64,000 nt of DNA from the NCBI GenBank assembly GCA_030704615.1, contig CM060734.1, forward strand, positions 50,902,001-50,966,000, read 5' to 3'. Origin of the DNA: Takakia lepidozioides. Its lineage: Eukaryota > Plantae > Bryophyta. Positions 1 to 64,000 of the stretch are shown here, piece by piece. The position numbers and the translations under genes are program-made. The notes beneath the pieces were generated by a model. The model worked only from the letters and a program-made list of their open reading frames with translations. It was not told the origin of the DNA and searched no databases. Position 1 is the stretch's first letter. The number at the start of each line of letters is the position of its first letter.

Positions 1-1692
1 AGATTTATCCAGGGAAGGAAATAGAAGGGAAACCCACTTATGTCTTTTTCCTGGATGTCAAAAAGGCTTATGACACAGTGTGGAGAGATGGCCTATGGTT
101 CTGCCTCTGGTCTTGTGGATCAAGGGAAGATGTGGAGAGTTGTCCACAACTTGTATGCTCACACCAAAAGCTGTGTCACTGTTAACGGACAGAAGTCCAA
201 CTTCTTTGACATAGACCAAGGTGTAGCTCAAGGATGTACTCTCTCCCCTCTACTCTTCAATGTTTTCATCAATCAACTCCTCGAGGATGTGAAAGTGAGG
301 GATTTGGGTTAAGGGTGGGTGATACCACCATACCAGCCCTTATTTTGCGGATGACTTCGTAGGCATAGGGGAGACTCCAACCAATCTCCAGGAGTTGATT
401 GATTGCGCGAAGAGATACTTTGATCTTTGGGGGCTAGAGGCTAATGTCAGCAAATGTGCAGTGGTAGCATTCAACGACAGAGGAGAGGGAGGAAGTGATC
501 TTAAGTGGCAGTGGGGTAGCCAAGAGATCCCGGTCTTCCTACACTTACCTGGGCGTTGAGTTCTCCTCCAATTGTAATTGGTATGCACATATCCGGAAAG
601 TTGTTCAAACTGGCAAGGGCAAAGCTGGGGCTCACTAAATTTTTCCACTGCAGAGGGGTCAACTCTGAGGTTAAGAAAACCATGCTTTGTCGTGTTATTA
701 GACCTGCCTTGGAGTACGGATCTGCTATATGGTTTGATAACTCCAACCAGGCTAAGTCTCTAGAATCCATTCAAGGGGGGTGCTTAAGGAGTGTATGTCA
801 GCATGCTCCAAAACAGCCAATGTGGCTGTTCGGGGTGAGTTTGGCATTCCGTCCTTAAGCTCCCGACGAGATGAATTCAAGGTCAGATGGTGGGGTCAAC
901 TGCAACATATGCCCAACACCAGATATCCTAAGTTAATCGACTCTATATCTTGGAAACAGGACCGCCCTGTCAAACAGTCTAAGTCCTGGCAGAAGAGAGT
1001 AGAAGAGATCCTCAAGGACCTGGACCTGGATCCGCAAGTCTTGATCCTGCTGGATAAATCTGACTTAGAGGCTGTAGTGTCCTCAGCCATGTCTGTTGCA
1101 ATGAGATTGTCTGATTAAAATGAAGTTAGGCAGAAAACTTCCCTAAACTTGTTTCCAGTCTGTGACATGGGGGAGGACATCTTGGATGACCTCAAGGGTC
1201 TACCCACTCTCGGCACTAGACTGAAATTTAAACTTGGGGCAGGAAGCCTACCTTTGAACAGCAAACAGAAGCAGAGAGGAAAGGGAGAGTGCAATTGCCC
1301 GTTGTGTGGGCAATCTGAAGACAGTATTCATTTTCTGATACACTGTCCGGGTTCTCTCACCAAAGAGACGCTCTCTTCAAATCTATTAAGGGAATTGTGC
1401 CTGTACCCCTGTTCACCAACTTTGAAAGTCTCAAGGCTGAGCCAAAAGCCCAGGCCCTCCTGAGGCCTAGTTTTTGGGCAAATCACACACTGCAGATTGA
1501 TGCTTGTGTGAAGGGATTTCTAGTGGATATCTGGAAAACCCGGATTAATTCTTTATATGGAGGTAAGTCTTACTACCAACGTCAGCCCCTGACAGAGGTA
1601 GGTTCCGTCTCTTTTGTTCCCGCTCAAACTGGGCGCGGGGTCAATGGCCACAAGGCTACGGCAAACAACGTCTTATGAGTACAATCTATCCT
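1..1692 (+). mobile_element. Non-LTR retrotransposon (RTEX/RTE-like LINE), 3' part of ORF2, frameshifted
   Basis: RT motifs KAYDTV, QGCTLSPLLFN (ORF 40-312) and FADD (~343-354), RPALEYG, and C-terminal CPLC..EDSIHFLIHCP finger (~1295-1348). Ends in tacaatctatcctat. Confidence 0.85.
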
Positions 1693-2593
1693 ATTTGTAT
1701 GCGCAGTGGTGGCATTCAACGACCGTGGGGAGGGAGGAGGCGACCTCAAGTGGCAGTGGGGAATCCAAGAGATTCATGTCCTCCCTTCCTACACATACCT
1801 TGGCATTGAGTTTTCCTCCAACTGTAATTGGGAAGCGCACATACAAAAAGTGATTCAATCTGGCAAGCGCAAAGCGTTGGGTCTCACTTTGCTAAGTCTC
1901 TACAATCCATTCAAGTGGGGGTGCTTGAGCAAGGAGTGCATGTCAGCATGCTCCAAAACAACTAATGTGGCTGTTCGGGGTGAGTTTGGCATTCCTCCCT
2001 TAAGCTCCCGACGTGATGAATTCAAGGTCAGATGGTGGCGTCAGCTGCAACTTATGACTAATACCAGATATTCTACGTTATCGACTCTATATCTTGGAAG
2101 CATGATCGCCCTGTCAAACAGGCTAAGTCCCGGCAGAAGAGGGTAGAAGAGATTTTCAAGGATCTGAATCCAAGTCCACAAGCCATGACCCTGCTAGATA
2201 AATCTGACTTAGAGGCTGAAATTTCCAAAGCCATGTCTGTTGAGGCCATCATGGATGACCTCAAGGGTTTACCCACTCTTGGCACTAGACTGAAATTCAA
2301 ACTCAGTGCAGGTAGCCTACCTTTGAACAGCAAACAGATGCTGAGAGGAAAGGGAGATTGTAAGTGCCCGTTGTGTGGGCAACCTGAAGACTATATCCAT
2401 TTCCTGATTCATTGACGAGTCATTGACCTAGGTACTCTCACCAGAGAGATACCCTCTTCAAAATTTCCATCCAGGGAATTGTTCATGTACCTCTGTTTAC
2501 CAACTAAAATGTCGAGGCTGAGCCAATTTGAGAAGCCCATGCCCTTTTGAGTCTAGTTATTAGGCAAATCACACATCAGATTGATTTTCTTAG

Positions 2594-2859
2594 TGAAAGA
2601 TTGCTTTATTACAATCAGCTTAGGAACATACTAGGCTAGAATGATCCAAAGAGTGAACACACATGGTATTTAACACCTATCTTAATTTAAGGATGGAGTA
2701 ATAGCTACCAGCTGCCAGCAGTACTTGGACCTATCTATCTACCACACGGTAATTAATATAACTTCATACATATCTATAAGCATAATTATAGCACCTAACT
2801 CCCTTAGGACTATTACTAAGATTAGAACCTTGATACCTACACCTGTAGGTGATTTAACA
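2594..2859 (-). repeat. Copia-1 3' LTR
   Basis: Direct repeat of 7094-7370 with TG..CA ends; purine tract abuts it on the minus strand. Confidence 0.93.
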
Positions 2860-2866
2860 CCCCCTC

Positions 2867-5800
2867 TCAGTCCTCAGGTACCCTGATTCCTTCAAGATGT
2901 CGAGAACATGAAGAGCTCTTGCCAACATCTCCTTTTGCTTCTGCTAGACTACACATGCCAAGCTTACTTCTAAATTTCTCAAACTTGATCCGCCCCAATG
3001 GCTTTGTGAAGATATCTGCCGCTTGCTCACATGTAGAAACATGAATGAGGTCGATTTCTTTGCTTTCCACTTTTTCACGAATGAAATGATGATGCACTTC
3101 AATGTGCTTTGTTCGAGCGTGGAATATAGGATTTTTAGCGATCTTAGCGCTGCTCTGATTGTCGCAAAGAATTGCAGTTGGCCTTTCGCCCAAAATTCCA
3201 ACTTCTTCCCAAAGTTTCCTCAACCACATGGCTTCCTTTGCAGCTTCCAGCTTCCATAAGTGCCCTATATTCAGCTTTTGTGGACGACAATGCGACTGTG
3301 GCTTGTTTCTTAGAGCACCAAGTTACAACACCATCTCCAATTCGAAAGATGTAACCACTTGTAGAGTGCCGCTGATTGTGATCACCGGCCCAATCGGCAT
3401 CTGAAAACCCGTTTAGCTCATTGCCTTGCGGTACAAAATTCCGAAATCAAGTGTGCCTCGGATGTAACGGAGAATATGCTTAACAGCATCAAGGTAAGGC
3501 TGTTGGGGCTCTGCAATGAATCTACTCACAATTCCAAACGAAAAGACAAGATCAGGCCTTGTATTACAATAGTAAATGAGTTTACTGATCATCCTCCGGT
3601 ATTGATATTGGCATACAAAGACACTTGCAGGAATATGAGATAATTCTGCACCTAAGTACAAGGATGCTAGACCCAAGTCAGTCATCTCGTATTTGTTGAG
3701 GAGTTGTTCAGGAAGCCAAACGATCTTCTCCTTGTGACTTCCTGTGATCAGCAAATCGTCAACATAAAGCACTAAAAGTACAATTTTGCCATCTTCAATC
3801 AGATAGTACAAGTTGTAATCCGCATTGCTTTTAAGCATTCCTTGAGTTCTCAAGTAGGCATCAATATTGGCATACCAAGCTCTTGGAGCTTGCTTTAGCC
3901 CATAAAGTGCCTTAAGCAGCAAACATACCAATCTCTCACAACCTGAAACAACAAAGCCCTCGGGCTGCTCCATATATACCTCCTCTTGAAGAAGACCATT
4001 CAAGAAGGCCGTCTTCACATCTAGATGGATAATAGGCCATCCTTCGTGAGCAGCCAAAGTGATCATGAATCGAATTGTTGCCCATTTAACAGTAGGAGCA
4101 AACATCTCGTCAAAATCGAGTCCTTCAGTCTGTTCAAATCCACGCGTCACCAGGCGCGCCGTAAGCTTGTTCGCTGCACCATCTGCCTGCTTCTTCACTT
4201 TATATATCCATTTGGCAGTTATAGGACGTTTGCCTGGAGGCAATATTACTAACTGCCAAGTTCAATTCTTCTTAATTGAAGCCATCTCCTGCTCCATAGT
4301 TACTTGCCATCCTAGAATTGAAGCTGCCTCTACATACGTGAGTGGCTCAAATGGCGAAGTTTCAACGAGATTAACATAGTCGTTGAAGCGGGCAAGGGGA
4401 CGTCTCTCCCGAATTGGTCGAGTAGACACTAGTGCTGAGACAGGGACCTCCTCTTGAGGTAGTTGTGAGGCAGGATTTTTGGGCTGGTTGTCGGAAGTTA
4501 CATGTTCAGTTGGCAGATCAACGTGCAAATCGATAGCTGGTGGAGAGGCAGGTTGTCCAGTAGCATCCTCTGATTGTGTAGTTAGTTCCAAGATCGTGAT
4601 GATTGTGTCAGTTGACATAGGTTGGATACTGGTGGGCATATCAAATTTGAGCTCATCTTGCGTAGAGAGTACTTCAACAAACCTAACATCCCGACTGATG
4701 AAAACCTTGCGAGTTGCAGGGTTGAACAATCGATATCCTTTGGTTACTATATCGTAACCCACCATTACACATTCGACAGACTTGGAATCCAGCTTATCTC
4801 TCTTATGTTTCTCAACATGCACATATGCTTTGCTCCCGAAAATACGCAGATGAGACAGATTAGGCTTAATACCTGAGAATCGTTGGTAGGGTGTGACTCC
4901 AGAATTGGCACGAGTTGGTGACCTGTTCAGAAGGTAGGCAGCACAATTGACTGCTTCACTCCACAAATACTTAGGAAATGAGTTCTCCAAAAATAAACTT
5001 CTTGCATGCTCCATCAAAGTTCGATTCTTCCTCTCAGAGATGTCATTTTGCTGTGGCGTGTGTGGATTAGTAAGTTGCCTCTAGATTCCTTCAGCATTGC
5101 AGAAGTTGATGAAGTCCTGAGACAGAATTCTCCACCACGGTCTGTATGCAAGCAATTGATGGTTTTTCCTGTAGCTTTCTCTATCATAACTTTAAAGTTC
5201 TTGAAGCAAGAAAAATCTTCACTTTTCTACTTGAGAAAGTACACCCATGTAAATCTACTGTAGTCATCTATTATACCCATAAAGTACTTGGAGCCAGATA
5301 AAGAAGGTGCTGGAAGGGGTCCACATAGATCTACATGCACTAGTTCTAATATCTGTTTTGCTCTTTGTTCACTAGAACGAGGAAATCTTTCCCTCTGCTG
5401 CTTTCTTCGTATGCATGCCCCGCAGACTTCTGAAAGGAGAGGGAGTCGAGGCATTCCTAGAACCTTCCCACTGTTACTTAGAAAATAAAGACTATGGTGG
5501 TGTAAGTGACCGAGCCTTCTGTGCCATAACCTAGCTGACTCCTGGACTTCGACAGTGTTCACCTCGGGGAGAGACTTATCGTCAGATGACAATTTATACA
5601 ATCCAGAGGATATTCGTTTTCCTTGCAAGATCAATTTGTGAGGTCTTTTTTTTTCCACAAACAAACACTTTCTATGGTGAAATATACCAAGATGGCCCTT
5701 ATCAGCTAGTGCACTAACAGAAAGTAGATTATGAGTAATGCTAGGGACGTAAAGGACATCGGTTATGTGCTTTATTGATCCATTTTGCATTATACTTGCA

Positions 5801-6831
5801 TGACCCTTCCCCTTTACAGAGTGATGAGAGCCTTCAGCAGATCGGACACTAGTAGCACTACCACCTCGGGGGTCCATATCATGGAGAATCTTTGGATTGC
5901 CCATCACATGCTTACTTGCGCCAGAATCAACGATCCAGGAGGTTGGTTTTTCCTTGGACGAAACTCCTTTATCTTGAATGTTGAGGGCAGCCAATGCTAC
6001 CTCAAGCATCTCAGCTGCTTCACCGTCGTCATCCTCTTCTTCTGACTCCTCTGGTGCCTCCTCAACGACGTGGGCAGTTTGCTGATTTCCTGCCTTCAAG
6101 ATCTCCTCATATGGCATTGCACAGTTCCTGGCCCAATGGCCCTCCTTGCCACATCTATTGCAAACAGATGTTGAAGTCTTTTGTTGATAAGGAGGTATGC
6201 CATTTCGTTTGTATGCTTGCTTGAACTTTATCCACAGTGCTTCATCGTGGTTCAACTTTCGACCCCTCAGTTCTCGCCGGCTCTCCTCATGTAGCAATTT
6301 CGTGATCAGCTCCGGAGGATTAGGGAGCTCCCTCTGTGCAATAATCGCATCACTGTAGGCAGTGTATGATTCTGGCAACGCGTTCAAGATATATTCCACA
6401 ACAGTGTCTTCCTCGATTTCTTCACCAAAGCTAGTGAGCTGGGCTACCAGATTGGTAATTTCCTCAAGAAAATCTTCCATAGAGGCTCCCTCCTCCATTC
6501 TGATGCCTTGAAGCTTGTTTCTCACTGACATCTTTCTGGCAGAAAACCTGTCATCGTACTTTTTAGCTAGGGCATCCCAGCCTTCCTTAGGCTCGTTGAG
6601 ATGAGAGACATAATGGATCACCTTATCTATAAGAGAGAGATTGATAATGGTGTAAGCACGTTGTTTCTTCCTCCTAAACTCATCCATGTTTTGCCCTTCA
6701 GTCTTAACCCATTCAAGGATATCCTCTCTGAGAAGATGGTTTTTTACTTTAAACTTCCACACCTCATGTTTCTTCTTTCCAGCAAGCTTATCTTCTTGGG
6801 AAATGGAAAAACTGCTACCCCCTTTGGCCAT
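2867..6831 (-). pseudogene. Copia-1 gag-pol (gag, Zn knuckle, protease, integrase, RT, RNase H), disrupted
   Basis: CNRCGKEGHWARNC, WIVDSGASKH, LWHRRLGH, HVDLCGP, HLDVKTAFLNG, LYVDDLL, CDNQSS..HARTKHIEVHHHFIRE spread over several frames. In-frame deletion in RT relative to Copia-2. Confidence 0.93.
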
Positions 6832-7057
6832 CTTGAGACTATACAAAGAGAGATGCAAAATAAAATAAAATAAAATAAATAAACACACACTGTCTGGAGC
6901 AATGTTCACAGATTACAATCTTGTTGGAGTCACAAATATTACGATCTTGGGGGAGCAATGCTACACACCGACATGGAGGTACTTCCTAGTGACCTCAAAG
7001 CCCTGAGAAACATACTATGATTCAGTCGCCTATCCTGCTCTGATACCATGAAAGATT

Positions 7058-7093
7058 TTTTATTTTTATTTTTTTTGAGAAGTACAATAGTGG
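7058..7093 (-). mobile_element. Tiny A-tailed retroposed insertion with 9-bp TSD
   Basis: TGAAAGATT at 7049-7057 and 7094-7102 flanks 36 bp that reads CCACTATTGTACTTCTC plus an A-rich tail on the minus strand. Absent from the other LTR. Confidence 0.7.
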
Positions 7094-7370
7094 TGAAAGA
7101 TTGCTATATTACAATCAGCTTAGGAACATACTAGGCTAGAATGATCCAAAGAGTGAACACACATGGTATTTAACTAGGCTAAGCACCTGACTTAATTTAA
7201 GGATGGAGTAATAGTTACCAACTGTCAGCAGTACTTGGACCTATCTATCTACCACACCACACTGTAATATAACTTCATACATATCTATAAGCATAATTAT
7301 AGCACCTAACTCCCTAAGGACTGTTACTAAGATTAGAATCTTGATACCTACACCTATACGTGATTTAACA
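7094..7370 (-). repeat. Copia-1 5' LTR
   Basis: Direct repeat of 2594-2859; followed by TSD CTTAG. Confidence 0.93.
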
Positions 7371-8642
7371 CTTAGTGTGAAGGGATTTCAACATGATATC
7401 GGAAAACTCGGATCAATTGTAGGTTCCAATGTATGTCACACTACCAACGTCTGTCCTGACAAAGGTACTTTCTGTTGCTTTGTGTGCTCAAACTGGGCGC
7501 AGGGTCAATGGCCGCAAAGCTACGACAAACAACGTCTTATGAGTACATTCTATCTTATGTGTCAAAATCACCATGTTTTTAGTTGAAGCTGACTATGAGA
7601 CGAGCAAGAGAGAGCGATCGAGGTTGCAGAGGTTGTGATCAAAGAGATTGAAGCAGAAGAACAGGAAGCTCTGAAATTCCTTGAAGATGTCCGCCTCTCC
7701 TTCCCCCAGGTACTATACAGTCATTGGAAGAATTTACTGTAGACTGCCTTCGTGCCTGTGCAGTTGGCACTGCCTGATGGAATTTAATACCAAAGGTTTG
7801 GAGCCATAGGCCATAGAGACAGTCCCAGCACAGTGCAAACACGTGTGTTGGGTGAAGGAGAGGCCGGGATGTAGGTTGTGCGGGTGGTGAAGACAAAGCA
7901 AGTTATGTATGCTATTCTGGAGGAGTCTGGAGGAGGCAGGGCTTTTAGAGGCCCAGGAGACCCTCCATGTGTACGATGTTGTTCAGGTTTTGATCTTTCT
8001 AGGTGAACATGTCTTTTGCTCTCTCCAGTGTTTATCTACCAGAAGGACGTGGTGGCTGATAAGCTAGAGAGTTAATTGCAGTTTGTCTACTGAAAATCCA
8101 GCTGCATCTGGTCCGCCAAATGTGCCACATAATGGAAGCTCTGAATGTGTCATAAACGGGGAAAGACAGGCTGGGCTTTTGATTTCCTGCAAGTAGTTCA
8201 GAAAGACAGATACAAGAGCAAAGTCGCGGCCTAGGTCCCTGTGATGGTAAAAAGAGTGCGCCAGAGGCCAGATCATGGATGCCCCTATACAAAACAGAAG
8301 GCGGTGTTCCAGTAATACAATAATGCAGGAAGCACATGTTTTGCAGAGGAGAGCTTCGGGAAAGAAGAGCCCCTCGACAGTTGGCAGGGTGCTGTTGGCT
8401 ATTTGCCAGAGAAAGGACGAAGTTTTGGCAGATCAATTTTTTTCCAGATTGAGGTCCACATACATTGCTCCTCTGCTCCAAAGTTGCTCCATTTGTTATC
8501 CCACTTCTCCTGTAGGTTTAGGCGTGATAGGAGCTCTATATAAATCTTTTAAGTTGTCATGGCGAAGAATGATTATGTCTTGATTTGAAAAAGCCATTCC
8601 CATTCCCCTGGGTCCAATTGCTATCCTCAATCCACACAAAAC

Positions 8643-8916
8643 TGTTAAATTAGTAATGCAAGCATTAGTGTACCATTGATTATTCAGCCCTCGGGTTTAA
8701 TGTCTTCACTATATTCTCGCGGATAGCAGTAGATATGCCAGTTGGTTAGCAGTTAATCCCACCATAGTAGGTAGGATAGACTTCATTAGTTGGTAGTTAA
8801 TTACTTATGCAATTACTTTCTACAGCTCATGTGTCCATGATATAAGGGCCTGAGGTTCACTATGCAACTATTCTAGCCTTCGATCCTCATGCAGTTGGTA
8901 CACTGCTCATTCTACA
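8643..8916 (+). repeat. Copia-2 5' LTR
   Basis: TG..CA ends, followed by the iMet PBS. Confidence 0.95.
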
Positions 8917-9281
8917 TGGTATCAGAGCTCGGGGGGGCAATAGAATCATAGTTTCTTTCAGGGTTTGAGGTCACTAGGAAGCACCTCTGGTGTGAAGCAC
9001 TGCTCCCCCAGCGTTGGATGTCTTGTTGATTCGATTTTGTGATCCTGTGAGCTCTGCTCCAGAACTGTTTGTTTTATTGCAAAATTCTTGTTCCAAAAAT
9101 TCTTTCCACTCTAGAAATTTCTCACGGGCCTGTAGTTCATGCACCTCTCAATTGTCTATGAACGTCATCTTTCCTCCACTCACTACTTTGTAAAATTGAT
9201 TTATCTCGAGATCCCTCTCTCTCTCTTGCCGTCCTTAGTTTTTGATTAATTTTTTCTTTCTAACCCCCTTCAGCAGCCGTC

Positions 9282-12200
9282 ATGGGAAATGGATCAGACT
9301 TGATCATCCCTCAGCAAGACAAGCTGACAGGGCAACTACTCAGTATGGAAGTTCAAGGTCACAAATCTGTTGGGAGGGAGCTTGTCCAAGAAGGTGGTGA
9401 AGCAGTCAGGATAAGGAAGAGCTTAGAAGAAGAAGCAGGGCTCTACCATTATAATCTCTCTCTCAGTGACAAGTCATTAAATCATCGAGGCAATGGGTGA
9501 GGAACAAGTTCCATGGATTGAAAATGGAAGAAGGATCCATGGAGGATTCCTTGAGACCATTACTAATCTTGTGGCTCACTTGCTGCTTTGGTGAAGAATT
9601 GAGGAATATATCATTGAGCACATTTTGAATGCCTTACCTGACACGTATACTGCCTACGGTGACGCAATCATGGCGCAGAAAGAGCTTCCTAGTGTTGCAG
9701 AATTAACTTCGAAACTGTTGCACGAGGAAACCAGACGGGAGTTGAAAGGACGAAAGGCTACTCAAGTTGAAGCCTTGTGGGTCAAGTTTAAACGCTTCAG
9801 TAAGGCCTATCAGAGCCAAGGACAAGGTGGAGGTCGACCTTCATCACAAAGATCTTCTATTATCACCACCTGCAACCGCTGCAGCAAGGAGGGCCATTGG
9901 GCAAAGGATTGTCCGGTTCCGTACGAAGAGATTTTGAAGAACCGTAATCAGCATGACAACATGGTTGAAGATGCACCTAACGAATCTGACAAAGACAACT
10001 GCATTGGGGCAGCTGAAATGTTGGAAGTAGCCATGGCCGCTCTCGACATGCAAGGAGATCTCATTGCCGGGGAAAAGAAAGCTTCATGGATTATTGACTC
10101 CGGTGCTAGTAAGCACGTGACCGGCAACTCAGAAATTCTTCATGATCTAAAGGGTTGTAGCAGCACTTCTAGTGTGCGATCCGCTGGTGGCACCTACCAC
10201 AATGTGGAGGGAAAAGGCCATACCAATGTATTACAAAATGGATCAATAAAGCGCATTACTGACGTTTTGTACGTCCCTGGCATGACGAAGAATTTATTAT
10301 TTGTTGGTGCTTTGGCTGATAAAGGACATCTTGGAATCTTTGATGCCAGGAAATGCTTGTTTGTAGAGAAAGAAAGACCTCACAGAGTAGTTCTTCACAG
10401 AGAACGAATTAAATCTACTGGATTGTACAACCTAAAGTCATCTGATCAAACTTCATTTGAGGTCAATAGCTGTATGGAATTTGACAAGATTATTCGGCTG
10501 TGGCATAGGAGGCTTGGTCATCTTAATTATCGCAGTCTCTATTATCTGAGCAACAGTGGCAAGGTCTTGGGGATGCCAAAGCTCCCACTCATTTCTGAGA
10601 CGTGCAAGGTCTATATGCTTGGTAAGTAGCATCGAGAAAGGTTTCCCTGCTCCAGTGAACATAGAGCCAAAGCCATTTTGGAATTGGTTCATATAGATCT
10701 GTGTGGACCTTTACCCGTGGCATCACTATCCGGGTCCAAGTACTTCATGGCAATGACGGACGATTACAGTAGATTTACGGGGGTATATTTTCTCAAGCGA
10801 AACGGAGAAGCATTCAACTATTTCAAGGAGTTTAAGGCGATGATTGAAAAGGCAACAAAAAAATCAATTAAATGCCTTAGAACAGACAGGGGTGGCGAAT
10901 TTCTTTTCGAAGAGTTCACTAATTTCTGCAAACGGGAAGGGATTCAACGACAACTGACGCAATCATATACCCCACAGCAGAATGGAATTTCAGAGCGGAA
11001 AAACCGAACCCTTATGGAACAAGCTCGGAGCTTACTGCACAAAAATTCGCTTCCCAAATATCTCTGGACGGAAGCAATTAACGTAGCGGCATATCTACTG
11101 AATCGCTCTCCCACACGCGCCAACTCAGGCACTACACCCTACCAAAAATTCTTAGGTATCAAACCTGATCCATCAAACTTGCGTGTCTTTGGTAGCAAAT
11201 CCTTTGTGCATGTTGACAAATGTCATAGGGATAAGCTCGATCCCAAATCCATAGAGTGCATCCTTGTAGGTTATGATAGTGTCACAAAGGGCTATCGCCT
11301 TTATAGTCCCTCAACGCTCAAAGTATTCATTAACCGGGATGTTCAATTTGTGGAAGATAATCCTCTTCAAGCAACTGCTCTTCCCCCATCAGATGGATCT
11401 AGTTTGACCCCTGGTAGTCTCATTTGTCCGGCTCAAGATACGATTACTACATCAAACGAGGACCAAGATGCAGCCCAATCTCCACCAGCTATTGACTTAC
11501 AGGTGGATCTGCCAATTCATCCGACTGTCGCAGAGAGCAGTGGTTGCCCACAACGCCGGTTCACCCACATGAACTACAAGAGGAGGCTTCTATTGTCCAT
11601 GAACCTATTCAATATTCTCGGCCCACTCGAGAGCGTCGGAAACCAACTCGCCTCCAAGATTACATTCATCTTGTGGAATCCCCTATTGTCGAGCCGACGA
11701 CCTTTGAGGAAGCAGCGTGCCATGAATCAAGAAATGGCTTCGATTGACAAAAACCATACATGGGAACTAGTTGATCCACCCCCTGGTATTTGCCCGATAA
11801 CGGCCAAATGGATATACAACGTAAAGCGGAAAGCTGATGGTTCTGTTGGTAAACTCAAAGCCCGCCTTGTTGCTAGAGGATTTGAGCAGACAGAGGGCCT
11901 TGATTATGATGAAACTTTCACTCCAGTTGTGAAATGGGGGACCATCCGGGCTGTTATTGCAATTGCAGGTCATAAAGGTTGGCCCATTTATCATATGGAT
12001 GTAAAGACTGCTTTTCTCAATGGCAATCTTCAAGAGGAGGTATATATGGTCCAACCTCAAGGATATGTTGCGCCTGGAAATGAGACAAAGGTATGTCGAT
12101 TGCTTAAGGCTTTTTATGGGCTCAACAAGCCCCTAGGGCATGGTATTCCAAAATTGACGCCTATCTGAAGTCCCAAGACATGAACAAGAGTAATGCTGAT

Positions 12201-13212
12201 TATAATTTGTATTACTTAAAGAGTGACGGGAAAATCGCAATTCTCATTCTCTACGTGGACGATCTTCTACTCACAGGCAGTCATGTGGAGAAAATTGCAT
12301 GGCTCAGGGAACAACTCTTGAAGGAATACGAAATGACTGATCTTGGTTTAGCAGCCTTGTATCTCGCAGCAGAACTTGCTTATGTCCATGCGGGGATTTT
12401 CATGTGCCAACGCCAATACGCCATCCAGATGTTGAAAGAATTCGGGATGTGGGATTGCAATCCACACAATGTCCCTTGATTGAAGGACTCAAGCTGATTA
12501 CGGATATGCAGGCACCCCAAGCTGATTCGGTGTTGTATCGTAGGATGGTGGGCAAGCTGATTTACTACACTAACACCAGACCAGATCTGGTTTTCTCCGT
12601 TGGTACATTTAGCAGGTTCATGGCAATTCCCCAAGAGCCTCATCTTGAAGCCGTGAAATACATCCTCAGATACATAGGAGGAACCCTGGACTTTGGAATT
12701 TGTATCGAAAGGGCTCAAGCAACGATTTGAATGGATTCTCAGACACTGACTGGACTGGTGACCATGAGCAGCGTCACTCAACTAATGAATATGTGTTTTG
12801 CATCGGAGATAGTGCTATTACCTGGTGCTCAAAAAAACAATCCACAGTAGCCTTATCATCCACTGAAGCAGAATATCGGGCTCTTACTGAGGCTGCTAAA
12901 GAAGCTACTTGGTTGAGAAGATTGTTGGAGGAGCTAGGAACATTGGAAGAAGGGCCAACAATGATTTTGTGTGATAATCAGAGTAGCGCAAAGATAGCCA
13001 AGAATCCTGTGTTTCATGCCAGGACAAAACACATAGAGGTACACCACCATTTCATACGTGAAAAGGTTGAGAGCAAAGAAATCGATTTGATTCATGTACC
13101 CATTGGTGAACAAGTAGATGACATTTTCACCAAGCCACTAGGCCAAATCAAACTCGAGAAATTCAGGGATGAGCTTGGTATGTGCAGTTTAAGGCATGCA
13201 AGCTGGGGATGA
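9282..13212 (+). pseudogene. Copia-2 gag-pol, disrupted
   Basis: CNRCSKEGHWAKDC, WIIDSGASKH, LRTDRGGEF, TPQQNGISER, HMDVKTAFLNG, LYVDDLL, VALSSTEAEY. Contains stops and frameshifts. Confidence 0.93.
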
Positions 13213-13301
13213 TCAACCAGCCATAGCTGTTGCTCTTCTTGCTCTTCATATTCTTGACATCTTCAAAGGAGCTATCACGGTGGCTGAGGACTGAGGGGAG
13301 G

Positions 13302-13577
13302 TGTTAAATTAGTAATGCAAGCATTAGTGTACCATTCATTATTCAGCCCTCGGGTTTAATGTCTTCATTATATTCTCGCGGGTAGCAGTAGATATGCCAG
13401 TTGGTTAGCAGTTAATCCACCACCATAGTAGGTAGGATAGACTTCATTAGTTGGTAGTTAATTACTTTTGCAATTACTTTCTACAACTCATGTGTCCATG
13501 ATATAAGGGCCTGAGGTTCACTATGCAACTATTCTAGCCTTCGATCCTTATGCAGTTGGTACACTGCTCATTCTACA
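13302..13577 (+). repeat. Copia-2 3' LTR
   Basis: TG..CA ends, preceded by the PPT and followed by the TSD. Confidence 0.95.
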
Positions 13578-16500
13578 AAAACGACCAGAAGAGAGCCAGT
13601 AGGGGATTTGGTCTTCCAAGAGTTGAAGTCTTTTGATCGGCTGGACCAACAACAGACTCTTATGTAAGAGAAATGTTGGAGTGGAATGGTGATGGGGATG
13701 GGTCTTTGCAGAGTCAGCATGGAAGTAAGCGGGCAGACTGAGAATGAGTAACCAGAGGGCGTGGTCTCTTCTGATCGAGTGACAAAATATGACCTCACCA
13801 ATGTCGTGTGGCGAAGAGATCCATTGCCTCGGCTGTGGCTGTTTTACACCATTTGTGAGTGTCCAGCCATGATTGAGGGATGGATTGTAAGATGGCTTCA
13901 AAACATATGAATAAGGTTGAGACTTTCCAGAGAACAGCCCAAGACCAAGAGAGGGGGAGAGAGAGAGAGAGAGCACCTTAGCAGCACCACAATAACATAG
14001 TTCATACTAGAATCAATGCAGAAAAAGAGACTTGAGTGAGGGATATGGAGAAGTAGAAATCCCATGGCAGTTGTTTTCTTCAGGTAATGAGAACATGTTG
14101 TATGCTAGAACAGGGGCACTTATCTTCTGTTTGGATCAACGCCTGGTATGTTGTGGAGCCCACTTTAATTGTTTCTGTGGCTAAGTACCCCTTTTGGCAA
14201 TCTGACGTCTTTCTCTATTGTCCATGTCTACCGCAGTATTACATTAACATTGAGCTTGAGAGCTTGACCACATTGTTGAGTCTCAGTTTGTGTGACCGAA
14301 ATGATCTGTGGCAGTGGGTGCAGGTGAATCAGTTATGAGATGATTCATTACTTGTCAGTCCTCTGGGTGCAATCTTGGCTTACAGTTTGTTTGATTCTTT
14401 TGTGTGGAACTTGGAGGGGCCATCTGGAAGCCCCTTGCAGACTTAAACTTTCAACACAGATGCAATCAACTAGGTACCCAAAAAGCTGAGATCATATTTG
14501 GAGTGCATGGTAGTACATGTATAACTGGATTTAGTGAGCGGTGTAGTTTTACTGGGCTGAGATTCACATTCCAGCTCATGATTCTCTCTTTCAATCTATT
14601 GAGTACGATTTGAAATTTGTGGTATATCTGAGTAAAGGACTTACTCATAAGTATGTGGTTTTGATGCAAGCGGATGCAGGTGGTTGTGAATAAGAAGGTG
14701 ACTTGCCTTGCAGCCGCATATTATAGTGGGCAAGTATAACGTCCCTGTGAACTCGAACCTGCGACAGGCTTGGCAGGACGTTGAACAGTTCAGCAATCGT
14801 CGACGGCTGTCTGGGTGAGGTGATGAGGATGTCACGTGGAACAGCTGGTGGTGGCAATGTGGTGGCAGGATTCCGTTGATCAAGACCAAAAGCTTGAAAT
14901 GATGATGTTGAGAAGTGTACAGGGAGGAGAGCAGGGGACTTGACTCTCTTCTTCTGGTTTTTGGTTCCCTAGATAGAAGAGCTCATAGATGTTGGCCGTA
15001 CAGAGTGTGGAAGACAAGACGGCCATGGTGAATAGTGTCTACGAACAGGGAAGAGAGAGATAATACAGAAACTGATGCATGGTGTGGCGGTTGGGAGGAC
15101 TGGTTGTGTTCCAGTACCATGTACAATTCTAGGACTGGGTGCTAGTTCCTGTTGAGTCAAGAATTATGGTGACTTCAAGGATCTGTACATAAAGAAAGAA
15201 TGGCGGTGTTTGGCCATTTAGTGGAATAAGACAAGAGGAATGTAAGAGCAAGTCAGGATAAGTTGGAAATTGTCATGACAGTGGGGATAGCATTATTATT
15301 TCTGTGTAGGAATTTCAGGCACGTACATCTGGAATTAGAAACGTAGGGGTCATAGTTGGCCCATAGTTGGGCTCACTCTGGTGGTAACTTTTATAAATTC
15401 TACCCTTGGATCTAGAAGTAGTTTTGACTAGGCTCACTATTGTAATGCAATCCATGCCCTCACCAAAGGGATTGAGTAAAACATCTCATAATTATCAATA
15501 GGTCAATATTGGAATGGGCTCAGCTTGAATTGCCAAGCTATGGAAGTTATTTTGACCCCCCCTCCAACACATACAAGGACCCTAATGAAAACAAATGTTG
15601 GTTGGCTTGAGATTTTCACAATTAAATAGTTGACAAGGATACCATACCACATTTTTATGTGGAAGGCATAAGCAAGAAAAATCAACTTGTCACCCAAATA
15701 GCTTGGTCAAAGCTCAAATTTCATACTTTACAAAATCCAAAAACAAATACAATACCCTACTAAAACATTAGAATCTCTCTAGTCGGACGGTGAATATCTA
15801 TGCAAATTGTTGAGTTGATGTACATGGTAGCTAAGGCAAATCTGGTAAGGTTCTTTTTTTTTGGATGCTACAAGGTAGGTGTGTAGCCTTGCCAAATGTC
15901 ACTTGAGAAATTTGCCCAATGGGTGGGGGTTAAGATCAAAGAGCATGTGAAGTACTGGATCATTTACGCTACTGAATGAACAGTGTGGAGCCACATAGCT
16001 GGCAACCACACAAGTGACTAGTGAGAGGGATGTTTGTGAGAAAGACTCAGTTGCAAAGGTTTGGAAGGTCACGAACACACCTCTGTAGCTACATTACAAC
16101 CACTTCTACCTAAGAAATGCACATAATAATTCAACGAGCTAAGTATTCAATCCCTCAAATCAAAGTAGCCTCACTTTGCTTTCTTACCCACGCACATGTG
16201 AATGGAACTTTGAAATTATATGAGTCGAGATTTGAAAAGCTGGTCAGCAAGAAGGAAAGAATATAATGGGGAGCTAACAAGCCAAGCTAGCTATGTGGAT
16301 AGCATATATATACTTGCAGCATTAACTTGGATGGGACCGTCTCTTTGAGCGAACCGTGCAGCTAATGAGGGCGTCCTGGGTTCAACTCTTCGTAACTAGA
16401 AGATCCAGGGCTATCAGTTGGACGCTCCGGAGAAGAGATTATTTTGCATTCTGTAAAGAAAGCCCATCGACAAAGAAGGGAGAGAGATGCTCGGTCACAT

Positions 16501-16595
16501 AACTATTCTTGACTGAAAGAGGATATTCGGGCATCAGTGGCGGTTGTCTCTCGGCCGGCTTCGACGGGCTTCGGGGACGCAGTTCCTCGGGGGCC

Positions 16596-16601
16596 TATAT
16601 A
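16596..16601 (+). promoter_or_regulatory. Putative TATA box of the duplicated upstream block
   Basis: TATATA follows a GC-rich stretch and precedes a CT-rich leader. It is kept in all five block copies (also 47866+, 46418-, 50197-, 54048-). Function is inferred. Confidence 0.4.
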
Positions 16602-17587
16602 CGTCCGTCAGCCCATCGCTCTTCTCCTCCGCGGCGCAATCTCTTGCATTAGCCTTCTGAGTGTTCTCTGGTGCAGTCACTTGACCTTCGGTGTAGGTGC
16701 AGGTGTTTTCCTGGTGGCTTAGCCTCTCCCAAGGGCAGTCTTTGGCGGTGTTTATTCGTTTGTGTTGTTGCTCTATTGTTGTTTCCTTAGTTCCATAGTT
16801 TGGGATCACTTCTCTTTATTGTTCCATATTAGAAGGACAATTGATGGTTGTTCCTCGTAGTTCATATGGTTGCATGGTGGTTTGGTAGTGGCTATATATC
16901 AGTGACCATGGTTGTTTTATCAACGCAGCTCACAATGCGAGTGGCTCCTATGAGTTCATTGCTCTCTTTGATTTTTCTCGTAGGATGGTTGGCCTTGATT
17001 GCTGGGGGTGATTTAATATCTATAGGGCTCTTCCTATCGTCGGTTGTCCACTGTTTGACTTTGTAATGTCATCCTTTTTCTTCTTGCTTTGCCACTTTGG
17101 TTGTGGTCAAGGTTGTCGTAACAGTTGTGGTTGTGGTAACAGGCATAGACTGTACTTGTTTGTTGATGGTTCTTCCTTTTGATCATTTTTTCCATTGTTC
17201 TACTTTACTGCCACTATTGTTCTTCCTGACTCCACTAATTCGGGCTCTCATGTGTGGTGTGGTGCGAATGGCTGCCATCCCCGTTTTAATGTCACCCAGG
17301 TTGTTCTTATATTCTTGCTACTTCTGTTCTTTGACTACCGACATAACTTCACTATCACCTTTGTTTTTTTCCATCTAGATGTAGTGTCTCCAATTGGGAA
17401 TTCTATTTGGAAGATACGTTTGACCCTCTTTCGTCTTGATTCGATTCCGCTGGCCATAAGTGATTTGTTTACGTTTGATTTTCTCTAGCATCCATTATGC
17501 TGACGTCCGCTGTGGCCATTTGTATATAGAAACCATCGTTGGAAATTCTTCTTCTCACAACCTGCAGCACATGGGTAGGTTGCAGAT

Positions 17588-18301
17588 ATGGGGTTGACAT
17601 GTCGGGCTGCCCACTATTTAGAGATCCGTCAGCGAACCAGTAATTGGGTGGCGGCTGCTGTTCAGTATGCAGTCCGGGAGCACCGTCAAAGAATGGCAAT
17701 CGCTGCTGTTCAGTATGCAGTCTGGGAGCACCGCCGCAGAATGACAAGCTTATGGAGGCTTGCAATTTCTCTGCAGAATGGTCGGGTACATCGTAGCCTA
17801 CGGAGGCTTGAAGTTTCTCTGCAGAATGGTCGGGTATATCGTAGCCGGCCTATAGCCCAGGGCAAAGATCGGGTCGCTCAGGGCACTAGTGCTATCCGCG
17901 AGGCTATCCATCATGGTGTTTGGCAGGTATATCATAGGGCCACAACTCAGCCTGTCCAAAGTGGTGCCAGGGTACACCCCAGGCGTAGAGCCCAGGCCAT
18001 TATGCAGACAACTTTCGAATTTCTCATGAAGGTCAAGAAGAGATTGTTCGTTGATGAAGAGCATGTCTACAAAGCCTTTCTTGAGCTTCTCCAGATGTTC
18101 AGGCAAGGAATTAAGTCACTCGATGAAGTTTACCACGGAGTGGCCACTCTTTTCCACAACCACCCTGATCTTTATCAGAGTTCACTCGAGATTGGTACCC
18201 ACCAAATGGTGAAGTGGACCATATGGCTTAGGGATGATGGCCAGCGGAAGATTGGTGGTCGAATGGGATATAGTCACCAATTCAATATGGTTCTTAACTA
18301 A
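17588..18301 (+). CDS. Single-PAH-domain (Sin3-like) protein, copy A; C-terminus frameshifted, possible pseudogene
   Basis: FEFLMKVKKRLFVDEEHVYKAFLELLQMFRQGIKSLDEVYHGVATLFHNHPDL fits the PAH consensus. Has two internal ~45-bp duplications and a 1-bp loss at ~18175 relative to copy C. Confidence 0.7.
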   Translation: MGLTCRAAHYLEIRQRTSNWVAAAVQYAVREHRQRMAIAAVQYAVWEHRRRMTSLWRLAISLQNGRVHRSLRRLEVSLQNGRVYRSRPIAQGKDRVAQGTSAIREAIHHGVWQVYHRATTQPVQSGARVHPRRRAQAIMQTTFEFLMKVKKRLFVDEEHVYKAFLELLQMFRQGIKSLDEVYHGVATLFHNHPDLYQSSLEIGTHQMVKWTIWLRDDGQRKIGGRMGYSHQFNMVLN

Positions 18302-20126
18302 GACTTGATGCTAAACGATTTTTGGTTGTGGATACTTAGCTCTAGATTTTTGTAAACTTTGCTGATCTGAAGTTCACAACACCTTTCTAGTGTTGTCTTT
18401 CTTAAGAATTGCACGACTATAGGGACATTGAACCTTTCAGTTTTGTCTTCCTCAATTCTTAAGAGCAAGGATCAATATTTCTGTAAGTATCTGTTGTTGG
18501 GACTTCAATAAAGACCTTCAGATTCAATGTGATTTTTTCTGTTTGGTGTGGGAAGAATGTTTTTCTTTTTTATGATGTATATGTTTTAATTTGTAGTCAC
18601 TATTGTTGGAATAGTGAATAATACTTTCGAATCCAGAAATTCAAGGTGCAGACAGCAAATGGTTGTTGCTTCTTGCAAAAGGCATATCTGCTGAAACTGC
18701 TCAATATTATGATATAATAACTAACTTAGGAAAAGCAGTCTTTGTGTATGCGAGTACTTTCACAAGTCAGAGATCTATGCATGATCGATTTCTCCTAATT
18801 CCTCTTCAATGCCTACAATTGGGTATAGTTCAAATGCATATGTTTGCCACTATTATCTACTAGAAAGGTCTCAGGGCTCTTCCAAGACGTAAGCGTTTTG
18901 TAATTTCCTCCACATTTGAAGACTCAGCGAGTCCTGAAGACTTCCTTTTGACAAGCTCTTCACAAGGTTATCAACTTAAAGCTCTACACTAAATTCTGAA
19001 ATCTACTGATGTACTGTTATAAGCTGAAACCTCTTCAAATCTCAATTACTTCTTCAGACCTAATTACTTTAATTTGCAATACTTAAAGAACTGCCAACAT
19101 TTCTGGATCCTTGGTATAATTTATGGTGACCTTATAAGCACAACCTACCACCCAAGTTTGGAATTAAAGCCCACTAATTATGCTCTACTAGAAGGTGAGC
19201 AAATATATAATGAATATACATACCTAACATGTTACCAAATTATATTTAACATAAAATTAAAACTAATTAATGTCGACTAAGATTGAACCCTGGTTATACA
19301 CAGGCAGGGCACAAACACCCTACTACTGGGCTGCCCAACTAAATAGTAAACTTGAGCATTAGAAGAGTTTCACTACGGAAAGATATCTAAGTGTCCATTC
19401 TATATTCAACATAGATTGCTTCTTTAAAGTTGGGCAAAAATATAATATGAGCAGCCTCAAATATGTAGGCTTTGGCATAAAAAGTTCCAAAACATAGTTA
19501 ACCAGCCAATCAATCTTGACTGAACCAAATTGTGTGGTTCTCAAGTCATTATTACTATTTCTACCATCTATAGTAAAGAGTAAAGTTTCTTTAACTTCCA
19601 GTGAATTTACAGAGAACACACAGACCATCAAGGGGACAATGGACGGTTGAAAGCACATGTTGAAGGATTGAACCCAGGATCACCCAGGTTATGGGCACCA
19701 AATACCCAACCGCGGTGCCTACTCCATGTATAGTGACAATGATAATAGATCTAGAAACATAGATCATGAAAAAAGAAAACATTTTTGATGCCAAACATAA
19801 AAGGAAACTTGGGGAATTTGCAGAGTGACGTCCCACAAAATAGAAAAAAATTCGTCTTGCACTTGAGAGTCATTAAGAGAGTCATTAACAGGTTTGAGTC
19901 TGCTTAATGTCCCTACAGTTGTTCCGAAACGTATGGACACTAGAGACTTGTGGTGAACTAACTCCGTAGCCTCAACCAAAGTTTACAAAAATCTCTAGCA
20001 TGCCCACCCAAAAATGTCAGTGCAACATCCATAGCCAGAAACATTTGAGCACCAATGGAACACCATGCTCCAGTCCCATCATCGCACACCCATCTTGAGC
20101 ATCACGCTTCCTTAGACCGTGCGGTT

Positions 20127-20690
20127 TCAACACCAATCCCGACCAAACTCTTCAAGAAGATGAGCGTGGTTGTGGAAAAGACTAGCCGCCTCTTGGTACA
20201 CTCGGTTGAGTGATATAATCCTCCCACTACGCAGCTGAAGAACCTCCACAAAAGACTTGTAGATATGCTCTTCACCAGCGAAGCTGTCCTCGACTTTCCG
20301 TAGGAACTGGAGGGCTCTAAGAAACTGGTCCATTGCCTTCAGAGGCCTGATTACAGGTCTGTGATGCAGGGGTGGGATAAACCCGACCAACTCGGGAAGA
20401 AGTTTCAGGACTACCGCGTGGAGGAGCCACCCTAGAACGGTGCTGGACAAAAACTGTACTGCCTTGAGAGACTTGAACATTGGGATGGGCTGAAGGCCTT
20501 CCCCGTCGAGGAGCCACCCTAAGACGATGCTTGACAAGAACTGTAAGTCTGCCTTGAGAGACTTGAACTTGGCGGAAGGCCTTACAGGATGTACTCGATC
20601 ATTCTGAACAGGCACTGTGATCCGAAAGCTTACAATACGGCGACGGAATGTGAGGTGAGCAGCCTCATTGGAGCGAGATATCAAGCCCAT
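20127..20690 (-). CDS. Single-PAH-domain protein, copy B (187 aa)
   Basis: ALQFLRKVEDSFAGEEHIYKSFVEVLQLRSGRIISLNRVYQEAASLFHNHAHLLEEFGRDW. Same MGL start as the paralogues; internal ~29-aa duplication. Confidence 0.72.
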   Translation of the reverse strand: MGLISRSNEAAHLTFRRRIVSFRITVPVQNDRVHPVRPSAKFKSLKADLQFLSSIVLGWLLDGEGLQPIPMFKSLKAVQFLSSTVLGWLLHAVVLKLLPELVGFIPPLHHRPVIRPLKAMDQFLRALQFLRKVEDSFAGEEHIYKSFVEVLQLRSGRIISLNRVYQEAASLFHNHAHLLEEFGRDWC

Positions 20691-21249
20691 GTCACTCTAA
20701 GACCCAACAATGTGATGATTATGAGAAAAAAAACCTAATTTAATGGCGGTACTTTATCTATACAAATTGGCCATATGACTTTGAAGAATTCACTGTAGTC
20801 AAGAATAGCCACAGCCATGCCACCATATCAACTAAGAGTCCTGAGCAACCATGGTTTGAAAGGAGCCATTGTAACAATGAGGCAACAACCACACAAGACT
20901 CATGATCATGGGAGAGACAAAGGCCACCAAGGAACTGCACCTGTACTGGAGACTGTTGGGAGACACTGCGCCACCCTAAGGAACTGCAGCACAGAAGACT
21001 AATGTGAGCCGCATAGAATCTCCACCACCAAAAACTGACAACAATGTTCAGTCAGTGTCAACCACTGAAGTACCACCACCATAGTGGTTAAGCATGAAAA
21101 AAAGTGGTGACAATAAAGGAAAACAATGAGAAAAAAAATGAAATGAAATGAAATGAAATGGTACTTTATAACGTCCGCGGAAAGCTCATAGAGCTTATGG
21201 GACAAAATGGAAACATGAGAGAGGAACAAGTCCAGAAACCACAATTAAT

Positions 21250-24200
21250 GTTCTAGCGAATGTCGAAGGGTGAAGGCCTCGTGCAGGTAGGCTGCCAAGC
21301 ATTTTTTATCCTCATAGTTGGAGACATTAGTGAGAGTTTGGGTTCCACTGAATAAATAGTGGAATCTCCCACGGATCTCATAGTATAGAGGGCAGTAGAA
21401 GAGGAAGTGTTCTTCAGTTTCAATTTCCTGGCTGCGCCCTATGCAAGCTGGACATAGGCGGTCCTCCCGTTGCAGGTTTTCCTATCTGCCAGTCTCTATC
21501 CGTAGGTTGTGGGAACCCACCCTGAACCGCCCCTATGCCCTCAGGAGGGAAGGAGATAAGGATGCTGAAAGGTAATTTGGTCTCAAGATTCTATTGTCGC
21601 GGAGCACCAAGAATGTCTCTCGATAGAAGTGGAGCTTTGTTGTGAGATTGGGTAGCTTCCAAGTTCTCTGGACATGTAATTCCATAAGCTCTCTCCTAAT
21701 GAGTCTGTTGCGGTCATGTCTGGACGTGATGTCCACCTCATCTGGATTCATTGGTAATAGGAAAGCAATAGAAAGTCCGTTATGTTGAAATAAACTGTCC
21801 ACTGGAGCATACCAGGAGTTCCTGAAACCTGCAGCTTTGAGCCTCATAGATGTTGTGAGGGCCCTTGCCACGAGCCCCTTGGGTAGAAAGGCCTATAATC
21901 TATGGAGAAAGATTGTAAGCCGGAAGAGGGCCTCGGATTGCAATGGTACACATGCGAACTCTGCCCCTAGGATCTGAGATGGAGTTGTGCTCCTGGCGCC
22001 AAGCATTGCTTGGAGAAAAGATGATTGTAATGGCTCCAAATTCTTTTCCCACCAGGAGACAGGGACACCAGGTGCCCAGAACTCACAACCATAGATGGTA
22101 GCAGGGCTGACGACAGTGTCAAACAACCACTTTTTGGTTGGGGGATGACGCAGATGTATTTGCTTGCATTTGGCCTGAAGGCGGACGGAGGCCGCCTTAC
22201 CTTTAGTCAATCTGTCCAAGGCAGTGGCTACAAAGTGAAACTTGGGGGAGTGGATAACCAGGCCCAGGTATCGGTATGATTTCACAATCTCAATTTCTTG
22301 CTGGTTGAAGATGAATCTACGATCAGCCTGGCCATTGAAGACCATGATCTTGGTCTTGCTAAGATTGATTTGCATCCCATAGACTTTGCAGAACTGTTCC
22401 AAAATTTTGAGATGGCGTTGCACGAAGACCGGGGATAGTGCCAAAAGGGCAACATCATCAGCGTAGAGGAGATCTGATTGCGTTGGTCCCCATCCAATGG
22501 TACCCCAACCCCATGGTTTTTTGATATGTAATTCTCCAAAGCGTCAATGTAGATCCCGAACAGCGTAGGTGAAAGGGGGCAGCCCTGTTTGACTCCAATG
22601 TTGCTGTGGACCTCGGCTGAGAATTCACCAGCGACGTGGACCATGCAGTGACAATCTCATACATAGAAGAGATGGCACAAAGGATGTCTGGAGGGACTTC
22701 CACTCTATGGAGCCGTTGGAAGAGAAGGTCTCGAGGAACTGAATCAAAGGCTTTGTGAAAGTCCACGAAGCAAACATAGACCATTCTTTTCTTATAGCGT
22801 GCACTTTCCACCATAACCTGAAGAGTGAAGATGTGGTCAATAGTGGATCTTGCGACGAAAAACAGCATGTCCCCTCGACGAATGCGATAGGACTCAGCCC
22901 AATCATCCAGTTCCATGGCCACTACTGCCCCAAACAGTTTAGCAAGTACCGAGGACACCATGATAGTACAATAGTTGGTCGGTGCGAGCCTGTCACCGCT
23001 CTTGAAGAGTGGGGATGATGCTCTTTGTCCACTCTGTGGGAAAACCCCGTTGCACCACCTCATTGAAGAGGTTAGCTATAAAAGGGATTAAAGTTGATGA
23101 ATTCACTCTGAAGTCCTGAAATGTCTACTGCTCTGCCATTTTGCAGCTTCTTGATTGCCTTCCTGACATTGGCCGTAGTAAAGAGAGAGAAGTGAAGGGG
23201 TTTAGATGTTATAGGAGAGGGAGTTTGGGTTGGGGAATGGTACAAAGACTGTGCATACTCATGCCGGACGTGAATGTCAGTGATTGGGGGAGGGTCTCTA
23301 TGAGGTTTAAGGAGGGACCAAAATGAACGAGGAGAAAATCTGATTTTAGCAAGGAAAGAAGATTGCAACTTGATAGTGTAGGCTCTCTTTTTGATCTAAT
23401 GAGGGACTTATAGTGCTTAAGAGCAGATTAGTGGACTCTGGAGAAGAATTGGTATGTAGTAGTAAAGATTTGATGTGACGTCTAGCAGTCTTGCATTCCT
23501 CATCATAAAATGGGGCATAACGACGAGTGGAGAAGGGTGAGGAGGTAGATGGAAGGGTAACGGGAAAGGATCGCAGGGCTGAGTCCCAAAGGGCTAGAGT
23601 AAGATGTGTAGCCTTGTCGTTAGGAGATGGTAGATGTAGAATGGAGGGGGGGGTTGACGCTAGGTATAATTCATACTCGGCGTCGTGTAAGTGAGAGAAA
23701 GGGGTATTAAAGTGGATACGTGGGTGTAGGGGAAGAGAAGCAGAGGGGACCTTCACGGGGGGGGGGGGGGGGGAGATGGAAGGAATGCAAAGGAAAGGCA
23801 AGAGTGATCAGAATCCGGGTACCTCGTGATGTAAAAGGAGCTTATTCTATCATACTTGTTTGGGCTCCCCAAGAGATAGTCAACCACGTTCTGGCCCTTG
23901 TACATGTGGCAAGTGAACTGGCTGGAGGATTTGAAATTGGTTGTTCCATTGTAAATGGCAAGCCCCTGAGTTTCACAAAATTTGAGTAGATGGTGACCGT
24001 AGCTTGTGATTTCGCAAGAGGAATCTGCACTTTGTCTCTCCAATTCCGGATGCGAGCGTTGGATGTGTAGAGGATCTGTGTGGTCGAATGTGGGGGCCTG
24101 TAGTGATCCTGTATGGGCGTTGAAATCTCCAACCAAGAAAATGTCCGTGTGTAGGGTACGAAGACGGGCCATATCGTCTTCTAATGGAACATATGGTGAA

Positions 24201-24584
24201 TCTGTTCGAATATGTAGGCCACTGTGCGGAGATGCAGCCGGAGCAAAATAACATCCCGCTAGCAGGATGTTGTAGCCTTTTATGTGACACCAAATGTACC
24301 TTGCCAGTGGGTCTTTGAATGGGAAGGAGATAAATGGGAGAAGCCAGTCAGCAAAGTAACAAGCCACACCTCCAGATCCTTTGAGACCTGTACGTGGACG
24401 AGTCACTGACTGAACGTTATAACCGAGAATAAAAGGGGGGTCCTTTCCTTCGTACGCATATGTCTCCAAAAGAAAAAGAACATCACATTTGGAAATAATA
24501 TCTAGAAGCCCTTGGGGTGGCTCCACAACGAGCCATTACAGTTCCATGAGCCAATGTGTAGATGTGAGTGTGTGTTGGTCTCAT
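21250..24584 (-). pseudogene. LINE ORF2 (endonuclease-RT-Zn finger), frameshifted
   Basis: SWNCNG, FLLET, VGDFNAH, VVDYLL, SDH; VDFHKAFDSV, KQGCPLSPTLF, LYADD (~22455-22470); RVGSHNLRIETGR..RLCPAC..EEHFLFYCPLY. Confidence 0.88.
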
Positions 24585-24638
24585 GGTGCCCCAACCCCTA
24601 TTTAGAGCTAGAGGGGCGACGCTCGTGCTCCTGAACAA

Positions 24639-25130
24639 TTACCCTCCATCTCGGTACACGGCATAGTGCCCCTGAGCTCGAGCTTGCTTAACCTGCAAGA
24701 GTTGCGCCCGCATGGCGTTGTATTGCAAAGGGGTCAAGTCATTGTTGAGGTACATACCCTGACCTCTCAATTGAGGCCTTTGCCTGAGGACTCTATCCCG
24801 AGCACCCTTGTCCTTGAATCTAATGAAGAGAACTTTGTGCTCTGAAGATCCTGCACGCCAAGCCTTTTCAATGCCACTCGCTCCCCGTGGTAGAGCAAGG
24901 TTTTGCTGAATAAGGCTGGTGGCAGCGTCAAGAGGGTCCCCCTCAACAAGGCTCCCTAGTTTCCCAGCGACCCTGATGTTAAGGGCTTTGAGAGCCCGTT
25001 GCTGTTCCTCTCGCAAGGTAGCCGAGACTGTCTCCTCTAGAGAGTGAGGGTTGTTGTTGGATGTGCTCCCCTTAACTATTTAGCCCAGGAGGAGGCCTCT
25101 GCCTTGTGAGCTTGGAGCTCCCGAGCCATT
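24639..25130 (-). pseudogene. LINE ORF1, C-terminal half
   Basis: NIRVAG..LFIRFKDKGARDRVL..MYLNNDLTPLQ is typical of an RRM/CTD-type LINE ORF1. It joins 45161-45793 across the TSD. Confidence 0.75.
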
Positions 25131-25318
25131 TGTCGTGCGCATACATATCGCTACACAACTACATCGCTGTCCAAAACCACACAACACATGTGCACACCAC
25201 ACACTAGTATACCACTAGTCCACCACTAGTCCAGCCACTAGTCCAACCACTAGGCTACAACTAGTCAGTCACTAGGCTGCCACTATGCTGCCCACTATGG
25301 CAGTCACTAGTCCACACA
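25131..25318 (-). repeat. Split repeat Y, copy 2 (3' terminus)
   Basis: Direct repeat of 25611-25810; abuts the TSD. Confidence 0.92.
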
Positions 25319-25319
25319 A

Positions 25320-25608
25320 TGATAAAGAAGAGGAATACAAGCACGAGCTCACAAATCTGAAGCATAAACTCATGCATATATAACCTCATCACTCAAATAC
25401 AAGTCAAGCCAAGTGCACCCCACGCCATGGGGAATCCACACTATGGCGCGAGAAAGATGAGCCTTCTGCGCTTGCCGTGAAGATAACCACTCCAGGGCCT
25501 AAATCTGCCTTGACCCCTGGATTGACACTTGGGCCAATCCCAAATGTCAATATGTAAAAGCTAGCTATTTCCTAGCTAGTTTCACACTAGTGGTAAAATA
25601 ACTTGACA
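25320..25608 (-). repeat. Split repeat X, copy 2
   Basis: Joined to Y1 by CA-AC-TG on the sense strand. Confidence 0.92.
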
Positions 25609-25610
25609 GT

Positions 25611-25810
25611 TGTCGTGCGCATACATATCGCTACACAACTACATCGCTGTCCAAACCACACAACACATGTGCACACCCACACCACTAGTCCACCACTAGT
25701 ATACCACTAGTCCACCACTAGTCCAGCCACTAGTCCAACCACTAGGCTACAACTAGTCAGTCACTAGGCTGCCACTATGCTGCCCACTATGGCAGTCACT
25801 AGTCCACACA
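25611..25810 (-). repeat. Split repeat Y, copy 1, preceded by PPT-like AGGGGGGCGAT
   Basis: Near-identical to 25131-25318; contains a CCACTAGT array. Confidence 0.92.
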
Positions 25811-26070
25811 ATCGCCCCCCTAGCTGGTGCTTAGGTCCCTCTAAGTCCAGGTAGCCACAAGATGTGATAGTGACCATAGCCTCACTAAGTCCTCCACCAC
25901 TATCCCTACTACACTCAAACTCGATAGATCAAGAGGCCGGGTGCAAGAGTTGCCCCATCGTTAGTTGCCGTCTTGCAACCTGTGAACTTGAGCTTGGGAT
26001 CTCATGTATTGACTCCTATGAGCTTGGCCTCCCATGTCTTGTTAGCTGCCTCCAGTCATGTCCACTTCCA

Positions 26071-27518
26071 CTATCCCAAGCAGTGTGGACACAACCAATC
26101 TCCGTCAGGAACCTTCTCAAGAGGTGGTGTCAAGCATCCTATATGCCAACCCCTTGAGCATCGATCACACACCAGCATGGTGGCTGCCTCTTTGGCAGAC
26201 CCACAGAGCATGCACCTCAAACCTGCAGGTACCACTGCCAAATTTGGGTCAACTCTGCCATCGACATTGGGAAGGTGACATGGCGCACAATTACGCACAT
26301 GGTCCTTCCAAGTCATGCCATCCCGACCCTCTAAGATCAAGACCCCTGAGGGCAACACCTCTCGAACCCTCAGAATAACACGCCCTGCAGTAACATCCAG
26401 AGTCGTAGGAGCAGTCTGCTGCAAATAAACATAGTCACCAGGGCTAAACCTCCGAACCCCAGGATGATATCCTCCACCACGTATAGTGGCATACCTCAAC
26501 GTATCATGGTGATGTGCAATGGCAAAGTTCTCAAAAGCCATGGGCATGACTTTCTTGAACAACTCTGCACGCTGATCACATGCACGTACCCACACGTCCA
26601 GATCGTCAAGGTTAAGGACTTGAGCAGTGTCCCTACGAATGGCTGTAGGCAAATCCGGCTCTCGGCCAAAGAGAAGGAAATATGGTGAGAAAGAGGCAAG
26701 TGATGCTTGTTTGCTGAACCTGTAGCCCATGGCTAACCAATGAACCTGAAGATCCCAATCTCCTAGGTGTCCCTTCTGCAAGCCATACTTGCGCAAACCC
26801 CTCTTCACCGTTTGAACAACTCTCTCTGCTAAGCCATCGGCCTCAGGATGATCCCGAGAAGTGGTGCGGTGGTCTATCAAGGCTTTATCACACAAGGCCT
26901 GAAACTCCCCCAAGAACTCTCTCCCTTGGTCCGTGAATACCTCAGCTGGAGCACCCAATCGGCTAAGCACACGATCCAAGAATGCATACGCAGCCCCCTC
27001 ACTAGCCTTGTCAGGCAATGGAACCAACTCAATCCACTTGGAGAAGTGCTCCACCATTACCAACACATATCTGTGGTGACGCATAGTCAGTGACAACGGT
27101 CCTGCGAAGTCAAGACTCCACCTGTAGCCCAATCCCATGATTGGTAAATGATGCAACTGTGGTGTAGGGGCGTTGAATGAAGCACGCACCCTGTCACACA
27201 CCATGCACCTAGCCACAAACTGTTGCACCTCTGTATGTATGCCACGCCACCAATACTGCCCCTGCAGTAAACTGTGAGTGCGTCGCACTCCAAAATGCCC
27301 CAACTCCTCATGGGCATGCCGCACTAACCGTGCACACTGTGTGGGGTGAGGCACAATCCTCACCCGACCATCCTCCCACACTCGAAGTAGGTGTATCCCC
27401 TCCCACTTGAACCTCTTGGCTTGTTGCAGGATCCGATCCCTCTCCCTAGCAGTCACAGTGGCTGCCGTGTCTCCCGTGTGGAGGTAGTCCAACACAGCCG
27501 AATCCTCATGTATATCTC
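26071..27518 (-). pseudogene. DDE integrase plus C-terminal PHD finger of the outer element (open frame, cut off from pol by the nested insertion)
   Basis: HEELGHFG..CMVC, SLDFAGP, TDQGREF, DGLAER, SPYFLLFG, then the C4HC3 finger CMLC..CDRCSRGWHIGCLTPPL..GDWLCPHC. Confidence 0.92.
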
Positions 27519-28509
27519 TGTTAGAGGACTGTCTGGGATTTAGACACTTATACGGGATCTGTAGGGTACCCTTAATTTTTGCACAGACTGAGACCAACAG
27601 GAGCCTTAGGGGTGACAGCAGCGCATTGTAGAGGGGGGTTACACAGTCCGTCACAGTCGTCACAGCCAACACAGCCCGTCATAGCCGACATAGCCACACA
27701 GCCAGTCACAGCCAACACAGCCCGTCACAGCCGACACAGCCACACAGCCAGTCACAGCCCGACACAGCCAAACAACAGTCGCACAGCCAGTCATAGCCCG
27801 TCACAGTTTCACACAGCCAGTCACAGCTTGACACAGTTGTCACGACCATAGGGAACGGAGAGCAGGACAGGGAACGACTGTAGGGAACAACACCTGCAAA
27901 TGGAACATGTTAGTTCACGGACGACGGTTAGTGAGGGAAACGGTTAGAGCCACGGGTAGGAAGATAAAGGGAGAAGCAAGGACTGAGAAGGGGGACATAG
28001 ATATATTCTTGGAAGCACTTCAGGGGGAATGATTTCTTGGTCATGCATGAGAGGGGATCGGACGGAGAGTAAGAACGGAAGCAAAGATGGAGAGCACGGT
28101 GAAGGAGGAAAGATGATTAGTAGATGCTTGTTATATGCAAAGCTGTAGTGATATTGTAGAGCAGATTAGAGACACAATGGCTTCGGCCTGATACCTGATA
28201 AATCATAATCTGATACTTATACGATACAATCACACTGTGTAGAGAGATCTGAGTGAAGCTGTGGAATGAATGGATGAGTTGATAGAATCCGATAGATTGA
28301 TGAAGCAAACTGATACTTAATTATCAATGGTAAGGTAGCTAACATGAATGCGGAAAGGGAAACAAATAGGAAACACCCCCATGATACACTAGCTGTAGGT
28401 CATGACTGATTGTTCTGCGCGGGCTGAGTACTTAGAGATTTCCAACTCTTCTATCTTGGAGTTTCCGCCTCGGATAGCAAAGGGATGGATGAGTAAAAGC
28501 CGCGCGACA
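27519..28509 (+). repeat. Inner gypsy 5' LTR with CACAGC array
   Basis: TG..CA ends. Matches 35433-36315 except mainly for repeat copy number. Confidence 0.94.
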
Positions 28510-28529
28510 TTTGGCGACCATACTGGGGA

Positions 28530-31460
28530 ACTGAGTCATGAACAACCAGATGTGACAGGCATCTGGTGGGATCATGGTGGTTGGACCATTAAAGAATTTG
28601 AAGTGAATCAAATTCCCTGTGGAAACTTACAGGATGAAGTGGTGACTGGTTGGACAATCACAGCTGATGAGCAAGTGAGGGAAGTGAATGTGGGAACTAA
28701 AGAGGAACCGAGGATGGTGAAAGTAGGAGCTGATTTGGAGCCGGAATTCTTTGAAGAAGCTAAAAGCTTGTTCATCAAATACAGAGATGTATTTGCTTGG
28801 AGCTATGAGGATCTAAAAGGGATACCACCTGAAGTCTGTCAGCATAAGATTGAACTGGAACTAGGGTCAGTACCAATCAAGCAGGCGAGGTACAGAATGA
28901 ATCCCAACTACGCACAGAAGGTTGGAGAAGAGATTAAGAAGTTGGCTGAGGCTAAGTTTATATACCCAATAGAGTATACAACTTGGTTGTCACCCATTGT
29001 ATAGTTCCCAGAAGAATGGTAAACTAAGAGTTTGTGTGAACTACAAGAAGCTGAATGCTTGTACGAAGAAAGATCCTTTCCCTTTGCCATTCACAGAAGC
29101 AGTATTAGACACTGTGGCAGGCCATGAGATGTACTCATTCATGGATGGCTTTAGTGGTTATAATCAAGTGCAAGTGCAGAAGAAGACCAAGGAAAAACAG
29201 CTTTCATCACAGACTGGGGTGCTTATGCATACAAAGTCATGCCCTTTGGACTTTGTAATGCACCAGCGACCTTTCAGAGAGTGATAAGTGAATCTTTTCA
29301 TGAGTATCTGGATGATTTCATGCAGGTATTCTTGGATGATTTCAGTGTGTACAGTTCTAAGAATGAGCACTTACATAAATTGGAGTTATGTCTGGCCAGA
29401 TGCAGGATGAGAGGTCTGGGCCTGAATCCAGAGAAGTGTACTTTCTGTGTGAACTCAGGGGTGCTTCTGGGACACATTGTGTGTAAGAAGGGACTTCTTG
29501 TGGATCCCAGGAAGACAGAGTCCATTAAAGCCTCTCCACCACCAGTGAATGTTAAGAATCTAAGGAGATTCCTTGGGCAAACCAGTTATTACAGAAGATT
29601 TGTCAAAAGGTATGCACAAATAGCAGCACCATTGAGCAAGCTTCTGAAGAAAGATGCAGTGTTTGCCTGGACAGCTGAATGTCAACAGGCGTTTGAGGAA
29701 CTTACACTGTCAGTAACAACTACACCTGTGCTGATTAACCCTCACTGGCATGTGTATTTCATGTTCACTGCGATGCATCAGGGAGCGTTGGGAGCGGTGT
29801 TAGCCCAGAATGTTACAGGAAATATAGATTCACCTGTGTACTATGCTAGCAGGTTGATGAACAGTGCTGAAAGGAACTATAGCACAACGGAAAGAGAAGC
29901 ATTGGCAATGATCTATGCAGTGAAGAAATTCAGGCATTACCTGTTGGGCAAGAAGTTTATGTTCTATGTGGATCACCAGGCTCTGATATACCTGGTAAAC
30001 AAACCTCTGATAAGCGGAAGAATAGCAAGATGGTTGTAATAATCTTGCACGAGTTTGAGTTCGAGGTTGTTTACAAGCCTGGGAGACTGCATCTTGTGGC
30101 GGATCACTTGTCACGGTTATCAACAGGAGAACAGCCACAGGAATAGATGATCAATTACCAGATGCGAGTCTATTTGCAGTGGAGGTGCAGGGAAGTGCAG
30201 ATGACTGGTTAGATTGGCAGTGGCCAATCAGATACTACCTTGCTCATGGTCAGTGCCCACCTAGTTATGGTAAGGAGCAGAGGAAGAGAATCGCTATCAA
30301 AGCTTTACCTTATACTATGGTAGGAAGCAGAATGTATAAGCTAGGACTGATGGAGTACTAAAACGATGCTTGTACCACCATGAAGTAAATAAAGTTTTGG
30401 AGGAAGTTCATAAAGGAGTGGCTGGAGGTCATTTTGGAGAAGAGACTACCAGTAGGAAGATACTACTCGCAGGTTACTGGTGGCCTACTTTGTTCAAAGA
30501 TGTACACGAGTATTGTCAGTTGTGATGAATGTCAGAGGCTAGGACCTTTGCAGAGATCTGGAAGGATGGCCTTGCATCCTAATGCCTACGGAACCATTTC
30601 AGAAATGGGGACTAGACTTTGTTGGACCAATTAACCCACCAGCCAAGAATACACGGAACAGGTACATAATTACAGCCACTGATTATACTACGAAGTGGGT
30701 GGAAGCTAAAGCTTTGAGGGACAACACAGCCAAGTCCACAGCAAGGTTCCTGTATGAGAACATACTTACACGATTTGGCTGTCCCTTAGAATTTATCAGT
30801 GATCAGGGAAGTCACTTCATGAATGAGACCATTGAGTTGTTGACTAAAGAGTTCATGATTGTGCATAGAAAGAGTACAACATATTACCCACAGGGTAATG
30901 GGCAGGCAGAGGCTACCAACAAAATACTATGTACTATCTTGGCTAAGATAGTCAATGCAAACAGAACGGATTGGGATACAAAGCTGCTGACAGCTTTGTG
31001 GTCATACAGGACTTCATATAAAGTCACCACTAAGTATACACCATTCCAATTAGTTTATGGTATGGAAGCCTTACTTCCAGTGGAATTCCTGTTACCTACC
31101 ATGAGAACGGAGTGGGAAAGAGAATGGAATTGCAAGATTCCATTAAGGTCAGGAAACATGAATTATACCATGTGGAAGAAGTACGTGCTGATGCAGCTGA
31201 TAATATGACCAGAATTCAGATGAAGAGAAAGGAACAGTTTGATGAAGGCAAGTTAAAGACTTTTAAGACGGGGGATTTGGTTCTATGGTTGCAGAAGAAA
31301 GGAAAGATTAAAGCTTCTAAGCTTAAATCACCATGGAAAGGACCTTATGTCATACAAAAGATGTATGATAACAACACCGCCATGTTACAAACCATTAACA
31401 AAGAAATGCTGGGAAGAGTCAATGCCAATAAGTTAAAGGGATACAGTGGTATCCATGACA
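28530..31460 (+). pseudogene. Inner gypsy pol (RT-RNase H-integrase), frameshifted
   Basis: YRDVFAW, WLSPIV, MDGFSGYNQ, MPFGLCNAPATFQR, FLDDF, NYSTTEREALA, WGLDFVGP, SDQGSHF, QGNGQAE, WKGPY. Confidence 0.93.
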
Positions 31461-31574
31461 AACCCTTGCAGCATGATTTGCATGTTGAAACGCAAGAGCA
31501 GTCACGGGCTGCACCAGTGTTACCAACGGAGTATGGAGCACTTGTCGCTAGGCCAAGCATATATGACCAGGGTA

Positions 31575-31750
31575 GCCTATCACAGCCATCACAGCGTGAC
31601 ACAGCCTATCACAGCCAGCACGGCACAACACAGCCTATCACAACCTACCACCGCGTGTCACAGCCTATCACAGCTTACCACAGTGCATCACAGCAGCCTA
31701 TCACAGCGTACCACAGTATGACACAGCCTGTCACAGCTCAACACAGCCTA
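31575..31750 (+). repeat. Degenerate CACAGC tandem array inside the inner element
   Basis: Repeated cacagcctat/cacagc units. Confidence 0.85.
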
Positions 31751-32447
31751 CTAGGGTTACACGATCCATAGAATCAGTGACAGGTGGACGCACAATAACT
31801 TCAGGAAATGGCTGACGGAAGAAAAGACGGAAACAGTTTAAAAATAGACACGTGGAAGTTAGGGCGCGACACAAGCAGGAACAAGAACAGGTGTCATCAA
31901 GAAAGAGGACAAGAATGGCCGTCAAATACCTAATCAGCGCGTCAAATTGGATGAAGGCGGGCCCATTAATGAATACGGAAAAAGGGGAACGGAACAAACG
32001 GCAAGTACAGAAAAGCGAAATTCTTGTCACATGTGTGATCCTAGTGGACTATCCAGCAGGGAAAGTCCACTAAAGAAAATGAAATCTAAAATCCAGTCAC
32101 AGCGGTTACAGCCAATAGAAAGCCAGAGAAAGGATCAAGAAATTGGAGGGAAATTAAGCGCAAGAGGCGGCGTCGTTCTGAGTAACGGGCGTCTCGACGG
32201 GACAACCATCAATGCTATAGCTTGGAAACTATGGAGGAACTAACAGACTATACGCTCGCAATATTACTTACGCAGTGGCATAGACACGAAAGAACAGAGC
32301 GGAGCTTTTCTCTTGATCGATGCTTGCAAGCCCCACAGGCTTACAAGAAATTACCCATAGCTTTTTGTGGCAACCATACGTTTATGCTTTGTGCACTACA
32401 GGCATTTCTGCAGTTGTTACAGCCAAAACATTTCTGTGGGTCTAAAA

Positions 32448-35277
32448 TGAAGAGAGTGAGAGGAATGGAGGAAATCAGGGTGAAGAGCACCACAATTCTG
32501 CAGAACAAACGATTGCTACCCCACAGGCGATACAGATACTGAAGGAGCTGAGATTGCAAGGATTGCAAAGCATAGATTGGACATTGCACCATAGACAGTA
32601 CATGTTACAATTCTTGCAGAACTTTGAGCCAAGGACAGGAACAACAACGGTGAAGGGAGTTGAATTAGTAATTACTCCCTATACCTCCAGCAATTGTTTC
32701 GATTGCCAGCAGGTCAGGTGCATGTGGAGGAGCACAGGGCAAGACTGCAAATAGGGGACTTATTCCAAGAAGGGAGTTTCTTTAAAACTCAGGGTTATGC
32801 TTGTACCAAGGCCGTGTACCCAGGGCTAAAGGAGGTAGGCCAGGTATTGAACGTTCTGATTGCCATGAAAAAGAACCAACAGTATTTGAGCAGATCCTTC
32901 ACGGAGGAAATACTCAAAGCCCTGAAAGGACAAGAGGTAGAATGGGCGGACATAATGTACAACGCACTGGTAGAGGAGATGAAAAGATTACAAGGTACTA
33001 CCGCAAAGTCTCCTATCATAGTGTCTGGCCCAATCATTGCTCAAATAATTCTTGATTCTGGCATACTTGATGCGCAAGAAAGAAAGAAGATGGGAGTGTT
33101 TGAGCCAGAAACCACTGCAATGGAAGAGCAAGGCTCTTCACACAGTGAGGGTGGACTAGCAGGGCAACCCGAGACTAAGAGGCAGAGACGGGGAAAGACT
33201 GTAGTGGCGGATCCACTGGCTTCACGGATTCCGCATGATAATGTTTCCCAAGCTCATGTGCAGGAAGGGGCACAGCAGCACAGAGAACTGCTATTACTGG
33301 AAGCAGGACCTTCAGAGAGGGAGAGGAAGTTACTTCAGTATCACAGCCATCACAGCCAGCTGATCGGCTTGTCACAAGGTTACAAGTTGTCCATGCAGCT
33401 CAACCAGAAATAATTGATTTGGAAAAAGAAGGGTTAGATATTCCAACTACAGAACAGATAGTGGCAGAAATTGAAAAGGGGACCTTCTCTATGAATATTC
33501 TGGTCTGGTCAAGGAGACAGAGATTCCAGAGGTGCAACATTGCCCAAGGGAAATCCTGAGGTGCATATAATACACACACCTGTGTCGGAGGTACCACAGG
33601 TAGAATGTCAAGACACTGCAGCACCGGTGATGGATGAAGTGGTTCAGGAAGAAAATCCGGTGGGACAATGGCCTGAGTGGTTCGTGAGACATCACACTGT
33701 TGAGGATCAGGAGAACAGCAACAACCTCACCATGATGACCCTCAACAGGCAATGCTGATGAGTTCCATAGGCACTTAATTTGTTGGGGACTTATGTCAAA
33801 TCCCATGTTCCAACTACCCAATTGACAGCCTTGAGAGAGGAACTCAGGAAGGAGTTTGAGGCTCGACTAGCCACTGAGTGTGCAAACAAGGTCGATGAAA
33901 GGTCACTCTCAAGATGCAGCAGGACTTGGAAAATACAGAAGCGGCTTTGCAATTGGCCAAGGAACAATTGATTGAGGCAGGCCTCGCGCAAGACCAGTTG
34001 CACGAAGCACATAAGCAACAGCTATACCAAATGCAGGTGCAGCATGAAAGCAAGTTGCAAGAAGTGAATGCACTACATACGGAGTTGCAGACAGTGCATG
34101 ACAGGATGGCGATACAATGTGCTACATTCACAACTATGCTTGACCAATCTACAAAAGAAATAAACAGTCAAGCGGAAAAATGTAAAGGCAGAAGCAGAGA
34201 ATGTTGAGCAAATGAACTCATTGTCGATATGAAGAATACAATCTGTCGCAATGAGGATACTTTCAAGCAATACAGGCAGATTGAAGCTGATCAAGAGAAG
34301 TACATCCTGGAGTTGCAACAAACGCTCATGGCCAATAGAAATGAAATCTCGGTCACTAACAAGGCTTGGAAGGAAGCTAATAATCTACTTGCTGCCTATG
34401 CGAATTGGTTGAACCTCATGCGAAGCGCATGGAGGCTTTACAACAGCAGTTAGAAGTGTACAAACTCAGAGAGGAGCACACTCAGAGGAACCACAAGCAA
34501 CTTGGTGGATAACAGCCTTATGCAGGTCTGGTTAGCACAAGGGCCAGTGGAGGGCAAAGCACCACGAAAGCTCACCCAAAGCGAGATGAATGAGCTCAGA
34601 CTGCAAGTGTGCAGAACATTGCCACAACTACTATAGACAATGTCTATAGTAGGATAGCAGAGTTACAGAGGATGTAGACGGACTGCAGACTCAAGTGGAG
34701 GACCTCACTTCAAAATATCGACAAAAGAGTCTATATCCCTCAGGAACAGCTAATGGCTTCTTATTTACAAGCCAGAACTTTGGCTTTTCAGTCTTCACAG
34801 GAGGTGCAGGAGGAGATGCCAATGATACAAGAGCCAGTACCACCAAAACCACAACAAGTCACTGTACCAGTAGCTGAACCTGTTGTTACTACAACCACAC
34901 CACAGCCACCACAGCCTGAGGTATGGGGCAATGCTGCTTTTAACCCACCTAAAACTCCAGCTGCAAGGGAGTACAGTAGGGCTATGATTATGCCCTTCAA
35001 CCAAATTCCCATCATGTTGGATTTGGCTTGGAAAGAATTTAGTCCTCCGCAGTCATTCGCACATTACTACCAAATCATGCGTATTTGGCTGCCAGTGGCA
35101 ACTAGGACTAAAGTTCTTCCGAACAATCGACATATTGAGGATCATCACTTTGCACAATACTGGCATGAGGCAAGTACAATGTTGAAGGAATTAATTGCCT
35201 TCCAAGTTGTACATGGATTCATTTATACCAAGACCAAGGAGGTAGCAAGTATTAGAGGGCCTCACTTATCCTGGTAG
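32448..35277 (+). pseudogene. Extra sense ORF(s) between integrase and the 3' LTR: plant-retrotransposon accessory-type domain, coiled coil and a 174-aa ORF
   Basis: The pattern FLQNF..TVKGVELVIT..FRLPAG..VEWADIMYNAL resembles accessory ORFs of plant non-chromoviruses. Coiled-coil fragments at 33800-34450; ORF 34753-35277. Confidence 0.55.
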
Positions 35278-35432
35278 TGTTCAAACATCTCCGTCAACCA
35301 GTGACAGACCTCGGGCTCGTATACACAGTCCGCCACAAAACTCTCAACGTCAGAAAGGTGCTCACTCACAAAGGTTTGCTAATCGCAATCAGTAAACCGT
35401 GAGGACACGGCTTTTGAGAGGGGAAGGGGTAA

Positions 35433-36315
35433 TGTTAGAGGACTGTCTGGGACTTAGACACTTATACGGGATCTGTAGGGTACCCTTAATTTTTGCACAG
35501 ACTGAGACCAACAGGAGCCTTAGGGGTGACAGCAGCGCACTGTAGAGTGTTACACAGTCCGTCACAGCCAACACAGCACAGTCACAGCCACACACAGCCA
35601 CAACACAGCAGTCACAGCCCGTCACAGTTCACACAGCCAGTCACAGCTTTCACGACCATAGGGAACGGAGAGCAGGACAAGGAACGACTGTAGGGAACAA
35701 CACCTGCAAATGGAACATGTTAGTTCACGGACGACGGTTAGTGAGGGAAACGGTTAGAGCCACGGGTAGGAAGATAAAGGGAGAAGCAAGGACTGAGAAG
35801 GGGGGGATATATTCTTGGAAGCACTTCAGGGGGAAGGATTTCTTGGTCATGCATGAGAGGGGATCGGACGGAGAGTAAGAACGGAAGCAAAGATGGAGAG
35901 CACGGTGAAGGAGGAAAGATGATTAGTAGATGCTTGTTATATGCAAAGCTGTAGTGATATTGTAGAGCAGATTAGAGACACAATGGCTTCGGCCTGATAC
36001 CTGATAAATCATAATCTGATACTTATACGATACAATCACACTGTGTAGAGAGATCTGAGTGAAGCTGTGGAATGAATGGATGAGTTGATAGAATCCGATA
36101 GATTGATGAAGCAAACTGATACTTAATTATCAATGGTAAGGTAGCTAACACGAATGCGGAAAGGGAAACAAATAGGAAACACCCCCATGATACACTAGCT
36201 GTAGGTCATGACTGATTGTTCTGCGCGGGCTGAGTACTTAGAGATTTCCAACTCTTCTATCTTGGAGTTTCCGCCTCGGATAGCGAAGGGAAGGGTGAGT
36301 AAAAGCCGCGCGATA
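35433..36315 (+). repeat. Inner gypsy 3' LTR
   Basis: TG..TA (terminal CA mutated), followed by the TSD. Confidence 0.94.
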
Positions 36316-36439
36316 ATCTCTGGCACCACCTGGCTCATCACTAGCCTCAGGGTCCTCAGACACTCCGTCTAAAGTCATCCCTATTGTAGGTCAACCTGAC
36401 CTCCCGATGCCAAGATACACAAAAATGCAGATGCGTGCC

Positions 36440-37900
36440 ATCCCGGCACCATCTCCTCGTCCGTCTCACCATGCCACGAGCTCCAGTGTCATCCTGCTGG
36501 CTCATGCATGGATTGCGACTCAATCCATCCGCATCCCGATTGACCAAACCTGGTCGATGCACAACCTGAAAGTCATACTCCTGGAGTATGAGTGCCCACC
36601 GTGCAAGCTTCCCGTAAGCCTGACTCCATCAACCACTTGAGTGGCTGGTGATCCGTGACAAGGGTGAAAAGATTGCCGTATAGATAGCACCTGAAGTGTG
36701 CCACGGCCTACACTGCAGCTAAGCACTCTCCCTCATATGACTACAGCCTCTGCAGCGTTGTTCGAGCGGCTAGCGTAAGCCACTACGAACTCTCTTCCCT
36801 CATCATCCACCTGTGTGAGCACCGCTCCAAGCCCCAGCATGCTCCAATCCGTATGCAGCTGAAAGGGACGCCCCCTGATAGGTCGTCTCAAGATAGGCGC
36901 CGAGGTCAACCTCGCCTTGAGCTCTTGAAAAGCTTGTTCCTGCTCATCTTCCCACTGCCACTCCTGGTCCACCTTGGTCAGCTTGGTTAGAGCCTTTGCA
37001 ATGGTACTAAATCCCTTGACAAACCGTCTATAATAGTTTGCCAACCCCATGAAAGCTCGAACTCGGCTCACATCCGTGGGGCGTGGAATTTGTGCAATGG
37101 CCTCTACCTTAGTCTGCTGTACCCCCAATCCTCCAGGATATATCATGTGACCCAGATACTCAATCTGGTTGTGGAAAAACTTGCACTTCCCCGGATGCAA
37201 CGTGCTCTCAAGCGCTCCAATACCACCTGAAGGTGTCTCTCATGCTCCTCCATCGTAACACTAAAGATGATGATGTCATCTATGTAGCACCGAGCAAAGT
37301 CCACCCCTGCTAGAATCCTATCCATGACTCTGAAACTCTGCAGGAGCATTCTTAAGCCCAAATGGTAAGAACCGCCACTGATATAGGCAATCCTTGCCGT
37401 GCTCATTGATCCCCCAGAATGCCGTCTTCTGCTTGTCCGCCTCCTTGATTGGCAACTGGTGATATCCGGATCGTAAATCCAAAGTGCTAAAGGCCTTAGC
37501 ATGCCCGATGGCATCAAAGATCTCCTCTGGTGTTGGCATGGCATACTTATCGGACTTGGTCTGACGATTTACAGGCCGGTAATCACCGCACATACGTCTC
37601 TCCGTCCAATTGCCATAGACATCCTTCTTGGCTGGCATCACTGTGGCTGAAGCATACTCTCCACCAGAGAGCTCCACCAAAACCTGCCTCCCAGAGATCT
37701 TGAGTCCTCATCTGAATCAAAGACCTCTCCATCACTGTATTCTATAGGGTCTCCGAAAGATTGGCGTGTCAGTGGCCAACTCAATACGGATCTCTTGACC
37801 CTTCAGTGCTCCCAAGTCCTTCAAACTGAAGGCAAAGCAATTCCTGTAAGCCCTCAGGAACCGCCGTATACGTCGTCTCTCTCCTCCGGTGACAATGGGT
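36440..37900 (-). pseudogene. RT and RNase H of the outer element
   Basis: [75 protein letters not shown]. Confidence 0.93.
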
Positions 37901-38249
37901 CCAATGTCAGGCTCCCAATTGTCCTCCGTAACTGCAACCTTAAGTCCAGTGGGCTTAGAGGTAGAGGACGCGTCCAGTGGTTGCTATGTTGCAACCTCTT
38001 GAGCAGTACTCCCTACCTGCTCAGTCAATGACAAGGCCTCATCCTGCCCCATCATCTCATCCTTGAGGACCTCCTCAACCCGAGAAGAATCCCCAACCTC
38101 ATCCATCACAGCCGCCTTGGCTGCCAACTCCCTCTGAACCTCGAGCACCTCCCACGTGTGCCATGGATGCATGCACCCCGTGGTCCTCACATGCTCGCCC
38201 CCACTCACTGCCTGTACCGTCTCGGTAGGCAGAGAGACCATGAGGGAAG

Positions 38250-39245
38250 TGTACTCCGCACTCTGCGTTGCTCAGCCAGAGCCAAGCTGATAATCCAGGT
38301 CAAGCAATTGAGATCCATTGCTTGCCCCAACACTTGACGACGTGATGCCTCAGAAAGAGACGACACCGCCGTGGTACCAGTGGTAAAACCCATTGCCCGC
38401 TCACGCTCGTCAGCATTAGGCTCCACTAACTGCTGCAACTGAGCATCCCACAGGAGGCCAGGTCCACTATCCCGGAAAGCATGCGATCCTGGGAAGCTGA
38501 GCAGTGTAGGTAATGCTGCTCGTGGTTGACCCACCTTGTTGACCACTGCCAAAGGCGAACGGTCATCGTGTCTCACACGCTGAGACTGCCTCCCTGTGTC
38601 CAGAATGTTATCCACTGTGAGATGTGCTGGCCGCTGCACCCCATCAAATGCACGCTTGAGCAGTGCGGGTGGCATCAAGTTAGTCCACCATAGCCGTGGA
38701 CGATGAGCCCGTGACCCCACTGTAGCTGCATCTAGCAACACTGCTGACCCAAGCCACGACCGGACTTGATGCACACTGGCCATCACCTGGCCCGAGAATC
38801 GCCCATCAGTGGCACATTCTCCAAGATGTATGCTGGAGATACAGCTTGATGAAGCTGCAAGTGGCGCAAAACCGCACCATCTCCCAAAACAGACCCGACC
38901 TCGAGTCTCGCAATCCATTGCCATGCCGGCTGATGAATGCCCTTGGCAGGGCCAACCTGCCCTACCAGATCAATGGAGCCAACCCGCTCCAAATCCTGCG
39001 CCCCCAGCAACGAAATGTCTGCTGGCAAGGCCTGCTGATATCCACGAATTGCAGACACCGACAACAACTCAGGGTACCGCTGCACCAACTGAGCAACATG
39101 GCGAAGTGAAACGCGTCGTGCAGTCTCATCCCTCTCCACATACAGGTAACGCCGAACTCGTACACCTGCCTGTAACACAGCAGCCAATCCGGTGCTGATC
39201 CCGCCAAACAAGTCCAGAAGACAAATGCCTTCATCCGGATACTGC
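38250..39245 (-). pseudogene. C5 cytosine DNA methyltransferase domain (DNMT3/DRM-like) within pol, frameshifted
   Basis: Motif I LDLFGGISTG, II YVERD, III ADI, IV GWPCQG (Cys codon 38946-38948), GLRDSRSGLFWEMVR, VI ILENV, VIII SRAHRPRLWWTN, IX ERERAMGF, X RRQVLGQAM. Confidence 0.9.
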
Positions 39246-39634
39246 CACACAATAGGTGTGGTGTCCAATGGAGACAATTGAGGTGGTCCTGGTGCAATCC
39301 CCACACTCTCCTCCTCTCCTGACGGTACAAAAGCCTCCACCCAGGCTTGTTGCACCCGTCGATCAGCATCCCGCTGCAAATCCTTGCTCGTGCCCACAAT
39401 GGAGTCTGAGCAACCATGGTAGGCAACTCCGCCATACCATACATGTCATCCTGCTCTCCCGGAGGTGGTACATCCTCTGAATGAGCATTGCCCTCAAGCA
39501 ACTCTCTAGGCCAACTCACTGCCGCTGTGAATGCTGCTAGTGTCGGCATCTTGCCTCGCTGGGCAACCGCAACTCCTCCTATGAACGTCACAGGGAGCTG
39601 CACACGCCGGCCCTCCCCTGACTGCCATGCAGGC

Positions 39635-40075
39635 CTATAGGAAGCTGACTCCTCCAAAAATCCAGGGTGAAGCCCATGGGGTACAACACTGCCCCACCAA
39701 CCAGGACATCGTATGAGACGCGTCTGTCACAATGGCCTTGGCTCGCATCACTGAGCCATCTGTAGGGTGATCCGGCCGTAGTCTGATAGCCAACTCACGC
39801 CGTGTCATGCCCCGAGCCTGCTCCGATCCTCCCAGAGACGTCTGTATCTGGAAAGGACAAGGCTCCATATCCGCCCCGTGAGGCCCAAAGCCTGCAATAG
39901 CAGCTCTGCCCAGCATCAATGGCTGAGCTCCCGAGTCCAACAAGACCCGCAGTGGCCGGTACCTCTTGCCTGCCGGTCCACTCAAACAGAAAATGCCATC
40001 CTGGTTGTCTAACATGACAACTCCAGGTGTCACCATGGCGCGCTCAATGGCTGGCCTAGCTGGCAGCTCCATCAA
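39635..40075 (-). pseudogene. Aspartic protease of the outer element
   Basis: RVLLDSGAQPLML motif; a downstream YDVLVG-like motif in another frame. Confidence 0.8.
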
Positions 40076-40706
40076 CCTGGCAGCTGCAGCTTGCCATGGC
40101 GCGCCGTGGCAGTCTTGACCCTCAAATCCGAGGATCCCTCCGGCACTACACCTCCCACTATCTCCGCAGAAGATGAAGTAACCTCCCCACTCTCACAGAG
40201 TGTAGCTGCCAGCCTGAACACCTCAGCTGGTCTTACCCCCGGCGTCGCAATCATGGTAGCCGAGAACAATGGAGCCTGGCACACAGATGTGGCCGCTCCT
40301 AGCAGCACACTAGCTGCCGTAGCCTTGGCAACACTAGGTAGTGGTGCTACCCGTGTAGCTCTCCCCAATGGCATAGTAACCTCCGCCTCGGTAACAGTCG
40401 GGCGAGAACTAGGTGCCATGGATGGCGTCGACACTGTCTCCGCCAATGTGAATGACTGAGGAAGCCTAGCCTGACGGCTTGCCTCCCCACGCTGTGGATC
40501 CAACTCCACCTCTGCACCTCGTGGCTCAGGAACTCGTGCTGCTCCTCGAGTCACGGCTGCAGCAGACTCCACCTGCACTAGTGGTAGTGCTGCTCCACAC
40601 ATGAATCCCATGCCTCCCATATCTCCTCCCTCAGGAGCAGGAGGTGGACCATCCGGCCTTAGAGCCGGTACCACCTGAGCTGTAGCCATGGCAGCGAGCC
40701 TCTGCT

Positions 40707-42145
40707 CTAGCTGCTGAAGCCGGTTGGCCATGCCTTGGTCACACCCTGACCTCCGCGTCCTTGGCCATGTTGAGCTTGCCCTTGGCCTGCACCTCGTGGC
40801 TGGCCACCTCGTCCTCTCTGGGCTGCTCCACCTCGCCCCCGGCCACCATTGTTCCCTTGGAACTGGCCTGGGCGCAACTCAGGATGCAAACCATAACACT
40901 GGGCCTCTCCATGCCCGTGCTTGCCACAATGCCCACACTGCAACTGTGCAGGCTGTGCATGTGCCGGCCCTTTGCCTCCCTCTGGGCAATCCTTCTTGAC
41001 ATGGGGTCCTCCACATGTCCAGCACACACCCGCCCGTTGTTGGCCAGCAAATGAAGGGAGAGACCCCTGCATCTGAGGTCCTCTCTGCCCTTCCCTGAGC
41101 TTCACCTGAGCCCCCTTGTTGCCTTGAGCACGTTGAGGTAGTGGTTGGCTAGGAGCACCACTACCCCGTGGTGTCTCCTTAGCAAATCCCACCATGACCA
41201 CTCGTTCCTCCACCATGTTGAGCTCTATCCGCTCTGCCAGCAAAAACACATTTGCTAAGGTGGGTTGGGCCGCTTGTAGGAGAGTTGCATCCCGCACCCT
41301 TCTCCTCAGCTCCTTGTCCATATCCCATACCAGAATTGGACTGCCTGAGCTTCCGTAACCCTTGGGTTACATTTATCAAGCGCCTCATGCGAGTGAAAGC
41401 CTCCCTCAAGCTCTCGGTCGGCTTCCGTTGGAACTCTTGCAAGCTCCGCAACTTCTCTGTCCTCACCCCTTGGTAGTTCCCTCTCAACTCTTCGAAGAAC
41501 TCCACAACAGGGTTGAAGGCAGGCACGGGTGCTAGTGCTGGTGCGGTAGTGGCTTGGGTGGACGTCGTAGCTACTGTACCACCAGTCCCACTAGCTGCTA
41601 CTTGCTGAAGCTGCCGGTGTGCAGCGGCAGGTGTAGCCACTGCCCTCGTGGCTCTAGTGCCCCTAGTGATGGAGACATAGTCGGGTGACCAGTACATCCT
41701 CCACTCCTCGATCTCAACCTCATGCCCCCGCCTGAACTCATGGTAATCATCCATAGGCGGCCCCTCAAGGTGCTGAAACAGCCCCTTCCATGCCATGAAG
41801 GCGTAAATAGTTGTGGATTGCGCATTTGCTGCAAATCACACCAACTATCAAACTCTTGGATAAAATCATCCAACTCGATGGTGCCCACCGCCCCAGAGTA
41901 CCTTCGTGGCCCTTGGTAGCTCCATACATCTCCTCCATTGTGTCCCACAACAATGGCAAAGAAACAACTTGCACCGCCGGTATGAGTCCTCCTGATTCAC
42001 AATCCGAATCAGAACCTTCCGTAGAAGACACAGGAGGTGAAGGTGGCCTAAACCGCACACCTCGTCTCGTGTACCCACTAGTATCGCTAGTGCTCGAACC
42101 GGCACTGTCCCCAGCAACTAGTGGCACCTCCGTGTTGACACTCAA
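40707..42145 (-). pseudogene. Gag of the outer element with two Zn knuckles
   Basis: YSG..DDFIQEFD, QRKPTESLREAFTRM, CWTCGGPHVKKDC and CGHCGKHGHGEAQC across frameshifted ORFs. Confidence 0.82.
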
Positions 42146-42829
42146 CCGGTCATGAACATGTCCCTAACCCCCTCTCCACAAGGTAACCGGGTAGAGAACC
42201 TGTTGCGGCTTATGGTTTGGAATACTAAGTTCCTAACATAGCCTACACCTGTACCTGCATCCACCGCAAGCACTCCTATGGTTGGCTGGTCATCACCTCC
42301 AACCTCACCACAGGAGAAACAATGATGGTCTGGCTGGTCATCACCCCAGTCGACAGCATGCTCTAGGACTGGCCGGTGATCAAATCCGGACCAATCACCT
42401 ATAAAAACAAGCGCCCACACAAAACTAGCATGGCGCACAGTCAAGCATGCAGGTATGGAGGGGATCCAAACACAAGAAATCAGAACGACAACTCCCCCAC
42501 ACCAAAAACAACTCCACGGTGTTGCTCCTGCAAGGACACCCCAGCCCAAACCCGGACTGACTCTTGCCTCCACCTACGGAAAGGTCTTGGCCTAATGAGA
42601 GGGTGAAACTACGAGGAAGAGAAGCTAAAGCAATGCCTAACCCCAGCATGCCCTCATCCCAACACTCTTCCTCTCCTCTCTTCCCTCACTTGCATGACCA
42701 TGGGATATCATGAAGATACTCCTCAAACCGCCCTCCACGAGCTTCAAAATTCGGCCTTCCAGACCACATGCCAGTCCTTAGGCAGTCCACCAGTGCCTCC
42801 ACGAGTCAGCACAGGCCGTCCACAGGTCA

Positions 42830-43290
42830 ACACGGGCCACCACAGACCAGCACAGGCCCACACAGCTCACTGGTCATTCACAGGGCACAGCCTGTTCACA
42901 GCCGTCACACACAGCCGTCACAGCCGTCACAGCCCCACAGAGGCAGCCTGTCACAGCCCAGAGGCCTCACAGCACAGTCACAGCCCCCAAAGGCCTCAGG
43001 CATGTTCACAGCCCCAAACACCACAGCCCTCACAGCCTCACAGAGGCCCACAGCCTGTCACAGCCCCTCACAGCCCGTCACAGGCCAGGCACAGCCTGTC
43101 ACAGCCCCACAGCCCGTCACAGCCCCACAGGCCATGCCTGTCTCACAAGCCCCTCACAGCACAACAGCCCCAAAGGCCTTTCACAGCCCCCAGGCACAAG
43201 CACACACAGCCCCAAAGGCTCAGGCACGGCCTGTCACAGCCTCACAGCCCTCTGTCACAGCCCGTCACAATTTTGCCCGTCACAGCCCCA
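42830..43290 (+). repeat. Degenerate CACAGC tandem array in the leader of the outer element
   Basis: Dozens of (gt)cacagc(c) units. Confidence 0.88.
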
Positions 43291-43739
43291 GGCCACCGGC
43301 ATCCAGTGTTCCATGGCCGCTGGCAGTTTAGCCATTTCTCCAGGGGTTTAGCCACGCCAAGCTAGGGTTTGTGTCTCTTGGACTCTAGGCTTCTTTCCAC
43401 CGAGCTATGGCGGCTGTGAGGAAATCAGCAAGGTATTCTTGCTCTTTCGGCTCCCACACACCACCATAGTAGCCCTAAGCCATGAGGTGGTTGCCACAAA
43501 CCAAGCCTTCTTTCTCACTTAGCCTCCCCAAACACGCCACTAAACTCAATGGCAAACAACCAAGCCCTGCTGGTTCCCAGCCCTTGTGAGCACTCATTCA
43601 AGCACTCTCCTTGGCCATAGCATCTGTCTTAGAGCCTATTCCAGCCCCCTACACCTGCTGCTTCAAGAGTTGCGCTCCCTTCAAGCTTGAAGTTGAAACC
43701 CCAACTCACATAGGCCCTACAAGTGCTTTTCTTTCACTC

Positions 43740-44230
43740 CAAGTGGAAACCAGCCCTAGACCTTCCGTTCTAGCTCTCTAAAGCTTGAAAACAACAGAGC
43801 CTCAATGGGCTGAAGGCATGCTCCACATGCCCCACTCTCACCATAAGAGAATCAGCTCCTTTGCTTCATTTCTTGCACCTACAAACCTGAAAATACAAGC
43901 TTCAGCAGGCTGAAAGCATGCTCCACATGCCCTACAGGGAAACCAGCCCCTTCCTTCCTTCCTTCCTTGCACTCCCACACCTGAAAGTGCAAGCCTTCAC
44001 CAGGCTGATAGCACGCTCCACACATGCATTGCCCTCACATAAGGGAAGTCAGCCCTTCCCTCTTCCTTGCTTGCCCTCCAAGCTTGAAGATGGAAGCTTC
44101 AATGAGCTGAATACATGCTCCACACATGCAACCTCTTCACACAGAGATATCAGCCCCCTATCTTGGCTCCTTGGCTCCTTGATGCTCTCTAAGACAAGAC
44201 TAAGCACTCCACAGCCTTTGCCAAGCTCCT
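43740..44230 (+). repeat. Degenerate ~95-100-bp tandem repeat
   Basis: The core (g)ctccaca recurs at ~43820, 43920, 44015, 44117 and 44206, each followed by a cagccc-type motif. Confidence 0.65.
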
Positions 44231-44842
44231 GAACCCTAAGGCTTACATTTCCAGCCACAAGACACTTCTCTTGTGGTGCAAGAGCTCTTCTTCCAAGCTC
44301 TGAAACCCTAGGTGCACATTCCATGGCCTTGCCGCACCTCTTAGCTCCTATTCCAGCCTTGCTCTTGCCATGACAAGAGTCCTCTCAATGCTGAAGCTCG
44401 AGATTGAAACCCAATCTCACCATACTCCACAAAGTGCACTGATTTGCCCCAAGCCAAATCAGCCCTTTCGCTTGGTCTTGCAATCCTTCACACAATGAAA
44501 GCTCGCATTCCCAAGTCCAGTTCTCAGCTTTGCCACCAAAGCCACTATAACCTGCTCTTGACTGGTCCTCTTCCCAATCGTGCTTGCTCATGCATGTACA
44601 CAATCTGAAACCATCAAGGTGCTCTGGAATTACCTGCAGCATGGTGCTTTCATCTCTGAAGCTGAAGATCGAATACCAAGGTCTACCACCTCGTAACCCA
44701 CATCGCCTCCGCTTCTAACAACCAAGAGCTCCACGGTGCTCCTTGCATAACAACTTGGTTTCTCTCATTCTCAAGCAAAAACCACAAGTGCTACAACTAA
44801 CTCGTATCTGGCACTCACAGATACGAGCTCATCTTTCTCGAG

Positions 44843-45160
44843 TGATAAAGAAGAGGAATACAAGCACGAGCTCACAAATCTGAAGCATAAACTCATGCAT
44901 ATATAACCTCATCACTCAGATACAAGTCAAGCCAAGTGCACCCCACGCCATGGGGAATCACCACTACGGCGCCATAGCTAGGCGCGGTGAGGCTCAACTC
45001 GAGAAAGATGAGCCTTCTGCGCTTGCCGTGAAAGATAACCACTCCAGGGCCTAAATCTGCCTTGACCCCTGGATTGACACTTGGGCCAATCCCAAATGTC
45101 AATATGTAAAAGCTAGCTATTTCCTAGCTAGTTTCACACTAGTGGTAAAATAACTTGACA
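44843..45160 (-). repeat. Split repeat X, copy 1 (5' terminus)
   Basis: Near-identical to 25320-25608, which lacks ~28 bp. TG..CA ends. Confidence 0.92.
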
Positions 45161-45793
45161 CATTGTAGACGTCGCAGTTCCGTGTGTTTCTAGCTCTTTG
45201 CTAAGGGATTCCACCTGCAGGTGGATGCTTGCCATGAGGGGATCTGGGGGGCTCTTCTCTACGAAGGTCTTCACTTTGTTTTCAAGTTTCGAAAGACGCA
45301 TATGTGTGGATTTGTCATTGAGATGTTTCGACAGACCTTGAAGTTTGTTATTGCACTCCTGAAGAGAGGTCTGCAAAGCGCTGTCCTGAATTTGCATATT
45401 GTCCAACGACTTCTCCAAGTTTGTGTCCCTGTCTGCCATGCGCTTCTCCCAAGCTTTGTCCAAGGAAGCCATGCGCTCCTCCCAAGCTTTGTTAAGGGAA
45501 GCCATCCGCGTCTCCCAATCTTTGTCTAGGGAAGCCAACCGCTCCTCCGAGTCCTTGTCTCGGGCAGCGAGCGCTAGCTGCAGAGTCTCCTCTGAGATGC
45601 ATTTCGTTTGCAAGATGGTGATTTGGTCCCCAAGCGTTTGAACATCAGCACTCCTTGTGGAGTACTGACGCAAAGGAGAGGCCTGCCGAGAGACAGGGGC
45701 AGGAAGAAGAAGCAGAGGGGAAGTAGGTCGGGGTGAGGGAGACGGGGAGTCTACCTCTTCGCCAAACGTCCTTTGGCGTTTGGAGGACGTCAT
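45161..45793 (-). pseudogene. LINE ORF1, N-terminal coiled-coil half
   Basis: ORF 45134-45793 has 11-aa repeats. Removing the insertion gives ..GTATSTM-ARELQAHKAEASSWA. Confidence 0.75.
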
Positions 45794-46039
45794 GGTGTGG
45801 TGGAGGTGGCGCTAGTAGCGCCAACACGTGTGAGCGCAGCGCCGACGCACGAGCGTCGACGTGCTGCCGTGCGCACGAGAGAGAGAGGTGAAGAAGAGAG
45901 GGTGGCAGAGAAGAAGAGAGAGCGGGGAGAGAGAGGTGGTGCAGTGGAACAGAGAAACATAACAGAAAAGAGGGGCCCCCAACCCCCAACAAAGACGAGA
46001 GAAGAAAACAAACAAGAGAGAGAGAGGGGCAAGAGAGCA

Positions 46040-47460
46040 AAGAACTCAAGGAGCGACTCACACTTTAAGCAACAACGAAATATAGCCATAATGAAACCAT
46101 GCAACCATATGAGCAACGAGGAACAACCATGAACTGTCCTTCTAATACAGAAACAATGCAGAGAAGTGATCCCAAACTATGGAACTAAGGCAACAACAAC
46201 AGAGCAACAACACAAACACAAATGAACAAATACCACGGAAGACTAATCTTGGGAGAGGGTAAGCCACCAGGAAAAGTCAGCACTCGCACCGAAGACTGAC
46301 GAAAGACACTACTTACCCCAACAAAGAACTGCACCAGAGAACACTCAGAAGGCTATATGCGAGAGATTGCGTGCAACAGAGGAACTCTACCACAGAAGAG
46401 TGATGGGCTGATGGACATATATAGCTAGGCCACCAAGAAATTGCTCCCCCCGAAGCCCCGTCGAAGCCGGCCTACATGCCAGAGACGCCAGCCACTGATG
46501 CCCGAATATCCTCTTTCAGTGAAGAATAGCCATGTTACGGAGCATCTCTATCCCTTCTTTGTCCGTGGGCTTTTATTACATGTTTTTAAAGTATCTCCTC
46601 TTCCGAGCGTCCAACTGATACGCCTGGATCTTGTAGTTACGGAGAGTTGAACCCCGGACGCCCTCAATATGCCCAAGCTGCACGGTTCGCTCAAAGAGAC
46701 TGGTCCCATCCAAGTTAATGCTGCAAGTATATATATGCTATCGACCTAGGTAGCTTTGGCTTACTAGTTCCCCATTATAGTCTTTCCTCCTTGCAGACCA
46801 ACTTTTCAAATCTCGACATGTTTCCGTTCACATGTTTTTGTGCTGGTAAGACAAGCAAAGTGAGGCTACTTTGATTTGAGGTATTGAATACTTATCTGGT
46901 TGAATTACTAATTTGCATTTCTTAGGTAGTAGTGGTCGTAATGTAATTGCAATTTGCTGCAGGGGTGTGTTCGTGACCTTCCAAACCTTTGCAACTGAGT
47001 CTCTCTCACAAACATCCCTCTCACTAATATTCACTTGTGTGGCTGCCAGCTATGGGGCTCCACATAGCTATGGGGCTCCACACATAGCTCCACATTATTA
47101 ATTTAGTAGCACAAATGATCCAGTACTTCACATGCTCTTTGATCTTTATCCCCCACATTAATTTGTTCCTATTAACCTACTCCCTTGCATGTCATGTGCA
47201 TTGTGCCCTTTGCTGCCCTCAGACTCCAAGTAGGGATTTGCTTTATTATCTCTGTTCAACAGTCCACAGAAGAACAAAGCCCATGAGCATGGAAGTGGTG
47301 AAAATGAATCTTGAAAATTCCAGCTTTGAAAATTCAATCCAGGATTTTAACTCAGATTCAATTAAATAGTAGAGATTCTTTGAAGATCTGAGCCTATACT
47401 ACACAACTTGGAAGTCATCCGAACTCAAATTAAACTTCACATATATAAGGTATCTCAAAA
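46040..47460 (-). repeat. Inverted copy of the PAH upstream block
   Basis: Reverse complement of ~15935-16970; also matches 50180-51440 directly. Confidence 0.85.
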
Positions 47461-47465
47461 CTGCT

Positions 47466-49587
47466 GTGAATGGAACTTTGAAATTATATGAGTTGAGATT
47501 TGAAAAGCTGGTCTGCAAGAAGGAAAGAATATAATGGGGAGCTAACAAGCCAAGCTAGCTACGTGGATAGCATATATATACTTGCAGCATTAACTTGGAT
47601 GGGACGTCTCTTTGAGCGAACTGTGCAGCTAATGAGGGCGTCCTGGGTTCAAATCTTCGTAACTAGAAGATCTAGGCGTATCAGTTGGACGCTCGGGAGA
47701 AGAGATTATTTTGCATATATGTAAAGAAAGCCCACCGACAAAGAAGGGAGAGAGATGCTCGGTCACATAACTATTCTTGACCGAAAGAGGATATTCGGGC
47801 ATCTGTGGCGGTCGTCTCTCGGCCAGCTTTCGACGGGGCTCGGGGGACGCAGTTCCTCGGGGGCCTATATACGTCCGTCAACGCATCGTTCTTCTCCTCC
47901 GCGGCGCAATCTCTTGCATTAGCCTTCTGAGTGTTCTCTGGTGCAGTTCCTCGGTGGCGTACATAGTGTTTTCTTTGGTGCAGGTCAGACTTCTCCTTGG
48001 TGGCTAACCCTCAACCAAGATCAGTCTTCCGTGGTGTTTGTTCGTTTGTGTTGTTGCTCTATTGTTAATGTTGCCTTAGTTCCATAGTACTGTATTGTTG
48101 CTCTATCGTTCTGTATGAGAAGCACAATTGATGGTTGTTCCTCGTACTTCATGTGGTTGCATGGTTTCATAATTGCTATATATCAGTGACCATGGTGGTT
48201 TTGTAGTCGTAGCTCACCAATGTGAGTGGCTCCTCTGAGTTCATTGGTCTCTTTGATTTTTCTCTTAGGATGGTTGGCCTTGATTGCTAATGGTGATTTA
48301 ATATCTATATAAGGGCTCTTCCTATCGTCGGTTTTCTTCTTGCTTTGCCACTTTGGTTGTGGTAACAGTTGGCATGGACTGTTGTTGTTGATGGTTCTTC
48401 CTTTTAAACATGTGTCCGTTGTTCTACTTTACTGTCACTATTGTTCTTCTCCACTAATTGTTCTTCTTGACTCTACTAATTCGGGCTCTGATATGTGGGT
48501 TTGGTGCGAATGGCTTTAATGTCATAGGTTGCCGATATGGGGTTGACATGTCGGTCTTCGCAGAATTTAGTGATCCGTCAGCGAATCCGTAATTGGGTTG
48601 CTGCCGTTGACTACGCAGTCCGAAAGCACCGTCGAAGAATGGCAAGCTTACGGAGGCTTGCAGTTTCTCTGCAGAATGGTCGGGTACATCGTAGCCGGCC
48701 TATAGCCCAGGGCAAAGATCGGGTCGCTCAGGACACTTGTGCTATCCACGAGGCTATCCATCATGGTGTTCGGCAGGTATATTATAGGTCCACAGCTCGG
48801 CCTGTCCAAAGTGGTGCCATGGTACATCCCAGGCCTAGAGCCCAGGCCACTATGCAGACAGCTTTGGAATTTCTGAAGAAGGTCAAGAAGACATTGTTCG
48901 CTGATGAACAGCATGTGTACATAGCTTTTCTTGAGCTTCTCCATATGTTCAGGCAAGGAATTAAGTCAGTCAATGAAGTATACCACGGAGTGGCCGCTCT
49001 TTTCCACAACCACCCTGATCTTTTCGAAGATTTCACTCGAGATTGGTACCCACCAAATGGTGGAGTGGACCGTATGGCTTAGGGATGATGGCCATCGGAA
49101 GATTGGTGGTCGACTGGGGGATAACAAATTCAATATGGTTCTTTATTAAGACTTGATTCTCAAAGATTTCTGGGTGTGGATACTTAGAGATTTTTGTGAA
49201 CTTTTGTGATCGAAGTTCATAGCACATTTCTAGTGTGCACACGTTGCATGACTATAGGGACATTGAATCTTTCATTTTTGTCTTTCTTAAGTCTTAAGAG
49301 CAAAGATCAATATTTCTCTAAGTACCTGATGTTGGGACTTCAATAAAAACTTCAGATTCAATGGGATTTGATATGTTTGGTGTGGGAAGAATGCTTTTCT
49401 TTTTTATGATCTATATGTTCTAGATGAAGTCACTATTGTTGGAATAGTAAGCAATAATTTCGAATCCAAACATTTAAGCTGCAGGCAGCAAATGGCCATT
49501 GTTGCTTACGAAAGGTATATATGCTGAAGCTGCTCAATATTATGATATAATAACTAACTTACGAAAATCTTTGTGTATGCGAGTACT
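47466..49587 (+). repeat. Duplicated unit copy C
   Basis: Direct repeat of 16197-18757. Confidence 0.88.
48537..49082 (+). CDS. Single-PAH-domain protein, copy C (181 aa, intact)
   Basis: ALEFLKKVKKTLFADEQHVYIAFLELLHMFRQGIKSVNEVYHGVAALFHNHPDLFEDFTRDWYP is a complete PAH domain. Confidence 0.78.
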   Translation: MGLTCRSSQNLVIRQRIRNWVAAVDYAVRKHRRRMASLRRLAVSLQNGRVHRSRPIAQGKDRVAQDTCAIHEAIHHGVRQVYYRSTARPVQSGAMVHPRPRAQATMQTALEFLKKVKKTLFADEQHVYIAFLELLHMFRQGIKSVNEVYHGVAALFHNHPDLFEDFTRDWYPPNGGVDRMA

Positions 49588-49619
49588 CGTCTTTGGCTGT
49601 CTCTCTCGATTCCTGTCGG

Positions 49620-50179
49620 CTCACTAACATCCGTAGTTTCTTGGCTTTGAACAGAATCTGCATTTGGAACTTTCCATAAAGAGAAGTTATCACCGGTGAA
49701 CTTCTCAACATTTGCAATATCCTTAGAAACAACTGATACACTCATGTTGTCTGTTATTCTTAATCTATTCTAGAAATACAGAAAAAACAAACTCTACCCC
49801 ACAGCGACTTGCGAGGAGTGGGCCCATAATATGATGAAATGCTACAAAGAACGATTAACAAAGGATGCACTCATATGCAGGAGCTTTGTCTTTTGCTTAA
49901 GATCAGTCGTAGAAGCACAGTGCATTACATGTTCAACAAGAAGACAACATCACTACGCTAATCTACAGACTATGTAGATCCCACCAGCGGAGCATGGAGG
50001 GAAAAATGCCCGTTCAAAATAGGTGGTCCAAGTGAAAGACAGGTGTCACTAGCTAAGCCGTCTACTTGGACAGCCTGGACATATATCAAGAATCAACATG
50101 GCTACCAGGGAGTAAACACTAACACTAATCCTGAGATTAATCTACTTGAATAACACTATGCCAGTGTATATTCTCAACA
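49620..50179 (-). mobile_element. Truncated copia (one LTR, PBS, gag start)
   Basis: LTR-like TGTTGA..TCATCA at 50179-49832, PBS-like TTATGGGCCCA at ~49819-49829, gag N-terminus EKFTGDNFSLW-KFQMQILF. Confidence 0.75.
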
Positions 50180-51440
50180 CGATGGGCTGAGGGACGTATA
50201 TAGCTAGGCCACCAAGGAACTGCTCCCCCCAAGCCCCGTAGAAGGCGGCGTACATGCCACCGATGCTAGAATATCCTCTTTCAGTCAAGAATAGTTATGC
50301 TACCGAGCATCTCTATCCCTTCTTTGTCGGTGGGCTCTCATTACATGTATTCAAAGTATCTCTTCTTCACTGAGCGTCCAACTCATAGGCCTGGATCTTG
50401 TAGTTACAAACTTACCAAGCGTTGAACGGAGGACGATGCCCAGCTGCACGGTTCGCTCAAAGAGTCGGTCCCATCCAATTTAATGCTGCAAATATATACA
50501 GGCTATTCACCTAGCTGGCTTTGGCTTGCTAGTTCCCCATTATAGTCTTTCCTTCTTGCCCATCAGCTTTTCACCTGGACTCATATAATTCCAAAGTTCC
50601 ATTCACATGTTTTTGTGTTGGTAAGACTAGCAAAGTGAGGCCTGCTGCATTGATTTGAGGGATTGAATACATATCTCGTTAAATTACTAATTTGCATTTC
50701 GTAGCAGTGGTTGTACTCTAATTGCAATTTGCTGCAGAGGTGTGTTCATGACATTACAAACCTTTGCAACTGAGTCTCTCTCACAAACATCCCTCTCACT
50801 AATCACTTGTGTGGCTACCAGCTATGGGGCTCCACATTGTCAATTCAGTAGCGCAAATGATCAAGTACTTCACATGCTCTTTGATCTTAATATCCCCCAC
50901 ATTAATTTGTTCCTATTAACCTACTCGCTTGCAAAAACAACAAGGGAAGTCATGTGCATTGCGCCCTATGCTGCCCTCAGATTCCAAGTATAAATTTGTT
51001 TTATTATCTATGTTCAACCGTCCCCAGAAGAACAAAGCCCATCAGCATGGAAATGGTGAAAGAAAATTCCAGCTTTGAAAATTCAATCCAGGTTTTTAAT
51101 TCATAGACAGATGTAGGTTTGTCTATGACGGCACCCCCTTCAGCATCGATTTTTTTTGGTTTAAAATCCATTAGGATCTGATGACTGAGGGGAGGATTAA
51201 ACATCGGGTGGTTTTTATGGCAGCTCTTTGCAGCTGCTCCAATAGAATGAGAGAAGAACTTCTCAAGGATTTTGATGTCTCCTCGGCCAAGAATGACCTC
51301 CTTCGCTCTAGACTGTCAGATACATAGGTAGTAGAGATTAAATAGTAGAGATTCTTTGAAGATCTGAGCCTATCCTGCACAACTTGAAAGTCATCCGAAC
51401 TCAAATTAAACTTCACATATCTAAGGTATCTCAATACTGC
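50180..51440 (-). repeat. Inverted copy of the PAH upstream block
   Basis: Matches 46402-47460. Confidence 0.85.
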
Positions 51441-51951
51441 ACACATTACTCTAATCATCTACTTTGACAACAACATTGTACCCAAATGAGGGAAGTAGGT
51501 CAAATCCCTTGTCTGCAAGTAGGGGAATAGCCTTGCAAAGATAGTATGCCGGGGATGCTTAGGTCGGTGGGGAAAGTGGGACCCCAGGGGATTGTACACC
51601 ACTGGGGGGTATACATGAAAATACACCGGAAGATATACACCAAGGGGGCTATACAGGGATATACACCTTCATATACAGGAGATATGAATGAGCTGAAAAA
51701 GAGTGTTACTAGTGCTGCATTCAATGTGAGTCTCCATTGGGACAAACGACTAATTCTGATCATGGAATGCAGATAACACTGGATTCGACTGAAGTGATAA
51801 ACTCATTTGAGTATCACTTGATATGACATGAACCTCTTTGCAGAGGATGTGTCAACAAATTGCACAAAACAGAAAGCACAGAAAAATCTTGAAATGCGGG
51901 GTTGAATACTGCCAGTGTCCAGATTCCCTGCTCACCAGTTTCTCAAGGGCC

Positions 51952-52330
51952 CTTCACTCACTCCATAGTCCTGCACTCACATCCTCCACCACAAAAAAGT
52001 TGGCATTGTTCCTCCATGATCTATCTATTTTATTTGGTCCCTTTGGCTTGCAGATTTCAGATTACACAATAGATACCATTCACACTTCGTTTACTAAGGA
52101 ACTGCCTTAAAAAAAGGCTTATCACTAGACTCAAAAACTTCTTTGTATTAGCAGCTTCACCCACTCCATAGGCACTCACATCCTCCACCACAATAAAGTT
52201 TATGGCATTGTTCCTCCATTTATCTGTTTTATTTGGTCCCTTTGGCTTACAGATTTCAGATTACACAATAGATACCATTCACACTTTGTCAACTAAGGAA
52301 TTGCCTTAAAAAAAAGCTGATCACTAGACT
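51952..52330. repeat. ~200-bp tandem duplication
   Basis: cttcac.cactccatag..tcactagact occurs twice (~51952 and ~52155). Confidence 0.85.
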
Positions 52331-53199
52331 AGAAAGCTTCTAGTATTATGCTTTTGTGCCTACCTTCTTAAAATGAGCCACGGACCCTATCACTTGGAGT
52401 CACTTCCATCTCTAACAATTTGAAAATGATTGGTCTCGCACCAGGTTACAAATTACAATGAAGAAAGTAGCCAAGCCAATATACGGCAGAGATTACACAA
52501 GAGTTAGAATTGAAACTTGAACACTGATTATTACCTGATTAGGGAAAAGGCAAGAGAACGTACATAGGCCTCATAGTCTGAACAGAGTAGAGATAGAACC
52601 TGCCAAAGAACTGTCATCTGCATTCCACAGCCATGGTGACCTACCACCTCAGAAGAGGATTTTAGAAAAGGTGAGTACCTTATGTGACAGGACACTACCA
52701 AGTGGGCTCCAAGTTGTTTCCCAGTGAGTTAATATAATAGTACACACCCAGAAACTGGGACTCAGGAGGCTTCGAAACACAAAACTGACATCATTAACGT
52801 AACGGACATTGAAAAGAGAGCCAGATCACTATATGAGAGAGAGCTCATAGCATTATATGAGAGAGAGCTGAAAGCAGTTTGTTCCACAATTTTCTATTTG
52901 AAGCCTCCGGTTCATGAGGCACAACATCACCGAGATCGTCTCCACCTCAATTCATGTCTAACATGCATACTCGAAGTGAAATTGCGGGTAACTGGAGGAC
53001 ACGCCATGGCGGGCTGCATGTAACGTCCAGGAAGGCGATCGCTACAGCTCCTACCAGCTGCAAAGTTCTTGAAAGTGAAAAAAATCGCCAGTAAGCATCT
53101 ACGGAAACCTAATACGGTGAGCCAGACATACATACAATGACATCGAATGGATCGAGGATGTAAGTATGGTGCGCCGTTGAGGATTTTTCGGACACTAAT

Positions 53200-53810
53200 A
53201 CGGTGGCAAATTCGTGATGGATCATCGAATAGTGAGCAAAGCGACATGTCAACCCCATATCAATTGACATGTCGGGCTGCCCACTATCCAATGATTCACC
53301 ACGCAGCCCACGAATGTCGACGAGTTGCAAAGGATTGCAAGCGTACATCGATGTAGCCAGCCTATAGCGCAGGGCGGAAATCAGGTCTGTCAAGGCACAC
53401 ATCCTATCCATCGGGGTGATTGGCTGCTACATCAGAGGCCTGCAGCCCCTGTCCAAAATGGTGGGGTATATTGCAGCCTTCCAGCCCTGCAACCGAGCCC
53501 AGTAAGTAGACCTCCCAAAGTAGTGTCGATCTAGCGCTAGCACTCAAACAGCAATCTCGACCAAATTCTTATAGAAGATCAGTGTGGTTGTGAAAAAGAC
53601 TAGCCGCCCCAGCTTAACTCATATACTCCTTTGCCTATCCATCCTTAGAAGCTCCACAAAGGACTTGTAGACATGCTCCTCATTGGCGAAGCTATCTCGA
53701 TCTTCTTCAGATTGTAGATCCGAAGGCGTAGTTCTGTAGAAGATCGAGGATAGCTTCGCTGATGAAGAGCATGTGTACAAGTCCTTCGTGGAGCTTCTTA
53801 GGATGGATAC
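53200..53810. pseudogene. Rearranged PAH-gene fragments in both orientations
   Basis: MGLTCR-type N-terminal pieces (53200-53480) and DSFA(N/D)EEHVYKSFVELLRM pieces on both strands. Confidence 0.8.
53636..53809. repeat. Fold-back inverted repeat (~71-bp arms, 31-nt loop); candidate hairpin RNA
   Basis: Arms 53636-53706 and 53738-53809 differ by about 6 substitutions and 1 indel. Confidence 0.9.
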
Positions 53811-53814
53811 AATG

Positions 53815-54360
53815 AAGAGAAGTGATCCCAAACTATGGAACAAAGAAGAGAAAGCAAACAAACACCACGGAAGACTGTCCTTGGAAGAGGCTAAGCCACC
53901 AGGAAAAATTTGCACATGCACCAAAGACTGACGAAAGAAAAGACATTACGCAACCATGAAGGAACTGAGCAAAGAAGACTCAAGCTAGAGATTGCGCTGC
54001 AAAGCAACTCTACACCGAACAGTGATGGGCTGATGGGCTGAAGGACGTATATAGCTAGATCCACCAAGGAACTACGCCCCCCGAGGCCCCGTCGTAGGCG
54101 GCGTATATGCGAGAGACGACAGCCCTATCCCTATCCCTATCAGTTATGCTACCGAGCATCCCTATCCCTTCTTTGCCGGTGGGCTTCATTCTCTTTCATT
54201 AAATATATTCAAAGTAATCTCTTCTCCCGAGCGTCCAAGTAAAGATTTCTTCTTTTTATTTACGTTCAACAGACCCCATAAGAACAAAGCCCATCTTGGA
54301 AGTGGTGAAAGTGAATGTTTAAAATTCCAGCTTCGATGATTCAATCCAGGTTATTAACTT
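53815..54360 (-). repeat. Deleted inverted copy of the PAH upstream block
   Basis: Matches 46160-46615 and 47260-47350; keeps TATATA at 54048-54053. Confidence 0.8.
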
Positions 54361-56054
54361 AGAGAGATCTTGAAAGCCTCTGTACCTAGCTATTCCCAAT
54401 ATATCAGTTGATCAGATGTTGCACTTCTTTAAGCAAGATTTGTTTCTGCATACTGTACTGCATAAAACTTGTATCAATTTAACTTAAGAAGGTGGATAAA
54501 CTCCATATTACTGATATTTGTCAGATTTGTCACATTTCTTCTTCTGATTACGTTACCCTAGACCTTTCAGGGACCTGTATGCCCTTTCTAATTAAGTACT
54601 GCTCCTTGATATTCTACCTATCTTGCTATGAACGGGAATTCTCTCAAACACTTGAGGCGTGAATAGATCCATCCTGTTGGTGGGCGCGGAGATGTTTACG
54701 TTGTGCTAGATCTTCCATGTTAATGCACTCTTGCAAGACTAAGAGATCATATAACACAGTATCATTAAATTCCGACTATGGCTCCAGTATGTCGAGAGTA
54801 TGTCATTTCTGCTTCAAAACGTGAAGCACCTCTTCTAGTCGTCTTGCATCACTTTGTTACCTCGCATCCAGTACACAAGTGAATTTGTTGATTTCTTGCT
54901 CTCTTTAAGAGATTCCTGAAGCAATCGGATGGTACAAGGGGGATTCAACTACTGTCGCTGATTGTCGGTGGACTCGAGGTGCCTTCACCTACTTTGAGCG
55001 CCTACGATTCCTGGAAACAACGAAATAACATATTATACATTTCAGAATACAAGGATTCTGCTTTTGGAATAATAACCACAAGGGTGTAGGTTCTAAGGCA
55101 CAATAACGAGGCGGTCTGGGGTTCTACTCTCCGTAGCCATAAGACAGAGGCTTAATCAGTTGGCAGCTTGGATGGCTTGCTGATCAATAAGATATTTTTG
55201 ACTGCATAATAAAAGCGGCAGCTACAAAGAGGGGATATTATTACTACAGAGGCGCCGTCCGTAAATATTCCATACTTAAAAAGGATATTCTGGCGTCGAT
55301 GGCTGCGGTACTCTCTGGCATCAACGACGCGCGTCTTGCGGTTCCTGGAGGGCATGGAGGTCCCTGTCTTCTTCAGTGGTGGAGGTTCCTCACGCTGCAG
55401 TACTTTGGTGGCACAGTCTTCCCATTCAGCCTTCCGTGTGCAGTCCCTTGGTGGCATATAAGTCTCTCCTCACTAGTCTTCGGTGGAGCAATTCCACGGT
55501 GTCTGCTTCTTTTCTTCAGTGGCGTAATTCCACGGTTTGCTTCTTTGTGTTGTTGTTGGCTCAGTTCCATAGTTTTTGACTTCTTAGAAAGACAGTACAA
55601 GTGGCTCCTCTACGTTCTGCAAGAGTGTTGTGGACTATTGGTTGTCGATAGCTGTCGTTGTTTTACTTTCACCACCTACACTATAAGTGGATCCTATGCG
55701 TTCATTACTTCCTTTGATTTCCTTGCCTTCTTCCTTAGAATTTTCGGCCTTGGAGTCTATGACCAATTGGGGTTGGACTTTGCTACTGTGTTGCAGTACT
55801 AGTGGGCTGTCGTTGTGTTATTCCTTTGTCGCTTTACTGTTACGTCCCTGTTCATACAAGGACTTTGAACAAGGGCGTAGAAAATGCAACCATACTGAAG
55901 AGTACTAGTTTGTGGGGGAGAGAGATTGTAAGAGAGAACAATAAATTCTAAATCCCCGCTTTTGGCAAAGAGAACGTGCGGAAGTACCTTCAAGTTGTGT
56001 GTTCTATGTGTTGTAAGCCTGTGAGTTCTCCGCGGGGGTACCAACCTCCAGGGC

Positions 56055-56290
56055 GGGGAAACCTTCAGGGAGGAAGGCAGAGATGTGGGGCACTGGGTCA
56101 CCTTCACTACCTTGTGGAACTCGTAGTACCCAAAGGAAATTCTGCCTACTCATCTCAAGCCCCAGAGCGAGTTCATGAATCTGTGCGGCAGAGAGAGTAG
56201 CTATGCTTCCAAAGGAGATATACAGAACGGATGAGGTTGGCTGTGTGTTCAACCAGTCTATGCACTCATGCTTGTCTGAACTCACTGTGT
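56055..56290 (-). pseudogene. UDP-glycosyltransferase (GT1) fragment
   Basis: CIDWLNTQPTSSVLYISFGS..ELALGLE..NFLWVLR..FLPEGF. Stops before the PSPG box and has no N-terminal domain. Confidence 0.85.
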
Positions 56291-57022
56291 CACTGCCAGC
56301 CACAAAGTGTATCCAAACATTTCAAGTCTTGGTGGCTCTCAATGAGGAACAAGGATCAGACAGCTCAATATGCTGCTATAACACTCTAAAATTGACTGGC
56401 CAGGGGGCCTCACCAACCTATCAGATCTGAAAATTTATAGTTTGTCATTTCAACCATAGGCTACTTGAAGTGATGTAAAAATAGGTGCACTTCGGAAGAT
56501 ATTTGGAAATGTAGATAAAATTTCTCTCGTAAGCATTGTTAATAAGTCACAAATGTGTGTACATATCGGATCCATAAAATAGTTCAATAGTCCGATCAGT
56601 GGTGTTCGCAGCACAGAAGCTGTTCAGCCCTGAAACTAAACCTTCAATATACCACTGCTTGTCATGGTATGCCATAGCCACGGTGATCCCGGGTGGCTTC
56701 GATCCTGCAATCTCGCCTGCAATGTGCCAACCATGCTCTCCTTGGGCAGTGTGTTGAGCAGTAGCCTCTGTAGATTACTATTCGTTTATCCTTTTATCAT
56801 AAACTATGGTGGTGATATTTATCTACACCACTTTTTCCCAATAGAGGGAAATACTAGGCGGCCTATCTGGAATGATGTGGGCAGGATCCTGTGTAAATGA
56901 AAGCCTCAGAGGGCTGCTCTTACACTAATCTTCAGAAGGGCCTCAGGCTCCATTTATAGTGATTCTGCAAGTATGCAGTGGAGGCCGGCAGCTTGGAGTG
57001 GAGGGCAGCTTGGAGCTTCTGC

Positions 57023-59942
57023 TCAGTGCTGTTTGCTCCTTGGTCGCCAGCAGGTGCGCCCTCGGACGATTTCGGCATTCTCTCCCTGAGTGCGAAGTAA
57101 ATGAGTAAACTGGCAATGAGTCTCCACAGCCATCCCAGACCTTCCGAGCTCGGACGTGAAAGCCTCGTCTGCGTCACTTCCTTTCATGCTCAAAAGCTCT
57201 CCGGAGCTAGCATTTCCGTCTATGTTAGCCTCCGCAGTTTGTGGCGCAGTGTCTGTTGCCTGGGGTCTTGTGAGGGATTCCACAACGTCAGAGCTGGTGC
57301 ATTCCCGTCGGTATTCCAGAGTCAGGCTAGTCAGTTCATGAGTCTCAAAGTTTCGTGGCGGAACACTCTGCACAACATTACACCGTTGGTATTTTAGCAT
57401 GATCTTGAACCTACCTATCATCTTTGGGACCAGTAAAAGACCAAATCCTGGAAGGACTAATTATACTACAAGACTTCCTCCTCATGGAATTGTAAATTTG
57501 CAGCAGATTTCTTTTGTTCGTGTGGACGGATCAAAGAGGGATCAAATTGTAGTACCAGTAGTACCCAGCCGATGTACTTGAGGTTGCTCACATGCTGATT
57601 TACGTCCAAATCTCCTTTGCAAGACTGCAGCCCAAGTACAAAATGCACCATAAGACCAGTGTCCAACTGATGTACACCGACACAAATATAATAATATTTG
57701 ACGCCTCCCGAAGGAAGCGTAAATCATAGACACAAACATTTTCTTAGTTGAAAGGGGTCGATCTAAACATCACATGAAGGACAGTTCCGTGAGTTTTGAG
57801 TGTCTATCAATGAGAGAGTTCGTATAACGGTCCCAGTGACATTGGAGTTTAGGTATATTAAAACTTACAGTGAGGTTAGAGCTTGTGAATTCGACTGTGT
57901 GATCGTCAGGCAGTTTAATCTTCGGGCAGACTTGGGACGGTGGAAAAGCCCAGCGGGTTTCAATGAAACATGGTTCAAGCTCGGCTTTAACTTCGACAGG
58001 AAACTTGGAGATGCGCCGGGTGTCTATATTCATCATCACCCATGTGCTGCACAATCCATCACCAAACAGCCAAATCATACGAGTCTCAAATTAGTAAGTT
58101 ATAGACTTTGAATCAGAGTTGAACAATCCCAGTTAACAAACTTCTATACTATGTTCATATAAAATCTTGTTTTCCACGTTATATTCTAAAATAGCTAAGT
58201 TACCAGTTTTACAAGTAGATAGAACGAAAGAACCGCAGCCTTGAAGGAGATTTATGTGTCAATGTGATAATCAGTATTAGAGCAACAGATCCATGATGAT
58301 GTACCTGGTTGCACAAGCAAGGACCTCGCCGGTTTCATGGCTCCGCATCACCCAGTCGCGTCGCATTCCATTCTTGCCAGCGCTCGCAACCCAAGAGTCT
58401 ATCTCCACTACTTCAGGCCTGCACGACAAACAAATAGTAGAAAGAAAGATTAGCTGCCCGTGTCCACAAGTCCAAGTCACTCCTTAGACTCCTGTATGAG
58501 GTAAATCAAGCTGCAACAGCGCAATACCCAGATCAGGCCCCGGGAACCATAAAGGGTTGGGCTGCATGCCATGGAAGTGGGTAAAGTGGTCTATTCATGG
58601 AAACCTGCAGAATCGCTGGATGGACCAGGGCCCTCCATCTCTCCATCAAAGAGAAGACACATTCTTCGTCAATAAGAGTGTCGAATTATCTGGTTTGCCT
58701 AGTGGCCGGATCTCGAGGCGGTGCACAGTACTGGAGCGACTACTGTGGCCTTTTAGTTCTGGGTGTCTGTGGCAAGGTTAATCGTGAAATGGCAAGGTGC
58801 CACGGAGAGACTGAAAATTGGCTGTATCAATGTACAAGAGGACGAACACGTAACACCCGGCGCTGACACTGGGTTTTGCGTCGATCTGAAGGTGAGTGCA
58901 GGTAACTCGCACCACTGTACAATATCTACTGATCCATCATGCTTCATGCAAAACAAGACATATTACAGTACATAAGCTTACCAGGCAGGGTACCGCTGGA
59001 CTTCCACATGCATTTTTGTCACCACCCAGATTAGCCGGCAACGATTCATGGCGCGTGTTGCTCCAAAGCCGTCCCCACTAATACCTAACAGCGACACGTG
59101 ACAAAGTGCCATTTCCTGCAGAATCAACGCTACAACTATAAGCCACTTTGATCCAATTCTAAGGACCTTTACAGGTTGATTTTGAGGAACTCAATTGCTC
59201 ACACAGCAAAGATTTCTATGACTTCTTAATTATAAGTGTCCGCCTTTCCCACCGGAAGGCAGTAGCCCTTGGGGGTCAAGTGACACCATAAGTCACGCTT
59301 GCTTGGGCAACGCCTGTCACATTTTATTTTCTGCATGTCACGAAGAACGAGCACGAGCACGGAGAAGTTATCACTCACTTGAAATAGACTAAACAAAGTA
59401 TCAATCGACGTTGCCTTGTCTGCGCCCACTTCATAAGAACGAATTACGAATATCTGTCTGTACATCGAGGAATCCTCCACAAAACCTCCTTGGCGCAATT
59501 TATGCAAAGGGGCCATCTCTTTTCTTCTTCTCTCAATTTCCTCCAGGCTTCTTGACTTCTGGTGCTTAGTGCCTTGAGATGTGCGAACCTCCCCCGAGGA
59601 CGTGGCCGAGAAGCCTGAAGACCGTCCTGCATGAGGAGGAGCAGAACTGGCAGAACTGCTCCGTGTACCAAACCTATAACCCGTGGAGCCTCCAGCGTAA
59701 GTCAAGTTATCGCAAAGCTTCCCAAATTCCCACAACGAATTTTCATTGGTCACCAGCTCTGTTGGTTCCATTAGAGTTGCATGGACGCTTTGAGGTTTTT
59801 GTTTGGAGGAGAATAACGATGTGGATATAGGTTTCCCCGAAAATGTCAAATGTTGGACTTCTGAGGAGGACAACTTCCTCACTGGTGTTGTGACTCCAGA
59901 AAGAGATTTCCACGAAGCTACTGAGTTCAATAGAGCCTCCAT
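57023..59942 (-). CDS. FATB: Acyl-ACP thioesterase, FatB-like, 6 exons
   Basis: GT-AG exons 59942-59379, 59115-58982, 58418-58305, 58046-57869, 57624-57556 and 57367-57023 splice in frame. Motifs YRQIFVIRSYEVGADK, GDGFGAT, LIWVV, GKNGMRRDW, DLDVNQHV and LEYRREC. Ser-rich transit-peptide-like N-terminus. Confidence 0.92.
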
Positions 59943-60887
59943 TGGAATTGTAATCAGCTCGAAATAATCAGCAGCGTTGGATCCTCTCCGCGAGCTGACG
60001 TTTGAACCGAAGCTTGAGTACTGAGCTCTCTATCTGTCACACCTGCTCAATAAATTTTCGAACGCTTGCTTTTTGTTTCCTGTCAATGCAATATAATCTC
60101 AATGTGCAATTTTCCAATCAATATACACTACACTCTTCAGTTCTTTGCATTCTTTATATTACCTCAACAATGGCTCCCTCACAGTATCTGATAAAAGGAT
60201 CAGGACACAGCGCCTCCGAGGCTATTACTAGACAATTAAACTCTCTCTCTCTCCTGCTGAGATTGCACTCGAACCTCTCAACTCTCCTCTCCTTGCTTGC
60301 TGTAAGTTAAAGCCCGTGTATATTCTCTCTCTGATCTGCTTCTCAAGCTGCAGACTATGGATGCAAGGAGAGCAGGGCGAGTGTTAAGTAGGCACAAGGC
60401 GTTGACGTGAGTCGTCTCTGCCAACCAACACGCTCTGGTGCTTCAACGCATCCTACCCACCTGTCCGACCGACCTCGCCTTTACATGTACTCCGTCCCGG
60501 GTCACCCGTCACCACCTTCCATCCGACCGAAGTAAGCGCAGGGTGGAGCAAAGGGGAATGTTGTCGTAACCCGGGCAGATACCGGGGCAGTTGGGACAGT
60601 GACGGCAGGGCTTTGACATGTGAACCGAAGGCTTGGACGCGAGTCAATAAACACGACCGTGAGTCTGTTTCTCTGTGCCACTTTCTGTTGCACACTGGAG
60701 CAAGCAAATACCATAAACTGCATAGCTCATGTAGTCAGGTAGGCCACAGCCCTGTCTATCTGTACATAACTTTATCAAGAGAGCCCACCTCCAAAGGGGC
60801 ACCAGTACAAGAGGCAAGGGAGGAGGCAAGGGGCAAGGGGTAGATGCTCATGCATGGCATCATCTCTCTATACCTTTGTTTTTTGTG

Positions 60888-61491
60888 GAAGATGATAGGA
60901 ATATGTAAGAACTTAATGCACACGTGCAACCTCTGACAGGATGGTATGCCGGTCTCCGGCATGTCAAATCTTTCCCACCCTCTCTTGAGAGTGACATGGA
61001 ACTGAAGGAGTGTCAACTCGAGTCGAGGTTACACGACAAGGTGTGTAACTCCACTTGGGGTTACACAGAATGGGTGTGTAACTCCACTTGGGGTTACACA
61101 GAATGGAGTGTAACTCCTCTCGGTGTAACTCACACCTGGTCTCGAAATTTGACTAAGTCCAAATTTGGTTAATTATAAAATAGACTAACCAGAGTTACAT
61201 GAGAAACCGGGTTCCAGAGGGTTACACTACCGGTGTTACACCAACCAAGGTTACACTACAAGTGCCTCCCATCAAGAATCGAACCCTGAACCTCGCTGCC
61301 TACAATGCTATCCCCTTACCACCATGCTACCAACCTGGATTCTTAAGTATTCAATAGTGAAACCAAGGTAAGAGGGGGTGGGGAGGATTTGACAGGATCC
61401 CAGCCGGAGGAGCCGAGGCTGCCGGAAACCGGCAAAAGTACCGTCAGATCACACGCGACCATTAAGTTCTTACATTATTCCTATTGTCTTC
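60888..61491. mobile_element. Non-autonomous TIR (MITE-like) element, copy 1
   Basis: Left ataggaatatgtaagaacttaatg..tgtcaaatc pairs with right gatttgaca..cattaagttcttacattattcctat. Internal 32-bp palindromic tandem repeat. Confidence 0.6.
61262..61331 (-). other. tRNA-like (Pol III A/B box) segment, probably SINE-derived
   Basis: Minus strand has TAGCATGGTGG ... GGTTCGATTC with tRNA-like spacing but no clean cloverleaf. Confidence 0.45.
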
Positions 61492-61899
61492 CGTTTTTTG
61501 TGTGTTTTATAAATTTCTAAAGAGAAAGGGGAGTATACTAGTGTTGTGGGGGTCCCGGTTTTGACCCCGGGTACCTGGCGGGTTAGGGTCCGGTTACCCG
61601 AACCTGCACCGGACCCGTGCTATCACCAAAAACCCGGAATTGAAATACGGACCCGCTGCCATGTCCAGAACCCCTTAAACCCGCTATCCAGGGGCCAGTA
61701 TAGCAGGTCAGGGTCTGGGTTTTAATTTTCATAGATAAATAAATATATATACATATATGTAGAATTTTTTTATAAATTTTTTTTGACATTTATCTGATAT
61801 TTATTTACTTAAATGTGATTTTGGTTATAGGGTACCCCGGGGTCGAAACCCAAACCCCCACAACAATGGAGTATTCCTTTTCATATTCAAAATTTTTGA

Positions 61900-62705
61900 G
61901 AACATTGGAATAATGTAAGAACTTTATGCACACGTGCACTTTCTGACAGGACGGGTTTTTGTCATGTCAAATCTTCCCCACCCCAGGCTCTCAAGAGTCA
62001 TATGCAACTCAAGGGAGTGTAACTCCTATTGGGGTGACACTTGATCACAGGGGAGGGAGTGTAAAAACTCCGGTCCGGGGTACACATAAAGGAGTGACAC
62101 TCGGTGTCATTCACACTTGGTCTTGAAATAGGGTGAGGTTGTCAAGAGTGGAAAGCCCATGGGCCACCACCAGTGTTTTTTTTCCAGGTCGAAATCTGGC
62201 TACTTGTACAAACGATTAATGGGGGGACAAAACCCAGAATTTCGCCAAAAAGCGCCAGTACATGAGAATTAGGAGCCTAATTTTGCAGACGTGGACCAGT
62301 TAAAACGTGCCACCTGGTATATAGCCACTTTTCTAGCCCTGCCACCTACATGCGGCAACACCTTCTGACTAGGCTACTACCATAGTACCTTGGCAAGTTT
62401 GACACAAATTTTAATATTTTAAGGACTGTTGAAAATTTTGGAAATTAATTTTATGAAATTAAATAATTTCGTGAATGATAATAAAGTATCTTTGGGAATA
62501 TTCTATATCTCGAAATGGAATTCTCAAAATAAAATAAATATTCGACAGAAGAGTGTTGAACTTGGCAAGGTACTACGGTTCTAACCACCGCTTGACAACC
62601 TCCAACATTCTAAAGTATATAATAGGTGAATACGGGGCAGAGGTACGAGGGAGTGGGGAGGATTTGAGTGAATCCTTAAATCCTTACATTATTCCTATTG
62701 TTTTC
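61900..62705. mobile_element. MITE-like element copy 2, carrying a nested TIR element (62135-62602)
   Basis: Diverged direct copy of 60888-61491. The inner element has ends GAGGTTGTCAAG / CTTGACAACCTC. Confidence 0.55.
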
Positions 62706-63498
62706 CAATTTTGAGTTCTTTTCTTTTATATATATATATATATATATAATTTTTCAACAGCCCCTTATCTTTATAGAAGAAGGAAGAAAGAAAGAGTATG
62801 GTGTCACTCCACCCCACAAGGATATTGCCTTCCAGTTTAACTTTATATATGGGGGAGTCTCCCCACTGTAAGCCTCCTTTGCCTTTTCACCCCTCTAATC
62901 TATTGGGATCCGTCCCTTTTCCAAAAAGAAAAAAAAAAAGCTTTATAGATATATGGAGAGAGAGGTAGACTCTTGTGGAAGCAAATGGAACTTATGGTGA
63001 AGTGACAGCATGAAGGACTAGTACTGCTTTTGTGTGTTGAAAGGTGGACACCTTCTAACGGCCATAGCCCAGCAACGCGGCATCCTGGTGGACTTAAAAG
63101 TCCCCTCCGGTACTCACACATTTGGTAATGGGTTGACCACATACAGTCGACCCTGCCTTATTGTTACCTGCTATTATTACATTATTACAGTGTTATTTCA
63201 TTGTAAATGTTACGGTTTTGATACTCTGCAGAAAAATACACTAGAAACCATGTCAAGAGTGTTAAGTGATTAATTGTTAGTTTATCCTACTCGTCATAGT
63301 GTTAACGCACCTCCTTAGTAGTTAGATTCCATAGAGAGACGTCCCCAAAATAGAGCATCCATTCATGCTCATCTGAAATAGAGCATCCATTCATCCATTT
63401 ATGAGGTTCAAGCTGAGCATCCATCCATCCATTCATCCATTCATGAGGTTCAAGCTGCCATTGACACTTTACATTTATATCTTGCGCAGCAAAACACC

Positions 63499-63650
63499 GA
63501 TACTAGTGCTTCTCTCATGAAGTGTTTAGCAATCTAGAAGGAAGTGATTTAGCTAGGCATTCTACTTGTCAACAGATACTAGTGCTTCTCTCATGAAGTG
63601 TTTAGCAATCTAGAAGGAAGTGATTTAGCTAGGCATTCTACTTGTCAACA
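63499..63650. repeat. Perfect 76-bp tandem duplication
   Basis: 63499-63574 is identical to 63575-63650. Confidence 0.95.
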
Positions 63651-64000
63651 AACCGACATTCTCTCATATTTCAACCTACTCAATGGTTAAATGTTATCTT
63701 TCATTGGCAGGACCTGGTTTACTATGCCTCTTGTAACTGATAATTTATGAAAATTCTCCCTGCTTTCCGGTTATATGTGATACCTGGCTATCTGTTAGAA
63801 ATTTCATACTCTAGAGGCCTAAGATTAAAGCAGGCCCGACTGTACCCCTTTTTTTTTCTTTTTTTCTCTTAATTTATTTTTAAGAAAAGAGGGACTGTGG
63901 CCTTATCTTTATAGCAATTGGACAAAAGGTCAGAGAATTAAAGTCCAGGTGGAAAAAATTACCACCGATCAGGCAGTGGGTATTATATATATACATAATA

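Follow-up and report, generated by a model that had tools for sequence, protein, structure and literature searches.

Paired terminal repeats are the defining feature of LTR elements, and LTR circles are mostly regarded as dead ends or as a side route. Split direct repeats, arranged A1-body-B1-A2-B2, occur in PAT, TOC1, Ngaro and VIPER, which are tyrosine-recombinase elements (PMC4157794). The layout is also on record, in figure legends that give no mechanism, for two gypsy elements, and is thus not itself new. KnitGypsy-Dnmt3 of Klebsormidium nitens is credited with DIRS-type repeats in the legend to Fig. 4, in one sentence that mentions neither a TSD nor a mechanism and gives no junction sequence (de Mendoza et al., 2018; PMC5890265). 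Gypsy-7a_cRei of Chlamydomonas, which is active in laboratory strains and accounts for 86 new insertions in one strain, has a left LTR that stops 8 bp short of where the right LTR ends, an end layout noted in a legend without interpretation (Craig et al., 2023; PMC9940879). Troyka elements, which share the gypsy domain order, are described from (aquatic) animals only, with CG...CG termini, a 3-bp TSD and two ordinary LTRs (Kojima, 2025; PMC12440569), and a self-priming PBS has been described in Tcn1 (PMC6317226). The available parts of PMC9977147, PMC6317226 and bioRxiv 2026.05.21.726589 contain nothing on such ends. Because the layout is on record, the value of the present locus lies in mechanism and breadth rather than in one decayed copy; new here are a shared palindromic site, an integrase signature with D(34)E spacing, and the link to an active, testable relative.

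The window, a stretch of 64,000 nucleotides from the moss Takakia lepidozioides, holds a decayed member of a high-copy Ty3/gypsy family of the form X-body-PPT-Y-GC-X-Y (Table 1). This permuted family is very abundant in the genome. On the sense (minus) strand, the unit inserted in LINE ORF1 reads AATG, X1, body, PPT, Y1, AC, X2, Y2, AATG; 8.8 kb of its 20,030 bp is a nested Ty3 element, and the element proper measures 11,228 bp. Two full identical terminal LTRs are absent, the left end being X only and the right end Y-X-Y. The repeat coordinates given in a preliminary description all hold on re-alignment. X1 (318 bp) and X2 (289 bp) align with 285 matches, 4 mismatches and 29 gap columns, the gaps being one 28-bp and one 1-bp deletion, both in X2; Y1 (25810-25611, 200 bp) and Y2 (25318-25131, 188 bp) align with 187 matches, no mismatches and 14 gap columns. 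BLAST E-values of 1.7e-124 and 3.0e-83 for the X and Y pairs show that these repeats are not due to chance. The preliminary description had placed an extra T between X2 and Y2. Since AT precedes both Y copies (...GGCG-AT-TGTG on the PPT side, ...TATC-AT-TGTG on the X2 side), that T is a base of Y, and the A before it also occurs at the X end. A single TSD, formerly read as CAT or CATT, does surround the unit, and the 4-bp reading (sense-strand AATG, plus-strand CATT) is preferred, giving element termini TGTC...GACA. Insertion in one piece is likewise upheld: deleting the unit and one AATG in silico leaves the LINE ORF1 frame open across the site. The AC spacer is present in this copy, but is a private variant of the GC seen in most copies.

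Table 1. Features of the permuted element, its target and the nested insertion (window positions).
Feature	Position	Strand	Remarks
Host LINE ORF1, 5' part	45161..45811	-	target
Left target-site duplication AATG	45161..45164	-	sequence
X1	44843..45160	-	TGTC... start; 3' part of reverse-transcribed LTR; predicted RNA start inside
PBS complement, 16 nt	44998..45013	-	predicted self-primer at RNA 5' end
Self-priming primer-binding site	44827..44842	-	right after X1; exact 16-nt complement of X1 positions 148-163
Long leader	42200..44826	-	short tandem repeats (42795-43227)
gag with zinc knuckles	40700..42160	-	frameshifted; weak Retrotrans_gag match
Aspartic protease region	39645..40090	-	46% to L002 ORF1
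Dnmt3-like C5 cytosine methyltransferase	38256..39274	-	frameshifted; PCQ and ENV motifs
TAG, followed by CAA	37984..37986	-	before RT frame; same place in L002
Reverse transcriptase and RNase H	36408..37923	-	frameshifted
Nested Ty3 element	27519..36315	+	later insertion, ordinary; outside permuted element proper
Integrase and C-terminal PHD finger	26071..27516	-	H2C2, rve core D-D(34)-E
Polypurine tract	25812..25821	-	
Y1	25611..25811	-	5' part of reverse-transcribed LTR; GACA at end
Internal attachment-like site GACA-AC-TGTC	25605..25614	.	GC version is a perfect 10-bp palindrome
X2	25320..25608	-	private 28-bp deletion
Y2	25131..25319	-	abuts X2 end; predicted LTR-LTR junction 25320/25319; terminates ...GACA
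Right target-site duplication AATG	25127..25130	-	
Host LINE, remaining ORF1, endonuclease, RT	21893..25130	-	target

The layout recurs in read data and in another organism. Sequencing runs X1 to X3 (not to be confused with repeat X1) come from one sample, which may be the window's own source, and summed contig depth in such runs is not copy number. Of runs X1 to X24, the comparison draws on X1, X2, X3 and X5. By this measure the spacer is GC in 777,109 of 811,942 in run X1, and likewise in runs X2, X3 and X5; depth dips at the spacer clearly in runs X2, X3 and X5 and weakly in run X1. Loose ends fall exactly at the X start in 23 contigs of run X1 and 16 of run X3, and since their agreement is only 0.50 and 0.42, respectively, the flanks there are mostly different. 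In one contig of 1,105 nt, X is preceded by about 1 kb of foreign sequence. No loose end at the X end was present among 12 of 144 rows listed, nor at the Y start or Y end among 24 of 594, which carries no weight either way. Loci L002 and L003, the only such places in one assembly of another organism, extend the comparison. L003, a single locus with 21 nt of flank, has an integrase 66% identical to that of the window element and ends in PPT-Y-GC-X-Y-flank, with the internal site CGACA-GC-TGTC as in the window family; its Y copies are 100% identical over 106 bp, a repeat shorter than the 127-bp contig-end overlap of L002 in the same assembly. In L002, a 13-nt self-complementary PBS comes after X, and no Y is seen there; as a circularly assembled collapsed repeat with that 127-bp overlap, L002 does not discriminate between ordinary and permuted ends and is used for PBS, spacer and proteins only. 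In Chlamydomonas, ACA-GC-TGT stands, by eye, at the internal/LTR border of 20 of the 28 Gypsy library entries inspected there.

Given the GC spacer in most copies, the varied X-start flanks, the L003 end and the Chlamydomonas borders, the permuted layout is a lineage trait rather than a one-off. The many frameshifts in the window copy, perhaps assembly errors, would suit a one-off aberrant integration, a later rearrangement or a misassembly of a two-LTR element, and ordinary ends are compatible with the read tables. This explanation is nevertheless largely refuted and scarcely credible, given the single TSD around the unit, the open frame of the empty site, the private differences within X1/X2 and within Y1/Y2, the varied X-start flanks, and the same layout in L003 and, as described in legends, in K. 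nitens and Gypsy-7a (PMC5890265; PMC9940879). Recurrence elsewhere equally disposes of the idea that 25131-25610 is a misassembly or a separately mobile Y-X unit.

The body is that of a Ty3/gypsy element, with gag, protease, Dnmt3-like methyltransferase, RT, RNase H, DDE integrase and PHD finger. Apart from the two full terminal LTRs, features used to recognize this group are present: the gag-PR-RT-RH-IN domain order with an rve integrase, a PBS, a PPT, TG...CA ends and a TSD within 4-6 bp. The best solved-structure match of the L002 pol is Ty3-G (E 6.7e-100). The uninterrupted L002 methyltransferase matches PF00145 (E 6.8e-12), with DNMT3A/B chains as top matches, and an Asp_protease_2 match in L002 lies under the curated cut-off. 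No Pfam family was found in the leader ORFs (42200-44826). The TAG-CAA before the RT frame is likely a read-through stop. The catalytic triad of the rve integrase is intact, and a tyrosine recombinase matched none of the 72 window ORFs of at least 85 aa and neither of the two long L002 ORFs, in keeping with the preliminary description. Membership of PAT, TOC1, Ngaro and VIPER is rejected on this absence; the element shares their split direct repeats but differs from them in its rve integrase, PBS, PPT and 4-bp TSD (PMC4157794). The self-priming PBS recalls Tcn1 and the Tf1-sushi chromoviruses (PMC6317226), a membership rejected because the integrase C-terminus carries a PHD finger and no chromodomain match. 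The earlier lead to Troyka proved wrong, as the termini are TGTC...GACA, the TSD is 4 bp and homologues occur in plants and algae. Neither the self-priming PBS nor the methyltransferase figured in the preliminary description.

The PBS lies directly 3' of X1 and the PPT directly 5' of Y1; therefore, the reverse-transcribed LTR is Y+2 bp+X. The 2-bp spacer is missing at the element ends and retained in the internal copy. PBS, PPT, spacer and the intact rve integrase without a recombinase thus support the earlier proposal of a PPT-like tract ahead of Y1, a true LTR of Y+2 bp+X and an insertion circularly permuted at an internal GACA-NN-TGTC. The RNA folding z-score of -8 is not independent of the PBS, as the RNA start was picked via the PBS complement. 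The A-B-A-B layout also suggests a PAT/Ngaro-type cycle (PMC4157794), in which RNA would span X...Y-X-Y, a full-length cDNA would close into a circle at the internal Y-X junction before integrating, and X2-Y2 would be inherited through the RNA; the X-Y junction does look fixed in many copies (run X1 depth 353,360, against 1,144 for a variant joint). Such a cycle is very improbable, given the Ty3-like RT, the TSD, the lack of a recombinase, the tRNA-type PBS reported for Gypsy-7a, and a PBS at the X end with a PPT at the Y start, which amount to ordinary LTR priming and imply that Y2 is not copied from RNA.

Named integrase homologues come from liverworts, Sphagnum, Klebsormidium and chlorophytes. 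As judged from its description rather than from sequence alignment, KnitGypsy-Dnmt3 resembles the window element in its Gypsy domains, its Dnmt3-like methyltransferase within the polyprotein and its A-coding-B-A-B layout, but has one ORF, whereas a TAG parts methyltransferase from RT here and in L002 (PMC5890265). Three K. nitens integrases, which bear no KnitGypsy label, are 56-61% identical over the core, compared with 28% for the nested element; the deep forks of the tree are unsupported. The name K. nitens appears in none of 36 methyltransferase-region matches, most of which are nameless and limited in length. Like the window element, Gypsy-7a and related Chlamydomonas families are PHD-bearing Ty3 elements with a PPT-Y-GC-LTR border (PMC9940879), and the D(34)E spacing of the window element recurs, by eye, in Gypsy-6 and Gypsy-7a. 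Gypsy-6 further shares a self-complementary PBS, an integrase-PHD and a degenerate methyltransferase-like stretch. In contrast to the Y of about 200 bp in the window, Chlamydomonas Y is only 6-50 bp (6-8 bp in Gypsy-2, -7, -8 and -9), and Gypsy-7a has its PHD upstream of the integrase as well as the tRNA-type PBS. Only for Gypsy-7a is the left LTR said to lack Y; the library format cannot show this for the other entries.

The permuted form probably arises from an end-joined 2-LTR circle opened by the DDE integrase at the palindrome ACA-GC-TGT inside the LTR. By established LTR logic, RNA running from inside X1 to inside X2 would yield a linear cDNA, Y-GC-X-body-Y-GC-X. Host ligation would then join the X end precisely to the Y start, creating the X2-Y2 junction, and the integrase would nick each strand after the CA of ACA^GC-TGT, leaving two CA-3'OH ends with 2-nt 5' overhangs, chemically like processed retroviral ends. 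The observed outcome is a 4-bp TSD and TGTC...GACA termini, with the spacer surviving only in the internal copy. The RT-defined TG...CA is not kept, since the L003 X end has no CA and the Gypsy-6 and Gypsy-7a Y starts have no TG; ACA-GC-TGT is kept. The layout would renew itself each cycle, because only opening of the upstream LTR yields a copy that remakes the same RNA. Against the circle model, two identical sites lead one also to expect X-Y-GC-X-body-Y, X-body-Y and solo X-Y, and the upstream-site preference is left without explanation. That preference is accounted for, above all where Y is 6-8 bp, by an alternative with no covalent circle, in which RT switches template end to end, from X end to Y start, and integrase trims the left cDNA end to the internal CA. 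The X-Y junction is indeed precise, with one base shared by both sides (A in the window, C in L003), in line with a template jump, but a blunt join explains it equally well; a Y of 106 bp (L003) or about 200 bp (window) would demand long end trimming, and one Hi-C-like run has an X-Y joint lacking the first Y bases (25799 to 25344, depth 224), which rather points to imprecise end joining. Template switching is accordingly judged unlikely.

Beyond the locus, it appears reasonably likely that a PHD-bearing Ty3 lineage spanning Chlamydomonas, Klebsormidium and bryophytes no longer integrates the ends of its linear cDNA but does so obligately from an end-joined 2-LTR circle opened by its D(34)E integrase at an internal ACA-GC-TGT palindrome, comparable to the circle junctions of IS3 and IS30. 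IS3/IS30/IS21-type DDE enzymes integrate from a circle in which the ends abut over a 2-3 bp spacer; these are bacterial DNA transposons, however, in which the circle is a product of the transposase rather than of reverse transcription. HIV-1 integrase cleaves the palindromic 2-LTR junction, and 2-LTR circles can feed integration (PMC1905944; PMC4372172). The cut proposed here is similarly at a palindromic CA...TG in a circle; the retroviral cut, however, lies at the LTR-LTR junction and gives an ordinary provirus by a side route, whereas the present one would lie within the LTR and make the permuted form the normal one (PMC1905944; PMC4372172). If correct, this would be a eukaryotic retroelement with 2-LTR circles as its normal integration precursor. 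It would provide a natural test case for the long-standing question whether such circles can serve in that role, and its integrase would nick both strands, sequence-specifically, at a palindrome with a 2-bp spacer. Split direct repeats could then evolve without a tyrosine recombinase. The link to Gypsy-7a_cRei, mobile in common Chlamydomonas strains, opens the mechanism to direct experiment. LTR finders that require two matching ends and a TSD will mis-delimit or miss the family.

A 20-nt pattern from the X start, scanned against metagenomes, returned one locus, a chance match otherwise dissimilar to the window. Two single-protein scans of a viral collection gave no match, and of 33 stretches in an alignment scan of that collection one was confirmed, matching in the PHD alone. 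The nested Ty3 element has two LTRs (27519-28509 and 35433-36315), a tRNA-type PBS and a 5-bp TSD, ATCTC; weak 4Fe-4S matches on an antisense ORF of this element fell under the cut-off and were ignored. In the host LINE, the empty-site frame meets a stop 16 codons on, which results from a further LINE frameshift.

Self-comparison of the window recovered both pairs of split direct repeats that the preliminary description had assigned to the ends of this decayed Ty3/gypsy copy. In alignment, the two X copies have 285 bases in common (4 mismatches, 29 gap columns) and the two Y copies 187 (0 mismatches, 14 gap columns). On the sense (minus) strand, the order is AATG / TGTC...X1 - body - PPT - Y1...GACA - AC - TGTC...X2 - Y2...GACA / AATG. 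Because the frame of the host LINE ORF1 is open across the site once the unit and one AATG are excised in silico, the unit was inserted in a single piece and produced a 4-bp TSD, in keeping with the single event proposed earlier. One TSD does surround the whole unit, as CATT (AATG on the sense strand); the 3-bp version, CAT, is the poorer reading. The lone T previously taken for a spacer between X2 and Y2 is the first base of Y, since AT precedes both Y copies, and the A is common to the Y flank and the X end. Without an ordinary two-LTR Ty3 element nested in it, the permuted element measures 11,228 bp. CACAGC-rich 10-bp tandem repeats are alike in the LTRs of the nested element and, on the opposite strand, in the leader of the permuted one. 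At its terminus, the host LINE carries AAATG five times over, a microsatellite tail in place of poly(A).

Coordinates of the features discussed (window positions unless stated)
Feature	Position	Strand	Source or remark
Repeat X, copy X1	44843-45160	minus	window self-comparison
Repeat X, copy X2	25320-25608	minus	window self-comparison
Repeat Y, copy Y1	25611-25810	minus	window self-comparison
Repeat Y, copy Y2	25131-25318	minus	window self-comparison
Integrase with D(34)E	26071-27678	minus	also integrase homologues P0001-P0120
TAG then CAA	37984-37986	minus	3489-3491 in L002
Family palindrome	25605-25614		
Nested two-LTR Ty3 element	27519-36315		within pol of permuted element; own 5-bp TSD
X2-private deletion	44985-45013 vs 25430-25461		28 bp
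Y-length subfamilies	25668-25807		contig alignments
CACAGC-rich repeats	27641-27843, 31574-31750, 35552-35647, 42795-43227		
Host LINE terminus	21136-21160		
Copia element	2593-7371	minus	
Copia element	8643-13577	plus	LTRs 97% alike; TG...CA ends
PAH-domain coding pieces	17579-18301, 20127-20696, 48528-49082		three Pfam PF02671 matches
Repeats of PAH-piece family	15923-18758, 46031-51103, 53547-54368		
Acyl-ACP thioesterase exons	57023-60029	minus	
UDP-glycosyltransferase fragment	56004-56321	minus	

The body, which is frameshifted, encodes gag and protease, a C5 methyltransferase region marked by PCQ and ENV motifs, RT and RNase H, and also an integrase with H2C2, rve and PHD domains whose own frame is uninterrupted. 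As the preliminary description had it, an rve-type integrase is present and no recombinase is visible: when the ORFs of the element interval (72 in all, stop to stop, 85 aa or longer) were scanned against Pfam, none matched a tyrosine recombinase. The layout is common to PAT and Ngaro, as far as the available text on those elements goes (PMC4157794), whereas the enzyme, a tyrosine recombinase there, is not. Troyka, the comparison group first suggested, differs in termini, TSD and hosts, and membership is ruled out on these grounds by the accessible part of its description (Kojima, 2025; PMC12440569). In L002, an uninterrupted relative from another organism, Pfam places PF00145 in the first ORF; the top solved-structure matches are DNMT3A/B for its methyltransferase and Ty3-G for its pol. 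A TAG followed by CAA divides the gag-protease-methyltransferase ORF from RT-RNase H-integrase at an identical position in L002 and the window element, two elements of different organisms, and pol is likely made by stop-codon read-through at this point.

Those integrase homologues that bear a name are from Calypogeia, Riccia, Marchantia, Sphagnum, Klebsormidium, Volvox and Haematococcus. When 36 integrase cores are placed in a tree, the window sequence clusters with liverwort and moss sequences, most deep forks being without support; the host is thus probably a plant of bryophyte grade. The spacing from the second Asp to the Glu is 34 residues in the window element and in 94 of 120 homologues (33 in one; 25 outside the search expression), as well as in Gypsy-6 and Gypsy-7a of Chlamydomonas, read by eye. 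It is 35 in the nested Ty3 element and in a copia element of the window, and a one-residue gap is visible here in the alignment with foamy-virus integrase. Running through the lineage one residue below ordinary elements, D(34)E is a possible marker for split-end elements.

X1 is followed immediately by 16 bases that are exactly complementary to its own positions 148-163 (chance about 7e-8) and form a predicted self-priming PBS, of a kind described for Tcn1/Tf1 elements in the text available (PMC6317226). The X2-private deletion starts at the 3' end of this predicted self-primer and takes out a small hairpin region. A PPT lies directly 5' of Y1. In LTR elements, the positions of PBS and PPT set the ends of the cDNA. 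With the PBS after X1 and the PPT before Y1, the cDNA should accordingly run from Y start to X end as Y-NN-X-body-Y-NN-X. Relative to this predicted molecule, the inserted copy is circularly permuted: the first Y lies at the opposite end and its 2-bp spacer is gone, which bears out the earlier proposal of a Y+2 bp+X LTR and a permuted provirus.

The same arrangement recurs in other organisms. Among prokaryote assemblies, a scan gave 21 candidate stretches, of which 2 were confirmed; both sit in one assembly and are contaminants of plant type. That assembly is registered as a cyanobacterial genome, and the two retrotransposon contigs, L002 and L003, one of them with uninterrupted ORFs, are eukaryotic contamination in it. 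L003 has 66% integrase identity to the window element and an LTR alignable at the Y end only. Its order is PPT - Y (106 bp) - GC - X - Y (100% identical), after which come 21 nt of other sequence; its site is CGACA-GC-TGTC. L002 has the same palindromic site, and in it a 13-nt self-complementary PBS comes after X, with no Y there. In a Chlamydomonas repeat library, internal/LTR borders were read by eye in 28 Gypsy entries. Among the entries listed, 20 show PPT - short Y ending ACA - GC - TGT (2a, 2b, 3, 5a, 6, 7a-c, 8a, 8b, 9a-d, 10a, 10b, 11, 21, 24 and N2a; three deposited in reverse), seven have ordinary borders (1, 4, 12, 13, 15, N1a and N1b), and N3a is assignable to neither class. The left LTR of Gypsy-7a, which made 86 new insertions in strain CC-4532, stops 8 bp short of where the right LTR ends, according to the text and Fig. 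6A legend accessible to us (Craig et al., 2023; PMC9940879); these 8 bp are its Y. Its PBS is tRNA-type, and the layout is thus independent of self-priming. The split layout is a real, lineage-wide feature.

Contigs of public sequencing runs, drawn from 24, were aligned to the element ends: runs X1, X2, X3 and X5 (labels unrelated to the repeats) for the spacer, two runs for the X start. Runs X1-X3 represent a single sample, perhaps the window's own source, and run X5 a separate study. In each run, thousands of contigs align to the repeats, hence the family is very abundant. At position 25610, a base other than the window's accounts for 777,109 of 811,942 depth in run X1, 21,964 of 22,388 in X2, 93,044 of 95,541 in X3 and 622 of 643 in X5. 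The family site is consequently a perfect palindrome, GACA-GC-TGTC, and the AC spacer once taken as the element's site is a variant of the window copy. This palindrome holds a symmetric CHG context (CAG/CTG), and in the window copy a C has become T on the plus strand, as from methylated cytosine. In some Y-length subfamilies, about 22 other bases replace an 11-bp tandem array, the Y end and palindrome being kept. Summed contig depth, which is not copy number, is lower at the site than on either side in run X2 (22,388 vs 58,246 and 60,679), X3 (95,541 vs 437,519 and 502,941) and X5 (643 vs 1,628 and 2,614), which is the pattern that many copies ending at this point should give; in X1 the dip is weak (811,942 vs 950,898 and 1,462,393). 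Loose ends fall exactly at the X start in 23 contigs of run X1 (agreement 0.50) and 16 of run X3 (agreement 0.42), and in a 1,105-nt contig of single-copy depth, X is preceded by about 1 kb of foreign sequence. No loose-end row lies at the X end among 12 rows listed of 144, nor at the Y ends among 24 listed of 594, counts also compatible with ordinary ends. A one-off aberrant integration, considered earlier, is opposed by the varied contigs that begin at the X start and by the layout of L003, although the listed counts leave room for ordinary ends.

Across the lineage, TG...CA is not kept at the PBS/PPT-defined ends; the ACA-GC-TGT palindrome is. Integrase would nick after CA on both strands of ACA^GC-TGT, yielding two CA-3'OH ends with 2-nt 5' overhangs. 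Such ends are the normal substrate inserted by retroviral integrase, the overhang being removed by repair. The double nick would explain the TGT...ACA termini, the short TSD, and a spacer absent at the ends and present in the internal copy. The X-Y junction would need both cDNA ends to come together, probably in an end-joined 2-LTR circle; a template jump by RT, combined with trimming of the ends over a long distance and no covalent circle, could also join them and is rather unlikely. The circle would hold two identical sites, only one of which yields a replication-competent copy. We infer this mechanism from sequence rather than from direct observation. As a side route, integrase cleavage of a 2-LTR junction and circles feeding integration have retroviral precedent in the passages available (PMC1905944, PMC4372172). 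The layout itself is already noted in print, in the accessible text, both as the truncated left LTR of Gypsy-7a and on a Gypsy body with Dnmt3 in Klebsormidium nitens (Fig. 4c legend; de Mendoza et al., 2018; PMC5890265). The palindromic site, the linkage of these elements and circle integration were not found in the literature searched by title, abstract start or passages, a scope outside which subscription papers, the REM1 paper, theses and Repbase reports may bear on them. The circle mechanism, absent from the papers so searched, is directly testable in Chlamydomonas.

Elsewhere in the window lie two related copia elements in opposite orientations, exons of an acyl-ACP thioesterase gene, a UDP-glycosyltransferase fragment and a dispersed repeat family with PAH-domain (Sin3-like) coding pieces, perhaps a host fragment captured by a transposon.

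Follow-up and report, generated by a model that had tools for sequence, protein, structure and literature searches.

A split-repeat Gypsy retrotransposon of a probable bryophyte with a DNMT3-type cytosine methyltransferase domain upstream of a predicted leaky stop codon

The window, i.e., the whole stretch of 64,000 nucleotides analysed here, carries on its minus strand a retrotransposon that self-comparison delimits as a 20-kb unit (45160 to 25131) with TG/CA ends and a 4-bp duplication, inserted into the ORF1 region of a LINE whose reverse transcriptase (RT) lies at ~21900-24500. Its repeats follow the layout A1-coding-B1-NN-A2-B2. In the order of the element, its features are:

45161..45164, minus: left 4-bp target-site duplication (4-mer identical at both ends)
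44843..45160, minus: repeat A1 at the 5' end, starts with TG and ends with TCA (self-comparison)
44997..45013, minus: predicted self-primer and likely RNA 5' end, inside A1 (perfectly complementary over 17 nt to the site following A1)
44827..44843, minus: primer-binding site immediately after A1 (complement to the A1 self-primer)
40700..41938, minus: gag with zinc knuckles, frame-broken (tblastn to the Marchantia protein P0005; Retrotrans_gag weak, below cut-off)
39650..40100, minus: aspartic protease region, LDSGA at 39940 (motif; Asp_protease_2 below cut-off in relative P0036)
38250..39245, minus: DNMT3-type C5 cytosine methyltransferase (DNMT) domain, unpermuted, final domain of ORF1 (five frame pieces; motif map, profile, relatives)
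37978..37986, minus: in-frame stop with CARYYA hexamer (TAG CAA CCA), predicted leaky, ORF1/ORF2 boundary (locus comparison; motif from PMC5382211)
36480..37977, minus: frame-broken RT and RNase H, the latter with one premature stop (Pfam RVT_1, RT_RNaseH)
27519..36315, plus: unrelated Gypsy LTR element that is nested in this copy and does not belong to the system (LTRs ~27519-28510 and 35433-36315; 5-bp duplication)
26071..27518, minus: integrase (H2C2, rve) with C-terminal PHD finger, unbroken (Pfam)
25815..25826, minus: polypurine tract preceding B1 (conserved in L050, L060, L051 and others)
25611..25811, minus: repeat B1, ends with CACGACA (self-comparison)
25609..25610, minus: 2-bp spacer of the internal GACA-NN-TGTC junction, predicted integrase site (spacer variable, flanks kept)
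25320..25608, minus: repeat A2 (28-bp deletion relative to A1 beside the self-primer)
25131..25319, minus: repeat B2 at the right end, ends with CA (self-comparison)
25127..25130, minus: right 4-bp target-site duplication (matches the left 4-mer)

The domain order protease-RT-RNase H-integrase and a DDE integrase place the element among the Gypsy retrotransposons, as the first-pass annotation had proposed, though Pfam gave no protease match in the window piece itself. We also considered the DIRS order and rejected it on the rve/H2C2 DDE integrase, where such elements have a tyrosine recombinase, and on the 4-bp target duplication. The PHD finger, split repeats and self-priming site that had been named as further parts of the system are all present: Pfam matched the PHD finger with an E-value of 1.6e-10, the repeats emerged from self-comparison and the self-primer complement spans 17 nt, compared with a maximum of 10 in shuffled sequence. 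Equivalents of 10-11 nt occur in three related loci (L006, L043 and L060), and none was located in L050. The finger is most like those of CHD4, KDM5B (PHD1), PHF12, ATXR5 and PHF21A, several of which belong to PHD types that recognise unmethylated H3K4, and no chromodomain was found by Pfam in the integrase ORF.

Repeats A1 and A2 agree at 281 of 285 sites (4 substitutions) and B1 and B2 differ at one position at most, so that the insertion is young. This copy is dead, since the nested 8.8-kb LTR element sits between RNase H and integrase and interrupts the coding region; contigs of other copies pass position 36316 straight to the integrase side without it. The nested element (27519-36315) has a tRNA-type primer site, a pol that begins without gag, additional 3' coding sequence of ~4 kb (32664-35277) and a strong loss of CpG (0.24). 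A CTGTGA-type short tandem repeat is common to the 5' leader of the DNMT element (42800-43300) and the nested LTRs (27640-27830 and 35560-35650).

Six-frame translation and a motif map located every methyltransferase motif that the first reading had placed on the minus strand between protease and RT, in the order given there: LDLFGGISTG (39217), YVERD (39142), GWPCQG (38957), RSGLFWE (38901), ENV (38821), RAHRPRLWWTN (38711), ERAMGF (38402) and RRQVLGQAM (38342), preceded by LDSGA of the protease (39940) and followed by PIFRRPY (37764) and YIDD (37286) of RT. Motifs I, II, IV (PC), VI (ENV), VIII, IX and X are thereby in linear order. Small frameshifts are indeed all that breaks the domain, with four interruptions near 38961, 38925, 38871 and 38785 that leave five in-frame pieces. 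The search with PF00145 suggested earlier turned out differently for the window and its relatives: neither of the two motif-bearing window ORFs matched in Pfam, as expected of a split domain, whereas nine of 12 scanned relatives scored above cut-off. A profile of 23 relatives run against the six-frame window recovered two DNMT pieces with E-values of 2e-103 and 3e-39 and nothing else notable, the next and unrelated match having an E-value of 2.7.

At three of the four DNMT breaks, single-base indels set this copy apart from others. Several contigs align to the window without a substitution yet with 2-10 gaps, and the repeats diverge by ~1%. Each of the 12 indels listed between this and other copies (window 36400-45100) touches a same-base run, so that many of the frame breaks in this young copy may stem from errors of long-read assembly, although the integrase ORF has no break.

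Profile and fold of its relatives put the domain nearer to DNMT3 than to DRM, DNMT2 and bacterial enzymes, as determined with P0001, P0009 and a sequence alignment labelled A1 (not repeat A1) in place of the broken window copy. Against the PDB, the relatives' profile ranked DNMT3A/B/C on top (4e-16 to 1e-11, with DNMT3A at 4e-16) and HhaI (8e-6), DRM (2e-5 to 5e-4) and DNMT2 far behind. The predicted structure of P0009 (pLDDT 76, pTM 0.82) had DNMT3A as its top Foldseek match (E 1.9e-16), and the Atlas result agrees with the DNMT3 assignment. A DRM identity was rejected because DRM enzymes are circularly permuted, with motifs VI-X before I-V, and DRM chains align to the relatives through their C-terminal part only. 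Linear motif order, profile and fold ranks hence all bear out the earlier call of an unpermuted DNMT3-type enzyme that is not a DRM. With DRM2 and DNMT3A the element's domain shares the C5-methyltransferase fold and DNMT3-type motifs VIII to X; it differs in having no PWWP, ADD or UBA domain, in its identity of ~22% to DNMT3A and, from DRM, in being unpermuted.

A protein search with the C-terminal DNMT piece returned 92 relatives, the best from Calypogeia fissa (77%), Marchantia polymorpha (74%, many copies), Riccia sorocarpa and Sphagnum; a second search gave 82 matches and added Closterium. Most of these matches are nameless, and none among the 92 and 82 is named as Klebsormidium. In metagenomes, 336 of 600 pattern-matched stretches were relatives, of which 80 loci were kept, while viral contigs gave 21 pattern matches and 0 relatives. 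Between 544 and 89,339 contigs from four public runs (three studies at most) map to the element and cover 30 of 30 bins, which indicates a large, abundant family without measuring how many copies there are; the window itself may come from the best run. In a DNMT tree the window falls within a 30-row group with Marchantia, Calypogeia and Sphagnum sequences (support 99), and in an RT tree it joins the same lineage and L051 (support 99). Both are quick trees without bootstrap: the former comprises element-type sequences only, omits 16 of 96 proteins for short coverage and includes the window as a row with ~58 out-of-frame codons, and the latter has a single long outgroup.

The DNMT domain is under purifying selection about as strong as that on RT, in a test made between lineages and not among the copies of this genome. 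Compared with four moss-like loci, the window has a pN of 0.16-0.20 and a pS of 0.73-0.75 (259/317 codons, those in frame), and dN/dS is ~0.12 in the distant pairs L051/L052 and L078/L080, whose RT-RNase H regions give 0.06 and 0.38. Of 77 loci, 73 retain the catalytic cysteine, and 77 of 80 retain the glutamate of ENV; together with the motif I glycine, the cysteine and ENV are conserved between lineages whose synonymous sites are saturated. Arginine codons decay in line with CpG deamination.

These results bear on an alternative history in which a piece of a host DNMT3 or DRM gene was captured a single time and has since been a neutral passenger. Such a history would suit the state of this copy, which is frame-broken and split by the nested element, and the dN/dS of ~0.6 that decayed moss-like near-copies show among themselves. 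Yet relatives from liverworts, mosses and algae have the domain in the same place, and it has no introns, is unpermuted and is under strong purifying selection between lineages. Family spread and purifying selection lead us to reject a one-off capture, which we regard as next to impossible; in both respects the first-pass annotation, which had made its case depend on other copies having the domain and keeping it under selection, agrees with the comparison of lineages and with the relatives in Marchantia, Calypogeia, Riccia, Sphagnum, Closterium and many metagenome contigs.

Not all relatives have the domain in the same place. Blastp architectures of 158 relative proteins show it after RT or directly before integrase in 67 (RT-DNMT-IN in 45, DNMT-IN in 14 and RT-DNMT in 8), and 32 of the 158 have protease and DNMT without RT or integrase behind, some of them cut by contig ends. 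The second architecture, RT-RH-DNMT-IN-PHD (P0054, P0060, P0066, P0076 and others), forms one RT clade of 49 rows (local support 99), two EukProt members of which resemble algal proteins. Either the DNMT domain was relocated inside the element or it was captured two times. P0076 has at its C-terminus a second methyltransferase-like stretch (DPWAGTG ... SPWF) that we take, from the motifs, to be of the adenine or N4-cytosine type, and P0091 combines PHD, PCIF1_WW and DNMT domains.

The first-pass annotation had described the methyltransferase as lying inside pol. Its position between protease and RT stands, but a conserved in-frame stop at 37986 parts gag-protease-DNMT from RT-RNase H-integrase-PHD. 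Directly before RT and in the RT frame, a stop followed by CAR-YY occurs at 43 of 56 loci that contain both DNMT and the start of RT, though these 56 are mostly near-copies of one moss-like family and amount to about three independent lineages; of the rest, five have a C-to-T decayed form and eight lack the signal. The background frequency of stop-CAR-YY is 0.74% of all stop triplets. The full CARYYA hexamer is found at four of the 43 loci (behind UAG in the window, L051 and L052, behind UAA in L027) and CAR-YY alone at 39, since the moss-like family has CAA CCC with a deviating sixth base, followed by an in-frame ATG two codons past the stop. In L051, whose two ORFs are unbroken, nothing but TAG CAG TTA lies between a 1369-codon gag-protease-DNMT ORF and a 1047-codon RT-RNase H-integrase-PHD ORF. 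Some relatives have no stop here, namely L078, in which DNMT runs straight into RT, and P0056, P0099, P0100 and P0108. In L070 and L077 a stop comes immediately after DNMT without the CAR-YY signal; L070, L077, L078, L079 and L080 represent further subfamilies from the same contig sets. One decayed copy (L018, ~6960) has a tyrosine in place of the stop, a single case. Downstream of the stop, three loci gave no sign of a conserved RNA structure.

This arrangement makes it likely that the stop is read through and that the methyltransferase would be made at the level of Gag. Stop-codon readthrough occurs in SIRE1. Tobamoviruses use UAG with CARYYA as their type I readthrough signal (TMV-type), and in benyviruses and pomoviruses, too, an in-frame polymerase follows UAG-CARYYA (PMC5382211). 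In contrast to the viral signal, the element's stop separates protease-DNMT from a Gypsy RT, and the moss-like family differs at base six. Alternatively, the stop might truly end ORF1 and ORF2 be expressed by splicing or re-initiation, with DNMT still at the Gag level. For re-initiation speaks the ATG past the hexamer in the moss-like family, and for splicing that Marchantia and Sphagnum gene models (P0002, P0004, P0015 and P0058) span the region with what look like predicted introns around the stop. However, the codon at the ATG position is CTG in the window and GAG in L051, in which the first methionine of ORF2 lies inside RT, and CAR-YY is conserved although the flanking amino acids vary, which argues against both routes. 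We therefore consider expression of ORF2 by splicing or re-initiation improbable and continue with readthrough.

The repeats hold a second unusual feature. The internal junction GACA-NN-TGTC has a variable spacer (AC, GC, TC or GT) between unchanged flanks, and the inserted form begins at A and ends at B, which are the two sides of this junction. Going by the priming sites, the repeat unit is B-NN-A, so that ordinary reverse transcription would give B-NN-A at each end. All 18 visible 5' ends begin at A. The right ends come in two forms, B-NN-A-B (window, L041, L046, L050/L060 and L066) and a single B (~ten insertions), the A-to-B joint is identical in the window, L041, L050 and L060, and the 4-bp duplication is perfect at six of eight loci with both ends. 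These A-start, B-end forms fit 2-LTR and 1-LTR circles that are cut at the junction, and the internal CA-NN-TG junction thus suggests integration from circular cDNA. A symmetric 2-LTR circle would also be expected to give A-B-A-coding-B insertions, which are seen at 0 of 18 ends; as all visible 5' ends are at A, the cut would not be symmetric. The single-B ends could instead reflect B1-B2 recombination after insertion. Circle junctions are also part of IS3-family transposition. The closest parallel is foamy virus, whose integrase cleaves palindromic 2-LTR circle junctions according to the accessible portion of PMC1180852: in both cases a DDE integrase would open a palindromic CA/TG circle junction, here predicted from sequence anatomy alone, but the element's junction lies within the repeat unit and not at joined ends.

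DNMT-bearing retrotransposons have been described from algae and dinoflagellates, including KnitGypsy-Dnmt3 of Klebsormidium nitens (de Mendoza et al. 2018, PMC5890265). As far as its accessible text goes, KnitGypsy-Dnmt3 is the closest known system, with the same Gypsy domain set, an unpermuted, intronless DNMT3-type domain and purifying selection; its repeats are given as DIRS-like A-coding-B-A-B (legend of Fig. 4c), a layout identical to that found here, and our element may be related to that of Klebsormidium, as had been suggested. The two differ in that DNMT of KnitGypsy-Dnmt3 shares one ORF with RT and RNase H, whereas a conserved stop lies between them here (a readthrough product would join them), and that readthrough, self-priming, the PHD finger, a 4-bp duplication and a CA-NN-TG junction do not figure in what is accessible of that account (PMC5890265). 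Retrotransposon-borne C5 methyltransferases are likewise known from SymbioDIRS-Dnmt3, SymbioLINE-Dnmt and EpiLTRs (PMC5890265; bioRxiv 10.64898/2026.05.21.726589). Going by the accessible parts of these sources, SymbioDIRS and SymbioLINE use tyrosine recombinase or LINE machinery and EpiLTRs have a DNMT4-related domain with DAM and a chromodomain, and none of them is from land plants. Predicted self-priming from a 5'-repeat complement is also a feature of Tf1/Sushi and plant Tcn1 chromoviruses, which are present in mosses; compared with Tcn1 as described in the available text (PMC6317226), our element has a PHD finger in place of the chromodomain at the integrase end, plus split repeats and DNMT. 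An opinion paper of 2019 stated that land plants such as tracheophytes lack transposons that encode methylases (PMC6338049). Under the names of the Klebsormidium element, the literature at hand yielded, besides the 2018 paper, only a 2026 preprint, the accessible part of which mentions "streptophytes (Gypsy-DNMT3)". In the literature at hand, mostly titles and abstracts without subscription papers, we found no land-plant DNMT-Gypsy element and no readthrough or circle-junction model for such elements. The kind of element is hence already known from Klebsormidium; what appears to be new is its occurrence in land plants, in named liverworts and mosses, and two testable mechanistic features predicted from sequence.

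From these parts a life cycle can be proposed. Most ribosomes would halt at UAG, yielding DNMT 1:1 with Gag and RT and integrase as a minor readthrough product, and the protease would release DNMT within the particle, which would carry many enzyme copies because DNMT lies ahead of the leaky stop. Self-primed reverse transcription would give a cDNA with B-NN-A at both ends that becomes a circle, and integrase would cut the internal CA-NN-TG junction of this circle for insertion. DNMT would methylate the cDNA, which might then be taken for host DNA or arrive already silenced, and the PHD finger would direct insertion to chromatin with unmethylated H3K4. Animal DNMT3 couples an ADD domain to its catalytic domain, a parallel to the PHD finger and DNMT3 domain of the element. 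The position of DNMT in ORF1 favours self-methylation of cDNA by a particle-borne enzyme, a function that, in its accessible text, the study of de Mendoza et al. 2018 proposed for such elements (PMC5890265). Overall, we give about even chances to the reading of this locus as a dead copy of an abundant Ty3/Gypsy family in which a DNMT3-type domain ends ORF1, RT and integrase follow a leaky stop and the cDNA is self-methylated. CpG depletion provided no mark of self-methylation, with values of 0.46-0.64 in the DNMT element and 0.24-0.62 in neighbours without DNMT. The moss-like copies decay at 0.22 in CG, 0.25 in CHG and 0.08 in CHH contexts (T-to-C 0.03), equally in RT, and CHG decay as high as that of CG is consistent with host silencing.

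The enzyme could also be aimed at host chromatin and not at cDNA, i.e., at the insertion site, rival elements or DNA viruses, or serve as a brake on the element's own spread. Expression at the Gag level would give a surplus of enzyme for such tasks, the 67 of 158 proteins with DNMT after RT or directly before integrase place it near the integration machinery, and ideas of a host benefit have been put forward (PMC6338049 and the accessible text of PMC5890265). In our element, however, the stop and inferred protease sites part DNMT from integrase and PHD finger, and how it would be carried to such a target is not obvious, so that we rate a host-chromatin target as unlikely. We think slightly less still of a domain kept for binding, be it as a particle component that binds nucleic acid or SAM, as an RNA methyltransferase or as a decoy for host silencing proteins. 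This idea draws on production together with Gag, as for structural proteins, on the absence of extra CpG loss in the element and on the Klebsormidium domain, which showed no activity in yeast, a result that its authors call inconclusive in the available text (PMC5890265). Conversely, the catalytic cysteine, ENV and the motif I glycine are kept across lineages saturated at synonymous sites, and the same text reports that related DIRS-borne DNMT3 domains methylate CG in yeast, with SymbioDIRS-Dnmt3 performing de novo CG methylation there and cDNA self-methylation being proposed as its role (PMC5890265). A broader form of the self-methylation reading would see an old Gypsy clade across the green lineage, in mosses and liverworts, that combines a de novo methyltransferase at Gag level, pre-methylated cDNA, routine integration of circles and a PHD finger of the H3K4me0 type; this we hold to be possible, if doubtful. 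If true, a land-plant transposon would be writing its epigenetic state itself, and circle-based integration would have a natural example among LTR elements.

Marchantia is a genetic model with methylation mutants, in which the question why a transposon carries its own silencer is directly testable. The stop codon predicts the life-cycle step at which the enzyme acts, since DNMT would be plentiful in the particle, and the internal junction predicts an unusual integration route. ORFs of the family that are annotated as host genes (e.g., Mp4g09160 and Mp8g17980) can inflate counts of plant methyltransferases.

A land-plant host, as had been supposed from the sequence, is supported by an intron-bearing acyl-ACP thioesterase gene at 57023-60029 (minus strand) that is most like those of mosses, its best named matches being Sphagnum jensenii (47%, first exon) and Ceratodon; the host is thus probably a bryophyte. 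Elsewhere in the surroundings, 340-2415 and 21900-25100 hold LINE remnants, and one Copia-type element lies at 2867-6912 (minus) and another, oppositely oriented, at 8643-13577 (plus). A small gene, presumably with a SIN3/PAH-like stretch, recurs at 15900-20700 and 46000-54400 in several copies, both direct and inverted, that are 70-98% alike.
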